Assembly (NCBI GenBank): GCA_047601445.1
Contig: JASGJH010000001.1
Location: 4,352,001-4,416,000, forward strand
Length of the DNA: 64,000 nt
Direction of reading: 5' to 3'
Source of the DNA: Myxococcales bacterium
Lineage (GTDB): Bacteria; Myxococcota_A; Polyangia; Polyangiales; DASUME01
The position numbers were made by a program, and so were the translations under genes. Numbering within the stretch: position 1 is the stretch's first letter; each line of letters starts with the position of its first letter. The notes beneath the pieces were generated by a model. The model did no database searches and was not told the DNA's origin. It saw only the letters and a program-made list of their open reading frames with translations. Below are positions 1 through 64,000 of this stretch, in pieces.

Positions 1-546
1 AATCGGCTGTCCATAGAATGCCTCCGGTGCGACCAGCGCCGGGACACCGGCGACGTCTTCGGGAATACCGAAGGACGCGAGCGTGCCGAAGTCGATCAGC
101 TTGATGACTCCCTGATCCGTCTTCCACACGTTTCTGGGGCTGATGTCGCGGTGCACCAGCCGCCGCGCGTGGAGCACGCCAAGTGCGGAGGCCACTTCAC
201 GCATGACGCGACACGCCTCGCGCCACGGCAAGGGTGGCGCGCCGCGCAAGTCGGCGCCGCTCAGAAGCTCCATCGTGTAGTAGGGTCCTTGGGCGTCTAC
301 GCCGTAGTCGAAGACTACGAGCGCGTGGTCGTGGTGGAGCGTTGCAAGTGTGTGGAACTCTCGCTGAAACATGGATACTGCGCCGGCCGACGCATCGCTC
401 CGAAGGCGCTTTAGCGCGAGCTCGACTCCGCTGAGTTCGTCGCGGACCTGGAACACTTCGCCCATCCCACCACGGGCCAGCGTGCGCTGAACTCGATAGC
501 GACCCGAGATGAGCTCTGGCTCGCGTGTGCGCGCTTCGAACTCCAT
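1..546 (-). CDS. Ser/Thr protein kinase, N-terminal part; runs off the left edge
   Basis: Manual translation from ATG at 546 gives MEFEARTREPELISGRYRVQRTLARGGMGEVFQV...ALKRL...HRDISPRN...LIDFG...APE, the Hanks-type kinase motifs. Missing from the ORF track because there is no stop in the window. Confidence 0.93.
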   Translation of the reverse strand, partial: MEFEARTREPELISGRYRVQRTLARGGMGEVFQVRDELSGVELALKRLRSDASAGAVSMFQREFHTLATLHHDHALVVFDYGVDAQGPYYTMELLSGADLRGAPPLPWREACRVMREVASALGVLHARRLVHRDISPRNVWKTDQGVIKLIDFGTLASFGIPEDVAGVPALVAPEAFYGQPI

Positions 547-716
547 ACTCCCACCGCGCATTATCCTTCAGGCGGCATCGGGGCGCCGGTGCCTTGGCGA
601 TCCTGAGCAAAGCTCCATGCACAAAAGGGCACGCCGTCGAGCGTCTCCGCTCGGTGCAGTGCCCAATCTCAGGGTCGTGTGTGCCACTCCAAACGCGCGC
701 GCCCTAATCTAATGAG

Positions 717-2534
717 ATGGGTCTGCGCGCGAACTTGCGTTCTCATGCAAGAGGCTATTTCGACGCGACGCACGAGGTCGTGCTGCTGCTGGCCGCGGTG
801 CTTTTGATCACGGTCGGCGTGAGTTCGTCCGCCCCCGTTGCGGTCGCCGCCGCAAGTTTGCTCGCGGCCTGGGCAGCCGTAGGCATCGCGGTGAAGCGGT
901 CCGCTTCCCCCCGCACCAAGCCAGCGCCCCATCATGAGCAACACGTGAGCGATCCGAGACTGCGGGCGCCGGAGGAGCGACAGACAACGCGCAGCACCTC
1001 GCAGGTGGAGCGCACCTTCTTCGAGGCCGTCCTCGAGGCCACGCCCGAGCTCGTCGCGATCGCCTCCGCGGATCGCAGACTCACGTACATGAACGCGTCG
1101 GGCAGGCGTCTGCTCGGGATAGACGGCGTCGAAGACATCTCACGACGTACCCTGCTCGATCTGCCTGCGAGCGTGTCGACGGCTCGCAGCGTCGAGGAGA
1201 TGCTGCCGAGGGCGGAGCACAGTGGCAGCTGGAGTGGAGACATTGTCTTGCGGCACGGCGACGGCTCCACCGTCCCGGTCTTTCAAACGTTGATCTGCGC
1301 GCGGCGCGAGAGCGGTCCCGCCGAGGCCTACGCATTGATCGCGCGAGACCTCAGGGATCGCGCGCAGCTCGAGAAGGCCTTGCTCGAGGCGTCGGCCCAA
1401 CTCGAGCACGCTCGCCGCCTCGAGGCCGTGGGCCGGCTCGCTGGAGAGTTCGCGCACGACTTCAACAACCTCATCACGGTGATGGCATGCGTCAGCTCGC
1501 TGGCGCTGCGCAAGCTCTCGCCCGACCACCCTGCACGGCCCGAGGTCCTCGAACTTCAACACGTCAGCGAACGCGCGACGGCCTTGGCACGCCAACTCTT
1601 GACCTTCAGCCGCAAACGCGCGAGCGAGCCTCGCATCGTGGAGATTAACGCCCTATTGCTCGGGCTGCGAGCTCTGATGGTTCGCGTCTTGGGCGAGCAT
1701 ATCGAGCTCGATTGGCGGCTCGCGCGCGATCTCGGTCGGGTGCGCATCGATCCCGCAACGCTCGAGCAAGTCGTCGTCAACTTGGTGATCAACGCCCGTG
1801 ACGCCATGCCCACAGGAGGCGTGGTGACGTTGGAAACCGAGAACGTCGCGCCACAATCATCCCTTACCGAGCGCGCCTCGGCGCCGAGCCACTATGTCCG
1901 GATCAACGTACGCGACACGGGTGTCGGTATGGGGCCGACCACGCAGCTTCGCATGTTCGAGCCGTTCTTCACCACCAAGGGATCCAAAGGGACGGGCCTG
2001 GGCCTCGCGACCGTTCACTCTATCATCGAGCAGAACGGCGGCTTCGTGGCCGTGCAGAGCGAAAAGGGTGTCGGGACGAGCATCGAGGTTTGCCTCCCGA
2101 AGGTCGCCGACGAGGTCACACCGCCGCGGGCCATCGAAGGAGCGAGAGAGCCCTGGCTGCCAGGTCAGCACGTACTCGTGGTCGACGACGATGATTCGCT
2201 GAGGGCGCTCCTCACCCGGGTACTCGAAGCCGAGGGATATCATGTGCGTTCTGCGGCCAACGCCCACGCAGCACGCGAGCTCGTCGAGGAGCAGAAGCAG
2301 GGGGTCGATCTGTTGCTCTCGGATATGGTGATGCCTGGCCCCTCGGGCTCCGAATTGGCCTCTGCCCTCAAGCGACGACTGCCCGCTCTGCGGGTGATCT
2401 TCATGTCCGGTCATCTGGACCACCTCGACGCCACCAATATCCATGGCGCGCCCCTGCTACACAAACCCTTTCCTCCCGAACTGCTCTTGCAGACGATTCA
2501 CGAACTACTCGTGCCCCCGGCGAGCGCGCCATGA
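717..2534 (+). CDS. Hybrid sensor histidine kinase (TM-PAS-HisKA-HATPase-REC)
   Basis: N-terminal hydrophobic segments, PAS region, H-box FAHDFNNL, N-box NLVINARDAM, DTGVGM, FFTTK, GTGLGL, receiver VLVVDDD...LLSDMVMP...KPF. Start uncertain. Confidence 0.93.
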   Translation: MGLRANLRSHARGYFDATHEVVLLLAAVLLITVGVSSSAPVAVAAASLLAAWAAVGIAVKRSASPRTKPAPHHEQHVSDPRLRAPEERQTTRSTSQVERTFFEAVLEATPELVAIASADRRLTYMNASGRRLLGIDGVEDISRRTLLDLPASVSTARSVEEMLPRAEHSGSWSGDIVLRHGDGSTVPVFQTLICARRESGPAEAYALIARDLRDRAQLEKALLEASAQLEHARRLEAVGRLAGEFAHDFNNLITVMACVSSLALRKLSPDHPARPEVLELQHVSERATALARQLLTFSRKRASEPRIVEINALLLGLRALMVRVLGEHIELDWRLARDLGRVRIDPATLEQVVVNLVINARDAMPTGGVVTLETENVAPQSSLTERASAPSHYVRINVRDTGVGMGPTTQLRMFEPFFTTKGSKGTGLGLATVHSIIEQNGGFVAVQSEKGVGTSIEVCLPKVADEVTPPRAIEGAREPWLPGQHVLVVDDDDSLRALLTRVLEAEGYHVRSAANAHAARELVEEQKQGVDLLLSDMVMPGPSGSELASALKRRLPALRVIFMSGHLDHLDATNIHGAPLLHKPFPPELLLQTIHELLVPPASAP

Positions 2535-2591
2535 GCCGATCCCATTGTGGGCCTTGGGCGAGCCATAGGTTCACCGAAGACAGCCCGCCAC

Positions 2592-3233
2592 CTACTTGAA
2601 CGCCTTCTCGAACTCGTGCAGGAAGTGCTCCCGCGAGTGGAACTCCGCAAGCGTGCGTCCCCAGGTCCGCTCGGCCTCCTGGAACGCTCTCTTCGACAGC
2701 GCCGGGCTCGCGGTCGCCGCGATGACCAGCGCCGGGTGGAGCCTCCGCATCGCCTGACGCTGTAGCTTCGAATCGGACCGCAGGACCTCGTGGACCAAGT
2801 TCACCTCGAACGGCTCATCGAGCGACTCCGGCTTGTCCCCAACAACCGCACAATGTTGGACCGCGGCATCGTACAGGCGGTTATGAGCGTCCAGGAAGGA
2901 CTCGATGGTGAGGACCCCCGGGGCCGAAGCGGCCAGCGTCATACTCGCCTCCCGCAGGTGAAAAAAGGGCGGGTCCGCGGCCAGGAAATAGCCCAAGTAC
3001 GGAGCGGCCGCCTCGAGCTTCTTCACAAATGCGATCGAGCGCGCGTCCCTGGGCAGGCTGCCGATGCCGGAAGATTCGAACGAGAGCATGAAGCACGAAC
3101 GCTTCGCACGCGCAGCAGCTGGCTTCTTGGACAACTCATCCAACAACCTTGCCAAAACCTTCACGTTGCCCGCTTGAAGGTCCGCTCCGCTGATCGATAG
3201 GATAACCGTCTCTTCTCCAAAGCCCATTGTCAC
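2592..3233 (-). CDS. Hypothetical protein, possible CRR6/DUF1817-like domain
   Basis: 213-aa ORF whose GTG overlaps the upstream stop (GTGA). FMLSFE...PRDARSIAFVKKLEAAAPYLGYFL loosely resembles the CRR6-domain pattern as I recall it. Confidence 0.6.
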   Translation of the reverse strand: MTMGFGEETVILSISGADLQAGNVKVLARLLDELSKKPAAARAKRSCFMLSFESSGIGSLPRDARSIAFVKKLEAAAPYLGYFLAADPPFFHLREASMTLAASAPGVLTIESFLDAHNRLYDAAVQHCAVVGDKPESLDEPFEVNLVHEVLRSDSKLQRQAMRRLHPALVIAATASPALSKRAFQEAERTWGRTLAEFHSREHFLHEFEKAFK

Positions 3234-4273
3234 GTCCCCACCGCGGCGAGCATCCGCTGGGACAGCGACATGAGAAGGATCCAGATCTCCGCTTCCGCGT
3301 TACGATCGGTCTTTGTGCCGAGGTCGCGCCGCCAGTTCGTCGGCACCCAGACGCATTGTTCGCCGAATTCGGAATTCAGCGCAAAAGGACGCACGCTCGC
3401 CGCCGCCAGCGCTGCCGACCTCTCGAAGGGCGCGGCAAAATAGTCGAGCACGCTCAAGCCGTCCGATTCGCAGAGGTCATTCAACTCCATGACAATCGGA
3501 GCGTACACGGGGTGGCCAGAGCCGCGCTCGAGGACCTCTGCGGCGGTGCCGACGAGCTCGATGTGCTCGGCAACGTGCAGGTCATTGACCATCTCGAGAT
3601 AGCCATACGTTCCGTCTCGTGGATCTGCCAACTTCCGCTTCGCTGTCTCACGGCACAGCAGTCCGAAAGCTGCGCCCGGCCGCCGGGTGCAGAGCGCAAG
3701 CGACGACAACATGCCAAATGCTTCGAACGCCCTCGTGCCAAGGAGACTGCTGCACAGCGTAAACGCCGACGAGTAGCAAGCTGGCAAACCAGTCAGATGT
3801 TCCATGAGTTGAAACGCGTTGAGCCCCCGATAGTGCGTCCAGAATTGAGCATAGACTGCGTTGCCTTCGAGTACGGCGAGGTCCGAAATGCCGTCCGTCT
3901 GCGGCGCTTGCAGTGCGACCAGCCGATCCTCGAGCTGTTCAGCGACGTGCGAAGGTGGGATCTGCGGCAGATCGTTGAGATTGGTGACAGGCCACTTGAC
4001 GCAGTCGCGCAGCAGCGCATACCGCTCGACGGCTATCAAGTAGGGAAAGCCCATTGTTGCAATCTGGATGGCGTGAGTCACCTCATGGGTGATTCCCTCG
4101 ATGATGGAGCGCCGGCCGAGATCCAGCTGCGACAGGTCCGGACAGTTCAGCGCTGCGTGCAGGTCTTCGAGCGTCGCGTTTAGCCGCACGACTCCCGTGG
4201 GCCAGTCCAGGTAAGCGACCTGGTGGTCGTCCATCTGCAAGCTCGCAAAATGGTTTGCCCATGAGTGAGTCAT
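3230..4273 (-). CDS. Putative zinc metallopeptidase (gluzincin-like HExxH...E)
   Basis: ITHEVTHAIQ plus downstream VLEGNAVYAQ (possible third ligand). ATG at 4273 overlaps the upstream stop (ATGA). Confidence 0.7.
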   Translation of the reverse strand: MTHSWANHFASLQMDDHQVAYLDWPTGVVRLNATLEDLHAALNCPDLSQLDLGRRSIIEGITHEVTHAIQIATMGFPYLIAVERYALLRDCVKWPVTNLNDLPQIPPSHVAEQLEDRLVALQAPQTDGISDLAVLEGNAVYAQFWTHYRGLNAFQLMEHLTGLPACYSSAFTLCSSLLGTRAFEAFGMLSSLALCTRRPGAAFGLLCRETAKRKLADPRDGTYGYLEMVNDLHVAEHIELVGTAAEVLERGSGHPVYAPIVMELNDLCESDGLSVLDYFAAPFERSAALAAASVRPFALNSEFGEQCVWVPTNWRRDLGTKTDRNAEAEIWILLMSLSQRMLAAVGT

Positions 4274-4905
4274 GGGCGCGCAAACCGCATGGTTATCTGC
4301 TCTTTCATCGTCCAACCACGCGGTTCGTTGGTCGCTTCGATGATCTTGGCGTCCTCGAGTCGACGCAGCGATTGTTGCAGAGCCGACTCGTCCACGAACG
4401 GAAGGCGCTCGCTCGCTCGCTGCTCGTTAAGGCGTTCCAGCAGGCTTTCAGCCGCAGTCCACGTGTTGCGATTCTTGTGGACCCACAACGTCCACAAGAC
4501 GATCGCCTCGTCACGGTGAAGCTTCTCGCCCTTCAACTTGTCGGAATTGCTGTATATCGCAAGCGCGGCACCGATGCTCGCGATCGCCAGTGCCGGCACG
4601 GCCACTCCCGCGACGAGAACCGCGGGAGCCGCCGCGGCCACGGCCAGCGGCTTCACCGCACCGACGAGACCTGCAACCCCCAGAATAAGACGCCCCACCT
4701 TCCGTTGGGTGGCGTCGACCGGCGACTGCATTTGTACTAGCTCCGGCGATTTCGCCTCACCCATGGGAGTGACGTAGGACTGGACAACGCTGAGCACACG
4801 CGCGCGATCGTCACTATTCAGCTCCGGGTGAGCCTCACTCAGGTAGGCCGCCACCGCGGCCGTCACGGCACCTTCGTGCCCCTCAGGAATGCTGTCCGGT
4901 CTCAT
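4270..4905 (-). CDS. Hypothetical membrane protein with possible C-terminal winged helix
   Basis: Central hydrophobic stretch LILGVAGLVGAVK...ALAIASIGAALAIY; C-terminal LQQSLRRLEDAKIIE...GWTM resembles a winged-HTH recognition helix and wing. Start 4905 or 4917. Confidence 0.6.
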   Translation of the reverse strand: MRPDSIPEGHEGAVTAAVAAYLSEAHPELNSDDRARVLSVVQSYVTPMGEAKSPELVQMQSPVDATQRKVGRLILGVAGLVGAVKPLAVAAAAPAVLVAGVAVPALAIASIGAALAIYSNSDKLKGEKLHRDEAIVLWTLWVHKNRNTWTAAESLLERLNEQRASERLPFVDESALQQSLRRLEDAKIIEATNEPRGWTMKEQITMRFARP

Positions 4906-5361
4906 GTTACCCCTCACGCAACCACGTACTCACTCGGAGAACCGTTGACGGAGTGCGGCGAAGCGAGTCGAGTCGACACCACGCATTTGGCCTTCCGGGC
5001 GAAGACCAGACGACACCACAGCCCATCATGAGCGGCCTGGGATGCAGCAAAGGTTGCACGCCTGTGTGCTCACCAGCAAGCGGAGAGCGCGGAGATTCTA
5101 TAGGTACATTTTTCGGGCACGCGAAGCTTCGGCAATCCGATCTCGACATTCGAGGACGCGAAGGATCAGCGATAAGGACAAGGCCGACGACGACGCTCAC
5201 GACAAGCTCAAGAGCGGCTCCGACGAAGCCGGCGGCGCGACGGACTGAGCGGGAGCAGCCTCAGTACCGCTGGCAGTTAGAGGTCACGAGTTGGATCGCA
5301 TCGGCGCCGCGCGTAGTCATTTGTTCGCTGAGCGTCTCCACTAGAGATGTAGACTGCGCCC

Positions 5362-7326
5362 ATGCCGTCACTCCGCACCCTCATGCTAGCAGTTGCCTTG
5401 TCTGTCGCTGCCGCGTCGGCGGTCCAAGCCGACGTCGTCCAACTCAAGGACCGCACGATCGACCTCGACCCTCACCTGCAGGGCTTCCCGTACAACAACA
5501 TCTACATCGACCTGCGCGGGTCGAAGATTTTCTACCAGCGCAGGGGCAAGACCGACGAGCTCATGATGCTGACCTACGACCCTGCTTCCAGGAGCAAGGT
5601 CGACCTATCCAAGGGCAGCGTCATCTCGCCGCGGGACTTCGCCAAGCGCAATCTGTGGGGTGCAGCCTGGAGCCCCGTGACGAAGTCGATCATCATCCAA
5701 GCCGACGAGCAGAACGACGAGATCGTGAACCTCTACTCGCTCGACCCCAAGACCGGCGTCGAGAAGCGGTTGACCAACACCGCGTACATCTACGGATGGC
5801 GGCTCAGCGACGACGCACGAAGGGTCGCCTACGTCACGCGCGCCACCAAGGACGAGATGTCGCCATCCGAGGTGCACGTGCTTGACCTCGGCAGTGGCCA
5901 AGACCGCACCCTGTACACGGACACGCCGGCGCGGAAGATCGTGTGGACAGACGTAGCTTGGCAACCGAACGGACGGGGCGTTCTGCTGTCGTTCAACGCC
6001 AACGGCGATCGGCGCCGGAAGAATCTCTTGTATGTGCCGTTCGACACGAAGGCCGGGCCGCGCGTACTCACCGACTCGAACGCTCGGCGCTACACGGTCC
6101 GCCCGCTGGAGAAGTGGCTCGGAAACGACGAGTTCCTCTACACTTCCGACGAGGCGGGAGTCGTCTCGGTCTACCGCGGTTCACTGACCGAAGGCGCGCC
6201 ACCGGTGCGCGTGACGGCCGCTGGTGACAACGTCAAGGACGCGGCGCTGCTAGCCGATGGCAAGCGTCGCACGCTGGTGGCCATCATCGGGGATCCGCTC
6301 AAGAGCACGATCACGACAGTAGATCCCCGGACCGGTGCGGTCCTAGAAAAGGAGACCCGCGACGGCCAGTGGACCATGGACATGTCGATCGACAAGCGCG
6401 TCATCCTGCACGGGACTTCACTCTCGGTTCCCCTGGCAGACATCGAGCTAAGGCTGAAGGGACGCGGTTTCGAAAGGTTCGAACGGCTCGCTTACCCCGA
6501 TGACCTGCTGACCACGATCATTCAGTGCGACGTCGAAAAGGTCAGCTTTCCGACCTTCGACAAGCTCTCGGCGCCCGGTGAGCAGGGCACGCTGCACGCA
6601 TACCTGCTCAAACCCAAACGACCCACCGCCGTGCCCGACCGACGAGCGCTGGTCGTCGCATTCTATGGCGGCGACAATAAGTTCCTGCGGAACTTCGGCA
6701 TCCTTTGCGACGCTGGCTACTACGTCATGAGCCCAGCGCCTCGCGGCACCAGCGATTTCGGCAGCGACTTCCTCGATCTGGCCGCGGGTGATTGGGGCGG
6801 TGCCGAGACGCTCGACGACTTCGCGGCCGGCAAGTACCTCCGGGACCAGCTAGCGATTCCCGCGCAACGCATTGGCATCATGGGCCACAGCCGCGGCGGC
6901 TACGACACGATGCGCGCGATGACCTTTCCCGGCACGGTCAACGGCGTGAAGGAAGATTTCCGTTTCGGCTTCGGCATCTCCGGATCGGGCATCAGCAACA
7001 TCATTCGTGCCGCCAAGGACGGGAACATCTCGCAGTGGTACGCGAACCTGACCGGCGGTGATCCGTCGAAGGACCCGGCGAAATGGAACGACCGCTCGCC
7101 CGAGGTTCACGCGAACATGTTGTCGGGCCCGATCTTGCTCACGCACGGGAGCAAAGACAACCGGGTGCCCGTGACGGAGAGCCGCGCGATGCACAGCACG
7201 CTGAAGAAGCTAGGCAAGCCGTCCCACTACCTCGAGCTCGAGGGACAGGGCCATGCCTACGTCGGCATCGAGGCTCAAACGCGCTTCTGGCACGCCGTCT
7301 TCGAGTTCCTCGATGGTCTGCGCTGA
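5362..7326 (+). CDS. Secreted S9 family peptidase (beta-propeller plus alpha/beta hydrolase)
   Basis: Signal peptide, propeller-like repeats, nucleophile GHSRGG, Asp in HGSKDNRV, His in EGQGH. Confidence 0.92.
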   Translation: MPSLRTLMLAVALSVAAASAVQADVVQLKDRTIDLDPHLQGFPYNNIYIDLRGSKIFYQRRGKTDELMMLTYDPASRSKVDLSKGSVISPRDFAKRNLWGAAWSPVTKSIIIQADEQNDEIVNLYSLDPKTGVEKRLTNTAYIYGWRLSDDARRVAYVTRATKDEMSPSEVHVLDLGSGQDRTLYTDTPARKIVWTDVAWQPNGRGVLLSFNANGDRRRKNLLYVPFDTKAGPRVLTDSNARRYTVRPLEKWLGNDEFLYTSDEAGVVSVYRGSLTEGAPPVRVTAAGDNVKDAALLADGKRRTLVAIIGDPLKSTITTVDPRTGAVLEKETRDGQWTMDMSIDKRVILHGTSLSVPLADIELRLKGRGFERFERLAYPDDLLTTIIQCDVEKVSFPTFDKLSAPGEQGTLHAYLLKPKRPTAVPDRRALVVAFYGGDNKFLRNFGILCDAGYYVMSPAPRGTSDFGSDFLDLAAGDWGGAETLDDFAAGKYLRDQLAIPAQRIGIMGHSRGGYDTMRAMTFPGTVNGVKEDFRFGFGISGSGISNIIRAAKDGNISQWYANLTGGDPSKDPAKWNDRSPEVHANMLSGPILLTHGSKDNRVPVTESRAMHSTLKKLGKPSHYLELEGQGHAYVGIEAQTRFWHAVFEFLDGLR

Positions 7327-7403
7327 CATCGATCGTCGACGGCTGGGCCGACCACCATGCGGAGCAGGATTCCAAAGAGACGCCCCGTGGAGAACAACCG
7401 AGG

Positions 7404-10400
7404 TCATCCCTTCGATCCGCTGCGTGCGTCCAGAAGCGCGCGGGCCTTTTCGCACAACGCTTCCCGCGAGATCGGCTTCTGCAGCCGTCCCACGCCAGCC
7501 TGCGTGTCCGCCTCGTTGGGTACGTACTCCCCCGTGTAGCCGGAAATGAACAGAACTGCCGCGTGGGGCAATTCGGGTGCGAGCCGCTCGTAAAGCTCTC
7601 GACCGCCCATCCCGGGCATGACGATATCGGTGACCAACAGGTCCAGGCTCCCCCCGAGTTTTCGCGCGACGTCGAGGGCCTCGAGAGAGCTGCCGAAGGC
7701 GAGGACGTGGTAGCCCTCGGCCTCGAGGACTTCCCGCACGACGTTGCGGACCGCATCGTTGTCGTCAACGACGAGCACCGTCTCGCCGCCCCCTGAACGC
7801 GCGACCGCGTCTCGACCCGCACTGAGCGACCTCTGCGCGAGCGGCGTGCCATCCGTCACGCACGGAAGCGTAATCTCGAACGTCGTCCCGCGGCCAGGCT
7901 CGCTGTGAACGGACATCTCGCCCCCGTGCTGCTTCACGATGCCGTAGACGGTCGGCAGCCCGAGGCCGGTCCCCTTCCCTGGCGGCTTGGTAGTAAAGAA
8001 GGGATCGAACAGCTTGTCGAGGGTGATGGTGTCCATCCCTTGACCCGTGTCGTGCACACGCAGCACGACGGCGGCCCGTCGCACCGGTGGCTCGTCGTTG
8101 GGCTGGTCGACGTCGCTGGCCAGCAGGGTCCCCTGCCGCGTCTCGAAGGTGATCGTTCCCGAGCTCGGCATGGCGTCGGCAGCGTTCGTCCCGAGGTTCA
8201 TGAGCACGCGTTGCATCTGTGCGTGGTCTGCCAGCACCAGCTTGATCGCGCGATCCAAGTCGAGGCGAACCTCGATGTCCTCTCGCACCAGGCGGCGGAA
8301 CATCCGCTCGAAGCTGAGGAGCTCCTGGTTGAGATCGAGCTCGCGCGGCTCCAGAACTTGCTGGCGCCCGAAAGCGAGCAGCTGGCGGGTGAGGCTCGCG
8401 GCGCTCTCAGCAGCGTCACGGACCTGCGCAATCTGCGCACGGATGGGAGACTTCTCGGGCAGCGCGCCGATAGCCAGCTCCGAGTAAATCAGGATTGGCG
8501 TGAGCAGGTTGTTGAAGTCATGTGCGATGCCGCCGGAAAGCCTACCTATCGACTCGAGCCGCTGGGCCTGGTGCAACTGCGCCTCGAGGCGCGCGCGATC
8601 GGTTTCCATCTCACGTTGCGCGCTGATGTCCTGAAAGGCGACGATGGCGTAGCGCACCGCGCCGTCTTGGCCGTGAATCGGCGTGGCCCAGGCGGCGATC
8701 GGCACGGTGCGATCGCGCCGCGCCACCGCGATGTCGTCCACCATGACCGTCTCTCCTTGGAGGGCTCGCGAGGCCGGCAATCGCTCCATCGGGTACGCCT
8801 CGTTGGTGCCGGCGACCACGATGTGATGGGCCATCGTGGCCTGTGCCAGCGTCGGCGTTGGATCGTGGGGTGCCCCGGTGATCTCGATGGCTTTGCGATT
8901 CGCAAGCGTGATCTCGCCGCGCGGGTTCACCACGTAGACCCCGACCGGCATGCCCTCGAGGAAGTCACGCAGCAGCGCTTCGCTCCCGCGCAGCGAATCG
9001 TAGAGTCGGGCGTTCTCGAGCGAGATGGCCGCCTGGACGACCAACAGGCGCAGCATCTCGAGGCGCTTCTTGGTGAAAGCATCGCTCGACAGGTCGTTTT
9101 CGAGAAACAGCACCGCGGTGATGCGGTCGCGGTGACGCACGGGCAGCGAGACGATCGATTTGGACGCGCGCGCACGCACGTAGGGGTCCGCGGTGAAGGC
9201 GCCAGCTTCCGCCGCGTTGGCGAGCACGACGTCCTCTCCGCTCCGCAACGTGTGCAGGACGATGGCCTCCGACACCAGAATGCGTCCGTTCCCTTGATGG
9301 TCGCCGGAAACCTCGAGCAACCCGCGCTCGACGTCCAGGCGTGCCTCCAGACGAAGCTGTCCATCGCGTTCGACCAGCAATGCGGCGCGCTGCGCCCCGG
9401 CCGCCTCCACGCAGATGTGCATCAGCTTCTCGAGCAGCTTGTCGAGCACCACTTCGCTCGACAGCGTCTCGGCCGCCTTGAACAACGTCAGGGCATCGAA
9501 GCTCACCCCCTCCCCTGATGTAATCGGCGTCGTCCAGCGTCGCGCCGCGGGCAGTGAAAGGAGAACCACCTCCTCTTCGAGTTGCTTTACCTTGGCGGAT
9601 GCCCCGTAGTGGGACCACGTGTCGAGCGCCCCTCGGAACCACTGCGCCGCCACGTGCGGATGCCCCTGCGAAAGGCAGAAGCGCGCGTAGAGTTCCTGGG
9701 CGAGTGCCTGCTCGTGGAGCGCCCCGGCCTGTGCGGCGGCCTCGATCGCGGCATGGAAATGGGGTTCGGGGCTCCCCCCCTCGACGCGCTCGAGCTCTGC
9801 GCGCAACAGTTCGTGCTTGTGACGGTAGTTTTCGGGACAGTGCTTGGCCCAGCGGCTCAGCTGCGCCTCGAACACATGGCTCCTCGCCAGACGGGTCGCG
9901 CGCTCCGCAGGCGATCCGCGCTCGGCGGCCGCCACCAGCGAGAGAGCAGCGTAGGTCGCGAAGACGGGTCGAATGTCGAGGCAAGCGAGCACATCCTCAT
10001 GCTGCGCACCCTGCTCGAGCCACCCGAGCGCCCCATCCACGTCTCCGAACACGAATGCCAGCTGAAGTCGCGTGGTCGCGTACTCTCCGAGGGCGTAGCG
10101 GTCATGGGAGCCAGGGCGCACGATGGCCGACTCAGTCTCCTCTTCGAAGCGCCCGCGCTGCGGGGTCGCCCCCTGCAGGCAGCGGATGGCCTGCTGGTAC
10201 AGCTTGAGCTGACTGGTCCACCCGCGCTGGCCGGGACGGCCGACGAGGGGTTCGAGTACCGCGGCCGTGCTCCGCAGCTCGTCGCCCGCGAGCAACAGCG
10301 TGCGCACGACCTTTAGCTCGCTGTACCACGCCCACATCAGCTCTCCGGACTCGATGCCTTTCGCCGCGATGACGTGAAGCTCGGGAATGACGGAACGCAG

Positions 10401-13313
10401 CGGGGACCACCAATGGCTCATCGAGCCCGTCACGAACAGGGTCGCCGCGGCGCGCGCCCCAAGCTTGCCAGCGAGCCCGACTGCCAGCTGGCTGAACGCC
10501 TGCGCTCGCGCCAACTCCCCGCGCCGCACCAGCACGACACAGAAGTTCGCGTAGGCCGGCGCGGCCAGCGCTGTGCTGCCGTGTTTCACCACCGATCGCA
10601 GCAGCCACAGCGCGAGCACGGTCCAGCGCTTCGGATCGCTGCGGAAGAACGGCGGCAAGAGCTCGAGTAGCAACGTTTGCAACGCCACCTGTTCAGGGTC
10701 TTGTGCGGGCGGGACATTCGCGAGCTCCTCGATGTTAAGGCCTGCAAGCACTCCCTCGACCTCAGCCGTGACCTGCGCGGCCGTCAGCTCGGGATCGGCC
10801 TCGAATAGCTCGAGGCCGAACAGGCGCAGCGCCTCGCTGCCCGCCTGAATGGCGCGCGGAAAGTCGAGCAGCATCGTATAGCCGAACACACGCACCTCGT
10901 AGAGCTGCGCCTTCTCCAGGCGCGTACGCGCGCTCGAGAGTGCGTGGTGCAGCAGCTCTTCTGCCTCCTCCTTCGCGCCGCTGACGAAGGCGAGCTGAGC
11001 GGCGTCGCGGTGCAGGCCGATGGCCAGCTCGTGTGCGATAGAAAAGCCGGCGGGTCCGAGCAGCGCGAGCGCACGCCGCAGGTAGACAATCGCCACCTCG
11101 TAGGCCGCACCCGTCTTGGCCCGCTCGGCTGCCCTGGCGTTGAGTTCAGCGAGCTCGAGCCGCTCGTCCGTGAGTGTGAGCAGGCTCTCGGCGCGGTTGA
11201 GTTGCTCGACCACCTCGAACAACGGAAGGGGCGTGCGCTCGCGCAGGGCCTCGCCGATGGCACGATGCAGCGAGAGTCTGCGGGCCTCGGGGAGGAGCTC
11301 GTAGGCTGCCTGCTGCACGCGATCGTGCACGAAGCGGTACGCCGGGCGCTCACGGTCCGCGTCGCGCCCGAGCGTGATCAGGTGCTCTCGGGCCGCGAAC
11401 CACAACGCCTGCGCCATCTCCGGCTCGCTCTGCGCTGCCACCCGCGCCACGAGCTCGAGCTCGAACCGGCTACCGATGCAGGCGGCCACCGTCAGGCCGA
11501 GGGCGGTCGCCTCGGGCAGCCGTCGAATGGACTGCACGAGCAGGTCGATGACGCTGTCGGGGGCAGGCAACGCGGCGATGCGCGCAAGATCCCAGGTCCA
11601 GGTGTTGGCGCCCGCGTCGAACGTCAAGCAATCCGCCCCATGCAGCATGCGCAGGAAGCGCGTGGCGAACAGCGGGTTCCCAGTGGTCTTGTGCAGCACG
11701 AGCTCTGCCAGGGGACGACAGCGCTCAGGTGGAGCACGCAGTACGTCACCGAGCATCTCGACGAAGGCGTCCACCCCGAGCGGGGCGAGGGAGATGGTGA
11801 CGACGTGACCTCCAGCGCCTCGGATCTCTTCCACCACGCAGGCCGCCGGGTGATCTCCCGCTGCCTCTTCGCTGCGCCAGGAGACGATGATCAGCAGGTT
11901 GCCGAGCTCGGCTCCGCTGAGCAAAGCGCCCAAGAGCTTGAGCGAAGCCGCGTCGGCCCACTGCAGATCATCGAAGAACAGCACGAGCGGTCGCCCCGGC
12001 TGCGCGAGGGCGCGCAGAAAGCTGGCCAGCGCGTGTTGGGTGCGGTTCTCCGCCTCGACCGGCCCCACCGGCAGGAGCGGAGGCTGCACACCGAAAAGTG
12101 CCTCGAGGCGTGGCACGATCGAAGTGAGCACACCGGCATGGGGACCGACCATCTTTCTGACCCGGTCGCTCAACTCAGAAACGGTCTGCCCGGCAGGATC
12201 GAGCCGCTCCCGCGTGAGCTCGTCAAGGGCCTGCGCAAGCACTGCGAAGGGAACGTGACGTAGCAGCGGCTGACACTTCCCTGCCGCAAAAAGCGCTTCC
12301 TCGGCAATCCGCCCGCGCAGATCCTCGACCAGCGCGGTCTTTCCCACGCCGGCCCATCCTTGCACGACCGCCAGCGTGTTCCCACCCGCGCGCACTGACT
12401 CGTACGCGGTGGCGAGCTCCGCCCGCTCTCGCTCGCGGCCGTAGAGGGACTGAGCCAGCGAGAGCTCGCGGCGGTCGAGACGGGCCAGCTCGAACGTGCC
12501 GAGGCTTCCGTCGCGCAGCCAGCGCCGCTGCGCCTCTGCGAGGTCGGCTTCCAGCGCGTCGGCCGTTTGGTAGCGCCACTCTGGCATCTTCGCGAGCAGC
12601 TTCATCACGATGTCGGAGAGCAGCTGCGGCAGGCCGGGTCGAATCGTCGCCGGCAGCGCCGGCAGGCGTGCGAGATGTCCGTGCAAGACCTCGAGCGGAT
12701 CGGTCGATGGAAATGGGGGAGCGCCCGTCAGCATTTGATAGAAGGTCGCTCCAAGCGAATACAAGTCTGCGCGCTGATCGACCCAGCGATTCGTGCGCCC
12801 TGTCTGCTCGGGGGCCACGTACGGAAGAGTCGCTTCCAGGCGGCCCGTCCCGCGAGGTAGCTCCGCGAGCCCCGTGACCACGGTCGCGAGTTCGAAGTCG
12901 ACTAGCGTCACACCACCGTGGTCGTCGAGCACGAAGTTGGCCGGGCTCACGTCGCGATGGATGATGTTTTGACGGTGGACGCCCGCAACCGCGGCCGCCA
13001 TCTGCACGGCCAGCCGCAAGAAGGCCGCCACGTCCAGGGGTGCACCGCGCAGCGTCTCCTCGATGTCCCGCGTTCCAACGTCCTCGAGAACCAACGCCAG
13101 GCACCCGTCGATCAGCTCCAGGTTGTGGGGCCGTACGACACCGGGCGCTACCAGGCGCGAGAGCAGGGCGTGCTCGTGACGCAAGCGTGAAGCGCTCTCC
13201 CCGTCGGCGCGATCGGTCCGCGCCATCTTGACGACGAACGGCTCTCCATAGCGTTCGCCGCGAAACACTGCATAGCGCGCTCCGAGGTGGATCTGCCTCA
13301 GTCCAGTCCACAT
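7404..13313 (-). CDS. Multidomain Ser/Thr kinase-AAA ATPase-GAF-PAS-histidine kinase-receiver protein
   Basis: HRDVSPAN, YVAPEQTGR, Walker A GWAGVGKT, FFDDLQWAD, GNPLF, GAF ending AAISLENARL, AHDFNNLL, GTGLGL and a receiver domain. Likely start is ATG 13313, because the longer ORF overlaps the divergent gene. Confidence 0.93.
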   Translation of the reverse strand: MWTGLRQIHLGARYAVFRGERYGEPFVVKMARTDRADGESASRLRHEHALLSRLVAPGVVRPHNLELIDGCLALVLEDVGTRDIEETLRGAPLDVAAFLRLAVQMAAAVAGVHRQNIIHRDVSPANFVLDDHGGVTLVDFELATVVTGLAELPRGTGRLEATLPYVAPEQTGRTNRWVDQRADLYSLGATFYQMLTGAPPFPSTDPLEVLHGHLARLPALPATIRPGLPQLLSDIVMKLLAKMPEWRYQTADALEADLAEAQRRWLRDGSLGTFELARLDRRELSLAQSLYGRERERAELATAYESVRAGGNTLAVVQGWAGVGKTALVEDLRGRIAEEALFAAGKCQPLLRHVPFAVLAQALDELTRERLDPAGQTVSELSDRVRKMVGPHAGVLTSIVPRLEALFGVQPPLLPVGPVEAENRTQHALASFLRALAQPGRPLVLFFDDLQWADAASLKLLGALLSGAELGNLLIIVSWRSEEAAGDHPAACVVEEIRGAGGHVVTISLAPLGVDAFVEMLGDVLRAPPERCRPLAELVLHKTTGNPLFATRFLRMLHGADCLTFDAGANTWTWDLARIAALPAPDSVIDLLVQSIRRLPEATALGLTVAACIGSRFELELVARVAAQSEPEMAQALWFAAREHLITLGRDADRERPAYRFVHDRVQQAAYELLPEARRLSLHRAIGEALRERTPLPLFEVVEQLNRAESLLTLTDERLELAELNARAAERAKTGAAYEVAIVYLRRALALLGPAGFSIAHELAIGLHRDAAQLAFVSGAKEEAEELLHHALSSARTRLEKAQLYEVRVFGYTMLLDFPRAIQAGSEALRLFGLELFEADPELTAAQVTAEVEGVLAGLNIEELANVPPAQDPEQVALQTLLLELLPPFFRSDPKRWTVLALWLLRSVVKHGSTALAAPAYANFCVVLVRRGELARAQAFSQLAVGLAGKLGARAAATLFVTGSMSHWWSPLRSVIPELHVIAAKGIESGELMWAWYSELKVVRTLLLAGDELRSTAAVLEPLVGRPGQRGWTSQLKLYQQAIRCLQGATPQRGRFEEETESAIVRPGSHDRYALGEYATTRLQLAFVFGDVDGALGWLEQGAQHEDVLACLDIRPVFATYAALSLVAAAERGSPAERATRLARSHVFEAQLSRWAKHCPENYRHKHELLRAELERVEGGSPEPHFHAAIEAAAQAGALHEQALAQELYARFCLSQGHPHVAAQWFRGALDTWSHYGASAKVKQLEEEVVLLSLPAARRWTTPITSGEGVSFDALTLFKAAETLSSEVVLDKLLEKLMHICVEAAGAQRAALLVERDGQLRLEARLDVERGLLEVSGDHQGNGRILVSEAIVLHTLRSGEDVVLANAAEAGAFTADPYVRARASKSIVSLPVRHRDRITAVLFLENDLSSDAFTKKRLEMLRLLVVQAAISLENARLYDSLRGSEALLRDFLEGMPVGVYVVNPRGEITLANRKAIEITGAPHDPTPTLAQATMAHHIVVAGTNEAYPMERLPASRALQGETVMVDDIAVARRDRTVPIAAWATPIHGQDGAVRYAIVAFQDISAQREMETDRARLEAQLHQAQRLESIGRLSGGIAHDFNNLLTPILIYSELAIGALPEKSPIRAQIAQVRDAAESAASLTRQLLAFGRQQVLEPRELDLNQELLSFERMFRRLVREDIEVRLDLDRAIKLVLADHAQMQRVLMNLGTNAADAMPSSGTITFETRQGTLLASDVDQPNDEPPVRRAAVVLRVHDTGQGMDTITLDKLFDPFFTTKPPGKGTGLGLPTVYGIVKQHGGEMSVHSEPGRGTTFEITLPCVTDGTPLAQRSLSAGRDAVARSGGGETVLVVDDNDAVRNVVREVLEAEGYHVLAFGSSLEALDVARKLGGSLDLLVTDIVMPGMGGRELYERLAPELPHAAVLFISGYTGEYVPNEADTQAGVGRLQKPISREALCEKARALLDARSGSKG

Positions 13314-13488
13314 GACGGTTCTATGATCCCATGCCTGGCCCGCCCGGGCAGGCTCAGTCGCCAACGACTCCCGAGGCGAGACCGCAAAGCAGCGAGAACT
13401 AGTGGCGCGAGCGCGCGCCGAGCGTGAGTTTGCGAGAGAAAGGGGCGCTGCCGTGTGCGATAGTGAGCGATGAACCGATCGGAAACCT

Positions 13489-13926
13489 ATGGCCGAGATC
13501 ACCATCGTTGATGAGTTCGACGCTCTGCTGCTCCGCTACACCGTGCCGCAGGGAAGGTCCGGGCTCGCGGGCGCGGCTCTCGAGGGAGCGCAGTTGCCGG
13601 GCGCGCAGCTCGCAGGCGCAGACCTCAGCGGTGCAGATCTCTACTGGGCGTCCCTGTTTCGAGCCGATCTGCGCGGCGCCAAGCTCGACAACGCTGTGCT
13701 CTGCGGTGCGGACCTCAAGCAGGCCAATCTCGAAGGAGCGTCCCTCAAGAACGCGGACTTGGGTCTTGATCGACTCAATGGCTCTACCTCGCTCGAGGGA
13801 GCCAATCTTCGCGGCACGGACCTCCGCTGGACCAAGCTCACGGGAGCCCAATACGACGAAGCAACCCAGTTCCCTGCAGGGTTCGACCCCGCGCAAGCGG
13901 GCATGCGTCGCACGCGGAGGAGCTGA
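13489..13926 (+). CDS. Pentapeptide repeat protein
   Basis: Tandem A(D/N)Lxx repeats ([20 protein letters not shown]) and C-terminal [13 protein letters not shown]. Confidence 0.92.
13819..13926 (+). repeat. Copy 1 of a 108-bp direct repeat (3' end of the pentapeptide gene)
   Basis: Aligns without gaps to 20122-20229; 13 mismatches by manual count. Confidence 0.92.
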
Positions 13927-14263
13927 GTCGGTCGGTTCGAGAAGGCAGTCTTCTGACTACTCGACCGCGTAGTCCTTGCACGGTGCGCTTCGCACTCAAC
14001 GCTCTCGGTCAAATCCGAAGGCATATGCCGAAGAAATGACCAGAGCGGTTAGGCGCATGAAGATCGTGTTGGCGTGAGTTGTAGAGTCGTTCAGTGTCGT
14101 CAGCGAAACTGTGTAGACGGGGAAGCCGGTCGGTTGACGCGTCGTACCCTGCCCCGTGGAGCGCGACCTGATTCGCTCGCCCAACATCTCTCTGCACTGG
14201 AGGTAGCCGTCAGGTCGCCCTGGACACATCCGTGTTCAACGTAGCGCTCGATTGGAGGACTCT

Positions 14264-15451
14264 ATGCGCGACATAAGAAAGAGCAATCGGCAGTTCGTTC
14301 AAAGGCACTTGCCGGCATTCAGGATGTGCTTGGCGACGCTGCTTGCAGGCACAAGCGGATGCGCCGAGCTGCAGGCAGACGACCTCGATGGCGACGAGCG
14401 TGGTTCCGCGATCGAGCGAGACCAGAGCAGCGACAAGCAACCAGTTGAAGGCGTCGAGCAAGCGGTCTATCTGCCGGGCCCGTGCATCCCGACCGTTTTC
14501 AACCCTTGCCCGAGCGGAGCGCTCCTGGTGGGGACCAAGAAACCAACAGGCCTCGCAGCCAATGATCAGCTCGTGTTCTGGTCCAGCGCACCGGACGCGG
14601 CGGGCGCTGCGGTGTTCAAGATTCCCGTGACAGGCGGAGCAGCCAGCACCGTCGTCTGGAGTCACACCAGCCCCTTTCCAGCCTATGTCACGTCGCTCGC
14701 AATCGACCCCGTCAATGTGTACTGGTTCAACGCGGATTTCGATCCGAACGACCCGCACAACAGCATCAGCTTCCCGTACACCCTCTGGCACGCTCCCCAA
14801 GCTGGAGGTACCGCTGCGTCGCTGTTCCAGGGCCAGACGGACACACCTACGATGCCGCTGCAAGGACTGGCCCCGTCGTCCACGTCACAGAGCGTCTACG
14901 CGGCGCTCACGGTCTCTGGGATCCGCCGGGCCTCCTACCTCAGTTTCTTGAACATCCATACCTGGCTCAACTCGGCCATCGAGCTGAATGGGATACCGTG
15001 GTACCCATTTGATCTTACGGTTGACACGCAGAACGTCTACTTCAGCGACAACGTTGCCGGAAGCCTGTATCAAAGGCCTTTGTCCTTGGCGGCCGACGAC
15101 CCCAATGTCATCCACTTGGGTGACGCGATCGCAACGCCCAACTCGCCGCTCGCCAACTACAATGGACGCCTCTACTACGCGAGCGGCAATTCAATCAAGT
15201 CGGTCCCCAGCGGCGGCGGTGGCCAGCCCTCCACCTTCGCCACGGACTCGGGCCCGCCCACCAGCTTTGCCGTGGATGGCGCGAACCTCTACTGGACCTG
15301 CACGAAATGCGGAACCGTGTCCAAGCAAGCATTTGGCGGCGGCGCCGCCACCGTGCTGGCCTTCAATCAATCGTCTCCGAAGTTCGTGGCGGTCAACTCG
15401 ACCGACGTGTTCTGGGGGACTTCGAGCAGCATTCGCTACACGACGAAGTAG
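14264..15451 (+). CDS. Putative lipoprotein with beta-propeller repeats
   Basis: Lipobox-like LLAGTSGC; repeated blades LAIDPVNVYW, LTVDTQNVYF, FAVDGANLYW, VAVNSTDVFW. Start uncertain (14252/14264/14324). Confidence 0.8.
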   Translation: MRDIRKSNRQFVQRHLPAFRMCLATLLAGTSGCAELQADDLDGDERGSAIERDQSSDKQPVEGVEQAVYLPGPCIPTVFNPCPSGALLVGTKKPTGLAANDQLVFWSSAPDAAGAAVFKIPVTGGAASTVVWSHTSPFPAYVTSLAIDPVNVYWFNADFDPNDPHNSISFPYTLWHAPQAGGTAASLFQGQTDTPTMPLQGLAPSSTSQSVYAALTVSGIRRASYLSFLNIHTWLNSAIELNGIPWYPFDLTVDTQNVYFSDNVAGSLYQRPLSLAADDPNVIHLGDAIATPNSPLANYNGRLYYASGNSIKSVPSGGGGQPSTFATDSGPPTSFAVDGANLYWTCTKCGTVSKQAFGGGAATVLAFNQSSPKFVAVNSTDVFWGTSSSIRYTTK

Positions 15452-15559
15452 TGCGGCGTTTGAGACAGGCGCTCCTTTGCTTCCCTCCGAGAGCCGGCGC
15501 TAGGCTGCGCCCACATCAGGCGTTGGCCTTGTCACCGGGGGACCGGGCGACAGCAACTG

Positions 15560-15985
15560 CTACTTGCCATCGAGAAAGCGCCACGAGAGCTCGTCGGCAA
15601 GCGCTCGTTGCTCGGCAGTCCAGCCTTCGTACGCGGTGTCGTTCAGGCGCGCCTGGATCAGCTCGTACTCCGCCTCATTCCGAATCCTCTTCCCAAGCAG
15701 GATCTTGAGGACTTTGCGCTCGTCGCTGCTGCGCAGCGAGGTGAGTGTAGGAGCGCCTGCAGCGGTCAGCTCGGTGTCGAGCGCGGCGAGCTCAGGTCCT
15801 TTCAAGTCTTGCAGCATTTCGACGCTGTCGCGGACCACCATACGCATCCCGGCCACCTGCTTGCACTGCATGACCGCCGGAATGAAGTATTCATCGACTA
15901 AAGGGACTCCTCGCGCCTTTCTATGGCGAGCGATCACAAGAGCGAACTTACGTAGAGCCTCGAGCTCGGGATTGATGCGGGGCAT
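15560..15985 (-). CDS. Hypothetical protein (141 aa)
   Basis: Clean ORF with natural amino-acid composition; no motif recognised. Confidence 0.6.
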   Translation of the reverse strand: MPRINPELEALRKFALVIARHRKARGVPLVDEYFIPAVMQCKQVAGMRMVVRDSVEMLQDLKGPELAALDTELTAAGAPTLTSLRSSDERKVLKILLGKRIRNEAEYELIQARLNDTAYEGWTAEQRALADELSWRFLDGK

Positions 15986-16107
15986 ACGGCGGCTTTCTCC
16001 CGGTCACTATACAGTGCGCCGGATGCGATGGAAGGCACTGCTGCCTTGCAGGCCTGAAGACGGCAGTCGCGGACACCAACGCCTCGGTGGAAGGGCTGAT
16101 TGCTCCT

Positions 16108-17349
16108 TCACGTGGATGGCAGAAGGGCCAACCGGCTGAGTAGGTATCCCTTCATCGCGTCGTCCGTCGTCAACCCGATCGCGATGCTCAGGGCCTCGAC
16201 CGCCCCCGCGGTCTCCTCGGCGCACGCGAGCAGATGCCCCTTCGCCGCCCAATACGGCTGGTACGACTGCATGCGCTTGTCGTTCTCGAGCGGCGCCAGA
16301 TCGGCGAGGGCCGCGCGCGGTCCGTGCACCTCGGCACGCGCGACCGCACGGTTGAGGATGACGACGGGCGAGCCCGTGAGCGCGAGCAGGTGATCGTAGA
16401 GCGCGACGACAGCTGGCCAGTTCGAAACGCCCGTGAAGCGTCGCGCGACGTGTGCGGATTGGATCGCCGCCTCGATCTGGTAACGCCCGCTCGGCCCACC
16501 GACGTTCGCCCGACGCAGCAAGTTCTCGGCGAGCGCGAGCGATGCGACGTCCCAGAGGTTGGTGTCCTGTTGCTCCAGCGGCACGTAGGCGCCGGCCACG
16601 TCGCGACGCGCGGCCCGACGGGCGGCCGTGTAGAGCAGCAGCGCCAGCATGCCCTTGGCTTCGGGCTCGTCGGGGAGCAGCGAGACGACGAGCCGCGCGA
16701 GCCAGATGGCCTCGTCGGCGAGCTCGGGCAGTCCGTCTTCGCCTACCTCGTTCCAGCCCTTGGTGTAGGCCGCGTAGATCGCGTCGAGCACGGCCGCGAG
16801 CCGCTCCGGCAGCTCCGCGTGGTCCGGCTCGGAGAAGGGGATTCCCGCGTCGCGGATGCGAAGCTTCGCCCGCGAGAGCCGTTGCCCCATCGTCTTGGGC
16901 GGAAGCAGGAAGGTGGAGGCCATGTCCTCGGCGGTGAGACCGAGGATGGTCTGGAGGATGAGCGGCGTGCGCACGCTGCGCTCGATGGCGGGATGCGCGC
17001 AGGCGAACATCAACGCGAGCCGGCGATCCGGGACCTCGTTCGGCGTGTCCCCCAGCGCTTCGAGCTCGTCGCCGACGAGCTGCAGATGCGCCTCCCCTGC
17101 GTCACGAGTCTGCCGCTTGCGCACGACGTCGGTCTGCCGCCGGCGCGCTGCGGTCAGTAGCCATGCCTGCGGATTCTCCGGCACGCCGTCGATCGGCCAA
17201 CGGTGGAGCGCGGCGGCGAAGGCCTCGCCGAGCGCATCCTCTGCTTCCGCCACATCGCGCGTGCGCGCGGTCAGAAAGGCGAGGAGGCGTCCGTAGCTCT
17301 CGCGCGCAACGCGCTCGGCGGCGCGATTGGCCTCTCCCGCCACCGGCAT
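16108..17349 (-). CDS. ECF RNA polymerase sigma factor with C-terminal extension (DUF6596/TPR type)
   Basis: AEDALGEAFAAAL..WP..G.P.NP.AWL, DRRLALMFACAHPA, QRLSRAK, YQIEAAI, VILNRAVA. Start overlaps the yciI-like stop (TGATG). Confidence 0.92.
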   Translation of the reverse strand: MPVAGEANRAAERVARESYGRLLAFLTARTRDVAEAEDALGEAFAAALHRWPIDGVPENPQAWLLTAARRRQTDVVRKRQTRDAGEAHLQLVGDELEALGDTPNEVPDRRLALMFACAHPAIERSVRTPLILQTILGLTAEDMASTFLLPPKTMGQRLSRAKLRIRDAGIPFSEPDHAELPERLAAVLDAIYAAYTKGWNEVGEDGLPELADEAIWLARLVVSLLPDEPEAKGMLALLLYTAARRAARRDVAGAYVPLEQQDTNLWDVASLALAENLLRRANVGGPSGRYQIEAAIQSAHVARRFTGVSNWPAVVALYDHLLALTGSPVVILNRAVARAEVHGPRAALADLAPLENDKRMQSYQPYWAAKGHLLACAEETAGAVEALSIAIGLTTDDAMKGYLLSRLALLPST

Positions 17350-17699
17350 CAACGCTTGCCTGCCCGCGTATCCATCATCGGCCGCACCTCGACCGAGCCG
17401 TACTTGCTCGACGGGCAGCGCTTCGCCCACGCAATTGCTTCATCGAGGCTCGGGACCTCGACGAAGAAGTAGCCTGCGAACTGCTCCTTCGTGTCCGCGT
17501 AGGGGCCGTCGAGCACGTCGGTCCTCCCCTCGTGCTGGCGGACGGTGGTCGCGGCCGAGCTCGGCTGCAGGCGCTCTCCGGCGGACGAGCCTTCGGCCTT
17601 TGCGAGTGCGTCGTTGAAAGCGGCGTACTCGGCCCAGAGCTCCTTCGGGGCATTCGCGAGGGCGGCTTCGTCGTGGTGAATCAGCATCATGAATCGCAT
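17349..17699 (-). CDS. YciI/DGPF-domain protein
   Basis: DGPYADTKEQFAGYF, EAIAWA, VEVRP; the usual partner of this ECF group. Confidence 0.92.
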   Translation of the reverse strand: MRFMMLIHHDEAALANAPKELWAEYAAFNDALAKAEGSSAGERLQPSSAATTVRQHEGRTDVLDGPYADTKEQFAGYFFVEVPSLDEAIAWAKRCPSSKYGSVEVRPMMDTRAGKR

Positions 17700-17784
17700 G
17701 TCGTTCGCTCCTGACGGGAACACGGGTCCCGATATACCGGTGACGGGCGAGGCGCCGGGAATTCTACTGGGTCGCTCGATTTTC

Positions 17785-18237
17785 TCACGGCGTCGCGGCC
17801 GGTCGCAGCAACGGAAGGATACCGAGGACGCGGTTCGCCGGCCGCAACGCCCACGATGTAAGCGTCATCAGCGCGATCACCGCGGTGACGGCCAGGTGCC
17901 AGCGTTCGCTGCCGATCACGAGATGCGACACGAACGCGCCGGTCATATTGAAGACGATGCCGGCATAGGCCCACTCCTTGAGCCGCACCAGGCCCGGCGC
18001 GAGGAGGACGAGTGCGCCGAGCACCTTCCAGAAGCCGAGGATGGCGATGAAGTAGCTCGGATATCCGAGGCGCAGCATCCCTTCCATGGTCTCCGGGCGT
18101 TGGACGAGCTCGGAGACGCCGCCGGAGAGCATGAAGAACGCGATCAAGGCCGTGGTCGTCCAGTAGGTGATGGTCCGGGCCTTCGTGGGGAAAGCGGGGG
18201 TGGCGGGGGTGGGAGGGATCGTCGTGGTGTGTTGCAT
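17785..18237 (-). CDS. DoxX family membrane protein
   Basis: YWTTT..., LGYPSYF..ILGFWK, LKEWAYAG. Confidence 0.9.
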   Translation of the reverse strand: MQHTTTIPPTPATPAFPTKARTITYWTTTALIAFFMLSGGVSELVQRPETMEGMLRLGYPSYFIAILGFWKVLGALVLLAPGLVRLKEWAYAGIVFNMTGAFVSHLVIGSERWHLAVTAVIALMTLTSWALRPANRVLGILPLLRPAATP

Positions 18238-18755
18238 GGGGTCGCTCCGTCGCGGGAAGTTCGGTCCCGCTATAGGCATGACGGGCGTGAGGTCGGCATT
18301 TCTACAGGGCGTGGGAGAAATGTCGCTGGAGCATGCTTTCGGCGAGCTCGATGCGCCCCCGCCTCCTGAGTGCCGCCCTAAGTCGGGGCATGTCTTGCCT
18401 GATCTGGGTCAGCCCTCTCAGAGGTCGAAGGTAGCGTGCTGAGCGCGCGCGATCGGTGCCGTGCGGCGTGGCTGCGAGTGCTCACGCCTAGTTGGACGAG
18501 GTCAAGCAGGCAAACCGTGCCCCTTTTGGCTTGATGCTACCGTATGGCTACAAGGTAGATGGCGGCCTCGCGGCCGCGAGGGAGCTGCTCGAGGAAACTT
18601 GGTCGCCGTTGTCGGCTTCGAGTCCTACGAACTCGCGCAGCAGGCCCTCTCACTTCGAGCGGTGAGGTGGTGGCCTATCTCTGGACGACCATCGACCCGG
18701 CAGGAAGCCCGCTTCATCTGAATGCTCTGCGGTGAGTGCGCCCGAGGAGACGGAC

Positions 18756-20087
18756 ATGGGGACCATGACGAAGGATCGGCATGCATTGCGTCTCACGCTG
18801 GCGCTCGGCCTTGCATCGCTCGCCGGTTGCGGCAGCGACGAGGGCGGGCACTCGAGCGAGAGCGATGCAGCCGACGCCGGAAGCGAGGTCGTTCTCGAGT
18901 TGTTCAGCTGGTGGAAGGCGCCGGGTGAGGCGGAGGCGCTCTCCGCTCTCATCTCCGCGCATCACGCGCGCTATCCGAACGTGTCCATCTACAACCTCGC
19001 GGTCTCCAACGAAGACGCTCCCTACGTGATGGCCGAACGCTTCGGCTTCAAATGCACAGCGAAGCGCACACTCGACACCACCGTCGACTGTCGGCGTGAC
19101 GAGAGCATCACGCCGGACCCTGTGGATCTCATGCAATGGAATCTCGGCGACGTGAAGCGCGTGTGGATTGACCAGGGCGTCAAGTTCACCGCGCTCGACG
19201 CCGTGCTCGATGAAGAGAACGTCGTCGATCAACTTCTTCCCGAAGCCCGCGAGGCCGTGACGGTAGACGGCGAGATCATCGCCCTACCCGTCGGCATCCA
19301 TCGCAACAACAACCTCATCTACAATCGGGACGTGCTCGATGTCGCCGGTGTGGACCCCGAAGGCCTCGAGACGTGGGAGGACTTTATCGCGGCCTGCGAC
19401 AAAGTTCAGACGAGCGGCAAGACCTGTCTCGCCACCGGCACCCAGGGCTGGATCATGAACATCCTGTTCGGCAATGTGGTGGCCATGACGATGGGGGCCC
19501 AGGGCTACGTCGATTACTATTCTGGGAAGAGCAGCGCCGATGACCCCAAGTTGGCCGAAGCCGTGCAGAACTTCGACCTGCTCATGCGCAAGTACGTGGG
19601 CAAGACCGCCGAGCTTCCAGGCGGATGGGACGAAGCCTGCGCGAAGCTGCAGGACGGCAAGGCTGCGTTCTACCTCCACGGCGACTGGGCTGTCGGCCTG
19701 CTCAAAGCCCGCGGCTGGGACTCCACGAACTTCGGCGTAATGGCCTCGCCCGGTAGTCAGGGCCTCTTTCTGTTCGGAGTCGATGGCTTCCTCTTGCCGG
19801 AGGGCAGCATGCACGGCGACGCAGCGCTCGAGGTGATTCGCACCTGGAGCTCGCCCGAAGCGCTGGCGGCGTTCTCGAAGGCCAAGGGGGCCACACCGCC
19901 GCGAAAGGACGTAGACCTCACCGACGACCCCCTGGCTAACGGCACTTATCAGGACCTGCTCAAGGCCGAGTACCCGCTGCCAGAGAACGACCGCGGCGTG
20001 AAGTTCGAGACCCTCGCGGAATACGTAACCGGGAAGAAGACCGTTGCCGACATCCTGACGGAGGCAAAGTCGGTCTACGCCAGGTGA
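18756..20087 (+). CDS. ABC transporter sugar-type substrate-binding lipoprotein
   Basis: Lipobox LAGC; FSWW...EAEAL, LPVGIHRNN, GKAAFYLHGDWA. No permease genes are adjacent. Confidence 0.88.
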   Translation: MGTMTKDRHALRLTLALGLASLAGCGSDEGGHSSESDAADAGSEVVLELFSWWKAPGEAEALSALISAHHARYPNVSIYNLAVSNEDAPYVMAERFGFKCTAKRTLDTTVDCRRDESITPDPVDLMQWNLGDVKRVWIDQGVKFTALDAVLDEENVVDQLLPEAREAVTVDGEIIALPVGIHRNNNLIYNRDVLDVAGVDPEGLETWEDFIAACDKVQTSGKTCLATGTQGWIMNILFGNVVAMTMGAQGYVDYYSGKSSADDPKLAEAVQNFDLLMRKYVGKTAELPGGWDEACAKLQDGKAAFYLHGDWAVGLLKARGWDSTNFGVMASPGSQGLFLFGVDGFLLPEGSMHGDAALEVIRTWSSPEALAAFSKAKGATPPRKDVDLTDDPLANGTYQDLLKAEYPLPENDRGVKFETLAEYVTGKKTVADILTEAKSVYAR

Positions 20088-20121
20088 GGTCGAGGCGTTC
20101 GCGGCCAACGCGCGTCGACTC

Positions 20122-20229
20122 GACCTCCGCTGGCCCAAGCTCACGGGAGCCCAATAAGACGAAGCAACCCAGTTCCCTGCAACGTTTGATCCGGCAAGAG
20201 CGGGTATGCGTCGCGAGCGGAGGAGCTGA
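20122..20229 (+). pseudogene. Remnant of a pentapeptide-repeat gene 3' end (direct repeat copy 2)
   Basis: About 88% identical to 13819-13926, with an in-frame TAC-to-TAA change and no intact 5' part. Confidence 0.88.
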
Positions 20230-20921
20230 CCTAGTCGCTCCCAGTAGGAACTCTTCGCAGCGTAGCGAGGCAGGCGCGACGCGAATCTGCCCAACCAGTT
20301 GACCCAGCTTTCCGAATACGGACGGTCGAGAAGTTCGAGCAGCATCTCTTGGCCGCCGATCCGTTTAGGCATTTCTTCGCTGCGATGCAGACGGCATGGC
20401 TTAGGGAAGTGCTGCGAATGAGCGCAGAACTTCCTGGGACAAGCAGGCCGAACCGCAGCGACGGATCGAACGATTGACCATCCATCCGAGTCTCCTGCGA
20501 CCAAGCAATTGCGTCGACGACGTTACCGCCGGCAAGCCTTCCTGCAACAATTGCCATCACCCCCTCTTGAATGAGACGACCTCTGAGTCTGCAGAACGAC
20601 ACTTCCTCGGAGACCGCTTAGTCACTTCTTTGGCCCGCAACAACTTCCGCGCCGCCGCCAGAGATGCACGTTCATGCGACTCGTCGGAGTGGATGCTGTT
20701 TTCGTTGCTTGAGTTGCGAAGTGCTTCTTGCTTTCGTTGAGGCATCGCTATAAATGGTGACTCATGCTGACTAGCAGGAGATGTCCTTCCAGGACTGATC
20801 CCTAGGCGGGGCGCCGCACCACCAGTTCGATGGTGTCGTGTCACGCACTTCTCTCTGCACGGTCTGACGCAGTTCCAATCGATGTGCTTTGTCATCAACA
20901 GCAAACCACGGTATCGGACGC

Positions 20922-22184
20922 ATGACAGATCTGACGGAGTTCCTGGATTTGCTCGCAGGTGATCCCCGGCTGCGCTCGGAGTTCGCCGCGGCACCGGCCG
21001 CGACACTCGCGCGCGCTGGTGTGAACACCGAAGGGCTCGAGCTTCCAGAACGCATGGATCTCGGGGATCTGGAAGAGCGCCTGAGCACGCTCGCTGAGGT
21101 TAGCGAAACCAGCCCGGTTGTCGCCGCAGCGTCGAGCGGCTTGCACACGCCGGTCTGGTCGGGCGCCGCCGCAGAGACAGCAGTTCCCGAAGCCTCACGG
21201 CGCCGGTTGCGCCGCGGGCGGCCGCTTCCTGGCATACATTGTCCGTCAAGACTCGAGAGCCGCCGTGAGGACGACTCGCGGGAGGCCGACGGTTCCTCCA
21301 ACCGTGGTGTCTCTCCTTTCAGGGGCGACGGTGAGGTCAAGAATCACCGCGCGGACGCCGGCCGAAAGCCATCAAAGGTCGAGAAGACTGCGGTCACCGA
21401 GGCGACGCCGTCGCTCAAGGGCGCATCGGAGGCCCCCCTGCCGGGCGCGTGGTTCGCGACGAACGGCACCGCGATCAGTCGCGCGCTCAGCATTCGTCCG
21501 CAGGGAGTCTCGATGGTGTCCGAGGCAATCTTCGGTCAGGACGATCGGCAGCACGTCCCCGATGCTTCAGCGCCACCCTACAGCTGGTTGTGCGCGCTCG
21601 TGATCACCGCTGGCAATGGTACCCGCTGGTTCGGCACCGGCTGGCTCGCAGGGCCGCGGCTCGTCGTCACTGCCGGACATTGTGTCTTCATGCCGACGCA
21701 GGGTGGGTGGGCTCGCGAGATCACGGTTCTGCCGGGTAGAAATGGCGCTTTGACCGAGCCGCGTATCCGCGCAAGCCAGTTTCACTCCGTGGAAGGCTGG
21801 GTAGTCAATGGACGGTCCGAGGTCGACTACGGAGCCATCGTACTGCCCGAGGGCTCGCTCGCGGCTGACTGGGGCTACTTCGGCTACGGCGCGCTCGACG
21901 ATGGCGAGCTGCTTGAGTCGCTTTTCAACATAGCCGGATATCCGATCGACAAGGAGCAGGGAACGCTGTGGGCTCAGGTCAACAATCTTCTGACGCTTTC
22001 AGGGGAAGTACTGATCTACGAGAATGACACCTACGGCGGCATGAGCGGATGTCCCGTCATTCGGTGGGACGAGTTGGACTACGTAGCTGTCGGAATCCAC
22101 AACTACGGTGACCTCGTAGGCAACCGCGCAACACGCATCAATCAATCCGTCTTCGACAACATCAATTTCTGGAAGACCTTGTGA
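20922..22184 (+). CDS. Trypsin-fold serine protease (V8/glutamyl endopeptidase-like) with NHLP-leader-like N-terminal domain
   Basis: Catalytic motifs TAGHC, DYGAI, DTYGGMSG; mature-start-like SE/AIFGQDDR. N-terminus LDLLAGDPRLRSEFAAAPAATLARAGV resembles NHLP-clan leaders. No signal peptide evident. Confidence 0.88.
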   Translation: MTDLTEFLDLLAGDPRLRSEFAAAPAATLARAGVNTEGLELPERMDLGDLEERLSTLAEVSETSPVVAAASSGLHTPVWSGAAAETAVPEASRRRLRRGRPLPGIHCPSRLESRREDDSREADGSSNRGVSPFRGDGEVKNHRADAGRKPSKVEKTAVTEATPSLKGASEAPLPGAWFATNGTAISRALSIRPQGVSMVSEAIFGQDDRQHVPDASAPPYSWLCALVITAGNGTRWFGTGWLAGPRLVVTAGHCVFMPTQGGWAREITVLPGRNGALTEPRIRASQFHSVEGWVVNGRSEVDYGAIVLPEGSLAADWGYFGYGALDDGELLESLFNIAGYPIDKEQGTLWAQVNNLLTLSGEVLIYENDTYGGMSGCPVIRWDELDYVAVGIHNYGDLVGNRATRINQSVFDNINFWKTL

Positions 22185-22197
22185 CAAGGAGCGGCCT

Positions 22198-23040
22198 GTG
22201 AACATTTACATTTGGGATGACGACACCACCGCAACCTCCACGCCCGAAGCTGGCTCGCTCAAAGCCACGCCCAACAGCGCGATGGCGACTGTCGCAGGCA
22301 CGATCGCCCGCCCAGGAGGGAGCGCAGCGTTCCTCGACATCCACTACCACGGAAAGGAAGGCATCTCCTCGCTGCCCTCGGCCACTGGTGCGGTCGCACG
22401 CCCGGGAGGCAGCGCGGCGTTCCTCGACATCCACTACCACGGAAAGGAAGGCATCTCCTCGCTGCCTGCGGCTGCGGCACGCCCAGAGGCCGGCGCAGCA
22501 GTCTCTGCCAGCAGCCTGGGCCGCGCAGCGGTCGCTGCACCGATACGCCCGGGAGGCAGCGCGGCGTTCCTCGACATCCACTACCACGGAAAGGAAGGCA
22601 TCTCCTCGCTGCCCTCGGCCACTGGTGCGGTCGCACGCCCGGGAGGCAGCGCGGCGTTCCTCGACATCCACTACCACGGAAAGGAAGGCATCTCCTCGCT
22701 GCCTGCGGCTACGGCACGCCCAGAGGCCGGCGCAGCAGTCTCTGCCAGCAGCCTGGGCCGCGCAGCGGTCGCTGCACCGACACGCCCGGGAGGCAGCGCG
22801 GCGTTCCTCGACATCCACTACCACGGAAAGGAAGGCATCTCCTCGCTGCCCTCGGCCACTGGTGCGGTCGCACGCCCGGGAGGCAGCGCGGCGTTCCTCG
22901 ACATCCACTACCACGGAAAGGAAGGCATCTCCTCGCTGCCTGCGGCTACGGCACGCCCAGAGGCCGGCGCGGACACCGGTGAGCCGTCCTCCGGCTCGCT
23001 ACACATCGGCGCGTCCCTCGACATTCATTTCGTGGGTTGA
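22198..23040 (+). CDS. Putative multi-core RiPP precursor peptide (280 aa, six identical cassettes)
   Basis: AAGGAG RBS then GTG; six copies of RPGGSAAFLDIHYHGKEGISSLP plus terminal ASLDIHFVG; its stop overlaps the start of the next radical SAM gene. Confidence 0.85.
   Translation: MNIYIWDDDTTATSTPEAGSLKATPNSAMATVAGTIARPGGSAAFLDIHYHGKEGISSLPSATGAVARPGGSAAFLDIHYHGKEGISSLPAAAARPEAGAAVSASSLGRAAVAAPIRPGGSAAFLDIHYHGKEGISSLPSATGAVARPGGSAAFLDIHYHGKEGISSLPAATARPEAGAAVSASSLGRAAVAAPTRPGGSAAFLDIHYHGKEGISSLPSATGAVARPGGSAAFLDIHYHGKEGISSLPAATARPEAGADTGEPSSGSLHIGASLDIHFVG
22309..22971 (+). repeat. Hierarchical tandem repeat: 237-bp unit, about 2.8 copies, each with two 69-bp cassettes 90 bp apart
   Basis: Cassette starts at 22309, 22399, 22546, 22636, 22783 and 22873. 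Confidence 0.97.
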
Positions 23041-25046
23041 TCGTGGCGGCGCCGACGATTGCGCTCGTCAGCATGCCGTTCAATGTCACCGTCATGCCGC
23101 CGATCGGGCTTGGAACCCTTAGCGCAATATTGCGTGAGGCTGGCCTGCCCTGCACGACATATCACCAGAACCTCGAGCTGCTACCGTGGCTTGGGGTGCC
23201 TCTCAATGAGGCTTCGGAGATCTTTGATGAGATCAGCTATCTGTGGGACTTCTTGCCTGGAGAATGGCTATTCTCGCCGCAGGTCTCGGCTGAACAGGAC
23301 GCCGCATACCTGCGGTCGCTCGACGAGGACGCCGGCGTGCGCCCGCAGCTCATCGAAGTTCTTGCCCAGCTGCGCAGGATCGCTCCGCATTTCATCGCGC
23401 GCTGCGCAAGCCAGATCGCTGACGCTGGGCATGACATCGTCGGCTTCACGAGCTCATTCATGCAGACCCAGCCGAGCCTCGCAGTGGCCCGGCACCTCAA
23501 GCAGCTGCGGCCGGAAGTAACGATCCTCTTTGGCGGCTCCAATGCCTTTGGGACCATGGGCCGCGCCGTGCTCGAATACTGCGATGCCATCGATGTGGTC
23601 GCCCACGGTGAAGCCGACCGCCTAATCGTCCCACTTGTGCACGCCTTGCGCGAAGGCACCAGCCTGCGGCAGCTACAAGGCATCTCCTATCGCGACGTCT
23701 CGGGCATCGTCGACCAGTCCGTCGACTCGACGCGCGTGGCGATGGACGACCTACCGGTCCCTGATTTCGATGACTACTTTTGCACTCTCGATCGGCTACG
23801 GAGAGACCATCGCCAGCCGCTGGATCTCCCGCGCTTCGTGCCCATCGAGACCGCACGCGGATGCTGGTGGGGCGAACGATCGCATTGCACCTTCTGCGGC
23901 CTCAACGCTGACCGCATGCGGTTCCGATCCAAATCGCCCGAGCGTGCGCTGCATGACTTCCGCGACCTCTACCGTCGATACGGGGTCGGCAACTTTTTCG
24001 CTGTCGACAACATCATTGATCACAAGTATTTCGACACTGTCCTCGCGAGTCTCGCCGAACAGCGTGAGCGCTTCTTCATCCACTACGAGATCAAGGCAAA
24101 CCTCTCGCGCAAGCAGGTCGAGTCGCTGTACGCAGCAGGGGTTCACAAGATCCAGCCGGGAATCGAGAGCCTGTCCACACCGGTGCTCAAGCTCATGCGC
24201 AAGGGTATCACTGCCCTGCAGAACATCCAGACGCTCCGCTGGCTCACGGAGCACGGCCTGCGGACCTCCTGGTACATGCTGTATGGCTTCCCCGGCGAGA
24301 ATCTAGCCGCGTACAAGGAGGTCGCGAATCTCCTGCCGCGCCTCACGCATATCGTACCGCCAAATGAGCTAGCGCCGGTCTACATCGAGCGCTTCAGCCC
24401 ATACCAGATGAGACCAGACCAGTACGGGATCCGGCTGACCGGTCCGGCGCGGTGGTATCGGCATGCCTTCCCCGGCATCGGTGACGATCAGCTCGCCGAG
24501 TTAGCCTATCGCTTTGAATACGAGGAGCCGGGCCGTGATCCCGCGCTCACCCGCTTCATCGAGCACGAGCTGCGGCCATTGCTGACCGCGTGGCAACGGC
24601 GCTACGCCGCTGAAGGGCCCACACTTGGCGTCATCCACGGCCCCGAAGAGTCGCTGCTGGTGCTAGGCCGCCTCACAAATCCGATTCGGGTGTTGCGGCT
24701 GGACGCACCCGTCGCTGCGGTGCTGCGGGCAGCGGATCAAATCGTCTCCGCAACGACGCTCGACAAACTCGGCGACGGCCCGGTCGGCGCAGTTAACGGT
24801 CCGATGCTTGACGAGGCTGACTACCATGTCGCGGTGCGGCGTCTCGCCGGCCGGGGCTTGTCCCTGGAAACGTCGACGCCAACGCCACTAGACCTGCGAG
24901 GCGCGGCACTGGTAGCGAAACTTGAGACACTAGGGCTTGTGTTGCAAGAGGGTAACCGAGTGCTGTCGCTTCCAATCAATTTGTCCCGCGTCGTCGAGCG
25001 CCAGAACGCGGCCGCGGTGCCGTTGGTGTCCAGTGCTGCCTACTAG
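23037..25046 (+). CDS. RiPP maturation B12-dependent radical SAM C-methyltransferase (TIGR03975/PoyB-PoyC-like)
   Basis: LVSMPF...PPIGLGTL, GEWLFS, VGFTSSFMQ, FGGSN, GEAD, ETARGCWWGERSHCTFCGLN (Cx7Cx2C), VDNI, IQPGIESL, ERFSP. Confidence 0.93.
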   Translation: MIVAAPTIALVSMPFNVTVMPPIGLGTLSAILREAGLPCTTYHQNLELLPWLGVPLNEASEIFDEISYLWDFLPGEWLFSPQVSAEQDAAYLRSLDEDAGVRPQLIEVLAQLRRIAPHFIARCASQIADAGHDIVGFTSSFMQTQPSLAVARHLKQLRPEVTILFGGSNAFGTMGRAVLEYCDAIDVVAHGEADRLIVPLVHALREGTSLRQLQGISYRDVSGIVDQSVDSTRVAMDDLPVPDFDDYFCTLDRLRRDHRQPLDLPRFVPIETARGCWWGERSHCTFCGLNADRMRFRSKSPERALHDFRDLYRRYGVGNFFAVDNIIDHKYFDTVLASLAEQRERFFIHYEIKANLSRKQVESLYAAGVHKIQPGIESLSTPVLKLMRKGITALQNIQTLRWLTEHGLRTSWYMLYGFPGENLAAYKEVANLLPRLTHIVPPNELAPVYIERFSPYQMRPDQYGIRLTGPARWYRHAFPGIGDDQLAELAYRFEYEEPGRDPALTRFIEHELRPLLTAWQRRYAAEGPTLGVIHGPEESLLVLGRLTNPIRVLRLDAPVAAVLRAADQIVSATTLDKLGDGPVGAVNGPMLDEADYHVAVRRLAGRGLSLETSTPTPLDLRGAALVAKLETLGLVLQEGNRVLSLPINLSRVVERQNAAAVPLVSSAAY

Positions 25047-27006
25047 TGCCCATAGCCTGCGGGTCGCGCTGGTCGAGATGCCGTTCGGGCCCGTGGCATG
25101 GCCGTCGATAGGCACCTCGGTACTCAAGCCGCAGCTGGCGCGGCGCGGCCACCGCGCCGAAGTTGTGTACCTCAACCAACTCATGCTCGAGCTCCTTGGG
25201 CCGCCGGACTCGGACACGGTTGGGCGATACCAGGCTATCTCAGACGCGTTCGGTGTTCATCTCGGCGAGTGGGTATTCGCCCGTGCCGCGTTCCCCGACT
25301 GCCGAGACCAGGCGGCACTCGATGACGAGTACCTCTCGCGGCTACGGACCGGCGGTTTCGATGCGGCGACGTTGTCGGCAGCCCTCGACCTTCGCGACCG
25401 CGCTGATGAGTTTCTGACCCGATGCCTTGCCGAAGTGCCGTGGTCCGACCTCGACGTAGTCGGCTTTGCCAACTCCTACTCTCAGCTCAACGCATCGCTA
25501 GCGCTCGCGCGACTGCTGAGCATGAGCTTCCCCGCGCTGCGCCTCATCATCGGCGGCTGCGGCTGCGCCGACGTCATGGGTGTGGCCACGTTGCGCGTAT
25601 GCGAGCACCTGTGCGCCGCAGTGCTGGGCGAAGGCGACGAGATCATCGCCGACCTCGCGGAGGCGGTCGTCAGCAACGACGAGGCGCGACTGCGCGCGAT
25701 ACCGGGCATCGCGTTTCGAAGTCACACCGGCAAGATTGAGCTCGGTGCACCTCAACGCCGCGTCACGGATCTCGACGCGCTCCCGGTGCCCGACTATAGC
25801 GATTACAGCCGCAATCTTGCGCCCGCACTCCGAACGTTCCTGCCTTTCTACATTCCCGTCGAGGCATCGCGCGGCTGCTGGTGGGGTGCGAAGCACCATT
25901 GCACATTTTGCGGACTCAACCCGCAGCGCATCTCCTACGCGCGTAAGGAACCGGCCCGTTTTCTCGCCGAGATCGCGACGCTTACGGCAACCTACCAGCC
26001 GCGCCGCTTTATGGCAGTCGACAACATCATGCCGCACGACTACCACACCGCGGTCATCCCAGAGCTGACTGAAAGCTCTGGAGGAGCCGAGTTCTTCTTC
26101 GAAGTGAAAGCCAACTTTCGCCGCGAGCAGCTCGAGGCTTTCACCCGCGCCAACGTGCGACAGATCCAACCCGGCATCGAAAGCCTGCGCACCCCGGTGC
26201 TGAAGCTGATGGAAAAGGGCACGACGGCGATCGCCAACGTCTACACGCTGCGTTTGTGCGAAGACCTCGGTGTGCGTGCCCACTGGTCTATCCTCTTCGG
26301 CTTCGCTGGCGAGACCCTCGACGACTACCGTGTCTCGAGTGAGCTCACCAGGCGCATTATGCATCTGCGGCCGCCGCTGGCGCTGGTGCCGGTTGAAGTC
26401 GAGCGCTTCTCACCGATGTACCGACGACCCGCCGAGCATGGGCTCACCGGTCTACGCCCCTCGACTTGGTACTACTTCTGTCACCCCGTCTCAGCGGAGG
26501 TGCTGGCAGACTTATCCTATCGCTTCGTCGCCGACTTCGTCGGCCGTCCGGCAGAGCTATCAAGCTCCATTACTACGATGCTGGAGCCGCTCGTAGAGCG
26601 TTGGCGAGCAAGCTACGGCGACGGTGCCCAGGCCCTGTGGACGCCGGCCGGGCGGAACCACGAGGTACGGCGCCGGGTCGGTGGCGAGGAATGGCGTTAC
26701 ATTCTCGACACGGTGTGTACGGCGCTGCTCGATGAACTGGACGAGCCGCGCGGCCTACGCGCCCTTTTCCCCCAAGCCGCGACCACCCTTCACGAACCGT
26801 ATCTCGATCCCGAGTTTCTGCGTACGGCCTCGTCAGCGATGTACGAGCGCGAGGTCACTCTGCGCGCCTCTTCGAAGGTTGACGCATACCAGCAGCTCCT
26901 ACGTCACGGACTGATCGTCCAGGAAAGCGGCCACGCGGTTAGTGTCGTTTGCCGGCGGAAGCCCTCTGCGCGGCGCGAGCTGCGCGTGCTCGCCGCAGAA
27001 CCGTAA
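25033..27006 (+). CDS. Second RiPP maturation B12-dependent radical SAM C-methyltransferase
   Basis: LVEMPF..WPSIG, GEWVFA, EASRGCWWGAKHHCTFCGLN, VDNI, IQPGIESL, ERFSP. Probable GTG start at 25033 overlaps the previous gene. Confidence 0.92.
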   Translation: MLPTSAHSLRVALVEMPFGPVAWPSIGTSVLKPQLARRGHRAEVVYLNQLMLELLGPPDSDTVGRYQAISDAFGVHLGEWVFARAAFPDCRDQAALDDEYLSRLRTGGFDAATLSAALDLRDRADEFLTRCLAEVPWSDLDVVGFANSYSQLNASLALARLLSMSFPALRLIIGGCGCADVMGVATLRVCEHLCAAVLGEGDEIIADLAEAVVSNDEARLRAIPGIAFRSHTGKIELGAPQRRVTDLDALPVPDYSDYSRNLAPALRTFLPFYIPVEASRGCWWGAKHHCTFCGLNPQRISYARKEPARFLAEIATLTATYQPRRFMAVDNIMPHDYHTAVIPELTESSGGAEFFFEVKANFRREQLEAFTRANVRQIQPGIESLRTPVLKLMEKGTTAIANVYTLRLCEDLGVRAHWSILFGFAGETLDDYRVSSELTRRIMHLRPPLALVPVEVERFSPMYRRPAEHGLTGLRPSTWYYFCHPVSAEVLADLSYRFVADFVGRPAELSSSITTMLEPLVERWRASYGDGAQALWTPAGRNHEVRRRVGGEEWRYILDTVCTALLDELDEPRGLRALFPQAATTLHEPYLDPEFLRTASSAMYEREVTLRASSKVDAYQQLLRHGLIVQESGHAVSVVCRRKPSARRELRVLAAEP

Positions 27007-27020
27007 CTCAGGAGGTAACG

Positions 27021-28079
27021 ATGGAGTCCGCAGTCCTTCTCACCACGATGCGCTGCAACATTCGCTGCGAGCACTGCTCGGTCGATTCCCACCCACACAG
27101 ACAGGAGCGCCTCGATCAGGCGCGCGCCCTCTCGCTCGTCGACGGCCTCAGCCGCATTCCTGGCCTCCGCTACATCGACGTAACCGGCGGCGAACCCATG
27201 CTCCACGCTGACGACGTCATTGCCATCGCTCGCGCAGCCCGCGCCCGTGGCAAGGCCGTTCGCCTGGTCAGCAACGGGTTTTGGGCCCACACGGTCGAGC
27301 GCGCCCGGGACACGCTGGTTGCTCTCAAGAATGCCGGGGTAACGTCAGTCGGACTGTCCGTCGACGAGTGGCACCTGCCCTTCATTCCACCGTCGACGAT
27401 TCACAACTACCTCGTTGCCTGCCGCGACGTTGGTCTCCTCCCCCTCCTCTCGTGCGTAGTCGCCGCCAGCGTGGGCGACGGAGATTGGCCGGCGAAGGTG
27501 ATCGAACTGCTTGCCCGTTACGGGATCGAACGCAGTTCCTGCGTCGAGCTGTACGCCTGGAGCCAGGGGCGCGAGTCCGACGCCGACGAGCGGGATGCGC
27601 GGGCCGGCGTAGTCCTCATCAACTGGCAGTTCCTTACGGGCGAGGGCCGCGCCCGCGACCTCGGTGTCCCGTCCCAGCCCATCAATGTTGCGCCAGACGA
27701 GCCGTGCCGCATGGCCGGCCGCCTCCCAACCATCGACGAGGCCGGTCGGCTCTTCCCCTGCTGCTCGCCATGGATTTCGCGCAAAGCCCACGCCCTCGCC
27801 GTCGTTACCGGCGACGATGTGCCGAGCGCCGTCGCCGCCATGCAACGCGAGCCCCTCGTCCAGGTCATCCATCGCATCGGTCCGCGCGCCATGCTCGAAG
27901 AGCTTCGTCGTCGAGGTTGGGCCCTCCCACACAACCAATCCGGCATTTGCAACCAGTGCGGCGTCATGCTCGACGCCGTCCCGCTCGCCGTCCTTCGCGA
28001 GGTCGCCGCCGAGCTCCTCCACGCCCGCGTCACGGTTGCCCTTGGCCTCCAGCCACGCACCAACCCGCCCCGCGCCTAA
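27021..28079 (+). CDS. Radical SAM protein, YydG/EpeE-like peptide epimerase candidate
   Basis: AGGAGG RBS; CNIRCEHC, TGGEP, SNGFWA, LSVDEWH, FPCCSP and C-terminal ICNQC. Radical SAM assignment is secure; epimerase function is inferred. Confidence 0.85.
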   Translation: MESAVLLTTMRCNIRCEHCSVDSHPHRQERLDQARALSLVDGLSRIPGLRYIDVTGGEPMLHADDVIAIARAARARGKAVRLVSNGFWAHTVERARDTLVALKNAGVTSVGLSVDEWHLPFIPPSTIHNYLVACRDVGLLPLLSCVVAASVGDGDWPAKVIELLARYGIERSSCVELYAWSQGRESDADERDARAGVVLINWQFLTGEGRARDLGVPSQPINVAPDEPCRMAGRLPTIDEAGRLFPCCSPWISRKAHALAVVTGDDVPSAVAAMQREPLVQVIHRIGPRAMLEELRRRGWALPHNQSGICNQCGVMLDAVPLAVLREVAAELLHARVTVALGLQPRTNPPRA

Positions 28080-28163
28080 TCACAAAAGGCTCGAACCAAG
28101 AATTCACCCTGGCGGACCGCTTCAGGCCAAAGCGCGTCCCCCTTGGCGCGCTGACCATGGAGC

Positions 28164-30617
28164 CTAGGCCCTGCGCGCTGTCGCAATCCATTGCGTGGCG
28201 TGCGGGGTCGAACCGTCGGTACACGTTGAGGCCAGCTCCTCGCGGACGCGGTAGCCACGGCGGAGCCATCGGATACTGCCGTGAAGGTATTGTCGCACGA
28301 GCGTGTGAAGAGGCTCTTCAGCCCGAGGTCGACTTCGCCTCAGCTCCACCTGCTGAAAGCCAGCGCTTTCGAGCATGCTGCGGAGAGCCCCGCTAGTCAT
28401 CCCCATCGTCTTGGTCTTCACAGACTCGCCGCAGGCTTCATAAATGGCAGCATAGGCAGGGCTGTCTTGTGTCCAGACCCCTACGACCAGCCTACCCGAT
28501 GGCTCGAGAAGGTCGTGGAGCCGTGCAAGCGCCGTCCCGGCGTGCTCGCCAAGGTGTTGGATCAGGTGCTGCGCAAAGATCACGTCGTAGCGCTGCGCGG
28601 CTTGGACCTTGAGGACGTCGTTGACAGCGTACTCAATTTTGCGAGCGCCCCTGACCTCGTGCGCAACTCGAATGGCGTCGCGACTCGAATCGAATCCGTG
28701 GATTGCAGCGGAGCGGAATTTGTCAGCTGCGACGCGTGCAACGATGCCGGAACCGCAGCCCGCGTCCAAGATATATCGGGGCTTGGAGAGGTCGGAGCAA
28801 GCGTTCAACAGCTCCCTAGCGCACGGCAGGAACAGCGACTGTACCAGGCCGGCCTCCAGGTTGCGCTCCTTCACGAGCATGCTCGCGCGGTCGCGGTGTG
28901 CGCGTTGGCGCAGCACCGTGGCGAGCGCTTCGTTTCCCGCCAGTAGTTTGGCCGTTCCTTTCAGTTGGCTTTTCGCCTGCGCACCCTTAAGCAGAGACGA
29001 GAGTGCTCGAGGCTCGGTCCTATCGCCGTTGCTCAGCCTGACTTCGACGTGGTAGTCGTCCCAGGTGAAAAGCGACACGCGAAACGGCTGCTTCTTCTCG
29101 TGGCCGCGAAGAGCACGTCGCAGGAGCTGATAGCCCGAAGAACTCCTACGCCAGTACGTGACTTCGTCGACATCATCGGGTGCGTCCGCGATCCAGAGCT
29201 TGAGCTCGCGGCAGTAAAGTCTTGCCCCATTGTGCGAGCAATCGTCGACTACCCCTCCAGCCTCGACCACGATTCGGAACGAACCAGCGGGAGCAGGAGG
29301 AATTGCCTTGTGAGCCGCCCCGGTAATTGCCTCAGCCGCTTCAGGTCGCAGGCGTTCCGACTCGAGGTCGGCCGCCCCAGCCTGGCGTTGAAGCAGCGCG
29401 CTATGCAGCTTCGGAGAATGCTTCGCAAGAGGGCTCTCACCGCCCGTGCGGCAAACTACGCGGTGAAAGGCACGCGGTATCCCTTCACCGCGGAACGTAA
29501 CGAGATAGAGCGGCCCCTCCCGTCGTGTCTGGTCGAGGAGCACCACGTGATCGGGCTCTCCCTGCTCATAGCGAAACCGGCCCCCGCTGACGCGAAGCAC
29601 CCTCCAGGCGAGGAGGCGATGCAGCGGTTGCGTCCGAAAGGACATGGGGTTGGGGGAGCGTCCACGCCAGGTCACATCGATGCCTGGCCGCAGGTTACTC
29701 TCGAGAAACTCATCCAGATCCTTCCACGACGTCTTGAGCAACCCGTACTTCTCGAAAACCAACGCGGAGCGGTCGAGGCTATGGTGTTCGTTGCCTCCTG
29801 CCTCGGCCACCTTCCATTCGAGATCCACAATCGTTGTTCTCACCGGCTCGAGAATCGAGCAGGCGTGGTCAAGGAAGGGCCCGTGATCGAAGTTGACCAA
29901 CGTCGCCCGCAAGAAGTCCACGGCGCCCCCGTCTCCATCGCCACAGATCAACAGCTTTGTATGCTTGTCCAAGGTCTCGAGCGGATGCTGCGCCAACGCG
30001 TCCATCTGCCAGTAGGACAGGCGTGGCAGCGTGGGCAAGGTGCGCTCGATTCCGAATCCGAGCGCGAGCACCACCACTTCAGGCGGTTTCGGATACTTGC
30101 CGCCAGTGAGGCCCACGAGCTCGACTTTGCCGTCCCGTGTCAGGCGAAAGTCGGTGATCTGCCGCGGCATCGCGCCCATGAGTGCTTCGTACTGCGTGAC
30201 AATCTGCGTGCGTACGTCGTGGGCGCTTCCCGCGAACCAGTTCAGGATCGGCAGGTTCGCCGAAGCCATCGTACTATGCTCCGCGGGCCATTCGACGATG
30301 CGAGGATGCAGGAATCGATGGTGGCAACCTAGCTGCAGGTGCATCGGCTCAGCCGCGCGATCGAACACCTCGACCTTGGCACCAAGCACGCGAAGAGCAG
30401 CAGCACAGGTCAACCCACCAGCACCGGATCCAATGACCCATGCGCGCTTGCCCTCGACTAACTTGGCTTCATGGAGTGCCCAGACCAGATTGAGAGCGCG
30501 GCATTGCTGCGCCGCGACATTGATGCGCGGGCGGCGCTCGCTAAAGAGGACAAAGACGTTGTCACATCCATCCACCGAGGCTTCCTGCCTGAGCCGCTCG
30601 CTGTCGCTGTCCATCAT
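28164..30617 (-). CDS. FAD/NAD(P)-binding oxidoreductase fused to a pYEATS-like domain and a class I SAM methyltransferase
   Basis: QQCRALNL...VIGSGAGGLTCA (Rossmann), second site ICGDGDGG; middle LWIADAPDDVDEVTY...FRVSLFTWDDYHVEVRL; C-terminal ILDAGCGSG...GFDSS. Confidence 0.82.
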   Translation of the reverse strand: MMDSDSERLRQEASVDGCDNVFVLFSERRPRINVAAQQCRALNLVWALHEAKLVEGKRAWVIGSGAGGLTCAAALRVLGAKVEVFDRAAEPMHLQLGCHHRFLHPRIVEWPAEHSTMASANLPILNWFAGSAHDVRTQIVTQYEALMGAMPRQITDFRLTRDGKVELVGLTGGKYPKPPEVVVLALGFGIERTLPTLPRLSYWQMDALAQHPLETLDKHTKLLICGDGDGGAVDFLRATLVNFDHGPFLDHACSILEPVRTTIVDLEWKVAEAGGNEHHSLDRSALVFEKYGLLKTSWKDLDEFLESNLRPGIDVTWRGRSPNPMSFRTQPLHRLLAWRVLRVSGGRFRYEQGEPDHVVLLDQTRREGPLYLVTFRGEGIPRAFHRVVCRTGGESPLAKHSPKLHSALLQRQAGAADLESERLRPEAAEAITGAAHKAIPPAPAGSFRIVVEAGGVVDDCSHNGARLYCRELKLWIADAPDDVDEVTYWRRSSSGYQLLRRALRGHEKKQPFRVSLFTWDDYHVEVRLSNGDRTEPRALSSLLKGAQAKSQLKGTAKLLAGNEALATVLRQRAHRDRASMLVKERNLEAGLVQSLFLPCARELLNACSDLSKPRYILDAGCGSGIVARVAADKFRSAAIHGFDSSRDAIRVAHEVRGARKIEYAVNDVLKVQAAQRYDVIFAQHLIQHLGEHAGTALARLHDLLEPSGRLVVGVWTQDSPAYAAIYEACGESVKTKTMGMTSGALRSMLESAGFQQVELRRSRPRAEEPLHTLVRQYLHGSIRWLRRGYRVREELASTCTDGSTPHATQWIATARRA

Positions 30618-30968
30618 GCCATCGACCTCTTTGCCAGTTCCCTACATTGATTGGCACGCTCATGTCCTTACTTGTTTGAGCGCGAGCAAGAAATGCCTAA
30701 GCCGCGGCATTGCCTCTAGGACGCCGTGGTTCCCCGCGAGGAGTCGCTGCGCACAACGCCTCTCCGCGTTCCGAGAGCTGCTTCGCCAACGGACGCCCTC
30801 ATGAGCTCGGACCAGTCGGAAGCCAGCGCGAATCAGCGGCAGGGTCGCGAATAGTCAATCATTCGCCGTCGACTGGTCCGCCGTCGAATGATCCAGCGGC
30901 GAGTTTCGGTCGAGGGGAATTCAGCGCCGTGGCCCGCGTATGCCACCGCACTAGCCCTGGAGATCTGC

Positions 30969-32327
30969 GTGCCGCTCCCACGTGTGACCGCGAAACAGAT
31001 CCGCTACCTGGCTCTCGAAGGCGGTGGCGGCAAGGGAAACGCGTTCGCGGGTGCGCTACGCGCGCTGGCCGATCCGCGCGTAGGTGAAGACGGGCAGGGA
31101 ATCCTGCGCTTCGAGCGCTATCGCCCCGTGTCGTTGAAGGGCTTTTCTGGTGCATCGGCGGGCGCCATCACCAGCTGCATGCTGTCCTGTGGTTTCGATG
31201 GCGAAGAAATCATCGCCATCATGCGCGGACAGAACTTCGACGACTTCTTCGATCCGCTGCGCCCCGGCTACGTGCCTGCGGTCGGACGCTTTGTTGAGAA
31301 GCCCAAGGAGTCTGTGAACCGCGAGCTCCTCGCGCTCGTCAGCTCCCTCTGCAAGCTCCAGACTGGCATCGTGTCGATGCGTGATCTGGCACGAATCTTC
31401 GGCGAGCTCGGACGCTTCGAGCTGCAACGGTTCGGCTCAATCATCGGCGGGCTACTCGCGGTCTTCCCGACCCTTGCAAAGCAGCTCCCTGCCGCCGCAC
31501 GCGTGATCGGCGGAAACGTGGAGGCTGCCGGCCTCTCGCTCGTGCAGGACTTCGGCATCTTTCCGGGCGAGGCGGCGCGACGCTTCATTCACAAATGGGT
31601 CTCCATCGGCGCTGTGCGCGCCACCAGTCCTCAATGGATGGCTCAGATTCCAGGCTGGGATCACGTTGCCGGGGACAGTGTCGAGGCCAGGCGACAACGC
31701 ATTCACTTGTTGTCCGAACACTGGGGCCGCGATGGCAGCAAGTTTCCGATCAATCACGCGCTTTCGGGGATGACATTCGAGGAGCACCAGCGCACCTTCG
31801 GCGTCAAGCTCGCCGTGACAGGAACAGAGCTCGAGACGCTCAAGACACACGTCTTCAGCGCGAACACGACCCCCCAATTCCTGGTCGAGGATGCGGTTCG
31901 CATCTCGATGAGCTTGCCTGGGGTCTTCAAGCCCTATGTGATCCGCGGCGCAGACGCAGAGCGCGCATCGCGCGGAGCGATCGCATCGTTGGAAGGAGTG
32001 TGGGTCGACGGAGGCCTACTCAACAACCTACCGCTCCGAGTGTTCGACAACGAGCCCGGCGACAATCCGAAGACGCTCGGCTTGCGCTTGGGCCTCGAGG
32101 AGCGCACTCGCATCGACACGTTGGGCGACCTGTTGTCGGTCTGGCCGGTGAGCTTGGGCTTCTTGGGATCCGGCGAGTCACAAACCTCGTTCACGCTCGA
32201 CAACTACGATGCATCGGTGCTGCTCGATCCGTCACCGCTTGGACTGCTGGACTTCTCTGCATCGGACAGCGTCTTGGCCGACGTCCACCGCTCGGCGTTC
32301 AACGCAACACTGAGCTATTTCCGTTGA
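30969..32327 (+). CDS. Patatin-like phospholipase
   Basis: LEGGGGKG, GASAG nucleophile elbow, AVRISMSLP, VDGG. GGAG then GTG at 30969 is the likely start. Confidence 0.92.
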   Translation: MPLPRVTAKQIRYLALEGGGGKGNAFAGALRALADPRVGEDGQGILRFERYRPVSLKGFSGASAGAITSCMLSCGFDGEEIIAIMRGQNFDDFFDPLRPGYVPAVGRFVEKPKESVNRELLALVSSLCKLQTGIVSMRDLARIFGELGRFELQRFGSIIGGLLAVFPTLAKQLPAAARVIGGNVEAAGLSLVQDFGIFPGEAARRFIHKWVSIGAVRATSPQWMAQIPGWDHVAGDSVEARRQRIHLLSEHWGRDGSKFPINHALSGMTFEEHQRTFGVKLAVTGTELETLKTHVFSANTTPQFLVEDAVRISMSLPGVFKPYVIRGADAERASRGAIASLEGVWVDGGLLNNLPLRVFDNEPGDNPKTLGLRLGLEERTRIDTLGDLLSVWPVSLGFLGSGESQTSFTLDNYDASVLLDPSPLGLLDFSASDSVLADVHRSAFNATLSYFR

Positions 32328-32338
32328 AGGAGAGATCT

Positions 32339-35200
32339 ATGCACGAGTTATTTCGCTACATGTCGATGCGTCCTCCCGTTCAGCCCGACGATGATGCCGT
32401 CGTCTTGCTGCAACCGTCGCAACCGCTGCGCGCCAAGCTCGTCGCGGCGCGTTCCGATTCCAGGGCAGCCGTTCACAAGGTCGCGTCCGAGCATTTGCAA
32501 TCAAGCGCGGCGGCCCTTTCGGTGGACAGATTGGAGTCCGGTCGCGTGCTCGAACCGTTGGCGAAGCAGTTCATCGAAGCTGGTCAGCTTCGAGCTCAGG
32601 AACAGCTTGAAGCTGACCTCAAGAAGGCCCTTGGCGATCAGTGGAGCACCCACGTCACAGCACCAGGCTTTGCTCTCGAACAGCAACGTCTTGCAGACAC
32701 CTTGATCGCCGCCAAATTGTGCTCGACGGGCAGCTTGTGCGACCTCGACCTGCTCACTGCGCTCGCTTGCATCTACGAAGCGGCCGCGCGTCTGGCCGCG
32801 GGTGGTACGGCACACGTGCCCAGTATCGCTGTGATCGGAGACCTCGCTGCGGCGGCCACGCCCTCATCCCCCACCCGCGCGCAAGAGGAGTCCGCCGTCC
32901 CCCCTGCACCAAAGCCGGAGCTGGTCAGCCTGGAACGCGACGCGAACGATTTGCAGACCGCGCTTGACCGCTTGGGCAACTTGCCACTCCCAGACCTCGT
33001 AAAACTTCCTCACCGGCAGCTCAAGGCGCAGAGCGCAGTCACGAGCGAGCCGGGCTGCCGCACTTCGCCGGAATCCACGGCTCCCGTGCTGGATGTTCAG
33101 CGCGCCGCCGTCGATGCGTCGACGCCTTGGGAAGTGCGTTCGGAGTTCATCGACGACCTGCCGCGCTACGCGGCCACCCTCGCACGAAAGAGCCTTGCGG
33201 ACTCCAGTCGCGGCGACGTCGCAAGCCTCGCGGAGCTACTGCAGCGCGAGCAGGCCACGGTGCAGGCCAAGATTCGTTCACTGCGAGGTGACGATCCGAT
33301 GGCGGAGGCCGTGGTTTCACTCGGCAACAAGTTCTTCAAAGCCGGGACGCTCGGCAAGACGAGAGCGCCCAAAACGTCGGGCTTGCCTCAGGGCAGTGGA
33401 TCCCTTCGACCGGTCGGGGTCGCTGATCTGCTCGTCGTGCGCCAGCAGCTGACTTCCTACCAAGGCGGCGATGTCGCGCACATCGAGAATATCCTCAAGT
33501 CCGAAGAGCTGCACCGTGAGACCGAACGGCGCGAGAAGAGCGAGCAGTCGGTGTTGACGGAGACCGACGAGCTACGCGAAGAGGAACGTGACACCCAGAC
33601 CACCGAGCGCTTCTCACTGCAGCGCGAGACCGCCACCACCCTGGAGACCGATCTGTCGGTCAACGCAGGACTGGCCGTGACAGCGCGCTACGGGACCATG
33701 GTCGAGGTCCAAGCCAACGCCGGGTTCTCCTATCAGACCTCCAGCAGCGACTCGGTTCGCCAGTCGTCGGCGTACGGGAAGGACGTCGTGACCCGCGCGG
33801 CGACCAAGGTCTCCCGGCGTATGCGTGAGCTGCGAACCACCACCACCTCGATCGAGTTCCTGGAGCGCAACAAGCACGGCTTCCAGAACTCCGCGCCTGG
33901 CGCAACGCACATCAGCGGCGTCTACCAATGGGTCGACAAAGTGTCGGAGGCACAGGTCTACAACTACGGGAAGCGCATGATGTTTGATGTGATGCTCCCC
34001 GAGCCGGCCGCGTTCTTCGTCGCCGCACAGCAACAGCAGAGGACGGAAGGCGACAAGCTCGTCAAGCCGCCCACGTTCACGGCCAAGCCCAGCGACATCA
34101 CGGAGAGCAACTATCAGAGCCTGGCGCAGAGCTACGACGCCATCGGCATCGAGCCACCGCCACCGCTCTATTTGTTGTTGGCGAAGGCGATTGAGTTCAA
34201 CACCAATGGCGCGCAGGGCGCCACCTACGTGACCAAGGCCGATGCCATCCCTGTTACGGAGGGCTACGAGGCCATCGGCTGGGCGATCCGATGCTTATCG
34301 GGGGGCGCCGGCTCGAACAATGCGTACGTCTTCGTGGGGCGCGAGGCTTTCGACTCGAATGCACGACAAGCGACGAGTTGGACCCTGGCGGGGGAGACCT
34401 CTCAGGTTCCCATCGCGGTTGCAGGACTGAACCTGCTGCTGTTTGCTGCCACGATCGAGGTGCTGATTCGCCGCACCGAGCGCGCGATGGCCGTCTGGCG
34501 CCAGAAGACCCACGCCGCGATCGCCCAGGCCTACACCGCCAAGAAGGCCGAGTACGAGCGCGCACTTGCGTCGGCTGCAGCCGGGAGCACAGTGCAGATC
34601 AGCGGCCGCAATCCTGGCGCGAACAAGCGCCTCGTTCGGACGGAGCTGCGCAAGATGTGCTTGGCGCAGCTCACGGCACAGCAGTTCGACGCGTTCGGCG
34701 CAATCGAAACGTCCAGCCAAGGCTACCCCGAGGCGAACCTGGTCCAGAGCGAGCTGCAAGGCGAATACATTCGCTTCTTCGAGCAGGCATTCGAATGGGA
34801 CCAGCTGATGTACTTCTTCTACCCCTACTACTGGGGGATCAAAGAAGGTTGGCTGACCACCTCTCTGCTCGAGGACGTCGATCCGGAGTTCGGCGACTTC
34901 CTGCGTGCTGGCGAGGCGCGTGCCGTGTTTCCGGTCCGACCTGGATTCGAGAAGGCCGTGCTCCACTACCTCGACACCGGCGAGATTTGGAACGGCGGCA
35001 ACCCGCCCAAGATCACGAGCCGGATGTACGTACCGATTCTCGCCGAGCTCGAAGCCGCCAATGGTCCCGCGGCTGCGGAGAAGGCGCACGGTGACCCATG
35101 GGAAGTTCGCCTACCGACGACTCTCGTGCACTTGCGCGCGGACGATCGTCTTCCCAAGTGGAAGAAGACGAACGGCGTGTGGGGAGAAGATCTGACGTAG
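32339..35200 (+). CDS. Large uncharacterised protein (953 aa)
   Basis: AAGGAG RBS and ATG 11 bp after the patatin stop; blocks such as VGVADLLVVRQQL...VAHIENIL, YQWVDK, NYGKR, FFEQAFEW...FYPYYW. The ORF-track start at 31595 is a spurious overlap. Confidence 0.85.
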   Translation: MHELFRYMSMRPPVQPDDDAVVLLQPSQPLRAKLVAARSDSRAAVHKVASEHLQSSAAALSVDRLESGRVLEPLAKQFIEAGQLRAQEQLEADLKKALGDQWSTHVTAPGFALEQQRLADTLIAAKLCSTGSLCDLDLLTALACIYEAAARLAAGGTAHVPSIAVIGDLAAAATPSSPTRAQEESAVPPAPKPELVSLERDANDLQTALDRLGNLPLPDLVKLPHRQLKAQSAVTSEPGCRTSPESTAPVLDVQRAAVDASTPWEVRSEFIDDLPRYAATLARKSLADSSRGDVASLAELLQREQATVQAKIRSLRGDDPMAEAVVSLGNKFFKAGTLGKTRAPKTSGLPQGSGSLRPVGVADLLVVRQQLTSYQGGDVAHIENILKSEELHRETERREKSEQSVLTETDELREEERDTQTTERFSLQRETATTLETDLSVNAGLAVTARYGTMVEVQANAGFSYQTSSSDSVRQSSAYGKDVVTRAATKVSRRMRELRTTTTSIEFLERNKHGFQNSAPGATHISGVYQWVDKVSEAQVYNYGKRMMFDVMLPEPAAFFVAAQQQQRTEGDKLVKPPTFTAKPSDITESNYQSLAQSYDAIGIEPPPPLYLLLAKAIEFNTNGAQGATYVTKADAIPVTEGYEAIGWAIRCLSGGAGSNNAYVFVGREAFDSNARQATSWTLAGETSQVPIAVAGLNLLLFAATIEVLIRRTERAMAVWRQKTHAAIAQAYTAKKAEYERALASAAAGSTVQISGRNPGANKRLVRTELRKMCLAQLTAQQFDAFGAIETSSQGYPEANLVQSELQGEYIRFFEQAFEWDQLMYFFYPYYWGIKEGWLTTSLLEDVDPEFGDFLRAGEARAVFPVRPGFEKAVLHYLDTGEIWNGGNPPKITSRMYVPILAELEAANGPAAAEKAHGDPWEVRLPTTLVHLRADDRLPKWKKTNGVWGEDLT

Positions 35201-35589
35201 CGCCGCTTCCACGCGGCCCACTGCTCACCCACGGACTACTGGGGGGCCGACCGAGACGCAACGCGGCTTCGCTGCTGGGTCGCCGCCCTCTCTCGTGGGT
35301 AGCAGGCGTTTGGAGTCCGTTCAATTGGGACCGAGGCTGTAGTCACTTCCTTTCACTCGACCCGCGATGAGACCCTTGAGACCCATCTCAGCGACGGCCG
35401 GCACCCCATCGGCCGCCGCGAGGGCTCACAGGATATCCATGCCTCTTTCTCAAGCAATGGTTGAGGGTGGCATTGGCCTGCCACGGCGCGTGAACGCATC
35501 ACGTGATCGTCTGGCCGGCACGGCAGGGATCCGGTGCTGAGATCAGAGGCCAACGGGTGACCTACTGATCTGGCAGGGCGTTGTTCTTG

Positions 35590-36389
35590 CTACGGACAGG
35601 GCACCTTGAAGTAGTTGCTCCAGTGAGCGCCACCGTCATCCGACGCGGAGAAGGTCAAGGTGAGCGTCGAGTTGCACGCGAAGTTCAGCCTGGCATCGAA
35701 GTTGCCGAGCGGGTCTGACGTCTGCACGACGGATCCCTGGTGGAAGGCATCGTCGGCCACGCGTATCGATACGTTCTTGCTCTTTTGGAATCCGCAGCCG
35801 AGCACCTCGAAGCCAGCGGTCGAGCCGGTACCGGATGTCTTGACGTTGGTGATGGTCGGGGACGGGTACATGGGCGGCGTCTGAATGACCACGCCGCCTG
35901 GGCTGGCGGTGAAGGTGACGGTCGGTCCACTGCTTTCCCAGCCGTCATGCGAGGTAGTCGCGTGAACGTAGTGGCTCCCCGCTGCGAGCTCGCCGACGTA
36001 GATCGAGCACTGCCCCGTGGGCCCGAAGCCTCCGTAGTAGTAGGTGACGACACCTTGCTGCAACTCAGGTGGAGGAGGCTGCCCTGGTACCGCCGTCCAC
36101 ACGCCGACCGCGCACGTGTCGGCACGCCATGGGGAGTTCACGCCCGGATCCGTCAAGGTCACCGTGAAGTTGTGGACGTCGAGCGTGGCGCCGGGAGTCG
36201 GAAAGGTAATGACGGAGGGTCCGAGGCCAAGGTGACCCACACATCGTAGAGCTTGTAATCGGTCGCCGGAACGATGACTGCCAAGCCGTCCGGACCGCGC
36301 GGTGCAATGCTGGGTCCCGAGGTAGGCTGCGGGCGCCCGCCGGACGAAATGTCAAGTAGCGCACGGACTTCTTGTCCGATGGGCGTCAC
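35590..36389 (-). pseudogene. Frameshifted hypothetical protein (beta-rich, Cys-containing)
   Basis: Coding-like frame MTPIGQ...YDVWVTLASD switches to PSVITFPTPG... at the C-run near 36217-36219. Could be a sequencing indel. Confidence 0.6.
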
Positions 36390-36519
36390 TTGCCGGCTTT
36401 CGCAAAAGTTCGTCCGACGTCAGCCGTTCGAACACTGCACGACTGGATCTTTGAGCGAATCCCCGTCAAAGCTCAGCGTACGTGCACTTCGCGACGCACC
36501 GGGCACCTTCACGCGCCCG

Positions 36520-37419
36520 TCACCCCAGGCACTCCACCAGCAACTCCACCATGGCACGCAGCGCCGGCGACACATTGCGCGCACTCGGGTAGACAGCGAG
36601 CGTGGGACGCGCGGGTGGCGTAAACGGAGTCAACACCTGTCGCAGCTCTCGAGCGGCCATGCCTTCCTGCGCAAAGCGCTCCGGCATCTGGACGAGGCCC
36701 ACGCCCGAGCGGGCTAGCCCGGACAGGACCTGGAAGCTGTTGATCAGCATGTGCGGGACGATGGGAACCATGCGGGTCTTGCCGTCGATTTGAAAGGTCC
36801 AGTGGGCGGGCGACTGCACACCGGACATGGCCAAGCAACGATGCTGCTTGAGCTCATCCGGCGCGCGCGGCACGCCATGGCGGCGCAGATAGGAGGGGCT
36901 CGCGTACACTCCGCGGTGCTGGGGCTCTCCGAGGCGTCGCGTCATCAATTGCGAGTCACCGAGGGGGCCTACGCGGATGGCCAGGTCAAACCCTTCGTCA
37001 ACCAGGTTCACGTGTCGATCGGTCAGCTGCACCTCGATCTCCACGTCGGGATAGCGCAGCGCGTAGCGCGCGAGAACCTCGCCGAGCATGGTGTGTCCGA
37101 ACTCGATGGGTGCGGTTAGGCGCAAGCGACCGCTCGGGTGCGCCTGCAGCGTGCCCACCAACGCTTCGGCCTGCCTTAGCGCGTCCACCGCCGGAGCGAC
37201 CTCGCGGTGGAAGCTGGCACCGATGTCCGTGAGCTGGAGGCTGCGCGTCGTGCGCGAAAGTAGCCTGGCGCCAAGGTGGGTCTCCAGCGCCGCCACGCGC
37301 TGGCTGAGCGTGGACTTCGATAGCCCCAGTGCTCGTGCTGCGCCGCGAAATCCGCGGTATTTCACCACCTCCACGAACGCTACCAGCAGGTTGGGATCCG
37401 CGCTTCGGACTGTCCGCAT
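36520..37419 (-). CDS. LysR family transcriptional regulator (CrgA/DmlR-like)
   Basis: FRGAARALGLSKSTLSQRVAALE..LGARLLSRTTRSLQLT, LVDEGFDLAIRVG. Confidence 0.95.
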   Translation of the reverse strand: MRTVRSADPNLLVAFVEVVKYRGFRGAARALGLSKSTLSQRVAALETHLGARLLSRTTRSLQLTDIGASFHREVAPAVDALRQAEALVGTLQAHPSGRLRLTAPIEFGHTMLGEVLARYALRYPDVEIEVQLTDRHVNLVDEGFDLAIRVGPLGDSQLMTRRLGEPQHRGVYASPSYLRRHGVPRAPDELKQHRCLAMSGVQSPAHWTFQIDGKTRMVPIVPHMLINSFQVLSGLARSGVGLVQMPERFAQEGMAARELRQVLTPFTPPARPTLAVYPSARNVSPALRAMVELLVECLG

Positions 37420-37430
37420 GAGTGGACAGT
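37409..37430. promoter_or_regulatory. Inverted repeat ACTGTCC-N8-GGACAGT, probable LysR operator
   Basis: Perfect 7-bp arms over the lysR start, in the divergent lysR/reductase region; another TGTCC half-site lies near 37450. Confidence 0.6.
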
Positions 37431-37502
37431 GTGTTCGAATCGTCGCCCATTGTCCACGGAGCCTGGAGCCCATAGCTTGGGGAGCATCAAGGAGACCTCG
37501 CC

Positions 37503-38582
37503 ATGCGACTCTTCACCCAGCACACCATCGACACGCTTCACTTGCCCAACCGCATCGTCATGGCTCCCATGACGCGCAGTCGCGCCCTCGGCGGCGTACC
37601 CAACGAGCTGATGCGGGAATACTACGCGCAGCGCGCCAGCGCGGGCTTGATCATCACGGAAGGCATCGCCCCGTCAGCGAATGGTCTCGGTTATGCGCGC
37701 ATTCCGGGCCTGTACTCGAGCGAGCAGGTCGCGGGCTTCCGTGCGGTGACCGAGGCGGTGCACGCTCGAGGAGGCCGCATCTTCGCGCAGCTCATGCACG
37801 TGGGCCGTGTCGCGCACCCGCTCAACGTTCCGGCTGGCGGTCGCATCCTCGCTCCCAGTGCCCTGCGCGCAGGGGGACAGATGTACACGGACGCCGCGGG
37901 TTTGCAGGACTTCCCTACCCCCCAGGCAATGCAACCCGTGGACCTCGAGCAGGCGCGGGCTGAGTTCGTTCACGCCGCACACAACGCCATGGACGCTGGC
38001 TTTGACGGTGTGGAACTCCACGCGGCCAACGGCTACTTGCTCGAACAATTCCTGCATCCCCACACCAACCGCCGCAGGGATGCCTACGGCGGCAGCGACG
38101 AGGCACGCAATCGGTTCGTGATCGAAGTGGCTACCGAGACCGCCCGCGCCATTGGCCCGAGCAAGGTCGGCATCCGCTTCTCGCCGTACAGCACCTTCAA
38201 CGACATGACTCCGCGTGACGACGCCACCGCGCCATACGCGCAGCTCGCCCAGGCCCTACGCGGCCTCGCGTACCTACACGTCGTCGCCAGCTCCCACGCT
38301 CGCTTCAAGGAGACCGCCCAAGCCATGCGAAGTGCGTTCGGAGGAACCCTGATCCTCAATGGTGGATTCGACAAGGAGCGGGCGGAGACTGCACTCACCA
38401 GCGGCCAGGCCGACCTGATCTCCTTCGGCCGTCCCTTCATCTCCAACCCAGACTTCGTCGCACGCACCCTCGCGGACGCGCCGCTCTCTGCGCCCAATCC
38501 GGAGACGTTCTACACGCCAGGCGCGGCGGGATACGTGGACTATCCGGCGGTGGGCAGTCTCCAGTCGTTGCAAAGCTCGTGA
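37503..38582 (+). CDS. nemA: Alkene reductase, Old Yellow Enzyme family (NemA-like)
   Basis: NRIVMAPMTRSRA, YYAQRASAGLIITEG, AGFDGVELHAANGYL, GRPFISNPD, GYVDYP. Confidence 0.93.
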   Translation: MRLFTQHTIDTLHLPNRIVMAPMTRSRALGGVPNELMREYYAQRASAGLIITEGIAPSANGLGYARIPGLYSSEQVAGFRAVTEAVHARGGRIFAQLMHVGRVAHPLNVPAGGRILAPSALRAGGQMYTDAAGLQDFPTPQAMQPVDLEQARAEFVHAAHNAMDAGFDGVELHAANGYLLEQFLHPHTNRRRDAYGGSDEARNRFVIEVATETARAIGPSKVGIRFSPYSTFNDMTPRDDATAPYAQLAQALRGLAYLHVVASSHARFKETAQAMRSAFGGTLILNGGFDKERAETALTSGQADLISFGRPFISNPDFVARTLADAPLSAPNPETFYTPGAAGYVDYPAVGSLQSLQSS

Positions 38583-38999
38583 GTGGCCGAGCGGGCCGAG
38601 CGCTTGCACGGGTATCACAGGCTGACGCCGTTCGCGGCGAGGTCATCAGACGAGGCGCTCGAGCTCGAGTCTCCGAGCAAGCCGTCACCCCCAAAGCACA
38701 CGAGGATCACCCCAAACGGGCGTCGACATGGTGCGCGATGCGGTAGGCATCGTGCGCCCTCGACGACTGCAGCCATGTAGTTCGTCCGGCTCACCACCGC
38801 GAGCTCGATCTCGCCGTCGCGCAGGACTCTCCTTGGTGTGATGCACTAGGAATCGAATCATCGTGAATGAATAGTCACGGCGATCACAACCGTCGACGGC
38901 CGCACATCGCCCGACGACGCGGTGCCCTCGAGCGCGATGGGCATTCGCTTCGCGTCGATAGCGATTCTGAATGCCGATGAACGGATAGGAGAAGCGCCT

Positions 39000-40694
39000 G
39001 TGAAAGCAAGAACGTCATTGTCGTGGATATGGGGCAGTTTGATCATCGCGTGCTCGAATGGGGCCGACCTCGGAGCGGAGCCCGTTCAAGGGGACGCCGG
39101 GGCGCTCGAGGAGGTCCGCACGTTCGAAGCGGCGGCCGTGGACGCTCTGCCGAACTCCGACTGTACGCTGCATCCGCAGGGCGACCCTTCGCCAGAGCAA
39201 AGTGTTCCTGTCATGGTGGACGAAGACGGTGTGGCACGCTTCGACGCGCTCCGTGCGACCGAGGCGGACGACGTGCTGTACCTCGACCTCGATTGCCGAG
39301 ACCAAACCGGCAAGACAGCGACGTACACGGTCGATCTTCAGTCCGAGGCAACCTTCACCTTGCGGCCGCGCGACGATTCGAAGTCCACGCGTCCAATTCG
39401 TCCTGCCTTGACCGGCGATCCCATGGCGTGGTCCGAGGAGGCCCTTATCGCAGGTGGCTATGGCCTGCGTCCCGATCCGGTTCAAGCGCCGGAGAACTTC
39501 GAGAAGTGGCTCAGGTCTGTGTCGAAGCCGGCTCGCGCGGCCGCCATCCATAGAGTCGACGGCGCGCCTAGCTTTCAGAGCATGTCGCGGTCCGACGACC
39601 ACGTGTGGGGCGGCGGTATCCTCCTCGGTGGCGCGCCGTACGACGCAGTCTCGGCGGAGGTCGTGTTTGCGAAGGCGGTTCCACAGGGCGGCACCACCAA
39701 GCAAATCGGTGCCTATTGGGCTGGCATCGGCGGTTTTGGCAACAACACGCTCATCCAGAGCGGCGCCGTCATCAACACGTCGGCCACGGCGGCTAGCTAC
39801 GGCGTGTGGCGCGAGTATTGTTGCGGCGGGACGGGCTACAAGAACGGCGCCGACAACAACTTCTACGCCGCTTCGCCGGGCGACGATATCCTGATTCAAT
39901 CCTGGGCCTGCAATAGCAAAGGCGCATTCGACGTGAACGGCGGCTACGGCTGCTTCTACATGTCGGACTACACCAACGACTCCTTCGTGTCTTGCACGCT
40001 CCCGAACGGAAGCGGTGGCTGCAAAGATGGTGTACAAGATCCGAAATCCTCCACGTGGTGTTGTCCTTCACTGCCCCAGCCACACGCATTCAACGGCAAC
40101 TCGGCAGAGTTCATCTACGAGCGCCCGAGCGGCAACGGCGAATCATCGGTCGTCCAGAGCGGCAGGAGTCGCATCTTCAACACGATGGCGCACTCCACCA
40201 GCCTCAAGACGTGGGTCGACTTTTCCAGCGACCCGAACGTGCAACTCCGCACGCTCACCACGAACGATGGCAACGAGAGAGTGCTCAAGAACGGAGCCTG
40301 GACCAGCAAGTCGGAGTTCGTGTTCAAGGATCCGCCCGCACCCTCCGCGTTTGGCTGCGGCATACTCTTGACCGGACAAGGGCTGACCCCGGGCCGAAGC
40401 CTGTGGTCTTGCGACGGCGTGTTCCAACTCATCCTGCAGACCGACGGCAACCTCGTGCTCTATCAAGGAGCGAAAGCGCTATGGTCCAGCCGTACCAACG
40501 GCAAAGCAGGCTTCGAGGTGATCATGCAGTCGGACGGCAACTTGGTGCTCTACGATCCCTACGGCACCGCGCTCTGGGCTTCGGGCACCAACAACCATCC
40601 AGGTTCCGCCTTGGCTTTGACCCCAGCCTCCACGGCGAACCCACGCATGAAGATCATCGACGAGAACGGCGCGACGATCTGGCATGTCCCCTGA
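39000..40694 (+). CDS. Lipoprotein with G1 glutamic peptidase domain and C-terminal bulb-type (B-lectin) domain
   Basis: AGGAG then GTG; lipobox-like LIIAC; G1-like VWGGG, YWAGIGG...LIQSG, SAEFIYERP; lectin repeats LQTDGNLVLY and MQSDGNLVLY. Confidence 0.82.
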   Translation: MKARTSLSWIWGSLIIACSNGADLGAEPVQGDAGALEEVRTFEAAAVDALPNSDCTLHPQGDPSPEQSVPVMVDEDGVARFDALRATEADDVLYLDLDCRDQTGKTATYTVDLQSEATFTLRPRDDSKSTRPIRPALTGDPMAWSEEALIAGGYGLRPDPVQAPENFEKWLRSVSKPARAAAIHRVDGAPSFQSMSRSDDHVWGGGILLGGAPYDAVSAEVVFAKAVPQGGTTKQIGAYWAGIGGFGNNTLIQSGAVINTSATAASYGVWREYCCGGTGYKNGADNNFYAASPGDDILIQSWACNSKGAFDVNGGYGCFYMSDYTNDSFVSCTLPNGSGGCKDGVQDPKSSTWCCPSLPQPHAFNGNSAEFIYERPSGNGESSVVQSGRSRIFNTMAHSTSLKTWVDFSSDPNVQLRTLTTNDGNERVLKNGAWTSKSEFVFKDPPAPSAFGCGILLTGQGLTPGRSLWSCDGVFQLILQTDGNLVLYQGAKALWSSRTNGKAGFEVIMQSDGNLVLYDPYGTALWASGTNNHPGSALALTPASTANPRMKIIDENGATIWHVP

Positions 40695-41138
40695 GTTCTG
40701 ATCCGACGCACCGCTCCCGAGCTGAGGGAGGCTCGATAGCCCTGACCTCATGCCGAGCTCGAGCGCGCAGCCGATCACAGCGCCTCCAGGTTTGTCCATG
40801 CGGTGCCGAAACGACCGCAATGCGTCCCGAAGGCCATGCGACTGGATTGCCTCTCGAAGCAACGTGCAAGGCGGCCTCAAGCTCTCAGCATAAGGAGTGC
40901 TCGTTGCCGCCCGACAAGGCCACGATGCGGCCATGCCTTTGACGACGACTATCCCCGCGCCGTCGTTCCCACTGCTGAGAGCGGGGGCATAGTCATTTCC
41001 GTTGCGCCCGCTCCGCGACGAGCGCTCTCTGACCCTGGGTGCCATCCTGCTCACTAGCGGCAGTCCCTAGTCGGTGAGATCTTGGAGCGACTCTCTCGCG
41101 CTGTTTGCGCGGGTATAGCATCGCTGAATTGAGGCACG

Positions 41139-42206
41139 ATGCTTCCAAAGCGGTCCATGTGGCGACTTACTCCGTTCTTCGCGTTGTGGCTCTTTGCGAC
41201 TTTTCCAGTCGCAGGCGCCGAATCCAGGCCGGCAGAAAGGAGCCGTGGGATAGCGGCCGAGGAGGAGCTGCGCCGTCTCTCTCTGGAGCACCAACAACAG
41301 GCAGACGCGAACAAGAAAACTGTAAATGGAGCGCTCAGCGGCCATCGACCACAGGCTGAGGTTCCGCCGGACGTGGACATCGGCCTCCAAGTTGCGTTTA
41401 CCTCCCCCACGACCGAGTTCGATCCTGAGTCGCCCATCGAGAGAGGCTCGCATCCGGTAGCCGAGGTGTACACCGACCGTAACGGAAACACGGTAACGCG
41501 CATCTTCAAGGATGATCAGCAGATTGAGAAGTCTCTGCGCAAGGCTGAGCGCGCTGCCCATGCACGGGCATACCGTTCCGTTGTGCGCCGCATGAAGATT
41601 CTCGAGGAGATCCTTCCCAATAGGAGCATGAAGAAGCTCGACGCCCATCGTCCAAGCTCCTCTGGCGTCTTCATCTCGGAGCTCCACGAGTATCTCGCTC
41701 AAGAGATGCACATCAAGGATGCGGCCCAGGTAGCCGCATCCTTCGACCCCGCTCCGTTGATCGAAGTGGTCGAGTTGACCGAAGACGTCAATCTGCTGCG
41801 CCTGTTTGGAGGCAAGTCAAAGCCCCTCAGCAACTATTTGTTCTGTTGCCTTCAGCCTGGACAACCCTTGCCCGCAGGCTCGCCACGTTTTTCGACCCCA
41901 TTTCGGGCGTGGACGGATGCTAGCGGATTGGCGTTGCCGCCGGGCAACGTCAAGGAGGCACTGTCCGTCGTCAAGGTCCCAGCGGGTACTCGTGTGCTGG
42001 TCGGCACCGTGGCCGACAACTTCAAGGACGAAGCCGGCCGCTATGCTCTGGGTGGCAACATTCAAATCTTTGTATCCGCGCTCGGCGACTTCGAGCATCA
42101 GGTCTTCAGGCGTGACATCGGCACGGAGAGTGCTGCCGATATCGTCGTCGTGGGTGACCATGGAGTGGTCACTCGATACCATCGGGTCGCTGGCCAAGAG
42201 CATTGA
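41139..42206 (+). CDS. Secreted protein with toxin-like (ART-fold candidate) C-terminal domain
   Basis: Signal peptide; LRLFGG...LALPPGN...VKVPAGTRVLVGTVA...LGGNIQIFV resembles polymorphic-toxin tips. Confidence 0.65.
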   Translation: MLPKRSMWRLTPFFALWLFATFPVAGAESRPAERSRGIAAEEELRRLSLEHQQQADANKKTVNGALSGHRPQAEVPPDVDIGLQVAFTSPTTEFDPESPIERGSHPVAEVYTDRNGNTVTRIFKDDQQIEKSLRKAERAAHARAYRSVVRRMKILEEILPNRSMKKLDAHRPSSSGVFISELHEYLAQEMHIKDAAQVAASFDPAPLIEVVELTEDVNLLRLFGGKSKPLSNYLFCCLQPGQPLPAGSPRFSTPFRAWTDASGLALPPGNVKEALSVVKVPAGTRVLVGTVADNFKDEAGRYALGGNIQIFVSALGDFEHQVFRRDIGTESAADIVVVGDHGVVTRYHRVAGQEH

Positions 42207-43103
42207 AGCTGCGCCGTGGGCGTCGTGTACTCGCGCTGAGCCCGGGCCGCTCGAGGTAACGCTCGCTGGCGGAAGCTACGCGGACAACGCGCAAGCGGAA
42301 TGCGAGCCGGGGCAGCGATATCGCCAATCTCGAGTTGACGAGTCCGGATGGGAGGGTCCTGTCCGTGCCTGCGCCCACCTCAGGGGTGCCTTTGAGGGTG
42401 CCCGGTGTCCTTTCACGAGGGCGATCGCCTTCTGTACCGGTACCCCGGAAAGCGCCGCACGTACGCCACCCAGCAAGCGGACGCCAAGGGCGGGGTCCGT
42501 CAACCGCCACCACTATCGCCCTGCGGCCGCCCAGCGAGCCTCCATCCGATAGGTATCCCCCGGCGCCCTCGTTGCCCCTTCGCCAAAGGCGGAAACGAGG
42601 TCATGGATAGGGCCCGCGGCAAGCTTCGAGTCAGCGAACGCAACGATTTTTGGACCGATGACTGCGTCGTGACGCCGCTCGACCGGATAGGTGCCAATCG
42701 GCGCCACCGGCACCGGATGTTGTTTTGGTGCGCTGCGAACCGGAGAGCCGCTTCTTGCCAAACGCAGAGCGAGAGTGACAGCCACGCCAGCCGCATGACC
42801 AGCGCCGGCCCCCAACCTAGCAAGGCCTGGGTAGTCGTACCAGAGTGCATGGCTCTTGGAGTCGGTTCCACTCTGCTTCGAACTGCTTTCCATGATTCTT
42901 CCTCTTTCGGTTAGCTGGACTGGCCATTCTATCTGGAGCGTCTACCTCGCGCCGAGACCAAGAAGGACCACGACGTTTTCATTGTCGTCAGGAGCGTGCG
43001 AAGCGAGCACCAGTATCACGTGAACGCTCTCCCGTGGCGGCGTGGCCGCGAACGAAGGCCTCGCTTATCAGCCCGCAGTCCGCAACAAATGAAGGAACAC
43101 CAT

Positions 43104-43733
43104 ATGACACCGAGCGAACAAGCCCTGAGCAAGGTTCCCGAAGCGAGAGGCTGGGTGGGCAACGCTATCGGCGCCCTGGACGGAGTCATAACGTTCAATG
43201 GGCGTCGTGAGGAAATCAAAGATCTGAACCAATTCAAGGCAGCAAACGAACACTTTCACGTCGAGCTGGAACCTGCACCTGGAATCGTCGGACAACTACT
43301 TCGCCTTTTACCGTTCTTCCCTGAAACCGACGTCACTCTCGCTCTCCTCACTGAGATTCGTCGACAATACTTCGATCTACTGCAGGCGTTTTCGCGTGCC
43401 ACCTTTGTCGACGCACCGCCTGGCGGCGGTCAGGAGAATGTAGGCGCGGCGCCGGCTTTCGTGCCTCGGGAACGAGATGGGACGTTGCGAATCACCCCGC
43501 ACTTCCAAGAGCTCGGACCATTGTGTCAGGTGCACTGCCTCGTTCACGAGGGAACGCACTTCCTGAGCTCGGAGTTTCAGGACTTTGCCTATCGCGACCG
43601 AACCGGCGAGCCTGACCCCAACAAGTACATTCAGTTACCGGTTGAGAACGCGATAAGAAACCCCGACAGCTACGCGTACTTTGCGCTGCAAGCGGCGCGC
43701 GGCATAGACCGGGTACTATCTCGCGAGGAGTAG
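43104..43733 (+). CDS. M35 family (aspzincin) metalloendopeptidase-like protein
   Basis: VHEGTHF, QDFAY and AIRNPDSYAYFA; AAGGA RBS before ATG 43104. Confidence 0.85.
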   Translation: MTPSEQALSKVPEARGWVGNAIGALDGVITFNGRREEIKDLNQFKAANEHFHVELEPAPGIVGQLLRLLPFFPETDVTLALLTEIRRQYFDLLQAFSRATFVDAPPGGGQENVGAAPAFVPRERDGTLRITPHFQELGPLCQVHCLVHEGTHFLSSEFQDFAYRDRTGEPDPNKYIQLPVENAIRNPDSYAYFALQAARGIDRVLSREE

Positions 43734-43759
43734 ACTGAACCATGTTTGGCTCGGCCTCT

Positions 43760-44615
43760 TCAAGCAACCGTCTGGGGTGACGACCTCCTCGGTCTCCCCA
43801 GGTGACGAAGCTTCTTGCCTCCCTCATCGGACTCGGCTGCAGGCCATCGACGAGCGAGCTGTGACAACAGACGGGCCGAGCGAAACGCAACGCGAAGTGG
43901 ACGCGCGCGCGGGCTCAGGACGTTCTGCAGTGTGATTTGCGGGCTGCGCGCGATCGCCTCCGCGGCCTCCCGTGCTGATCTCCGGATCCTCCAAGCGCAG
44001 GGCGTTATACCAGGCCACTCCTCGCGCCGCGCGGAGGCCATAGTTGGTTAGAATCTCGTCGTAGTCTTTCGCGAAGCTATCGAGCAATCCGAGAGCAGGT
44101 TCATAGCGCTTGATGACCTCCGACTGAACGCCTTCGACCGCTCCACCGAGAACGTCGTTCACCCGATGGAAGTCGGCGATGCGCGACTGTCCCTCAGGGT
44201 TTGTCATCCCCACCTCGACCAGCGTGTGAGGAAGGTCGTTCACGATATGCGCCGTCATACCGAGCACGAGCTCTTCGAGTACCGAGGTACGGCGCCCTTG
44301 AAGAGCGGCGAAGACCGTCGCCCACGCACCAGATTTCAAAGTGCCCGCTTCGTGCGCATCGAGGGCGCGCAAGTACCGGCCGGCGAATGACACCCCCAGG
44401 TCAGCAATCCAGACGGTATCCGAGAATCCGGCGTGCGGCATCTTAGATGCGAGTTCGAGACTGAGTTTCACGTACGCGGTGGTGAACACAGCGCGATGGT
44501 CGTGTGCCCTTTCGTAGCGCAACGCGTAGCTCTCCAGTAACTCGGCGAGCCGATAGATACGCTGCGCCGGGTCCAGACGCGGGTCAGTCAACCACTGCTT
44601 TTCGCTTCTCTCCAT
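43760..44615 (-). CDS. DUF5995-like protein with an apparent frameshift near the 3' end
   Basis: DHRAVFTTAY, FAGRYLRAL, LGMTAHIVNDLP, DFHRVNDVL. After LEDP (about 43970-43985) the plausible continuation EAAEAIARSP... is in another frame that ends at 43760. Confidence 0.75.
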
Positions 44616-44791
44616 GATTCACTCCATCCCTACGTATGATCGACCACCATACCGCCGACCTTTGGACACGTCACCGTCGGCTTGACTGCATCCACTGCTC
44701 TTCGCTGCGACGATCGGCGTCCCGTGCTGGGGGCGCACAATCGCAAGCGCGATGATGCTTGCTCGGCGAGCAATACTCAGACGCACTTCTT

Positions 44792-47128
44792 TCAGACCTT
44801 GCAGAATGGACTCGCGACGACCGCTGACACCTCATCTCGGTCGAGCGTAGGCAGCTCCTCGAGCGAAAGCGTGCTGCGCGCGGTCATCAGGCGCTCCTCC
44901 GCAACGTCTGCGACATGCCCGAGTCCGAGCACGTGTGCCACCTGATGTGCGAGGGTCCATTCAGTCGCGAGCGTGGCCGACACGACCGCACCCGGGCGGT
45001 CAGGAGGATGCAACGCGCAACCGGCCTGGGCGGGAACCAGGGTGCGCACGAAGTAGATGACGACGTCATCCGACTCGGCTCCGTCGCGGAGGTCGAAGAG
45101 GTCGACCTGAGCATCGCTCGGAGCATCCTCTCCAATAGCCAAGGTGTTGAAGCGAGCGAACACATCGTCTTCTTCGTCGTAGGTCTCCCTTGAAACTTCC
45201 ACCACGTCGACTTCGTACTGCGCGAACACGCGCTTTGCGTTGGCGAGCATCGCTTCGATTCGGATCTCGGGCGGCTCCTCGAACACCTTGAGGTGCAAGC
45301 GCACGGTGCTGCGCGCAAGCATGGCCTTCCAGAGGTTCGAGCCGGTCATCTGGATGCGCTCGAGCGGTCCTTCGGTGGTCGCCTGGTACCTCAGATTCCA
45401 GTAAAACTCTGAGCTCTCACCAGAGGTTGAGATGAAAGACTTGGTCGCTTCGAACAGCGGCAAAGCAAGGTCCATGATGCCGACCGGATAGGCCGAGCCG
45501 TGGTGGAAGACTGGCTGCCAAACACCGGGCTGCACGTCCTTGCACGACGCAGCGTAGACGAAGTGGTTGTTGGCCCGGAGCTCAAGCTTGACCTCCTGGT
45601 TCAGAGGAACCATCGGACTGCCCAGGAGCTGGTAGGGCTTCCCGGTGCCTGCAAACTGAGAGACCGTGTCCTCTTTGAAGCCCATCAGCGGATACTTGTT
45701 GAAGACGCTTTTTTGGTTCTCGAACTCCAAGCCCCAACGCCAGTGCGTATGCACGCAGTCATGCTCGCACACAGGCGCCATCCCAATGGAGTCGATGGTA
45801 AGCTGCCACCTATCCTCAGCGAGCTCCTTATTGCCAATCAGACGGTGTGCCTTCATGCGAGGTGACAAGTGCAGACTGTCAAACGCACCCTGGCGTGGCA
45901 GCTTGATGATGTCGCGCTGAACGAACGGCATGAACCACGATTTCTTCAAATTATCCGGCAAGAGGTATGAGCTGAGTCCCTCCTTGTACATCACCGTGCG
46001 CAGGCTCGGACGCGTTAGCAAGATCTCACCGACAGCCGGCGCGAGCTTCGCTAGCTCGGAGGGGAGAAATCTTGACCACTGCAATATCCGCATTGACACG
46101 TCAAACGCGACCTTCGAGTAGTCGAGATGCTCCAGTAGCCTGGACAGCTTCCGTCGGCCGGTCGAGTAGTCGACCACAGTGCAAGGGTTCTCAAAGGGAA
46201 TGGTAGGAGAGATATAGTCGAACAACAGATCCCAGTATGGGAGAGCGGCGATGTTCAGAGGATCGGTGGTCCGCGTGACGTTCGACTCGGTGACAAGAAG
46301 TGGGCGGATCTCCGGATCCATGTCTGGGTGACCCAAGCTCTTCGATGGCCTGGCTACTCCGTAGTAGCCCGCCTTGAAGGGGCGCATAATCGAAATCTTG
46401 GTCTGGAGCGCCTCCTTCCCCGCTATCGACTGGTTCGACATGATCATCAGGTGGGGGTAGAAGCGCCCCATGCCGACGGTTCCCGTTGGCTCGAAGTCGG
46501 CGCGCTCTTTCATGCAGACCAGACTGAGTACGACGCATATTAGGTGTTGCGCGCCCGGTTGAGTGGTTCCCGGGTCAGGCATGAATGTAGGAGCTTCGAA
46601 GTCTGCCGCTGCGGCGGGCGTGGGTTCCTTGTTCTTCAGTGTTGTAACGTTGTATGCGAACGCCGCAGCGAAGCTTTGATCCAGGGTGGCAGGGATGGGC
46701 CACCACGGATTGGTACCCGCGTTGGAGCCGTCTGGAAGCATTAGTCCTTTGACGAAGTAGCGCTGGGTTAGCGGAAGCTCGACCGTCCCCGTGGCCGTCC
46801 GCACGGAGATCGGACCAAAATTCACACTCATCGCTACGGTCATCCAGCCCTCGATGGCGTTGCCGTGCATCGCGGCCATGCTTCGCGACCACACCTCGAG
46901 TTGCCCGACTCGATTCATCGGGGCGTCTAGATCGAATGGTTTGAGAGCTTCAGAGTAGTCCCAGAACCAGATCGGAAGACTTGCAGGGGCTGAGGCTAAC
47001 GGAAGTTTAGGAGTCAAACGCTGGACTGGAAGAGTCGATCCACGTCCGAAGTTTCGGATCTTGCTTAGATCCCCGCCAGCTCCGATTCTGACCAGCGTGT
47101 CGTCCAAGATCTTGTCTAGACTCGGCAT
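44792..47128 (-). CDS. Uncharacterised protein with C-terminal zincin-like domain (HQxxHxxGxxH)
   Basis: GGAGG RBS; C-terminal TVRLHLKV...TLAHQVAHVLGLGH...RLMT; an internal CEHDCVHTHWRW cluster. Confidence 0.8.
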   Translation of the reverse strand: MPSLDKILDDTLVRIGAGGDLSKIRNFGRGSTLPVQRLTPKLPLASAPASLPIWFWDYSEALKPFDLDAPMNRVGQLEVWSRSMAAMHGNAIEGWMTVAMSVNFGPISVRTATGTVELPLTQRYFVKGLMLPDGSNAGTNPWWPIPATLDQSFAAAFAYNVTTLKNKEPTPAAAADFEAPTFMPDPGTTQPGAQHLICVVLSLVCMKERADFEPTGTVGMGRFYPHLMIMSNQSIAGKEALQTKISIMRPFKAGYYGVARPSKSLGHPDMDPEIRPLLVTESNVTRTTDPLNIAALPYWDLLFDYISPTIPFENPCTVVDYSTGRRKLSRLLEHLDYSKVAFDVSMRILQWSRFLPSELAKLAPAVGEILLTRPSLRTVMYKEGLSSYLLPDNLKKSWFMPFVQRDIIKLPRQGAFDSLHLSPRMKAHRLIGNKELAEDRWQLTIDSIGMAPVCEHDCVHTHWRWGLEFENQKSVFNKYPLMGFKEDTVSQFAGTGKPYQLLGSPMVPLNQEVKLELRANNHFVYAASCKDVQPGVWQPVFHHGSAYPVGIMDLALPLFEATKSFISTSGESSEFYWNLRYQATTEGPLERIQMTGSNLWKAMLARSTVRLHLKVFEEPPEIRIEAMLANAKRVFAQYEVDVVEVSRETYDEEDDVFARFNTLAIGEDAPSDAQVDLFDLRDGAESDDVVIYFVRTLVPAQAGCALHPPDRPGAVVSATLATEWTLAHQVAHVLGLGHVADVAEERLMTARSTLSLEELPTLDRDEVSAVVASPFCKV

Positions 47129-47189
47129 GAACACCTCCAAGGCGAGCCGTGAGGACGCCTCATTCGACCACTGGTACGGGACTCCAGCT

Positions 47190-48941
47190 TCAGTCGTTTG
47201 GCCTGGGCTTGCGGGAGATCGCGGAATCGAAGGCTAGTCTACTCGCGCCTTCGCCGCGCCCGATCGACACCTGTCGCGTGGTCCAGCGCAGGTAGCTGCC
47301 ATCGGAGCGGCGTGTCATCGAAGGCATGCGACGCACCAAGACTCCTTCCCGGGGGACCTCCGCATCGTGCAGCGTCTGGAGGTCGGGGCGCTGCAACAGC
47401 TCACCCAGGGGGACCGGCGACGCGCCGTCTATTGCCGGCATGCGGCCCTGCACGAGCTGCACGGCACGGTAGCCCAACGAGCGCGGCAGGTAAGGAATCC
47501 AGCGCGCAGCCACGTTCGACTGCAACCGGTAGTCGAGTTGTGCGCGCTCGACAGGCCCGCGCGATGCCAGCGATGGGCCGTCGCCCTCGCGTGAGCGGTC
47601 GCGCGAGACGCCGCTCGGGCCCTGCACCAAGCGCTCGACGGCCCACGCGAGATTGGCCATTTCATCACGCAGAAAGAGCACTTCTTCAATCGGTGCGCCG
47701 CGCTGCACGGCCACGGCACCAGGCGGGATGAGGAGCCCTTCTGTGCTGGCCCCGGAGGCGGCTGCAACCGTAAACATGCGCCAACGTCCGTCGGGACTGA
47801 CGTCCCCGGTGGAGCGGACGACGAAGCGTTCGCCGAAGGTGGTCGTGTAGATGACCGACTCGACTCGAGCCAGTGAACCCAATGGAACATCGACCGGGAC
47901 CACAAGCCAGTCGTTGCCATACGTGAGCGCGAATTCTGCCACCAGCAGGCGCGCTAGGTCCCATGGCTCGGCCTCGACGACGCCGAGATTGACCTGTGCG
48001 TCTTCCATTTCCCAGAGGCGATCGGCAGGCATTCCCGGGTACCGCAACGGACTCGCGAGCAACTTGTGCTCCTCACGCACCTCGGCGGGTTCGGCGTCGA
48101 TCAGCGGAAGCTCTGCCGAAGATGCTGGATCAAACGAATACCAATCGATTCCAGCACCATCGTGGTCGGGCGCCGCGAGGACATCATTGCCCGCACCAAT
48201 GCGAAAGCGGTACTCGAGGCGCTCACCGACGAAGGCATCGGTCCCCCCCGGTAGGGGCGAAACCTCGGCGCGGTACCACGCCATCCATCCCGCGATCGCG
48301 TCACCCAATTCTTGCTTCTGCGTGGCATTTGCAGGCATGAGCCACGGCGGCAGTCCGCCCGCAGCCTCGATCGCCTCGCAGACGAGCTCGGCGTCGGCCA
48401 CTTCTCGGTTGCGAAGCAAGCGCACCAAGCGAAGCCACGTGGGGTCCAGATCCGCATGTGCTCCGTCCGGATGGTCGATGGGATTCAGATCGAGTGGGCA
48501 GTGCTGGACGATAGCTTTACGAAAGCTGCCTAGCCCCGCGTCGTCGAGGGCGGCGAGCAACGCTGCAGCGGCCTCAGCACGTGGACGCAGTCCAGGTGCG
48601 CGGGTCGTGATCGGTTCGCGCTCGACCAGTGGTTCCAGCAGATCAGGTGGCTCGGCACCGAACGCCTTCCCTTGGGGATCGGAGCCAGCGGCCCAGCGGT
48701 CGACCTTGATAGTCTTCGTGACGACACGCACCGTGAGCGGGGTCCCAGCATCCTCCCCCTCGAACTCGCCGAGTTGCCACTGCCGGCCCAGCATCCACAG
48801 CGGGTCGTGAACGCGTGCCTCGATCCCTGGGCGTGGATCCCCCGCCGAGCTTTGGGGCTCTAGGCGAGTCCAACTCGGAGGCTCCACGAGCGTCATGGCA
48901 TCTGCGACGAAGCGATCGCGGGTGAGAAAATCGGTGGACAT
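47190..48941 (-). CDS. Conserved hypothetical protein (583 aa) of the DUF6603-type operon
   Basis: ARVHDPLWMLGRQWQLGEFEGEDAG, EFALTYGNDW, FLRDEMANLAWAVE; starts 2 bp after the upstream stop. Confidence 0.85.
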   Translation of the reverse strand: MSTDFLTRDRFVADAMTLVEPPSWTRLEPQSSAGDPRPGIEARVHDPLWMLGRQWQLGEFEGEDAGTPLTVRVVTKTIKVDRWAAGSDPQGKAFGAEPPDLLEPLVEREPITTRAPGLRPRAEAAAALLAALDDAGLGSFRKAIVQHCPLDLNPIDHPDGAHADLDPTWLRLVRLLRNREVADAELVCEAIEAAGGLPPWLMPANATQKQELGDAIAGWMAWYRAEVSPLPGGTDAFVGERLEYRFRIGAGNDVLAAPDHDGAGIDWYSFDPASSAELPLIDAEPAEVREEHKLLASPLRYPGMPADRLWEMEDAQVNLGVVEAEPWDLARLLVAEFALTYGNDWLVVPVDVPLGSLARVESVIYTTTFGERFVVRSTGDVSPDGRWRMFTVAAASGASTEGLLIPPGAVAVQRGAPIEEVLFLRDEMANLAWAVERLVQGPSGVSRDRSREGDGPSLASRGPVERAQLDYRLQSNVAARWIPYLPRSLGYRAVQLVQGRMPAIDGASPVPLGELLQRPDLQTLHDAEVPREGVLVRRMPSMTRRSDGSYLRWTTRQVSIGRGEGASRLAFDSAISRKPRPND

Positions 48942-48943
48942 GG

Positions 48944-51900
48944 TTAGTGGTCTACCTCCAGGAACTGCAGCACCTCTTCGCGCGCGTACTGGGTCTTCAA
49001 CTTGACCCAGTCGATAACTGGCTCGCCTTGGAGCGACCAGTCTCGAAAATACAAGGCAGGCAAGTAGCGTCCTGCGAACGGGATCTGTTGCAACGTGAGA
49101 GTCCGCATCTGCGCAAGCGCGCGAGCTTCATCCAGAACTTGGACGAGGCGATCGTTGGTCCAATCCCCGCCATCCGGACTCAGGGCGATCAGCAACGCTT
49201 GCGGCGGGCGTGCACCGGGCGCGTTGGCGTTGAGCGCGATGCCCGTGCTGGCGATATCGACGAGTTCGGCGGGCTTGTTCGGATCGCGAGGATCCGAGCG
49301 CTCGAGACGTCGTGGCACGATTTCCGTCCATTCATCCAGTACGAGCCCGGCGACAGCCCCAGCCAGTGACGGTTCATGGCCTGCATCCGCGCCGGTCACC
49401 TCTGCAACTATGCAGGTGAGGGGCCTGGTCGGCGGTTGGCCGTTGGCGAAGGGCAATCCCGCCCAGGTGCCGTAGGCGTCTGCGGGGGACTGAACTACGC
49501 GCAAACGCGGGCGTTGACCGAGCGCTTCGCGGACTAGCAAGGTCTCGCCCAGCGACGACGCGCAAGCGCGAAGCGCTCCCGCGCGGGCAAGCCATGGACG
49601 GATATCGGCACCCGGTCGCGCGCTGACGCCTCCTGGACCAACCGCCTCGGACCATGGGTCATGCTCGTTGGGAGGAGGGGGCAACCAGCGCGGAACCACG
49701 ACAAAGCTGCCACCAAACAGTCCTCCAATCGCCTTGGAGATCAGTTCGACGGCCCCTCGAGAAGAAGGTGCTCCCTCGGCCTGTGCCAGCAGGCTCTCAG
49801 CAACCTTCAGCCTCGAGGCTGCTTCCGTACGCAACGCGTCGTCGACTTGCGCTTGCTCGGCGTCCGTCAGCGCGAGCTTGGATACGGTCGGTGGAGGTCG
49901 CACTCCGAAACTGGCTAGTTGTTGGAGCGGGCGATCGGAGGCGCAGGCCGCCTTGAACGACCGCACTGCCTCCGTGGCGCGCTCACGCAACTCTGCAACG
50001 TCGGCCTTGCGACCTTGGGCCCCCTCTTCTACGGCACGCCCGAGGTCGCACACATCCAGGGCTCGCCCACTCGTCAGCAGAGCGCGCAGCATCGAAGCGA
50101 GCTCCCAGATCGGAGCGAGATGCGCGAAGTCGTCTCCGAGAGGTCTGGGATTTGCGCGCAGGCGCGCCGCGAGGGTGCTGCTTGCGAGACTGTCGCCGTC
50201 TGCATCGTAGAGCACATCGAGCGCCGACAGCTCCGCATCCGCGAGGGTCGTCCCAAGCGCTGCATCGAGCAGAATCGCGCGTGGATCGCCGAGAGCCCCT
50301 TGAGCCCAGCGGTCCAAGCGGGGCTCTACGCGCGCGCGCGGACTGATCGTATTCCAACCGTGGATCGGCCGCGGCGCCGGGTCGGGTACGAGGACGACGA
50401 TTCGATGCTGGATCGGCACGCCGCTGCGGGGCGTTCGGGCCACCTCTGGCTCCGGGGGCAAAGCCTCGCCGGCGCCCAACACGTCGAGCGCGGCCGCCGC
50501 ACGCGCAGGATTGCCCGCGGCAATTTGGTAGACGGACTCGGCGAGGAGAAGATCCGCGACGGCGTCGTGACTTCGTTCGAGTTCGACGATCGCCGCGAGC
50601 ACGGCTTGCTCTTCTCCGCCCTTCGGCGGCTTCCATGCGTCGGGCGGAACCAGGTAGCGCGTGTTGTCGGGACCGAGCGCGAGCTTCTTCTTGATGGTCT
50701 CGGGGTCGAGCTCCATCAGGCGAAGGCCGTCCACGACGTCGGAGGCCGCCACGCTCTCCTCCGCGGTCTCTCCGGGAGAGGTGAGCTTTCCAGCCCGAAG
50801 TGGAGCGAGCGCGCGCAGGACGTAGATGAAGCGATCGAGCTCGAGTCCATTGCCAGACGCTTCGTGGAGACGCCGTTCGAGGCGATAGCCGAGCAACGCC
50901 CCGAGCGACTGACCGCGCCGCATCCCTCCGAGGAGGGCGAGCGCGTCACGCGTACGCGCGCTCGAAAGGTCGATCTCCAAGGCCTCCGCGTTGGGATCTC
51001 CATGGCGGTGCGTGAGGCGCCCGCTACGCAGGATTGCGGCAGCGGTAGCGTGCATCAGGCTCGGTGCGTAGACGTAGCCACCGTCAGCGCGGTCATGGAA
51101 GACAGGGCGGTCGTCGATTTCGCCTGCCTCGTCGGGGGGATTCAGCGTGATGTTCTCGAGCCACCCGTAGGCACCGAAATACATCCCCTGAGCACCGTTG
51201 GCGCGCAGCGAAGAAAGCCGCAGTGAAGCTGCCGAAGTCAGCCATGCGTCCAGTCGATGAGAACAGCAATCGAGGGTCTCGCTCAGCAGCAGCCGGCGCT
51301 CCTCGAGCGATTCGATTGTAGCGATCAACTCGAGCGAGCTCCGCACGGAGGCCGACCAACTCGCGCGACAAAAGAGCTCACCGATCGCCTGCATTCCTTG
51401 GCGCGCGCTCAGCCGATCGATGCGCTGTCCTTCGCCGCCAATCTTTTCCACCATCGTCTCGGGTGCAATTGCTGGGATAGGGTGCCGGTCGGCGACGACG
51501 CGCGGGTCCAGACGCCCAATTCGCGAGACGACGTGGAGCGCGGCCTTGCCCACTACGGGGTCCTTCACAGCACCTTCCACCAGGACTGCGTCGAGCGCTT
51601 GCGCGAGTAGGCCGGCATCAAGGTTGGAGCGGTTTGATGCGATGGCTTCGCGCACTACTCCGTGCATACTCGCAGGCACGATCGTATCGCGCCGATGCTG
51701 GTCGATCGCGTCGGCATGTGCGAGCAACACCTGCAGCACGCTCTGGGGAGTCATGCTGGCTCGCGGTCCATGAAGGAGATGATTGACGAACTCCACGTCC
51801 GATTCGTGTACGAGTGGCAATGCCAGCGTACGAGTCTTCTTCCCTAGCAGGTCGTGATCATCGAGCGCATTGTCTGCCACGCCCGAGAGGAGCAGCAACG

Positions 51901-53434
51901 CCCGCGTCACCTGTTGTTCCGTCGCGGGATCCCCCAGATCCGGCATGACGAAAGCAGCGGCAGTTACCAGGGGGTTCGGCGAGAGCGCCGTGCGGACGCG
52001 CAGTCCGCGCAGGATCGCGTCGGTGCCGAGAATCTGCGGCAACGCCGTGTCCAGCGCTTGATTCATCACGGTGACCGCGTTGGTTCCTCCCGCTGTCCAC
52101 ATCCAGCGCACGCTCTGGTTCAAGAAGGGGACCAGGCTTTCTTCGATGAACCCGCCTTGCAGAGGGCGCCATGCCGCGTCGGTCGCCACGATGGGCAGCA
52201 ATCCATAGGGCTGGCGTCCCAGGCGCAACACGGGCAATGGCCCGCGACCACGTACGTGCGCAACCCAGTGGTCACGGACCGCCTCGAGGGATGGGCTGTC
52301 CAGTCGCTGGTCACCGTTTGCTTGGCCCTCAGGCGTCAGGTGCTCAATGGCATCTCCCCAGGTGGTGCTCCAGAGCGCCGTGTTGAACGCTGCCGCGCGA
52401 GCTTGGGGGCGGTCGTCTGCTCCAGGGAGCTTGGACATCACCGCGCGATCGATCCCCAGAGCCGCGGCGCTAACCGCTGCGTTCGTATCAAGGGCGGTGT
52501 CCGCTGTTGGATCGAGCACGGGCGAGCCGAGCGGGGTGCGCCGGCTCCAACCTGCGCGGATTGATTCGGTGTTGTTGGTCGGGGTTCCCTGCGCAATGAA
52601 TTCGGCGCCGTCGGTGAAGCTGTGTGCGCGGATGAGGCGCGCGAATCTCGCTGCGCTCGACGCGCTGTCGAGTGTGGCGCGCACACCGTAGACGGTGAGG
52701 CGGCGGACCGGGCGGCCTGGCAGAGGAAGTGGCACGGTCACGGCCAGCCCCACGCGCTCGGCCTCAGTGTAGTCCACGAGCCAGCGCAACGATTCGTCGA
52801 CCAGAGGCAGGTCCTGGTCGTCGAGCTCGAGCGGTCTAAGGTCGTTCGGCCTCACAAGCCCAACCGGAAGCTCGTCGTCGATCACGCCACCGCTCACGGT
52901 GACCGGGAGCGCGCCGTCCTGCTCAATCCGAACGAAGAACCGATCGGGCAACGTCCGGACCACTGCGGTCCGGAAGTCGGTCGGCGCAGTATCAGGAAAG
53001 TCAGGCGGCTCGCTTGCACGCGCACCGACATTGCGTGGACGCAGACTTTCGGCGACCCAGGGAGCACGGCGGCTTCCCACCGCTTCGACCAACATCGGCC
53101 ATGGCATACTCGTGTCCGCGCCCTGCCAGACGAGCGTCCAGTACGCGATGCCTGCCGCGCGCTCGCTCTCACTCACGCCCTCGTCCAGCGATTCGACGTG
53201 CACCGAGTCGTGGAAAATTCGCACGCGAAGCGCGCCGCTGTCGGCAGTGGAGCGGACCTCCACGCGCACAGGCAAGAGCACCAGAGGTACATCGCCCTCC
53301 AGCTCCAGAACCGAGCCCAGAAGTTGGTCCAAGTCGGCACGCCGTCGCGCATCGGGCATCGCCACTCCGCGCGCGTATGAAGCGCGGCTCGACGCAGCCG
53401 CGGCGACCCGCCGGATGAAGTCGAGTTCAGGCAT
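48944..53434 (-). CDS. Conserved hypothetical protein (1496 aa) of the DUF6603-type operon
   Basis: LLPVRVEVR, QGTPTNNT, GRQPYGLLP, SHRLDAW, GQSLGALLGYRLER, DEWTEIVP; TGATG overlap at 53434. Confidence 0.85.
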   Translation of the reverse strand: MPELDFIRRVAAAASSRASYARGVAMPDARRRADLDQLLGSVLELEGDVPLVLLPVRVEVRSTADSGALRVRIFHDSVHVESLDEGVSESERAAGIAYWTLVWQGADTSMPWPMLVEAVGSRRAPWVAESLRPRNVGARASEPPDFPDTAPTDFRTAVVRTLPDRFFVRIEQDGALPVTVSGGVIDDELPVGLVRPNDLRPLELDDQDLPLVDESLRWLVDYTEAERVGLAVTVPLPLPGRPVRRLTVYGVRATLDSASSAARFARLIRAHSFTDGAEFIAQGTPTNNTESIRAGWSRRTPLGSPVLDPTADTALDTNAAVSAAALGIDRAVMSKLPGADDRPQARAAAFNTALWSTTWGDAIEHLTPEGQANGDQRLDSPSLEAVRDHWVAHVRGRGPLPVLRLGRQPYGLLPIVATDAAWRPLQGGFIEESLVPFLNQSVRWMWTAGGTNAVTVMNQALDTALPQILGTDAILRGLRVRTALSPNPLVTAAAFVMPDLGDPATEQQVTRALLLLSGVADNALDDHDLLGKKTRTLALPLVHESDVEFVNHLLHGPRASMTPQSVLQVLLAHADAIDQHRRDTIVPASMHGVVREAIASNRSNLDAGLLAQALDAVLVEGAVKDPVVGKAALHVVSRIGRLDPRVVADRHPIPAIAPETMVEKIGGEGQRIDRLSARQGMQAIGELFCRASWSASVRSSLELIATIESLEERRLLLSETLDCCSHRLDAWLTSAASLRLSSLRANGAQGMYFGAYGWLENITLNPPDEAGEIDDRPVFHDRADGGYVYAPSLMHATAAAILRSGRLTHRHGDPNAEALEIDLSSARTRDALALLGGMRRGQSLGALLGYRLERRLHEASGNGLELDRFIYVLRALAPLRAGKLTSPGETAEESVAASDVVDGLRLMELDPETIKKKLALGPDNTRYLVPPDAWKPPKGGEEQAVLAAIVELERSHDAVADLLLAESVYQIAAGNPARAAAALDVLGAGEALPPEPEVARTPRSGVPIQHRIVVLVPDPAPRPIHGWNTISPRARVEPRLDRWAQGALGDPRAILLDAALGTTLADAELSALDVLYDADGDSLASSTLAARLRANPRPLGDDFAHLAPIWELASMLRALLTSGRALDVCDLGRAVEEGAQGRKADVAELRERATEAVRSFKAACASDRPLQQLASFGVRPPPTVSKLALTDAEQAQVDDALRTEAASRLKVAESLLAQAEGAPSSRGAVELISKAIGGLFGGSFVVVPRWLPPPPNEHDPWSEAVGPGGVSARPGADIRPWLARAGALRACASSLGETLLVREALGQRPRLRVVQSPADAYGTWAGLPFANGQPPTRPLTCIVAEVTGADAGHEPSLAGAVAGLVLDEWTEIVPRRLERSDPRDPNKPAELVDIASTGIALNANAPGARPPQALLIALSPDGGDWTNDRLVQVLDEARALAQMRTLTLQQIPFAGRYLPALYFRDWSLQGEPVIDWVKLKTQYAREEVLQFLEVDH

Positions 53435-56400
53435 CAGAGCTTCGCTCCCGTGACCATCGCTTTGGCCCGGAACGCAGCGCGTGCCGGGAGTTGGAAGAGC
53501 AGGTAGGCGACCTCGGCGCTCGAAGCCCCCCAACGAGACTTATCAAGGACCAAGTTGGTCGGATGGGCTGCACTGAGAAACCCGCCAGGAACGTCCATCT
53601 CTAGATCGCTCCATGTTAGGTCGTCGCGAGAGACGTCGTTCACGCGCGACGGATCGAGGCCAAAGCGAGGTTCGGTCGGATTCTCCGACAGCGTAAACCA
53701 CCAGTTCTGCTCCGGGTTGTCGATCTGCGCTTTGGTCAGCGAGAAACCGGCGAGCAAGATGTTCGGTGGGAGATGGATGTGAAACAGAGTCTCGACTGGC
53801 GAGCTGGCTTGAAAGAGCGGGACGCCATTTTCGTCGATGTCTCCTTCCAGCGCCGCATGAGCGATGACTCCTGGGTATCTGCGGATCAGGTCGCCCCTTG
53901 CGAGGAAGACGATTCGACCGTCGAGGTTGGGATTGACGTGCGTGCCTAGCTTGCCGCTTCGCCAGAGGGGCTCGTGAAGATCGGCGCTTAGCTCCGGCGT
54001 GTATGTCCAGAACGAGGAGAAGTAGGTGCCCCGCTGATCCGTCGGAAACTCTCGCCATAGTAGCTCGCGCGCCATCTCATGATTCAGACCGACCAGATAC
54101 GCCTCGATGAAGCGGTTGTTCGTCACCAGCAGGGTGGTCACATCCGACTGACCGATCAGCCCGAGTCCCGGAATGAGCCACTCGCGGTCGTAGCGGTACA
54201 GTGGCTCGTACATGGGATACGTGAAGCGCGGGTGCGCCATGACGGGCTCGATGCGCATGTCGTCGAACCAGTCGGCAGGCAACCAACCCGGGAACCGGCC
54301 GCTTCCACCCGCAAGGCGCGCAGCGACCCTCGCAGGCACGGTCTTGGCGGGGTCGAGGGCCGTCACAATCCCGAGTCCAGGGACTGAAATCCGATCGCGT
54401 GGGTCGTCCGCGAATGGATCGTCGAGCACGACCTTGGAGCCAAGGGCTTGCAGCGCGCCGAGGACGACAGGCCCCTCGGGCTGGAGTCCGCGCGCGAGAA
54501 CGCCACGCAGTCGCTCCGCGCTGCGCTCGAAATCTTCGGTGGGCACCTCGATTCGATGTCGCCGCGCAGCCGCGATACCTCGCTCGACCAACGCGCGCAT
54601 GGCTTCCGTCGACACCGCGGCACGAAAAGGGGCGTCTCTTGTTTGGGTGGATTCGAGCTCCAAACGCTCTGCGTCGACACGCGTGATGTGGACCTCGTGA
54701 AGCCCGAGCCTGCCGGCTGCGGTCAGCAAGACGTCGAACAGCCTCGCGTGGGACGCTCCCGTGAATGCTCGCTCGGGATCTGCCTCCATCTCCCGCTGCG
54801 TGGGTGTCGTGCCCGCCACCCGCGCGATCAGGGTGTTTAGCAGCGTGGCGCCCAGCCCCGGAAAGTCTGCAACGTGAGCGCTCGCAAGTCGTTCGTCCGT
54901 GAGCTCGTCCGAAGGTCCGGGCTTGGCCAGCTGCTCTCGCCAGCGCGTGAGCAACGTCTCCACGTCGACTCCAGGGGCAACTTGTGCCGCGACTGCGCCC
55001 GTGACCTGCCGACCAGCGGCCTGTCCGAGGTCACGCACGCCGTCAGCCGCTTCGTACCTGATCACCCAACTCGTGGTCAGACGGTCTGTTTGGGCTGTCA
55101 ATGCGTCGACAGATGCGAGCGGCGAGATCTTCGCCCGTGTCGCAACCTTCACGATCGGGCCGCGAACACGTGCCAGCCGTCGAAATGCGCCGACCGTCAC
55201 ACTCGTCGGCAGGCTCGAACGCCGAATCGATGCCCACACGCTGTTGGCGTCCGAGTGAAGGATCTTGGCGTGGACCCGCTCTGTCACCGTGACCAGAGCT
55301 GCATCTCGGAGGCGAGCCAGGTGTCGGCGGTGCAAGGACGTGCCAACTCGTTTGGCAAGCTGAGCCAGGCGAAGAGTTCGATTGGTTTTCTCGACCCCGT
55401 CGATCTGATTCCACGCGGCGACCATTAGATCTTCTTGCTCCGCTTGGACGACTCGTGTGCCGAGGCCGGCCACGATGCGATGGCGCGGATCGAGATTGAG
55501 CTCACGGAACCAAGGCGGCTGCAGCGCGTCTCCAGGCGGGTCCTCCGGTTCGACGTGCGTTTCCCTCACGTGCGTTGCGCCGTACAGGGGCGGTCCGACC
55601 CGTGGCGGCCCAGGATTGGGTGTGTGCGCTTGCTGATCTGGCTCGTTGAGCTTGGTTGCGAGGCCGGCTGTGACGATGGGTAGCCAGTGCTGCTCAGCTT
55701 CGCTCGGCCAGTCATCCTCCGGGGTGGACTCAGTAGGCTGTGGCGAGACGACCGGTCCCGTCACAACGATCTCGGCGCCCTGATCGGCAGCTCCGAGCTC
55801 CAAGCCTGCCCAGGGCCGTGTGGCATCGACGCGCCGCCGACCCACGCCAGGCGGCGCGACGGCCGTGCGGAGCTTCTGCGCTAGGCTCTCGAAGTTTCCG
55901 TTTTCGGTGGTCCCGAAGCTCCAGGAGTAATAGACGGGCAGCGCCACCATGTCGAAGGGGTCACCTGCCGCAAAGTTCTCTTTCGTTCCCCAGGCCGGTG
56001 CGAGCGTCGTGACCGGAGTCAATCCGAGCCCCGCCTGAACGCCAGCCAGAAAGGTGGGCACCACGCAGGCCACGTACTCGGTATGATCGTCGAGACGTCG
56101 CGGGCAGATCAGCCGACTGAGGTTTTGCGCAGCGTTGACTTCGCTCAGACGGCGCTCCAGCGTCGGTTCGCTGGTCGGAAGGTCGCCCCTTGCGCCCATG
56201 ACTTGAGCGTGCGCCCAAGCCCAGGCGTCACCGAGCGGCTGCAGCTGGTCACGCCGGATCCGCGCACATTGCACGGCACCACGACGCTCGCCCCACGCTA
56301 CGTGGCGTCGTTCGGCGACCACCAGCGTGATCCAAGGCACGAGACGGCCTTGAGCGTCCGGTCCGGCAGGCGTGAAGAGCCAGGGCAAATCCGGACGATC

Positions 56401-56763
56401 GAATTCCACATGGACCAAGTCGTCGACTTCGGCATTGACGACGTCGGCTTTCGGCGCGGCGCGAATGATCTGCCTGCCGTCGATCTCCGTGACGTCGCCC
56501 GGGCCGTACACGTTCACCTGCATCTCTGCGTTGATGCCGCCACGCTCGTCGATCACCGGAACTACCAGGTTGATGCGAGTGCGCGCGGGTAGGCTCCAAT
56601 CAAAGGGGGTCGCCAGCGCTGCCGCGATCCCCGAGCGCGAAAACGGCAAGAACACATAGCGATCGAGGACCAGCTCCTCGAGCTTCACGGGCAGATGGAG
56701 GTCCCTGATGACGTCCTTCGACCTGAACGCCGCCCCTGCCAACGACTGCAATGTATCCGCCAT
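53434..56763 (-). CDS. Conserved hypothetical protein (1109 aa) of the DUF6603-type operon
   Basis: VEFDRPDLPWLFTP, RLICPRRL, GLNHEMARELLWREFPTDQRGTYF; TGATG overlaps at both ends. Confidence 0.85.
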   Translation of the reverse strand: MADTLQSLAGAAFRSKDVIRDLHLPVKLEELVLDRYVFLPFSRSGIAAALATPFDWSLPARTRINLVVPVIDERGGINAEMQVNVYGPGDVTEIDGRQIIRAAPKADVVNAEVDDLVHVEFDRPDLPWLFTPAGPDAQGRLVPWITLVVAERRHVAWGERRGAVQCARIRRDQLQPLGDAWAWAHAQVMGARGDLPTSEPTLERRLSEVNAAQNLSRLICPRRLDDHTEYVACVVPTFLAGVQAGLGLTPVTTLAPAWGTKENFAAGDPFDMVALPVYYSWSFGTTENGNFESLAQKLRTAVAPPGVGRRRVDATRPWAGLELGAADQGAEIVVTGPVVSPQPTESTPEDDWPSEAEQHWLPIVTAGLATKLNEPDQQAHTPNPGPPRVGPPLYGATHVRETHVEPEDPPGDALQPPWFRELNLDPRHRIVAGLGTRVVQAEQEDLMVAAWNQIDGVEKTNRTLRLAQLAKRVGTSLHRRHLARLRDAALVTVTERVHAKILHSDANSVWASIRRSSLPTSVTVGAFRRLARVRGPIVKVATRAKISPLASVDALTAQTDRLTTSWVIRYEAADGVRDLGQAAGRQVTGAVAAQVAPGVDVETLLTRWREQLAKPGPSDELTDERLASAHVADFPGLGATLLNTLIARVAGTTPTQREMEADPERAFTGASHARLFDVLLTAAGRLGLHEVHITRVDAERLELESTQTRDAPFRAAVSTEAMRALVERGIAAARRHRIEVPTEDFERSAERLRGVLARGLQPEGPVVLGALQALGSKVVLDDPFADDPRDRISVPGLGIVTALDPAKTVPARVAARLAGGSGRFPGWLPADWFDDMRIEPVMAHPRFTYPMYEPLYRYDREWLIPGLGLIGQSDVTTLLVTNNRFIEAYLVGLNHEMARELLWREFPTDQRGTYFSSFWTYTPELSADLHEPLWRSGKLGTHVNPNLDGRIVFLARGDLIRRYPGVIAHAALEGDIDENGVPLFQASSPVETLFHIHLPPNILLAGFSLTKAQIDNPEQNWWFTLSENPTEPRFGLDPSRVNDVSRDDLTWSDLEMDVPGGFLSAAHPTNLVLDKSRWGASSAEVAYLLFQLPARAAFRAKAMVTGAKL

Positions 56764-59700
56764 CAGGCCACCCCCAGGCGCACGATCTGAACGTCATCAG
56801 CCAACTCCTGCTCCGCTGCGTGCGTGTACGTGCTCCATACCGTCGTGCCGACCGAAGCCAGCGTCGCCTTCGACGCCAGGCGCGATTCTCCAGCGGCAGC
56901 GAGGACGATGGGGTCGGGATCGCTCGCGTATCGCGTGCGGGCGCGGAGTTCGCTACGTCCAGCCGCACCCGCAGCGAGGACGGTGCGTGGTGAGCTCGCA
57001 ATAAGAGCGTCGGCGCGTCCCTTGCTTCGCTTTTTTTGCACGCCATTTTCGTCGCACACAAAGGTCTCGTACTTCAGGTCGGCCTGGCGTGACGCGGCGA
57101 ATGGGGCGACCTCCCCTGGCGCTCGAATCTGGGCGCCCGCGAGCATCTGCTCGAAGCTCGGACGGGACAGCTTTTGATCTTCGGTCAGATCGAGAAAGGC
57201 ACCGGGCGCGAAAAGGTCATTCACTGGGCTGATAGCGCCGGCCGGTGTGCCATCGATCAGGGGCACGCCCATGTGGACACGGCGTTGGCCTTCGGGAACA
57301 GGGCTGGGCCCCACGCGGCTCAGCACCGTCTCGAGGGGAATCGCGTGCTGTCGCACCTCGAACGCGCACATCGGGTGCACCGTGACTGCCACATCGCTTG
57401 GGGTGGCAAGCTTGACGCGCACCACACGGTCCGCGTCGGGTGGGGTGAGGGCCTGCCAAGCCGCTGGATTGTGATGCATCGCGTCTCGCGCCAGTTGCCG
57501 TGGATCGGCCGGCAGCGGAGGGGGGTTGTCGTCGTCACCCCATGTGAGCGGGCCGATGTCGATTGAGGTCGTCGCCCCCAAGATCTCGACCTCGCCGTGA
57601 CCTTCCGCGCGCCAAGGTGCGGGGCCCGCCACATGCAGTTGAGCGTGCACACCCATCAGGGTCACCCCGCTCACGCGTACGGTCAGTCCGATCCCGACAT
57701 CAACCAGGAACGAGAAGCGAGGCGAGAACAGGACCAGGGCGTCGAACGCGAAATTTCCGCTAATGGAAGCGACGTCGAGATCGGCGGCCAGGTCGACTCG
57801 GCAACCGAGCTGCACGCTGCTCGTGGTGACCGCGAAATAGGCCTCCGCGCGCATCGTCACGACTGCCGGCGGCGAGAGGTCCACCGCGAGCCGGTGCATG
57901 CCAGTGAGCTCCCGAGGCGGCTCATACCGCGGATGAAACCCACCTGCTGAGATCGCAACTTCGGGAGAGCCGGCCCAGCGAATCAGCATTCCGATATCAC
58001 CGTCGATCGAGAAGGTCGCGAACCGCGAGCCGTTCAGCGAGGCGAAGAAGAGAGCGTGATCGGGCGTGATTTCACCGAACCCCGAGGCCTTCAGATCAAT
58101 GATGGGCTGCTCCGGCGTGGGCAGGGCTACGCGTCCTCTTCCCAGCAGCACGATCTTGGGATCGGGCAGCGCCAGCATCACGCCGAGTTGCATGGTGAGG
58201 AAGCTGATCGGCCGGCCCCAGCCGAGCGCGAGCATCGGTCCCACCACGATCGCGCCGTGCGAAAGTGGAAAGATGTGCTCGAGCGACGCGAGGATCGCCG
58301 GAGCAGCCGCGACCGGATCGGCCGGAAACAGTACGTGATCGAGCGTGCCGTTCGAGACCTCTGTACGGAGCGCTTCGGTGTCGATGCTGTGCTCGATGGC
58401 GATCACGCCCCCGACCCCGTTCAACGTAAAGCCGAAACTCAGATCGATGGGCGGAAAGAACTCGATCGACATCACCACGACCAAGGCAAAGCTCGGCTCG
58501 AGCGTCAACAGGCCTGCCGCTTTCACCTCGACGGGGCCCACGCGCAGCTGAAGCGCACCGCCGTAGCCTCCTTTGCGCTCTCCCAGGAAGCCACCGCCTC
58601 GAACCATCCCCGCGTTGAGGAGTAGACCGATGCCACTGGGGCCCTTGAGGGAGACGGACAGGGGAAAATTGCCGTGAAATGCCGCGACCGGATCGATGTC
58701 GAGGTGGAGTCCTGCGCCTTCGACATTGCCCTTGATGACGCCGCCGATCTCGATGGCCAGCGTGCTGCAAACGTCGATCCTGTTGGCGATGCCTTGCGGG
58801 AATTCCAGGGCGACTTCACGTACCTCGAGCGGACCGGCCTTGGCGCGTCCCGGCAACACCACACGTGACCCTGCGCCGCCGCCGAGGGTCAGGCCCGAGG
58901 TGGTGTCGACACCGACAGTGATGTCCGCCTGGACGGATGCGCCAGCACCACCAAGCAAGCTCGCGACCGCGGGACCGCCCACGTTGGCTTCCAGGCCTTT
59001 CAGCGCGAGGGCCAACGAAAGCGTCGGTGCGGTGCCGTCCATGCGGAGTCGCCCGCTGAGCTCGGCGCGGTCGAACCCCAGCTTCACGGGTGCCGGCACC
59101 AGCACGCGTCCCGGCGTAGCGATTGTGTAGACCAACGTTGCGCCGTCAACCGATAGACCCGGGATGGTCGCGGGCAGGCCGAGTTGTTTGGCGAGGCCCG
59201 TAGGTATGCCCGCGGTCCACTGGATCTTGCCAGCTAGCAGCTTTTCGAACGTGGCGCCGACCTTGGAAGTCGCATCGAACACTGCCTTCAGCGCTTCCGC
59301 AAGCGCGCTGGCGGCGCCCCCCAAATCGCTGGCTCCCATGCGCGGCGGAACCAAGTCCAGCGAGGCGCGCGCATTCGTGAGCAGCATGGCCACGCTTCCA
59401 CCCACGTCCTGGAAGGCGGGCATCTCGACCGCTCCAAGAAAGCTCGGCAGATCGCCGAGCGCAACGTTCCGGAGCTCGGTGAGCCGTGCGTGAATGTATT
59501 CGACGACCTCCGCGACGATCTCGTTGCCCAGTGCGGGATCGGGATTTCGCAAAGCCAACGCTGCAGCGCTGTGCTGCACTCCTGGATCCGGATCGTTCGT
59601 GGCCAGCTCTTCCACGTGATCGGCCAGCACCGGGTGCAAGGGAGGCGCAAGCGCTCGCAGCGCGATCCCACGAACGCCAGCGTCGAGATCCTCGAGCAAT

Positions 59701-60005
59701 TGGGCAACGACAGACGTCGCCCCGTCGCCCGCCCGGCCAGCCGCCAGCGCCGCGCACGCGCGCACGTCGGGCGAGGCATGGGAGGCCGCGAAGGTGATGG
59801 CTTGCAGCGTCTGCGGGGCGACCGCGGGATCGCGAGCGAGGGTCGCCACGAGAGATGCGGCGGGTGCGGCGACACGAACGTCGTCCTCCTGGACCATCGC
59901 CTCGAGTACCGGCAACCCCGCAGAACCTACCTCCGCGGCGGCGCCGCGATAGTCAGGCTCCTCGCTGTCGAGCAGCTCGAGAACGCGGGCTCTGGAGATC
60001 GCCAC
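56763..60005 (-). CDS. DUF6603-like beta-rich protein with N-terminal HEAT-repeat domain
   Basis: AAGGAG RBS then GTG; N-terminal HEAT-like repeats (SPDVRACAA, DAGVRGIAL, DPGVQHSAA); Gly/hydrophobic beta region with GGGFL, GFTLNGVGG, SAGGFHPRY, YFAVT, GPAPW. Confidence 0.82.
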   Translation of the reverse strand: MAISRARVLELLDSEEPDYRGAAAEVGSAGLPVLEAMVQEDDVRVAAPAASLVATLARDPAVAPQTLQAITFAASHASPDVRACAALAAGRAGDGATSVVAQLLEDLDAGVRGIALRALAPPLHPVLADHVEELATNDPDPGVQHSAAALALRNPDPALGNEIVAEVVEYIHARLTELRNVALGDLPSFLGAVEMPAFQDVGGSVAMLLTNARASLDLVPPRMGASDLGGAASALAEALKAVFDATSKVGATFEKLLAGKIQWTAGIPTGLAKQLGLPATIPGLSVDGATLVYTIATPGRVLVPAPVKLGFDRAELSGRLRMDGTAPTLSLALALKGLEANVGGPAVASLLGGAGASVQADITVGVDTTSGLTLGGGAGSRVVLPGRAKAGPLEVREVALEFPQGIANRIDVCSTLAIEIGGVIKGNVEGAGLHLDIDPVAAFHGNFPLSVSLKGPSGIGLLLNAGMVRGGGFLGERKGGYGGALQLRVGPVEVKAAGLLTLEPSFALVVVMSIEFFPPIDLSFGFTLNGVGGVIAIEHSIDTEALRTEVSNGTLDHVLFPADPVAAAPAILASLEHIFPLSHGAIVVGPMLALGWGRPISFLTMQLGVMLALPDPKIVLLGRGRVALPTPEQPIIDLKASGFGEITPDHALFFASLNGSRFATFSIDGDIGMLIRWAGSPEVAISAGGFHPRYEPPRELTGMHRLAVDLSPPAVVTMRAEAYFAVTTSSVQLGCRVDLAADLDVASISGNFAFDALVLFSPRFSFLVDVGIGLTVRVSGVTLMGVHAQLHVAGPAPWRAEGHGEVEILGATTSIDIGPLTWGDDDNPPPLPADPRQLARDAMHHNPAAWQALTPPDADRVVRVKLATPSDVAVTVHPMCAFEVRQHAIPLETVLSRVGPSPVPEGQRRVHMGVPLIDGTPAGAISPVNDLFAPGAFLDLTEDQKLSRPSFEQMLAGAQIRAPGEVAPFAASRQADLKYETFVCDENGVQKKRSKGRADALIASSPRTVLAAGAAGRSELRARTRYASDPDPIVLAAAGESRLASKATLASVGTTVWSTYTHAAEQELADDVQIVRLGVA

Positions 60006-60047
60006 GGTCGTGGCTCCTTTCGGACAAGCGTGATGGTTGGCGAGAAC

Positions 60048-60887
60048 TCAGATGTCGAAGGCGCCGGGAGGAAGCAGGGATGAGTCGACGGGAGCCCAGT
60101 CGCGCCTGATGATCTTTTCCATGGGTAGCGAGACGAGCCTCGCGCGCTCCTGCTTGGACATTTCGATGGGAAGCGCTGGAACTCCGCGCTTTTCGCCCCA
60201 TTTTTCCCACATGCCGCCGCTCTCGGTGATCCAGGCCCAGCGATCTTTGGCGATCAGAACGTCACCAGTCGGGAGTGAGAGCAAAAAATCTCGATGGTAA
60301 GGGTGAATGCTGTTGGTGAAAGAGGTGATGGTACTTGCAGACGTCAACTTGTGTCGCAAGCGAACGAGAGAAGACTCGGGACTGTTCAGGACGCGATCGT
60401 AGTAAGGCTGAATGATCGAGAACTGCTCGTTTGCGAGCAGCTTGACGTTTCCCTTTGCGATGCGCCGCGGATCCCCGGAGAGGATGTGCACCCAGGCATC
60501 GCGGTAGCTCATGCATGCCCGAGAGGTGTTGTCATACTGGGCTGCCAAAACCAGCGCGTTGTCCTCATCGTCGAGGATGGCCTCGTGCTGCCAGGCCAGG
60601 TCGTGAAAGATTGATTTTCCAATCTCGACCATGGTGCAAGTCAGAGAAGACTCTGTGCCAATGAGACGGAGACCTCCGACGACCCCACCGCCCGCCATTC
60701 TGCCCAGCCCCGCCCAAAGGAACAGGTCTGGGCGGGCAAGATACGTATCGCGATAGTAGTCGTACACCTTGAGAATGCGTGCCTCGTTAGCCGCGAAACC
60801 AAGCTTGGGATCCCAGGCCGCATCGTCGTACGTTCCGAATGCCTTCTCGTAGGCGCGCTCCACATAGAACTGCCGATCGCCCCCCAT
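60048..60887 (-). CDS. Hypothetical protein, DUF2515-like
   Basis: GGAGG RBS; FLWAGLGRMAG, IFHDLAWQHEA, GNVKLLANEQFSIIQPYYD. Family call is from memory. Confidence 0.7.
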   Translation of the reverse strand: MGGDRQFYVERAYEKAFGTYDDAAWDPKLGFAANEARILKVYDYYRDTYLARPDLFLWAGLGRMAGGGVVGGLRLIGTESSLTCTMVEIGKSIFHDLAWQHEAILDDEDNALVLAAQYDNTSRACMSYRDAWVHILSGDPRRIAKGNVKLLANEQFSIIQPYYDRVLNSPESSLVRLRHKLTSASTITSFTNSIHPYHRDFLLSLPTGDVLIAKDRWAWITESGGMWEKWGEKRGVPALPIEMSKQERARLVSLPMEKIIRRDWAPVDSSLLPPGAFDI

Positions 60888-61336
60888 CGCTCGCCTCCGA
60901 ATGCTCTCGGGTGCTGCTACGTCTGTTCGACCAAGCGTTCCTGTCGGACGCAGGACATCCCTGCCCGCGCTCTCTTGTGTCGCAGAGAATGTCGGTTAAG
61001 ACAATAGGTTCTTCAAACTAGGAGCGCGTCTGCGAGCCATGACAGGGGCACGCCTAAGCGACGTGCTGACGTCAGCAGTTGGCACACTGAAGTCTCTGCA
61101 TACGAGCTGAGTTGCGCTGCGTCAGCGCGATTCAGGCACGCATTCCAGGTTGGGAACACACCTGCTTCCACGCAACGTGGCTTCAGCCCGCGCAAGCTCA
61201 ACTTGGCGTGCCGCAAGCTCGGCCATGTGCCGGGATCGCCGCGAGAGCTTGTACCGATCGCGAATGAGTTCGGCATTTGCTGGGGTGGGCACCTTCGCGG
61301 GCGGGTGGATGGGATGCCCTTTGAGTTGGCGCGCCC

Positions 61337-62260
61337 CTAGGGTGCCCACGACCCGCCCACAGCCTGCCAACCCCGGGCCCAGCCCACCGCCGCTCCGGCA
61401 ACGATCCCTACGACCGTGTGACTGATCCACACCGACGGCTGACCGTGGAGAGCTCCGAGCAAGCTGCCGGCCACGGACGAGGATGCGCCAAGCGATACGC
61501 CGTGAATCACGATGGCCTTGCGCAGGCCCGCGGAGGCGCTGAGCCGCAGGCAAGCGAACTGCGAAACGATTGCGCTGAGTGACACACAAAACGCAAGCGC
61601 CGCTTCGATTCCGTCGTCCCGTACCACCCACACGAAGAGGGCGCTCAGGACGGAGACGCCGAGCAGCGCGCCGATTCGCCAGTTCTCATGAGTCCCAGCG
61701 AGGACGGCACCGAAGCCTACCCAGAGCGTCACCGTGAACTGAGGGTTCCAGATGTAGCCCTCCATCGAAGAGATTCCAGGCAAGTAGCCGAGCCGCGAGC
61801 CGTGGATGCACACGGCCGCCGCGAGGAGGGCCGCAGACGCCATCACCACGGGCCGTTTCACCAGCCTGTCCATTGCCTCGGCGGGTGTGCTCGGCGATTC
61901 CTCCGCCGGGAACTTCAGCAGAAGTGCGACCCCGAGCACCAGGAAGGAGACCCCTCCCAGTGCAGCACCGTGTTCGGACAATTTTCCGACCGAGAGGACG
62001 GATCCGACAAAGGCCAGCAGCGCGGCGACCGCGTCGACCTTCCACAGGGCCAACCACAAGCCAAGCCCGATCGTCACCGTGACACCGACGCGCGCTGGGG
62101 ACGAGAGCGGGAGCTCCGCAACGAGTTGGGCGAGCGACCAGCTCAGGCTTGGAACGATCGCCCAGTACGCAGCGCGAGCCCCCGCTCCTGCTTTTGGAGG
62201 CTCACCTTGAGATGAGGCCGAGCCGGACCGGAGATCGCACTCGTTCAAGGCCCTTTGCAT
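61337..62260 (-). CDS. Hypothetical polytopic membrane protein
   Basis: Many hydrophobic segments across about 300 aa; start uncertain. Confidence 0.65.
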   Translation of the reverse strand: MQRALNECDLRSGSASSQGEPPKAGAGARAAYWAIVPSLSWSLAQLVAELPLSSPARVGVTVTIGLGLWLALWKVDAVAALLAFVGSVLSVGKLSEHGAALGGVSFLVLGVALLLKFPAEESPSTPAEAMDRLVKRPVVMASAALLAAAVCIHGSRLGYLPGISSMEGYIWNPQFTVTLWVGFGAVLAGTHENWRIGALLGVSVLSALFVWVVRDDGIEAALAFCVSLSAIVSQFACLRLSASAGLRKAIVIHGVSLGASSSVAGSLLGALHGQPSVWISHTVVGIVAGAAVGWARGWQAVGGSWAP

Positions 62261-62345
62261 GAATGACCCCCAGTGGGCTGCGGCCATGCCTTAACTGACA
62301 CCGTGGCACCGAGCTCCTCGAGGAAGCTCGGTGCCCTACTCAGGA

Positions 62346-63131
62346 TCAGTAGCGGCAATGCGTCGTCTCCCACGGACGCTCGAACTCGCCCGTCTCGGGC
62401 ACATCGCGCTCGATGCTCGCCTCATCGACCCACATCGCGTGTTCGCTCTCGAAGCTCGGCTCATAGATCGCGTGTACGATCTCGTTGCCCGGTTCACGGT
62501 CCAACACGGCGTGTTCGCTGGACGCGCTCGCCGGCAGAAGACTGAGAGCCCTCTGGGCCAGCGACATGGACTGGTCCAGGAGGCTCGCAGCCCGGTCCGC
62601 GTTCGCCTTCAGTTCGGCTTCGCTTCCCGGAGCAGCCAGCAACGCGGTGGCTTCCTCAGCAAGCTTGTTCGCAAGCTGAAGCATCCCCTCGACGATCTTC
62701 AAGACGTCCTCCGCAGCGTTGGCCGCCCCTTTCGTCGCGTCCAGGGCATCGTTCGCCTTCTCGATCGTCGCCTTGGCCTCCTCGGAGCGGTCCGCCAGAT
62801 TCTTGATCAGGCGCCCCACGTGCACGGGCAGCAACGCAGCGTCCTCCGCCATGTGCAGCCCGTCCGTGACCACGCCAGTCTGTCGGTCGATTTCGACGAT
62901 CGGGGCCACCGGGGGGACGACCACGGTAAGAACTTCCGCGGGCGTGACCGGCTGTCCGGTGACCGCCTTCTCGACCACCTGAACCGGGATCCGCACCGGC
63001 GCGGTGATGACGTCGAAAATGTCGCCGAAGATGTCAGCCTTGGCCGGCATTCCGGATCCCAGGATCAGCGCCGCCAGCGCCGCCGCCGCAACCTTGTTTC
63101 GCACTTCGTTGGTCTTCTTCTGATTCTTCAT
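62346..63131 (-). CDS. Secreted hypothetical protein, helical/coiled-coil
   Basis: GGAGG RBS; signal peptide ending AKA; Ala/Glu/Lys-rich helical middle. Confidence 0.75.
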   Translation of the reverse strand: MKNQKKTNEVRNKVAAAALAALILGSGMPAKADIFGDIFDVITAPVRIPVQVVEKAVTGQPVTPAEVLTVVVPPVAPIVEIDRQTGVVTDGLHMAEDAALLPVHVGRLIKNLADRSEEAKATIEKANDALDATKGAANAAEDVLKIVEGMLQLANKLAEEATALLAAPGSEAELKANADRAASLLDQSMSLAQRALSLLPASASSEHAVLDREPGNEIVHAIYEPSFESEHAMWVDEASIERDVPETGEFERPWETTHCRY

Positions 63132-63272
63132 GGCTTCCTCCGTTCCCTTACTGTTCCCTGCAAGTCCGATCTTTTTTCATCGTTCGTTGCCAGCTTCGAT
63201 TTTTTGGGATCCGAGTTCGACGAACAGCAGCTCCCTCAATGCGCCGTGAGGCGCGACCTGCTCGATCGCGCC

Positions 63273-63533
63273 TCAGAAGTTCCACCCGAAGCACACGCCG
63301 CACGGATACGGACCCTCGAAGTGGTTCTTGGACGTATCCGGCAGCACGCAAACATCCCAGCAGAAGTTGACGAGTCCAGCGCAGTAGTGCTCGGTGTCAG
63401 CGCGCCCGTGGTAGCTGTCGCACCACTGCTTCGCCCGCTCGCCCCTGTCCTGGGCTTCGACCTGCGCGGCCCCAGACGCCGCGATCACACAAGCCACCGC
63501 CAAGACACCCGTATTGATCCAACCATTCTTCAT
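63273..63533 (-). CDS. Small secreted Cys-rich protein (86 aa)
   Basis: AAGGAG RBS; signal peptide; six Cys in the mature part, ending GPYPCGVCFGWNF. Confidence 0.75.
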   Translation of the reverse strand: MKNGWINTGVLAVACVIAASGAAQVEAQDRGERAKQWCDSYHGRADTEHYCAGLVNFCWDVCVLPDTSKNHFEGPYPCGVCFGWNF

Positions 63534-63659
63534 TGTCCGTCTCCTTACTGAGTGTTCCCCGCGAGCCATCTTTTGTTGCACGGTTTCTCTCCGACTTTCG
63601 ACATCCCGCTCGAACCAGCTCGAGCACTGAGCACTACACCAACCCAATCAAGCAAAAGC

Positions 63660-63693
63660 AAAGCCCCGGACTGCACACGCCGTCCGGGGCTTT
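63660..63693 (-). terminator. Rho-independent terminator-like hairpin
   Basis: 12-bp perfect stem AAAGCCCCGGAC/GTCCGGGGCTTT with a 10-nt loop; followed on the minus strand by TGCTTTTGCTT, just downstream of the 63715 stop. Confidence 0.7.
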
Positions 63694-63714
63694 CCGCGGT
63701 CCTATTGGCGCTTG

Positions 63715-64000
63715 TCAGCGATTGGTTTTGTTTTGATTCCGGCCGCTCGTTCTTGGAAGCGTCGCTGGGCCGGCCCCATCCGAAGGGACTTCATGGTCAT
63801 CGACTGTGCCGGATAGTGGCGATGTATTTTCTGTCATCATCTGCATGATTGCGTCTTCTGCACTCGAGGCGTCCTCGGTGGCGTCGCGCTCTGCTCTACG
63901 GGCCTCTATGGCCGCGCTCAGATGACGTTTACGTTCTTCGATGACCGCAAGGAGTTCATTGTACGCAGCTGCCACCTCAGCTCTCGCTTGCTCGAGCTCT
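63715..64000 (-). CDS. 3' end of a hypothetical coiled-coil protein; runs off the right edge
   Basis: Open frame ELEQARAEVAAAYNELLAVIEERKRHL... continues to the window edge. Confidence 0.5.
   Translation of the reverse strand, partial: ELEQARAEVAAAYNELLAVIEERKRHLSAAIEARRAERDATEDASSAEDAIMQMMTENTSPLSGTVDDHEVPSDGAGPATLPRTSGRNQNKTNR

Follow-up and report, generated by a model that had tools for sequence, protein, structure and literature searches.

A candidate RiPP operon with a six-core precursor, two B12-dependent methyltransferases, a probable epimerase and a protease of the glutamyl-endopeptidase type

Introduction

What could be made by a compact set of genes in which a repetitive open reading frame lies between a serine protease and three radical SAM enzymes? 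The question is raised by a locus in the 64,000-nucleotide stretch of DNA analyzed here (the window), which an initial annotation had read as a RiPP-type operon making several copies of one short, His-rich, C-methylated and possibly epimerized peptide from a single polyprotein. On the basis of sequence comparisons and structure predictions, we consider it likely that the locus is a RiPP operon of a new family, whose products would be C-methylated, epimerized beta-strand peptides cut at Glu.

Results

Organization of the locus

All five ORFs are on the + strand (Table 1). The tight, co-oriented arrangement described initially (gaps or overlaps of at most 14 bp) was confirmed, with junctions, in operon order, of a 13-bp gap, a 4-bp overlap, a 14-bp overlap and a 14-bp gap. 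An AGGAG is found 5' of the precursor ORF. A sugar ABC substrate-binding gene ends 835 bp upstream of the operon, and the downstream neighbor is convergent with it. We found no sigma-70-like promoter for the operon, and terminator-like sites were not more frequent than in shuffled sequence. As already noted in the initial annotation, the operon includes neither a transporter nor an immunity gene. The host genome encodes CobS.

Table 1. Features of the locus (positions in the window)
Feature	Position	Strand	Remarks
S1 serine protease, glutamyl-endopeptidase type	20922..22184	+	420 aa; catalytic part begins near residue 202
NHLP/IniB-like N-terminal domain of the protease	20922..21101	+	weak match, under family cut-offs
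Multi-core precursor	22198..23040	+	280 aa; six copies of one core; motifs at both ends resemble beta-strands
Three tandem 237-nt DNA repeats	22309..23019	+	
Core 1 (GSAAFLDIHYHG)	22318..22353	+	
Core 2	22408..22443	+	
Core 3	22555..22590	+	
Core 4	22645..22680	+	
Core 5	22792..22827	+	
Core 6	22882..22917	+	
Precursor C-terminal motif: L-H-I-G strand and degenerate seventh core	22993..23040	+	
MT1, B12-dependent radical SAM C-methyltransferase 1 (TIGR03975)	23037..25046	+	669 aa; Cx7Cx2C
MT2, B12-dependent radical SAM C-methyltransferase 2 (TIGR03975)	~25033..27006	+	GTG start inferred
EpeE/YydG-like radical SAM enzyme, probable epimerase	27021..28079	+	352 aa

The precursor and its cores

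The second ORF does contain the six cassettes initially reported, in the form of six identical GGSAAFLDIHYHGKEG units placed inside the three 237-nt repeats. The first repeat shares 98% identity with the second and 84% with the third, and we read the set as a recent expansion of a two-core module. The core of this genome is G-S-A-A-F-L-D-I-H-Y-H-G-K and the cores are separated by Ala/Ser/Gly/Pro spacers. Over 114 cores from 22 precursors, G-x-A-A-F-L-D-I-H-Y-H-G is near-constant while the spacers and the copy number (2-8 cores) drift. All 103 cores matched by a regular expression (19 precursors) have D, I and Y, which is partly by construction; the neighboring positions that this expression left free are near-fixed, with G(-4) in 97, A(-1) in 102 and G(+7) in 99 of the 103 cores. 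In 30 cores from five loci we observed synonymous variation at all eight codon positions of F/L-L-D-I-H-Y-H-G, and the only stop-free frame common to the five loci is that of the gene. A repeat acting at the level of DNA or RNA was rejected because the core codons drift only synonymously, and we take the cores to be under strong constraint at the protein level. That the core stays invariant between bacteria so distant implies some specific target or assembly.

There is also a D-I-N-Y-G core subtype, known from precursors alone, that lacks both His. The label His-rich therefore suits the HYHG cores and does not extend to the whole family. The N-terminus of the precursor often takes the form of a half core, I-H-Y-H-G or I-H-F-H, most HYHG-type precursors keep the C-terminal L-H-I-G strand and degenerate core, and strand-like termini are kept in both subtypes. 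Searches with Pfam and NCBIfam profiles gave no leader-family match for the precursor, and the ESM Atlas gave no usable match. Pfam matches to CBM_56 and DUF3188 were rejected, as no stretch passes alone.

In this genome a Glu follows each core. Across the family, Glu is found in all of the 27 long spacers vs 29 of the 65 short ones, which fall in a narrow range of 25-33 residues. Of 164 spacer Glu residues, 111 are followed by A, S or G (background 45%), a count drawn from related sequences and hence not an independent test.

Two B12-dependent methyltransferases

The presence of two B12 C-methyltransferases was upheld by the TIGR03975 profile, which gave 546.7 and 472.1 bits for the two enzymes (cut-off 281.85). 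MT2 is 37% identical to MT1, and the two fall in separate clades, with 29 sequences for MT1 (support 0.997) and 6 for MT2 (support 1.0). We take them to be two old and separately maintained enzymes, each probably with its own target residue. The Cx7Cx2C motif is present in 28 of 28 MT1 sequences and in the MT2 of the window. The Pfam B12-binding profile matched MT1 under its cut-off and did not match MT2. The model of MT1 (pLDDT 91.5) resembles OxsB, TsrM and TokK, including the B12 domain, and ends in a domain of three strands followed by helices that may be RRE-like; neither Pfam nor PDB sequences nor a fold search with the whole protein gave this domain a named match.

A probable epimerase

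The third radical SAM enzyme was initially described as EpeE-like. Its closest PDB entries are indeed the EpeE/YydG structures (E 3e-36, the next one at 8e-8), and YydG (TIGR04078) is its best NCBIfam match, with 102.3 bits, below the cut-off of 300. It has a CxxxCxxC motif, C229, a P-C247-C248 motif and C310-x-x-C313. The P-C-C and the C-terminal CxxC align with EpeE, given an inferred offset of 25 in the tagged chain of the structure, and this places a Cys at the position of the hydrogen donor, described for EpeE as C223 in the part of the source available (PMC13012085). The P-C-C is kept in 28 of 29 family members. We regard the enzyme as a probable epimerase; other twitch-domain chemistry could make use of the P-C-C as well.

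A protease of the glutamyl-endopeptidase type

The catalytic domain of the protease has the triad H253, D302 and S375 and equivalents of Thr190 and His213 in the S1 pocket, all kept in 5 of 5 orthologues. The protease matches the structure 1p3c (BIGEP), a glutamyl endopeptidase, at E 3.3e-19. In the part of the source consulted, the Thr190/His213 pair is a mark of glutamyl endopeptidases, but is common to Gln-specific enzymes too (PMC5508998), and hence would not prove Glu specificity. The catalytic domain is preceded by a long propeptide of low conservation, without a conserved core among orthologues, and immediately by a conserved Glu-Ala. No obvious signal peptide was seen on inspection. 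Altogether, the protein looks like a cytoplasmic, Glu-specific S1 protease.

Residues 1-60 of the protease match TIGR04509, of the NHLP clan, with 22.6 bits, below the 34-bit cut-off. The N-terminus of the window protease is 35% identical to NHLP-type leaders over 55 aa, a score reached by 0 of 2000 shuffles, whereas those of three Rhodobacteraceae proteases did not score above shuffles. The profile-profile probability is 3.7%, the ESM Atlas returned only leads at 0.82, and the predicted complex between this N-terminus and the C-terminal domain of MT1 scored 0.01 (mark 0.32). Neither the Glu-specific S1 type nor the NHLP-leader-like N-terminus had been picked up in the initial annotation.

Distribution of the cassette

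The five-gene cassette, with its order kept, is found in three Rhodobacteraceae genomes and one metagenome contig. The loci sharing gene order and core are the window, L001 (the same as L012), L002, L003 and L013, with L014 as a partial copy. Every external locus that extends far enough to cover the region (4 of 4) has both the cassette and the core, which is more than chance. In all loci read, the repeat gene is flanked by the genes of the protease and of MT1. A repeat precursor is thus present at homologous loci; its absence had been set initially as a refuting condition and was not observed, which supports the initial view of a RiPP-type operon with a multi-core precursor. One of the loci belongs to a named and cultured species, Rhodobacter maris (JA276), and the chemistry is therefore directly testable.

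The family is otherwise sparse. Of 275 stretches confirmed in the metagenome scan, 80 were kept, among which there were only six close homologues, and three of these (L011, L015 and L016) are too short to show the upstream genes. We found the epimerase-like family in none of 400 genomes sampled from the window's class, in one of 400 from its phylum, where the homologue is distant, and in two of 401 from the family around genome G062. A TIGR03975 gene is present in 3 of 60 relatives, at loci (L008-L010) that lack the core motif. Plasmids gave no match to the precursor or the epimerase-like enzyme, and no match was confirmed in viral contigs. A role for flanking genes was rejected because the TonB receptor and AraC genes of L001 are absent from the other loci.

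Discussion

Proposed pathway

In the reading we favor, the precursor presents its six cores to MT1 and MT2, whose SAM- and methylcobalamin-dependent reaction would place C-methyl groups on unactivated carbons of each core. Judging from PoyB/C, the bottromycin RMTs and MpcB, the likeliest targets would be Ile, Phe, Leu and Asp. The EpeE-like enzyme would abstract a C-alpha hydrogen and re-donate one from C248, leaving one or two D-residues per core, with Ile as a first guess taken from EpeE. The protease may activate itself at the Glu-Ala before its catalytic domain and then cut the precursor after spacer Glu, as its specificity residues and the distribution of sites suggest. Strict cleavage at Glu would yield, in this genome, six core-bearing pieces of 37, 30, 36, 30, 36 and 30 residues. 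Orthologues may release pieces of one to four cores, because many of their short spacers lack Glu; such pieces could be shortened by additional cuts at Asp or by housekeeping peptidases, against which the modified core would be protected. The initial idea of several copies of one short peptide may agree with the Glu after each core of this genome, but uniform release of single cores by the protease alone fails in most orthologues, given the Glu counts in short spacers.

Since the operon lacks an exporter, the product probably stays in or on the cell. The role we find most likely, although with the odds somewhat against it, would be that of a protease-resistant, self-associating beta-strand peptide in which the Asp/His/His face of the HYHG subtype binds a divalent metal. 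The D-I-N-Y-G subtype, devoid of both His, argues against metal binding as a role of the whole family. A more speculative scheme, which we think quite unlikely, is that of a split leader. An NHLP-type leader would have moved from the substrate to the self-activating, Glu-specific protease, where it would dock the protease on the methyltransferases or activate them in trans, with cutting after modification; the leaderless cores would become C-methylated, D-residue-containing beta-strands stacked as a His/Asp metal-binding sheet or fibril.

Alternative explanations

In a first alternative, the repeat protein would not give rise to free peptides. The AlphaFold model of the precursor has beta-strands at every core and at both termini, with core blocks at pLDDT of about 70-77, and resembles parallel solenoids (best Z 8.8 in a fold search, of low specificity). 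The repeat protein could then be a modified, largely intact or multi-core stack, with the cores in parallel and the terminal strand motifs as caps, and the protease would trim only the Glu-rich long spacers; the outcome would be a matured scaffold or fibril, comparable to the rSAM-matured effector HxsA. The tight length of the short spacers, mostly without Glu, and the half core and strand-like motifs at the termini are in line with this. Yet the mean pLDDT is 55.8, predictors tend to stack identical repeats, and the termini may equally be strands recognized by the enzymes. The freedom of spacer sequence and copy number to vary, as well as the Glu after each core in this genome, also argue against a stack, which we hold to be unlikely.

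The RiPP logic could also be unchanged with a third radical SAM enzyme that is no epimerase, but cross-links F-L-D or performs other C-alpha radical chemistry. Aromatic-x-Asp motifs are targets of three-residue cyclophane-forming enzymes, and in the core there are an F-x-D motif and a number of aromatic residues; the score far under the YydG cut-off points the same way. Against this, no other solved structure is nearly as close as EpeE, whose N- and C-terminal Cys regions both align, and there was no SPASM cyclophane family among the best 25 NCBIfam matches. We consider such chemistry improbable. We find it very improbable that the enzymes act elsewhere, for example on a fused precursor made up of the protease's NHLP-like N-terminal part and its propeptide, next to a repeat gene that would be decaying or a bystander. 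That N-terminus may resemble the leader of NHLP-clan precursors adjoining a similar enzyme trio in L102, but no conserved core is seen in the propeptide. The repeat cores, in contrast, are strongly constrained and their gene keeps its place in every locus read.

Comparison with known systems

The initial annotation knew of no characterized class with this make-up, and the literature we searched (few subscription journals, no supplements) contained no description of the five-gene cassette nor the string DIHYHG; the modified peptide product appears to be undescribed. The enzyme set is paralleled in proteusins such as polytheonamide (PoyA-D), which, in the parts of the sources available, also combine two Cx7Cx2C B12 C-methyltransferases (PoyB and PoyC, TIGR03975) with a radical SAM epimerase (PMC11285071, PMC8326336). 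Their NHLP/Nif11 leader is on the precursor, while here the precursor has no leader and the NHLP-like element, a weak match, is on the protease; they have one long aliphatic core instead of many identical polar/aromatic ones, and a PoyD-type epimerase instead of an EpeE-type one, types reported as not significantly homologous in the part consulted (PMC8326336). Epipeptides (EpeX/EpeE, YydF/YydG) provide the closest solved structure and the matching donor Cys and C-terminal Cys pattern, but the enzyme here is under the family cut-off, two methyltransferases are added, and a 280-aa repeat precursor takes the place of the short EpeX-like precursor, membrane protease and ABC exporter.

Clavusporins (mpc), as described in the portion seen (bioRxiv 10.1101/2024.01.23.576971), share a Cx7Cx2C B12 enzyme, a C-methylated peptide and an operon-encoded serine protease. 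They differ by a single aliphatic 13-mer core in a 39-mer (vs six cores), an S9 protease and a transporter (vs S1 and none), and one methyltransferase with DUF5825 (vs two full methyltransferases), and that portion does not mention epimerization. Bottromycin RMT1-3 are several B12 C-methyltransferases with separate residue targets, including Phe, according to the part examined (PMC11285071), but bottromycin has YcaO enzymes, which are absent here, and a single core with a follower.

Repeated motifs uniformly modified by a radical SAM enzyme are known, from partial views of the sources, in WprA/B/P and TvgA/B (PMC12957482, PMC9062424), with uniform cutting by a serine protease in the case of WprA (PMC12957482). 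There, other radical SAM types make cross-links or cyclopropanes, and the parts seen describe no B12 methyltransferase or epimerase (PMC12957482, PMC9062424); WprP is of family S9, not S1 (PMC12957482). HXS systems (HxsA-D), again seen in part (PMC13128918), have His-containing repeats matured by radical SAM enzymes and a processed repeat protein, but use other enzymes, and HxsA is periplasmic with a peptidoglycan-binding domain; they serve as an analogy for the stacked-repeat alternative only.

If our preferred reading is true, the cassette is a compact four-enzyme route to peptides bearing both C-methyl groups and D-residues, in which each precursor supplies several identical copies of the substrate. 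A polar, aromatic core without Val would then come within the reach of both EpeE-type epimerases and TIGR03975 enzymes. The protease shares with glutamyl endopeptidases (V8, BIGEP) the fold, the triad, Thr190/His213 and a propeptide ending before a conserved mature N-terminus, and differs by the lack of an evident signal peptide, the NHLP-like N-terminal domain and the location in a RiPP operon. Only S8 and S9 serine proteases are listed for RiPPs in the part seen of a 2026 paper (PMC12957482), and an S1 glutamyl endopeptidase would, if borne out, join them.

Organization of the cassette

The initial annotation had proposed five same-strand genes with overlaps or gaps of at most 14 bp and a 280-aa precursor of six cassettes, and both points hold in the window: all five ORFs were found (see table), in this order: the first two lie 13 bp apart, the next two junctions overlap by 4 and 14 bp, and the last pair is 14 bp apart. 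The precursor has three 237-nt repeats that enclose six identical units. The host genome (9.5 Mb, single contig) has one precursor locus, a cobS gene, and only two TIGR03975 genes above the cut-off, MT1 and MT2. An 817-aa fusion of an FAD/NAD-binding-like N-terminus with a class I methyltransferase is convergent with the cassette and was not seen beside the other loci. Beyond it lie a patatin-like gene and, next to that, a large ORF without NCBIfam match; farther right comes a row of large ORFs that are similar in style and unannotated.

Coordinates of the cassette genes and of other features in the window and related loci
Feature	Location	Strand	Basis
Protease	window 20922-22184	+	ORF reading
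Repeat precursor, 280 aa	window 22198-23040	+	ORF reading
MT1	window 23037-25046	+	ORF reading
MT2	window about 25033-27006	+	ORF reading
EpeE-like enzyme	window 27021-28079	+	ORF reading
817-aa fusion	window 28164-30617	-	
Patatin-like gene, large ORF	window 30888-35200	+	
Row of large ORFs	window 44792-60005	-	
TonB-dependent receptor, AraC regulator	L001:2309-5384		
Radical SAM/SPASM gene	L003:3761-5224		
Truncated JmjC-like start	L011:1165-1618		
Region of the protease without NHLP-like domain and of the minus strand upstream	L013:1-294		
Retropepsin-like protease	L013:7241-8281		
JmjC-domain gene	L015:923-2017		Pfam match
Distant cluster	L102:8202-17492		

Among 114 cores from 22 sequences, the commonest 12-mers are GSAAFLDIHYHG (37) and GQAAFLDIHYHG (13). 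Precursors contain 2 to 8 cores, separated by diverging spacers. In the five loci read as DNA, every codon position of the eight-residue core centre varies synonymously and the gene frame is the only one that is stop-free throughout, so constraint acts on the peptide. In another subtype (proteins P0023, P0175, P0177, and P0178), the core is A-A-F-L-D-I-N-Y-G-K and the C-terminal hairpin motif is different. The precursor termini are conserved strand-like motifs: the N-terminal one is often half a core, the C-terminal one often an L-H-I-G strand with a degenerate core. Glutamate is present in all 27 long spacers, frequently within an E-S/A-A/G that leads into a Ser-rich stretch, and in 29 of the 65 short spacers of the precursor family; in a 19-sequence set, 82 of 84 spacers have Asp or Glu.

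The enzymes

Both methyltransferases pass TIGR03975. They share 37% identity, against 47-53% between each and its own orthologues, and occupy separate well-supported clades, from which it follows that both were retained since an old split. This long retention suggests that they act at different targets, by analogy with PoyB/PoyC and the bottromycin enzymes (precedent in PMC11285071). The confident MT1 model finds its matches among B12 radical SAM structures; in it, the C-terminal domain shows the order of strands and helices that an RRE would have (PMC8326336), and none of the searches tried matched it to an RRE by name. About 23 methyltransferases (P0083-P0118) form a sister clade next to MT1.

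The best structural match of the third radical SAM enzyme is EpeE/YydG (E 3e-36; next 8e-8), with which its P-C-C and C-terminal CxxC align. PMC13012085 and PMC8326336 give C223 as the hydrogen donor of EpeE and Val and Ile as its substrates. On present evidence the enzyme probably works like EpeE, and it stands outside the YydG family by score (102, below the membership cut-off of 300). Directly 3' of the EpeE-like gene, one short metagenome locus (L015) has a JmjC-domain gene and another (L011) a truncated start that looks like it, which suggests variants with added hydroxylation. In the metagenome contig L013 and its partial copy L014, the EpeE-like gene is followed by a retropepsin-like aspartyl protease gene, whose product could be a second processing protease.

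The solved structure closest to the cassette protease is a Bacillus glutamyl endopeptidase. All five orthologues have the triad, the equivalents of Thr190 and His213, and Glu-Ala just before the catalytic domain. According to PMC5508998, Thr190/His213 are typical of glutamyl endopeptidases, enzymes that become mature on losing a propeptide, and His213 is also common to Gln-specific enzymes. PMC12957482 gives S8 and S9 as the only serine proteases known to take part in RiPP maturation.

The first 60 protease residues match NHLP-clan models weakly. The window N-terminus aligns with one leader of the distant cluster L102 (35% over 55 residues), beating all 2000 shuffles. Against such a kinship, the three Rhodobacteraceae N-termini do not exceed shuffles, the profile comparison with NHLP-type leaders is weak, the two L102 methyltransferases have best matches outside the MT1 and MT2 clades, and this domain is missing from the L013 protease. 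The latter loss may be secondary: the minus strand upstream, without Pfam match, resembles by eye an IS transposase start. L102 (G1051:C218) encodes a similar enzyme trio, made up of an EpeE-like enzyme and two TIGR03975 enzymes, together with a TIGR03891-domain protein and two NHLP-type precursors, in which a Val/Ala-rich segment after G-G-G-E precedes a conserved C-terminal domain. Judged by gene content, it would be a proteusin-like system with an epimerase of EpeE type, not PoyD type.

Distribution and relation to known systems

Scanning species-representative genomes with MT1 gave three loci, in a Pseudophaeobacter MAG, Rhodobacter maris JA276, and Yoonia sp. R78084. L013 and L014 came from scanning metagenomes with the epimerase-like alignment; a Burkholderiaceae MAG protein belongs to the precursor family of the latter two. 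The order protease, repeat gene, MT1, MT2, EpeE-like gene is kept in all four external loci showing the region. The initial annotation would have counted a lack of repeat peptides beside homologous enzyme trios against its proposal; each of the four has one. Protein searches returned 18 homologues of the precursor and, for the EpeE-like enzyme, 28 close ones; the MT1 clade has 29 sequences. Among 11 precursor matches with a longest contig of at least 8 kb, 8 equal in size the contig of an epimerase-like match and 9 that of an MT1 match, which points indirectly, through identically sized and mostly unread contigs, to linkage beyond the loci read.

The cassette occurs rarely and in patches (none of 400 members of the window's class, one distant match in 400 of its phylum, 2 of 401 genomes in the family around G062), a distribution that fits horizontal spread. 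Flanking genes differ between the loci read, none of which has an exporter that accompanies the cassette. A TonB-dependent receptor and an AraC regulator lie immediately upstream in L001 only. Just 5' of the Yoonia cassette is a separate radical SAM/SPASM gene, whose best match, PapB-like, is below the cut-off.

Every ingredient has precedent. Polytheonamide likewise pairs B12 methyltransferases with an epimerase, and WprA is likewise a repeat precursor, cut uniformly. The pheganomycin precursor has two cores. Pheganomycin is B12-methylated according to the clavusporin study (bioRxiv 10.1101/2024.01.23.576971). Clavusporins combine Cx7Cx2C methylation with a serine protease, and TvgA has repeats that are modified repeatedly. 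By their defining tests, the cassette falls outside proteusins, epipeptides, and clavusporins. The literature searched, with most subscription journals outside its scope, contained no description of the enzyme combination, core sequence, or S1 protease, and the accessible portions of PMC9811515 and PMC12858407 have nothing on the cassette family, which is probably a new RiPP family.

Proposed maturation and alternatives

The most likely reading, which we hold to be probable, starts from the observed enzyme families, catalytic residues, and selection on the core; we infer its target residues, step order, product boundaries, and function. MT1 and MT2 would C-methylate the cores, the EpeE-like enzyme would epimerise them, and cleavage after Glu would then release them. 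Strict Glu cleavage of the window precursor gives computed core-bearing pieces of 37, 30, 36, 30, 36, and 30 residues; the pieces from most orthologues would still carry several cores, barring cleavage at Asp or by other peptidases.

A precursor that acts as an intact or multi-core beta-stack is an alternative that we find unlikely; the AlphaFold model of the precursor, of low confidence (pLDDT 55.8), makes each core a beta-strand and resembles parallel solenoids. Non-epimerase radical chemistry by the third enzyme, which could be accommodated by the missed YydG threshold, is more improbable still, given the aligned EpeE motifs. That the repeat gene is a bystander is very hard to credit beside the selection on the core and the conserved gene order.

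In a strand, the Asp and the two His residues of the core would share one face, opposite Leu, Ile, and Tyr. For the product's role our leading proposal, tentative and rather doubtful, is a beta-strand peptide that resists proteases, associates with itself, and, in the HYHG subtype, binds metal; since the D-I-N-Y-G subtype is His-free, metal binding is unlikely to be general.

Follow-up and report, generated by a model that had tools for sequence, protein, structure and literature searches.

Repeated decamers in the precursor of a five-gene radical SAM operon: a likely, apparently undescribed family of modified peptides

What is the purpose of a bacterial gene that carries a tandem array of identical cassettes and stands between the genes of a protease and of radical SAM enzymes? 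The question was raised by a 280-residue open reading frame in a 64,000-nucleotide stretch of a Myxococcales genome, which as a whole is called the window here. We propose, with a probability of about 0.55 for the statement as a whole, that the frame encodes a multi-core RiPP precursor in which a repeated decamer is epimerised and C-methylated and which is cut by a Glu-specific protease. The gene cluster likely makes a family of modified peptides which is apparently undescribed, formed by known enzyme classes in a new combination.

The array, its reading frame and its conserved motif

In the assembly sequence, the precursor contains six identical 23-residue cassettes, RPGGSAAFLDIHYHGKEGISSLP, which start at residues 38, 68, 117, 147, 196 and 226 and are separated by 7, 26, 7, 26 and 7 residues (SATGAVA three times, a 26-residue linker twice). 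PEAG is found at residues 16, 96, 175 and 254, and the protein begins with (V/M)NIYIW and ends with ASLDIHFVG. The first-pass annotation had described six invariant cassettes, alternating 7- and 26-residue spacers, a 237-bp unit and four PEAG words, and all of these were recovered by recounting and by TRF (period 237, 2.8 copies, 98% matches, no indels). Its statement that amino acid changes fall only in spacers and that cassette 1 differs at synonymous sites alone was borne out by cassette comparison: three synonymous sites distinguish cassette 1 from the others, one further synonymous difference in the last Pro codon separates odd from even cassettes, and the replacement changes are confined to the long spacer (AAAA/AATA, API/APT). 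No difference separates the AB units 2 and 3 in the 188 bp that were compared, while unit 1 departs from unit 2 at 5 sites out of 237, namely the three synonymous ones in cassette 1 and two replacements in the long spacer. Five differences within the array of the window alone are not enough to demonstrate selection.

The frame is fixed by the spacing of AAGGAG, a Shine-Dalgarno-like sequence 6 nt upstream of the GTG start, by the Met starts which homologous precursor genes have at the position aligned with this GTG, and by the synonymous spread in homologs. The decamer AAFLDIHYHG occurs in 25 copies at 5 loci in 20 distinct DNA sequences, with variation at all 10 third codon positions; since the copies were chosen by protein sequence, the lack of replacement changes is a matter of construction, which does not apply to the synonymous spread. 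The alternative frames +22217 and −22162 are open, yet they are not conserved in homologs. Within the host genome, a single 9.5-Mb contig, the array motif does not recur elsewhere except for one unrelated LDIHF, and no paralogs of the precursor, the protease or the epimerase were found.

Table 1 Positions of the precursor features and the operon genes, counted from the first nucleotide of the window
Feature	Position	Strand	Basis
S1 (chymotrypsin-fold) glutamyl-endopeptidase-like protease, 420 aa	20922..22184	+	PDB match and invariant columns
Shine-Dalgarno-like AAGGAG	22186..22191	+	sequence
Repeat precursor, 280 aa	22198..23040	+	ORF and 21 homologs
N-terminal degenerate copy MNIYIW	22198..22215	+	family form M-x-I-H-x-[HY]-G; strand in model
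PEAG 1, predicted Glu/Ala cleavage site after N-terminal strand	22243..22254	+	E[ASG] in 20/22 N-terminal regions
Cassette 1, contains decamer AAFLDIHYHG	22309..22377	+	repeat count
Cassette 2	22399..22467	+	repeat count
PEAG 2, long spacer	22483..22494	+	spacer survey
Cassette 3	22546..22614	+	repeat count
Cassette 4	22636..22704	+	repeat count
PEAG 3, long spacer	22720..22731	+	spacer survey
Cassette 5	22783..22851	+	repeat count
Cassette 6	22873..22941	+	repeat count
PEAG 4	22957..22968	+	repeat count
C-terminal degenerate copy LDIHFVG, abuts stop	23017..23037	+	family form GLHIGDAALLDIHYHG-stop
B12-dependent radical SAM C-methyltransferase 1 (TIGR03975)	23037..25046	+	start may be GTG at 23043
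B12-dependent radical SAM C-methyltransferase 2 (TIGR03975)	25033..27006	+	471.8 bits
EpeE(YydG)-like radical SAM, predicted peptide epimerase	27021..28079	+	PDB match YydG

Protein searches provided 21 homologs (12 of 12 rows of one search and 15 of 17 of another, P0022 and P0023 being dropped as unrelated repeats), so that 22 precursors with 115 motif copies were available together with that of the window. Each homologous precursor has 2–8 motif copies and spacers of 9–53 residues. Among the 103 His-type copies, entropy was below 1 bit at G-5, A-2, F-1, L0, D, I, H, Y, H and G and mostly 2–3.4 bits in the flanks; the Ile and the first His were present in 103 of 103, and the Ile, found at position 3 in all 13 rows of the first alignment, in 115 of 115 copies overall. 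The flanks of homologous precursors have diverged, with a mean identity of 0.2–0.4 in most. That homologous precursors should keep the DIH motif and not the spacers had been posed beforehand as a test, and this is what the copies and their entropies revealed. Judged by these alignments, the conserved unit is the decamer GxAAF[LIV]DI[HN]Y(H)G and not the 23-mer, the KEGISSLP portion of which is peculiar to this genome. Conservation thus favours the initial proposal that LDIH[Y/F] is a core or recognition motif, and the cassette gives way to the decamer as its unit.

The degenerate terminal copies, noticed earlier as echoes of the core pattern, proved to be a feature of the precursor family: 15 of the 22 end with LDIHxx[GE] directly before the stop codon, mostly as GLHIGDAALLDIHYHG, and most begin with M-x-I-H-x-[HY]-G. 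Four precursors are of a DINYG type, with 12 copies of GG[ST]AAFLDINYGK in the same layout and without His, and HYH is therefore probably not family-wide, which weakens the earlier suggestion that this motif could bind metal. A recent two-step duplication had also been suggested. Recent duplication is likely, as units 2 and 3 are identical. The short/long alternation, however, is repeated independently and with other spacer sequences in the metagenome locus L009 and in the homologous precursor P0004, which makes the two-spacer design old and only the near-identity in the window recent. One and the same precursor was seen with two short-long units in L009 (1374-2045) and with one in P0014, and the assembly of L010/L011 breaks inside the array; either natural copy-number variation or assembly collapse may account for these differences.

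Neither NCBIfam (June 2026) nor Pfam holds a family model for the precursor, and NCBIfam gave no match for it (E 0.001) or for four homologs (E 10). The Pfam matches CBM_56 and DUF3188 were set aside as repeat-summed noise, no single stretch of which passes.

The operon and its enzymes

The precursor gene stands second in a row of five closely packed genes on the same strand, which encode the protease, the precursor, methyltransferase 1, methyltransferase 2 and the epimerase. The same five genes in the same order were found in a MAG of Pseudophaeobacter, in the isolates Rhodobacter maris JA276 and Yoonia sp. R78084 and on one contig from a metagenome; of four metagenome stretches, one repeats the locus of Pseudophaeobacter, and another two contain parts of the L009 sequence, which is divided at the array. 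The motif stands beside TIGR03975 genes, near which a search for it had been proposed, and in all four other loci the precursor adjoins the methyltransferase pair. According to ORF translations, the flanking genes differ among the five loci, and no transporter or immunity gene forms part of the conserved unit. Gene order is retained with unrelated flanks, and the precursor is very probably the substrate of the enzymes of its operon. Indirect evidence extends this linkage: seven further precursors are apparently co-located with a methyltransferase-1 ortholog and six of these with an epimerase ortholog, judged by longest contigs of exactly equal length, which, with the DNA-verified loci included, gives nine and eight pairings, respectively, two of them verified. 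In L009 only, a retropepsin-like aspartyl protease ORF (7229-8281; DTG and DSG recognized by eye) directly follows the epimerase. An epimerase 81% identical to that of the window, P0029, lies on an 11-kb contig of another sample.

Searching 185,579 species genomes with the pattern AF[LIVM/F]DIHYHG yielded four matched stretches, three real and one (L006) a chance match that was set aside; a DINYG-type DNA pattern gave three single matches among species genomes, each of which reads AFFDINYG and lies in a context unrelated to the operon. The precursor profile found nothing in 40 relatives of the host, including nine of the same genus, and in the Yoonia family it matched 2 of 401 genomes, both with loci already known. 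No epimerase ortholog was detected in 400 genomes of the host's phylum (seven weak matches, best E 1e-28). The protein search listed 29 epimerase orthologs at E <1e-87, the next row being at 1e-23, and these form one clade with the window enzyme (support 95, 30 proteins, quick tree). Methyltransferase 1 has about 30 relatives with at least 45% identity. The system was absent from the viral contigs and plasmids searched, and Rfam had no matches in the window and the four loci. Such a rare and scattered occurrence would be in keeping with a mobile cassette. A same-genus genome (L023) contains an unrelated TIGR03975-like fragment (E 4.7e-96) adjoining a short subtilase-start-like ORF.

Other genes of the window were also recorded. 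A fusion protein of 817 aa, in which a FAD/NAD-binding Rossmann domain at the N-terminus is joined to a class I methyltransferase domain at the C-terminus (28164-30617, minus strand), is convergent on the operon and was not seen beside the other loci. At 30888-35200 (plus strand) a patatin-like gene precedes a long ORF of up to 1201 aa, for which neither Pfam nor NCBIfam had a match. Five large co-oriented ORFs of 782, 583, 1529, 1109 and 1080 aa lie at 44792-60005 and a 2033-aa Ser/Thr kinase-AAA-GAF-PAS-histidine kinase-receiver hybrid at 7404-13505, both on the minus strand.

Both methyltransferases pass the TIGR03975 cut-off of 281.85 bits (546.7 bits for methyltransferase 1 and 471.8 for methyltransferase 2), share 37% identity and contain the Cx7Cx2C cluster motif. 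The fold comparison, which covers methyltransferase 1 only, was based on a model with pLDDT 93, residues 4-531 of which resemble TsrM, CysS, TokK and OxsB (Z 19.7–21.2); the agreement with TsrM (Z 21.2, rmsd 3.8, 420 aligned residues) comprises the B12-binding and radical SAM fold. The C-terminal beta3-alpha3 domain (three strands, three helices) is similar to DUF5825 (TM 0.52, feature score 0.91), which has been suggested to be an RRE (bioRxiv 2024.01.23.576971); sequence comparison with Pfam, NCBIfam and the PDB gave no RRE/PqqD match for it. The Cx7Cx2C enzymes PoyC and MpcB beta-methylate Val and Ile (PMC11285071; bioRxiv 2024.01.23.576971). The host genome carries cobS and three cobalamin riboswitches.

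The best PDB match of the predicted epimerase is YydG (E 4.9e-18) and its best family is TIGR04078 (YydG/EpeE), in which it reaches 102 bits, below the equivalog cut-off of 300. CxxxCxxC, the auxiliary-cluster cysteines and the position of the H-donor cysteine are all present: FPCCSP aligns with YPCCSP of YydG and GICNQCG with SICGVCG, and C229, C247, C248, C310 and C313 are kept in 28–29 of the 29 sequences aligned, a set made up of the window enzyme plus 28 orthologs out of 29. We take the second Cys of the CC pair to correspond to EpeE Cys223, on the basis of a 25-residue tag offset and the EpeE numbering. In EpeE, Cys223 serves as the H donor when Val4 and Ile12 are inverted (PMC13012085).

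The best PDB match of the protease is the Bacillus glutamyl endopeptidase 1p3c (E 3.3e-19). A pro-region of ~200 aa precedes a maturation site predicted between Glu201 and Ala202, and when the five proteases were aligned to mature 1p3c, the mature chain started directly after Glu, at a Glu-Ala bond, in all of them. The triad His253/Asp302/Ser375 and the S1 residues Thr370 and His393, equivalents of Thr190 and His213, are kept across loci. His213 and Thr190 are mandatory S1 elements of glutamyl endopeptidases, and since they are also found in Gln-specific viral enzymes (PMC5508998), their presence is not exclusive to Glu enzymes, which counts against the proposed cleavage. With the V8/BIGEP glutamyl endopeptidases the window protease shares the triad, His213, Thr190, the mature N-terminus x-V/I-x-x-D-D-R and a long propeptide; it differs in having Glu at P1 of the maturation site, self-activation of this kind being rare in the V8/BIGEP group (PMC5508998), and in belonging to a RiPP-type operon. 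No signal peptide was seen by eye in five sequences. The N-terminus reached 22.2 bits with TIGR04509 (cut-off 34), a weak likeness to NHLP leaders that recurs in 4 of 5 loci and is absent from L009/L011, and a profile comparison with two NHLP-like precursors returned 7.5% probability (E 0.0047). Being below the family cut-off, this resemblance is a lead only.

The precursors show a matching pattern of Glu residues. All 27 long spacers contain Glu, compared with 28 of 66 short ones, and 25 of the 27 have a PEAG-like word. E[ASG] is present in 20 of 22 N-terminal regions, the exceptions being P0001 and P0013, the latter without an N-terminal strand. Across the precursors Glu is followed by A, S or G in 108 of 161 cases (41% expected), and Asp outside the motif, the comparison set, in 44 of 135. 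The retained His213/Thr190 equivalents, the Glu-Ala start in five of five proteases and the enrichment of Glu in long spacers together suggest that PEAG-like sites are likely cleaved by the Glu-type protease encoded upstream, which may itself be a self-activating Glu-specific zymogen with an activation site of PEAG-like form.

Proposed maturation and competing readings

We infer the action of the enzymes on the precursor, the altered residues, the cut sites, the product and its role as follows. The decamer AAFLDIHYHG would be the modified core; it is taken as product rather than leader because the last copy reaches the stop codon in 15 of 22 precursors. The EpeE-like enzyme would invert a C-alpha in the decamer, and the PoyB/PoyC-type pair would add C-methyl groups. 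The invariant Ile is the most likely site of epimerisation and its C-beta the first candidate for methylation (Leu/Val, Ala, Asp and His being possible too), as Ile is present in every motif copy, EpeE epimerises Val and Ile, and PoyC and MpcB methylate the same residues. The protease would activate itself by cutting between Glu and Ala and then cut the precursor after the Glu of [P/A]E[A/G/S], behind the N-terminal strand and in the long spacers, and in this genome also between Glu and Gly of KEG after each cassette. The pieces released would carry one to four amphipathic cores with A-L-I-Y on one face and F-D-H-H on the other. The additional KEG cut would produce single-core pieces of 30–36 residues here, and R. 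maris and Yoonia would form multi-core pieces; such long pieces, rather than small peptides, are a point against the core model. The score of the epimerase far below the TIGR04078 cut-off and the conserved unit without a transporter or immunity gene in five loci are further ones.

The precursor also lacks a recognisable leader, although the C-terminal domains of the methyltransferases may bind one. This fits a different arrangement, in which the decamer would be an internal, repeated docking strand for the RRE-like domain of the methyltransferase and the Ala/Gly/Ser/Val/Pro-rich spacers the modified cores, as in proteusins. Methyltransferase 1 does end in a DUF5825-like domain of the kind suggested to be an RRE (bioRxiv 2024.01.23.576971), motif copies, both termini included, bracket every spacer, and the spacers are rich in residues which related enzymes modify (18% A, 13% G, 11% S, 8% L, 8% P and 7% V across precursors), which also weighs against decamers as cores. 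The spacers, however, vary from 9 to 53 residues with little common sequence between or within most precursors, ten consecutive motif positions are nearly invariant, and the sequence of the C-terminal domain hit no RRE/PqqD model in the databases named above, so that we consider docking unlikely.

The decamers may instead remain together in a matured repeat protein, or in multi-core segments, and stack as a parallel beta-sheet, a D-x-H-x-H face of which would bind Zn, Cu or Ni, with the degenerate terminal strands as caps and Asn ladders in the DINYG type. Structure predictors tend to stack identical repeats, and the AlphaFold2 model which makes strands of the six decamers and both terminal copies (strand blocks at pLDDT about 67–79) is weak (mean pLDDT 55, pTM 0.54, from 22 sequences). 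In fold it comes closest to parallel solenoids (SufBD-like, Z 8.6, rmsd 4.4, 193 aligned residues; LRR), yet for repeats Z values below about 13 carry no significance, Foldseek gave no match at E<=0.001, and the atlas contained no look-alikes by features (TM at most 0.34). The alternating pattern resembles that of the designed Zn-binding amyloid peptides IHIHIQI/IHIHIYI (PMC10008563) and 38 of 66 short spacers are without Glu; on the other hand, a D-residue would disrupt a regular strand and both His are missing in 4 of 22 precursors. Stacking, which on this model-based evidence is improbable, could go together with a modified decamer, but it leaves the DINYG type aside. The fuller combination, a leaderless repeat protein with epimerised and C-methylated decamers, trimmed by a self-activating Glu protease with a leader-like docking segment of its own and stacked with D-x-H-x-H metal ladders, is quite doubtful.

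That the array is an artefact of the assembly, or an ordinary low-complexity ORF which has undergone selfish tandem expansion and is unlinked to the enzymes, could be suspected from window copies that are 98% alike, from the array splitting the L010/L011 assembly and from one unit in P0014 versus two in L009. As regards the existence of the array, this is contradicted by homologs with 2–8 copies and diverged flanks, including a complete genome and a type-strain assembly, by units that differ at diagnostic sites in the window, by the host genome being one contig and by the conserved operon, and we regard it as highly improbable.

Relation to known systems and meaning

The modified-decamer reading places the system among multi-core RiPPs, with a repeated conserved motif, variable linkers and co-encoded maturases and protease. 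Like the proteusins (polytheonamide, Poy), it combines two Cx7Cx2C B12 C-methyltransferases with a radical SAM epimerase and with a protease dedicated to the pathway (PMC11285071, PMC8326336, PMC10885120). Proteusin precursors, however, have an NHLP/Nif11 leader, which the window precursor lacks, the weak NHLP-like segment being on the protease instead (4 of 5 loci); they contain one long core and not a repeated decamer, and their protease is of the C1A and not the S1 class. The PoyD-type epimerase has a single cluster, an RRE at the C-terminus and, in the available part of PMC8326336, no homology to EpeE, whereas the window epimerase resembles EpeE and contains auxiliary-cluster cysteines. 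An EpeE-type epimerase within a proteusin-like cluster was observed in L036 (6700-13074), where two NHLP-like precursors with Val/Ala/Gly-rich cores are followed by an EpeE-like radical SAM protein (TIGR04078, 77 bits) outside the clade of the window enzyme; two ORFs there are TIGR03975-like by eye.

The epipeptides (EpeX/EpeE, YydF/YydG) provide the closest solved relative of the epimerase, with the CC pair and CxxC kept. The window enzyme nevertheless falls below the family cut-off, forms its own clade and is paired with methyltransferases, the precursor has 120–320 residues with repeats instead of 49, and no short EpeX, membrane protease or ABC immunity transporter of the epipeptide type was found in the five loci. 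In the clavusporins (mpc), a Cx7Cx2C enzyme beta-methylates Val, Ile, Pro and Thr of an alternating amphipathic core (bioRxiv 2024.01.23.576971). In contrast to the window operon, the MpcA/B/C/P/T system, as described in the accessible part of that report, has a precursor of 39 aa with a single 13-mer core, only one methyltransferase, a separate DUF5825 protein (MpcC), an S9 peptidase and a transporter, and no epimerase. WprA/WprB/WprP likewise has a short repeated motif modified in each copy and a serine protease beside a radical SAM enzyme, but with cyclophane chemistry, three WPR motifs and an S9 protease (PMC12957482). Judged by gene content and sequence, the system would operate in the manner of proteusin or clavusporin pathways and belongs to neither of these, nor to the epipeptides.

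No literature was found on the DIHYHG motif or on a RiPP with Rhodobacter maris, nor any published description of the precursor or its system, subscription literature being mostly outside the search. The papers listed for TIGR03975 were environmental surveys, and those listed for B12 radical SAM enzymes, epimerases and multi-core precursors were reviews or dealt with other systems. The available text of PMC12957482 (2026) names only S8 and S9 serine proteases in RiPP maturation, so that the S1 class is absent from it, and the words 'glutamyl', 'trypsin-like' and 'chymotrypsin' do not occur in the accessible text of a review of RiPP proteases (PMC10885120). In the literature cited here, methyltransferases of the PoyB/C type do not occur together with an EpeE-type epimerase and a glutamyl endopeptidase of the S1 class. 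If the stacked metal-ladder reading were true, the product would be nature's equivalent of the amyloid peptides designed to bind metal. Enzymes able to introduce D- and C-methyl residues into a tag of ten residues would be of practical use. The family is small and widely scattered, with about 22 precursors, 30 epimerase and 30 methyltransferase-1 orthologs. Its precursor without a known leader poses sharply the question of how the enzymes find their substrate, and since the named isolates Rhodobacter maris JA276 and Yoonia sp. R78084 hold the full operon, the product and its chemistry are directly testable.
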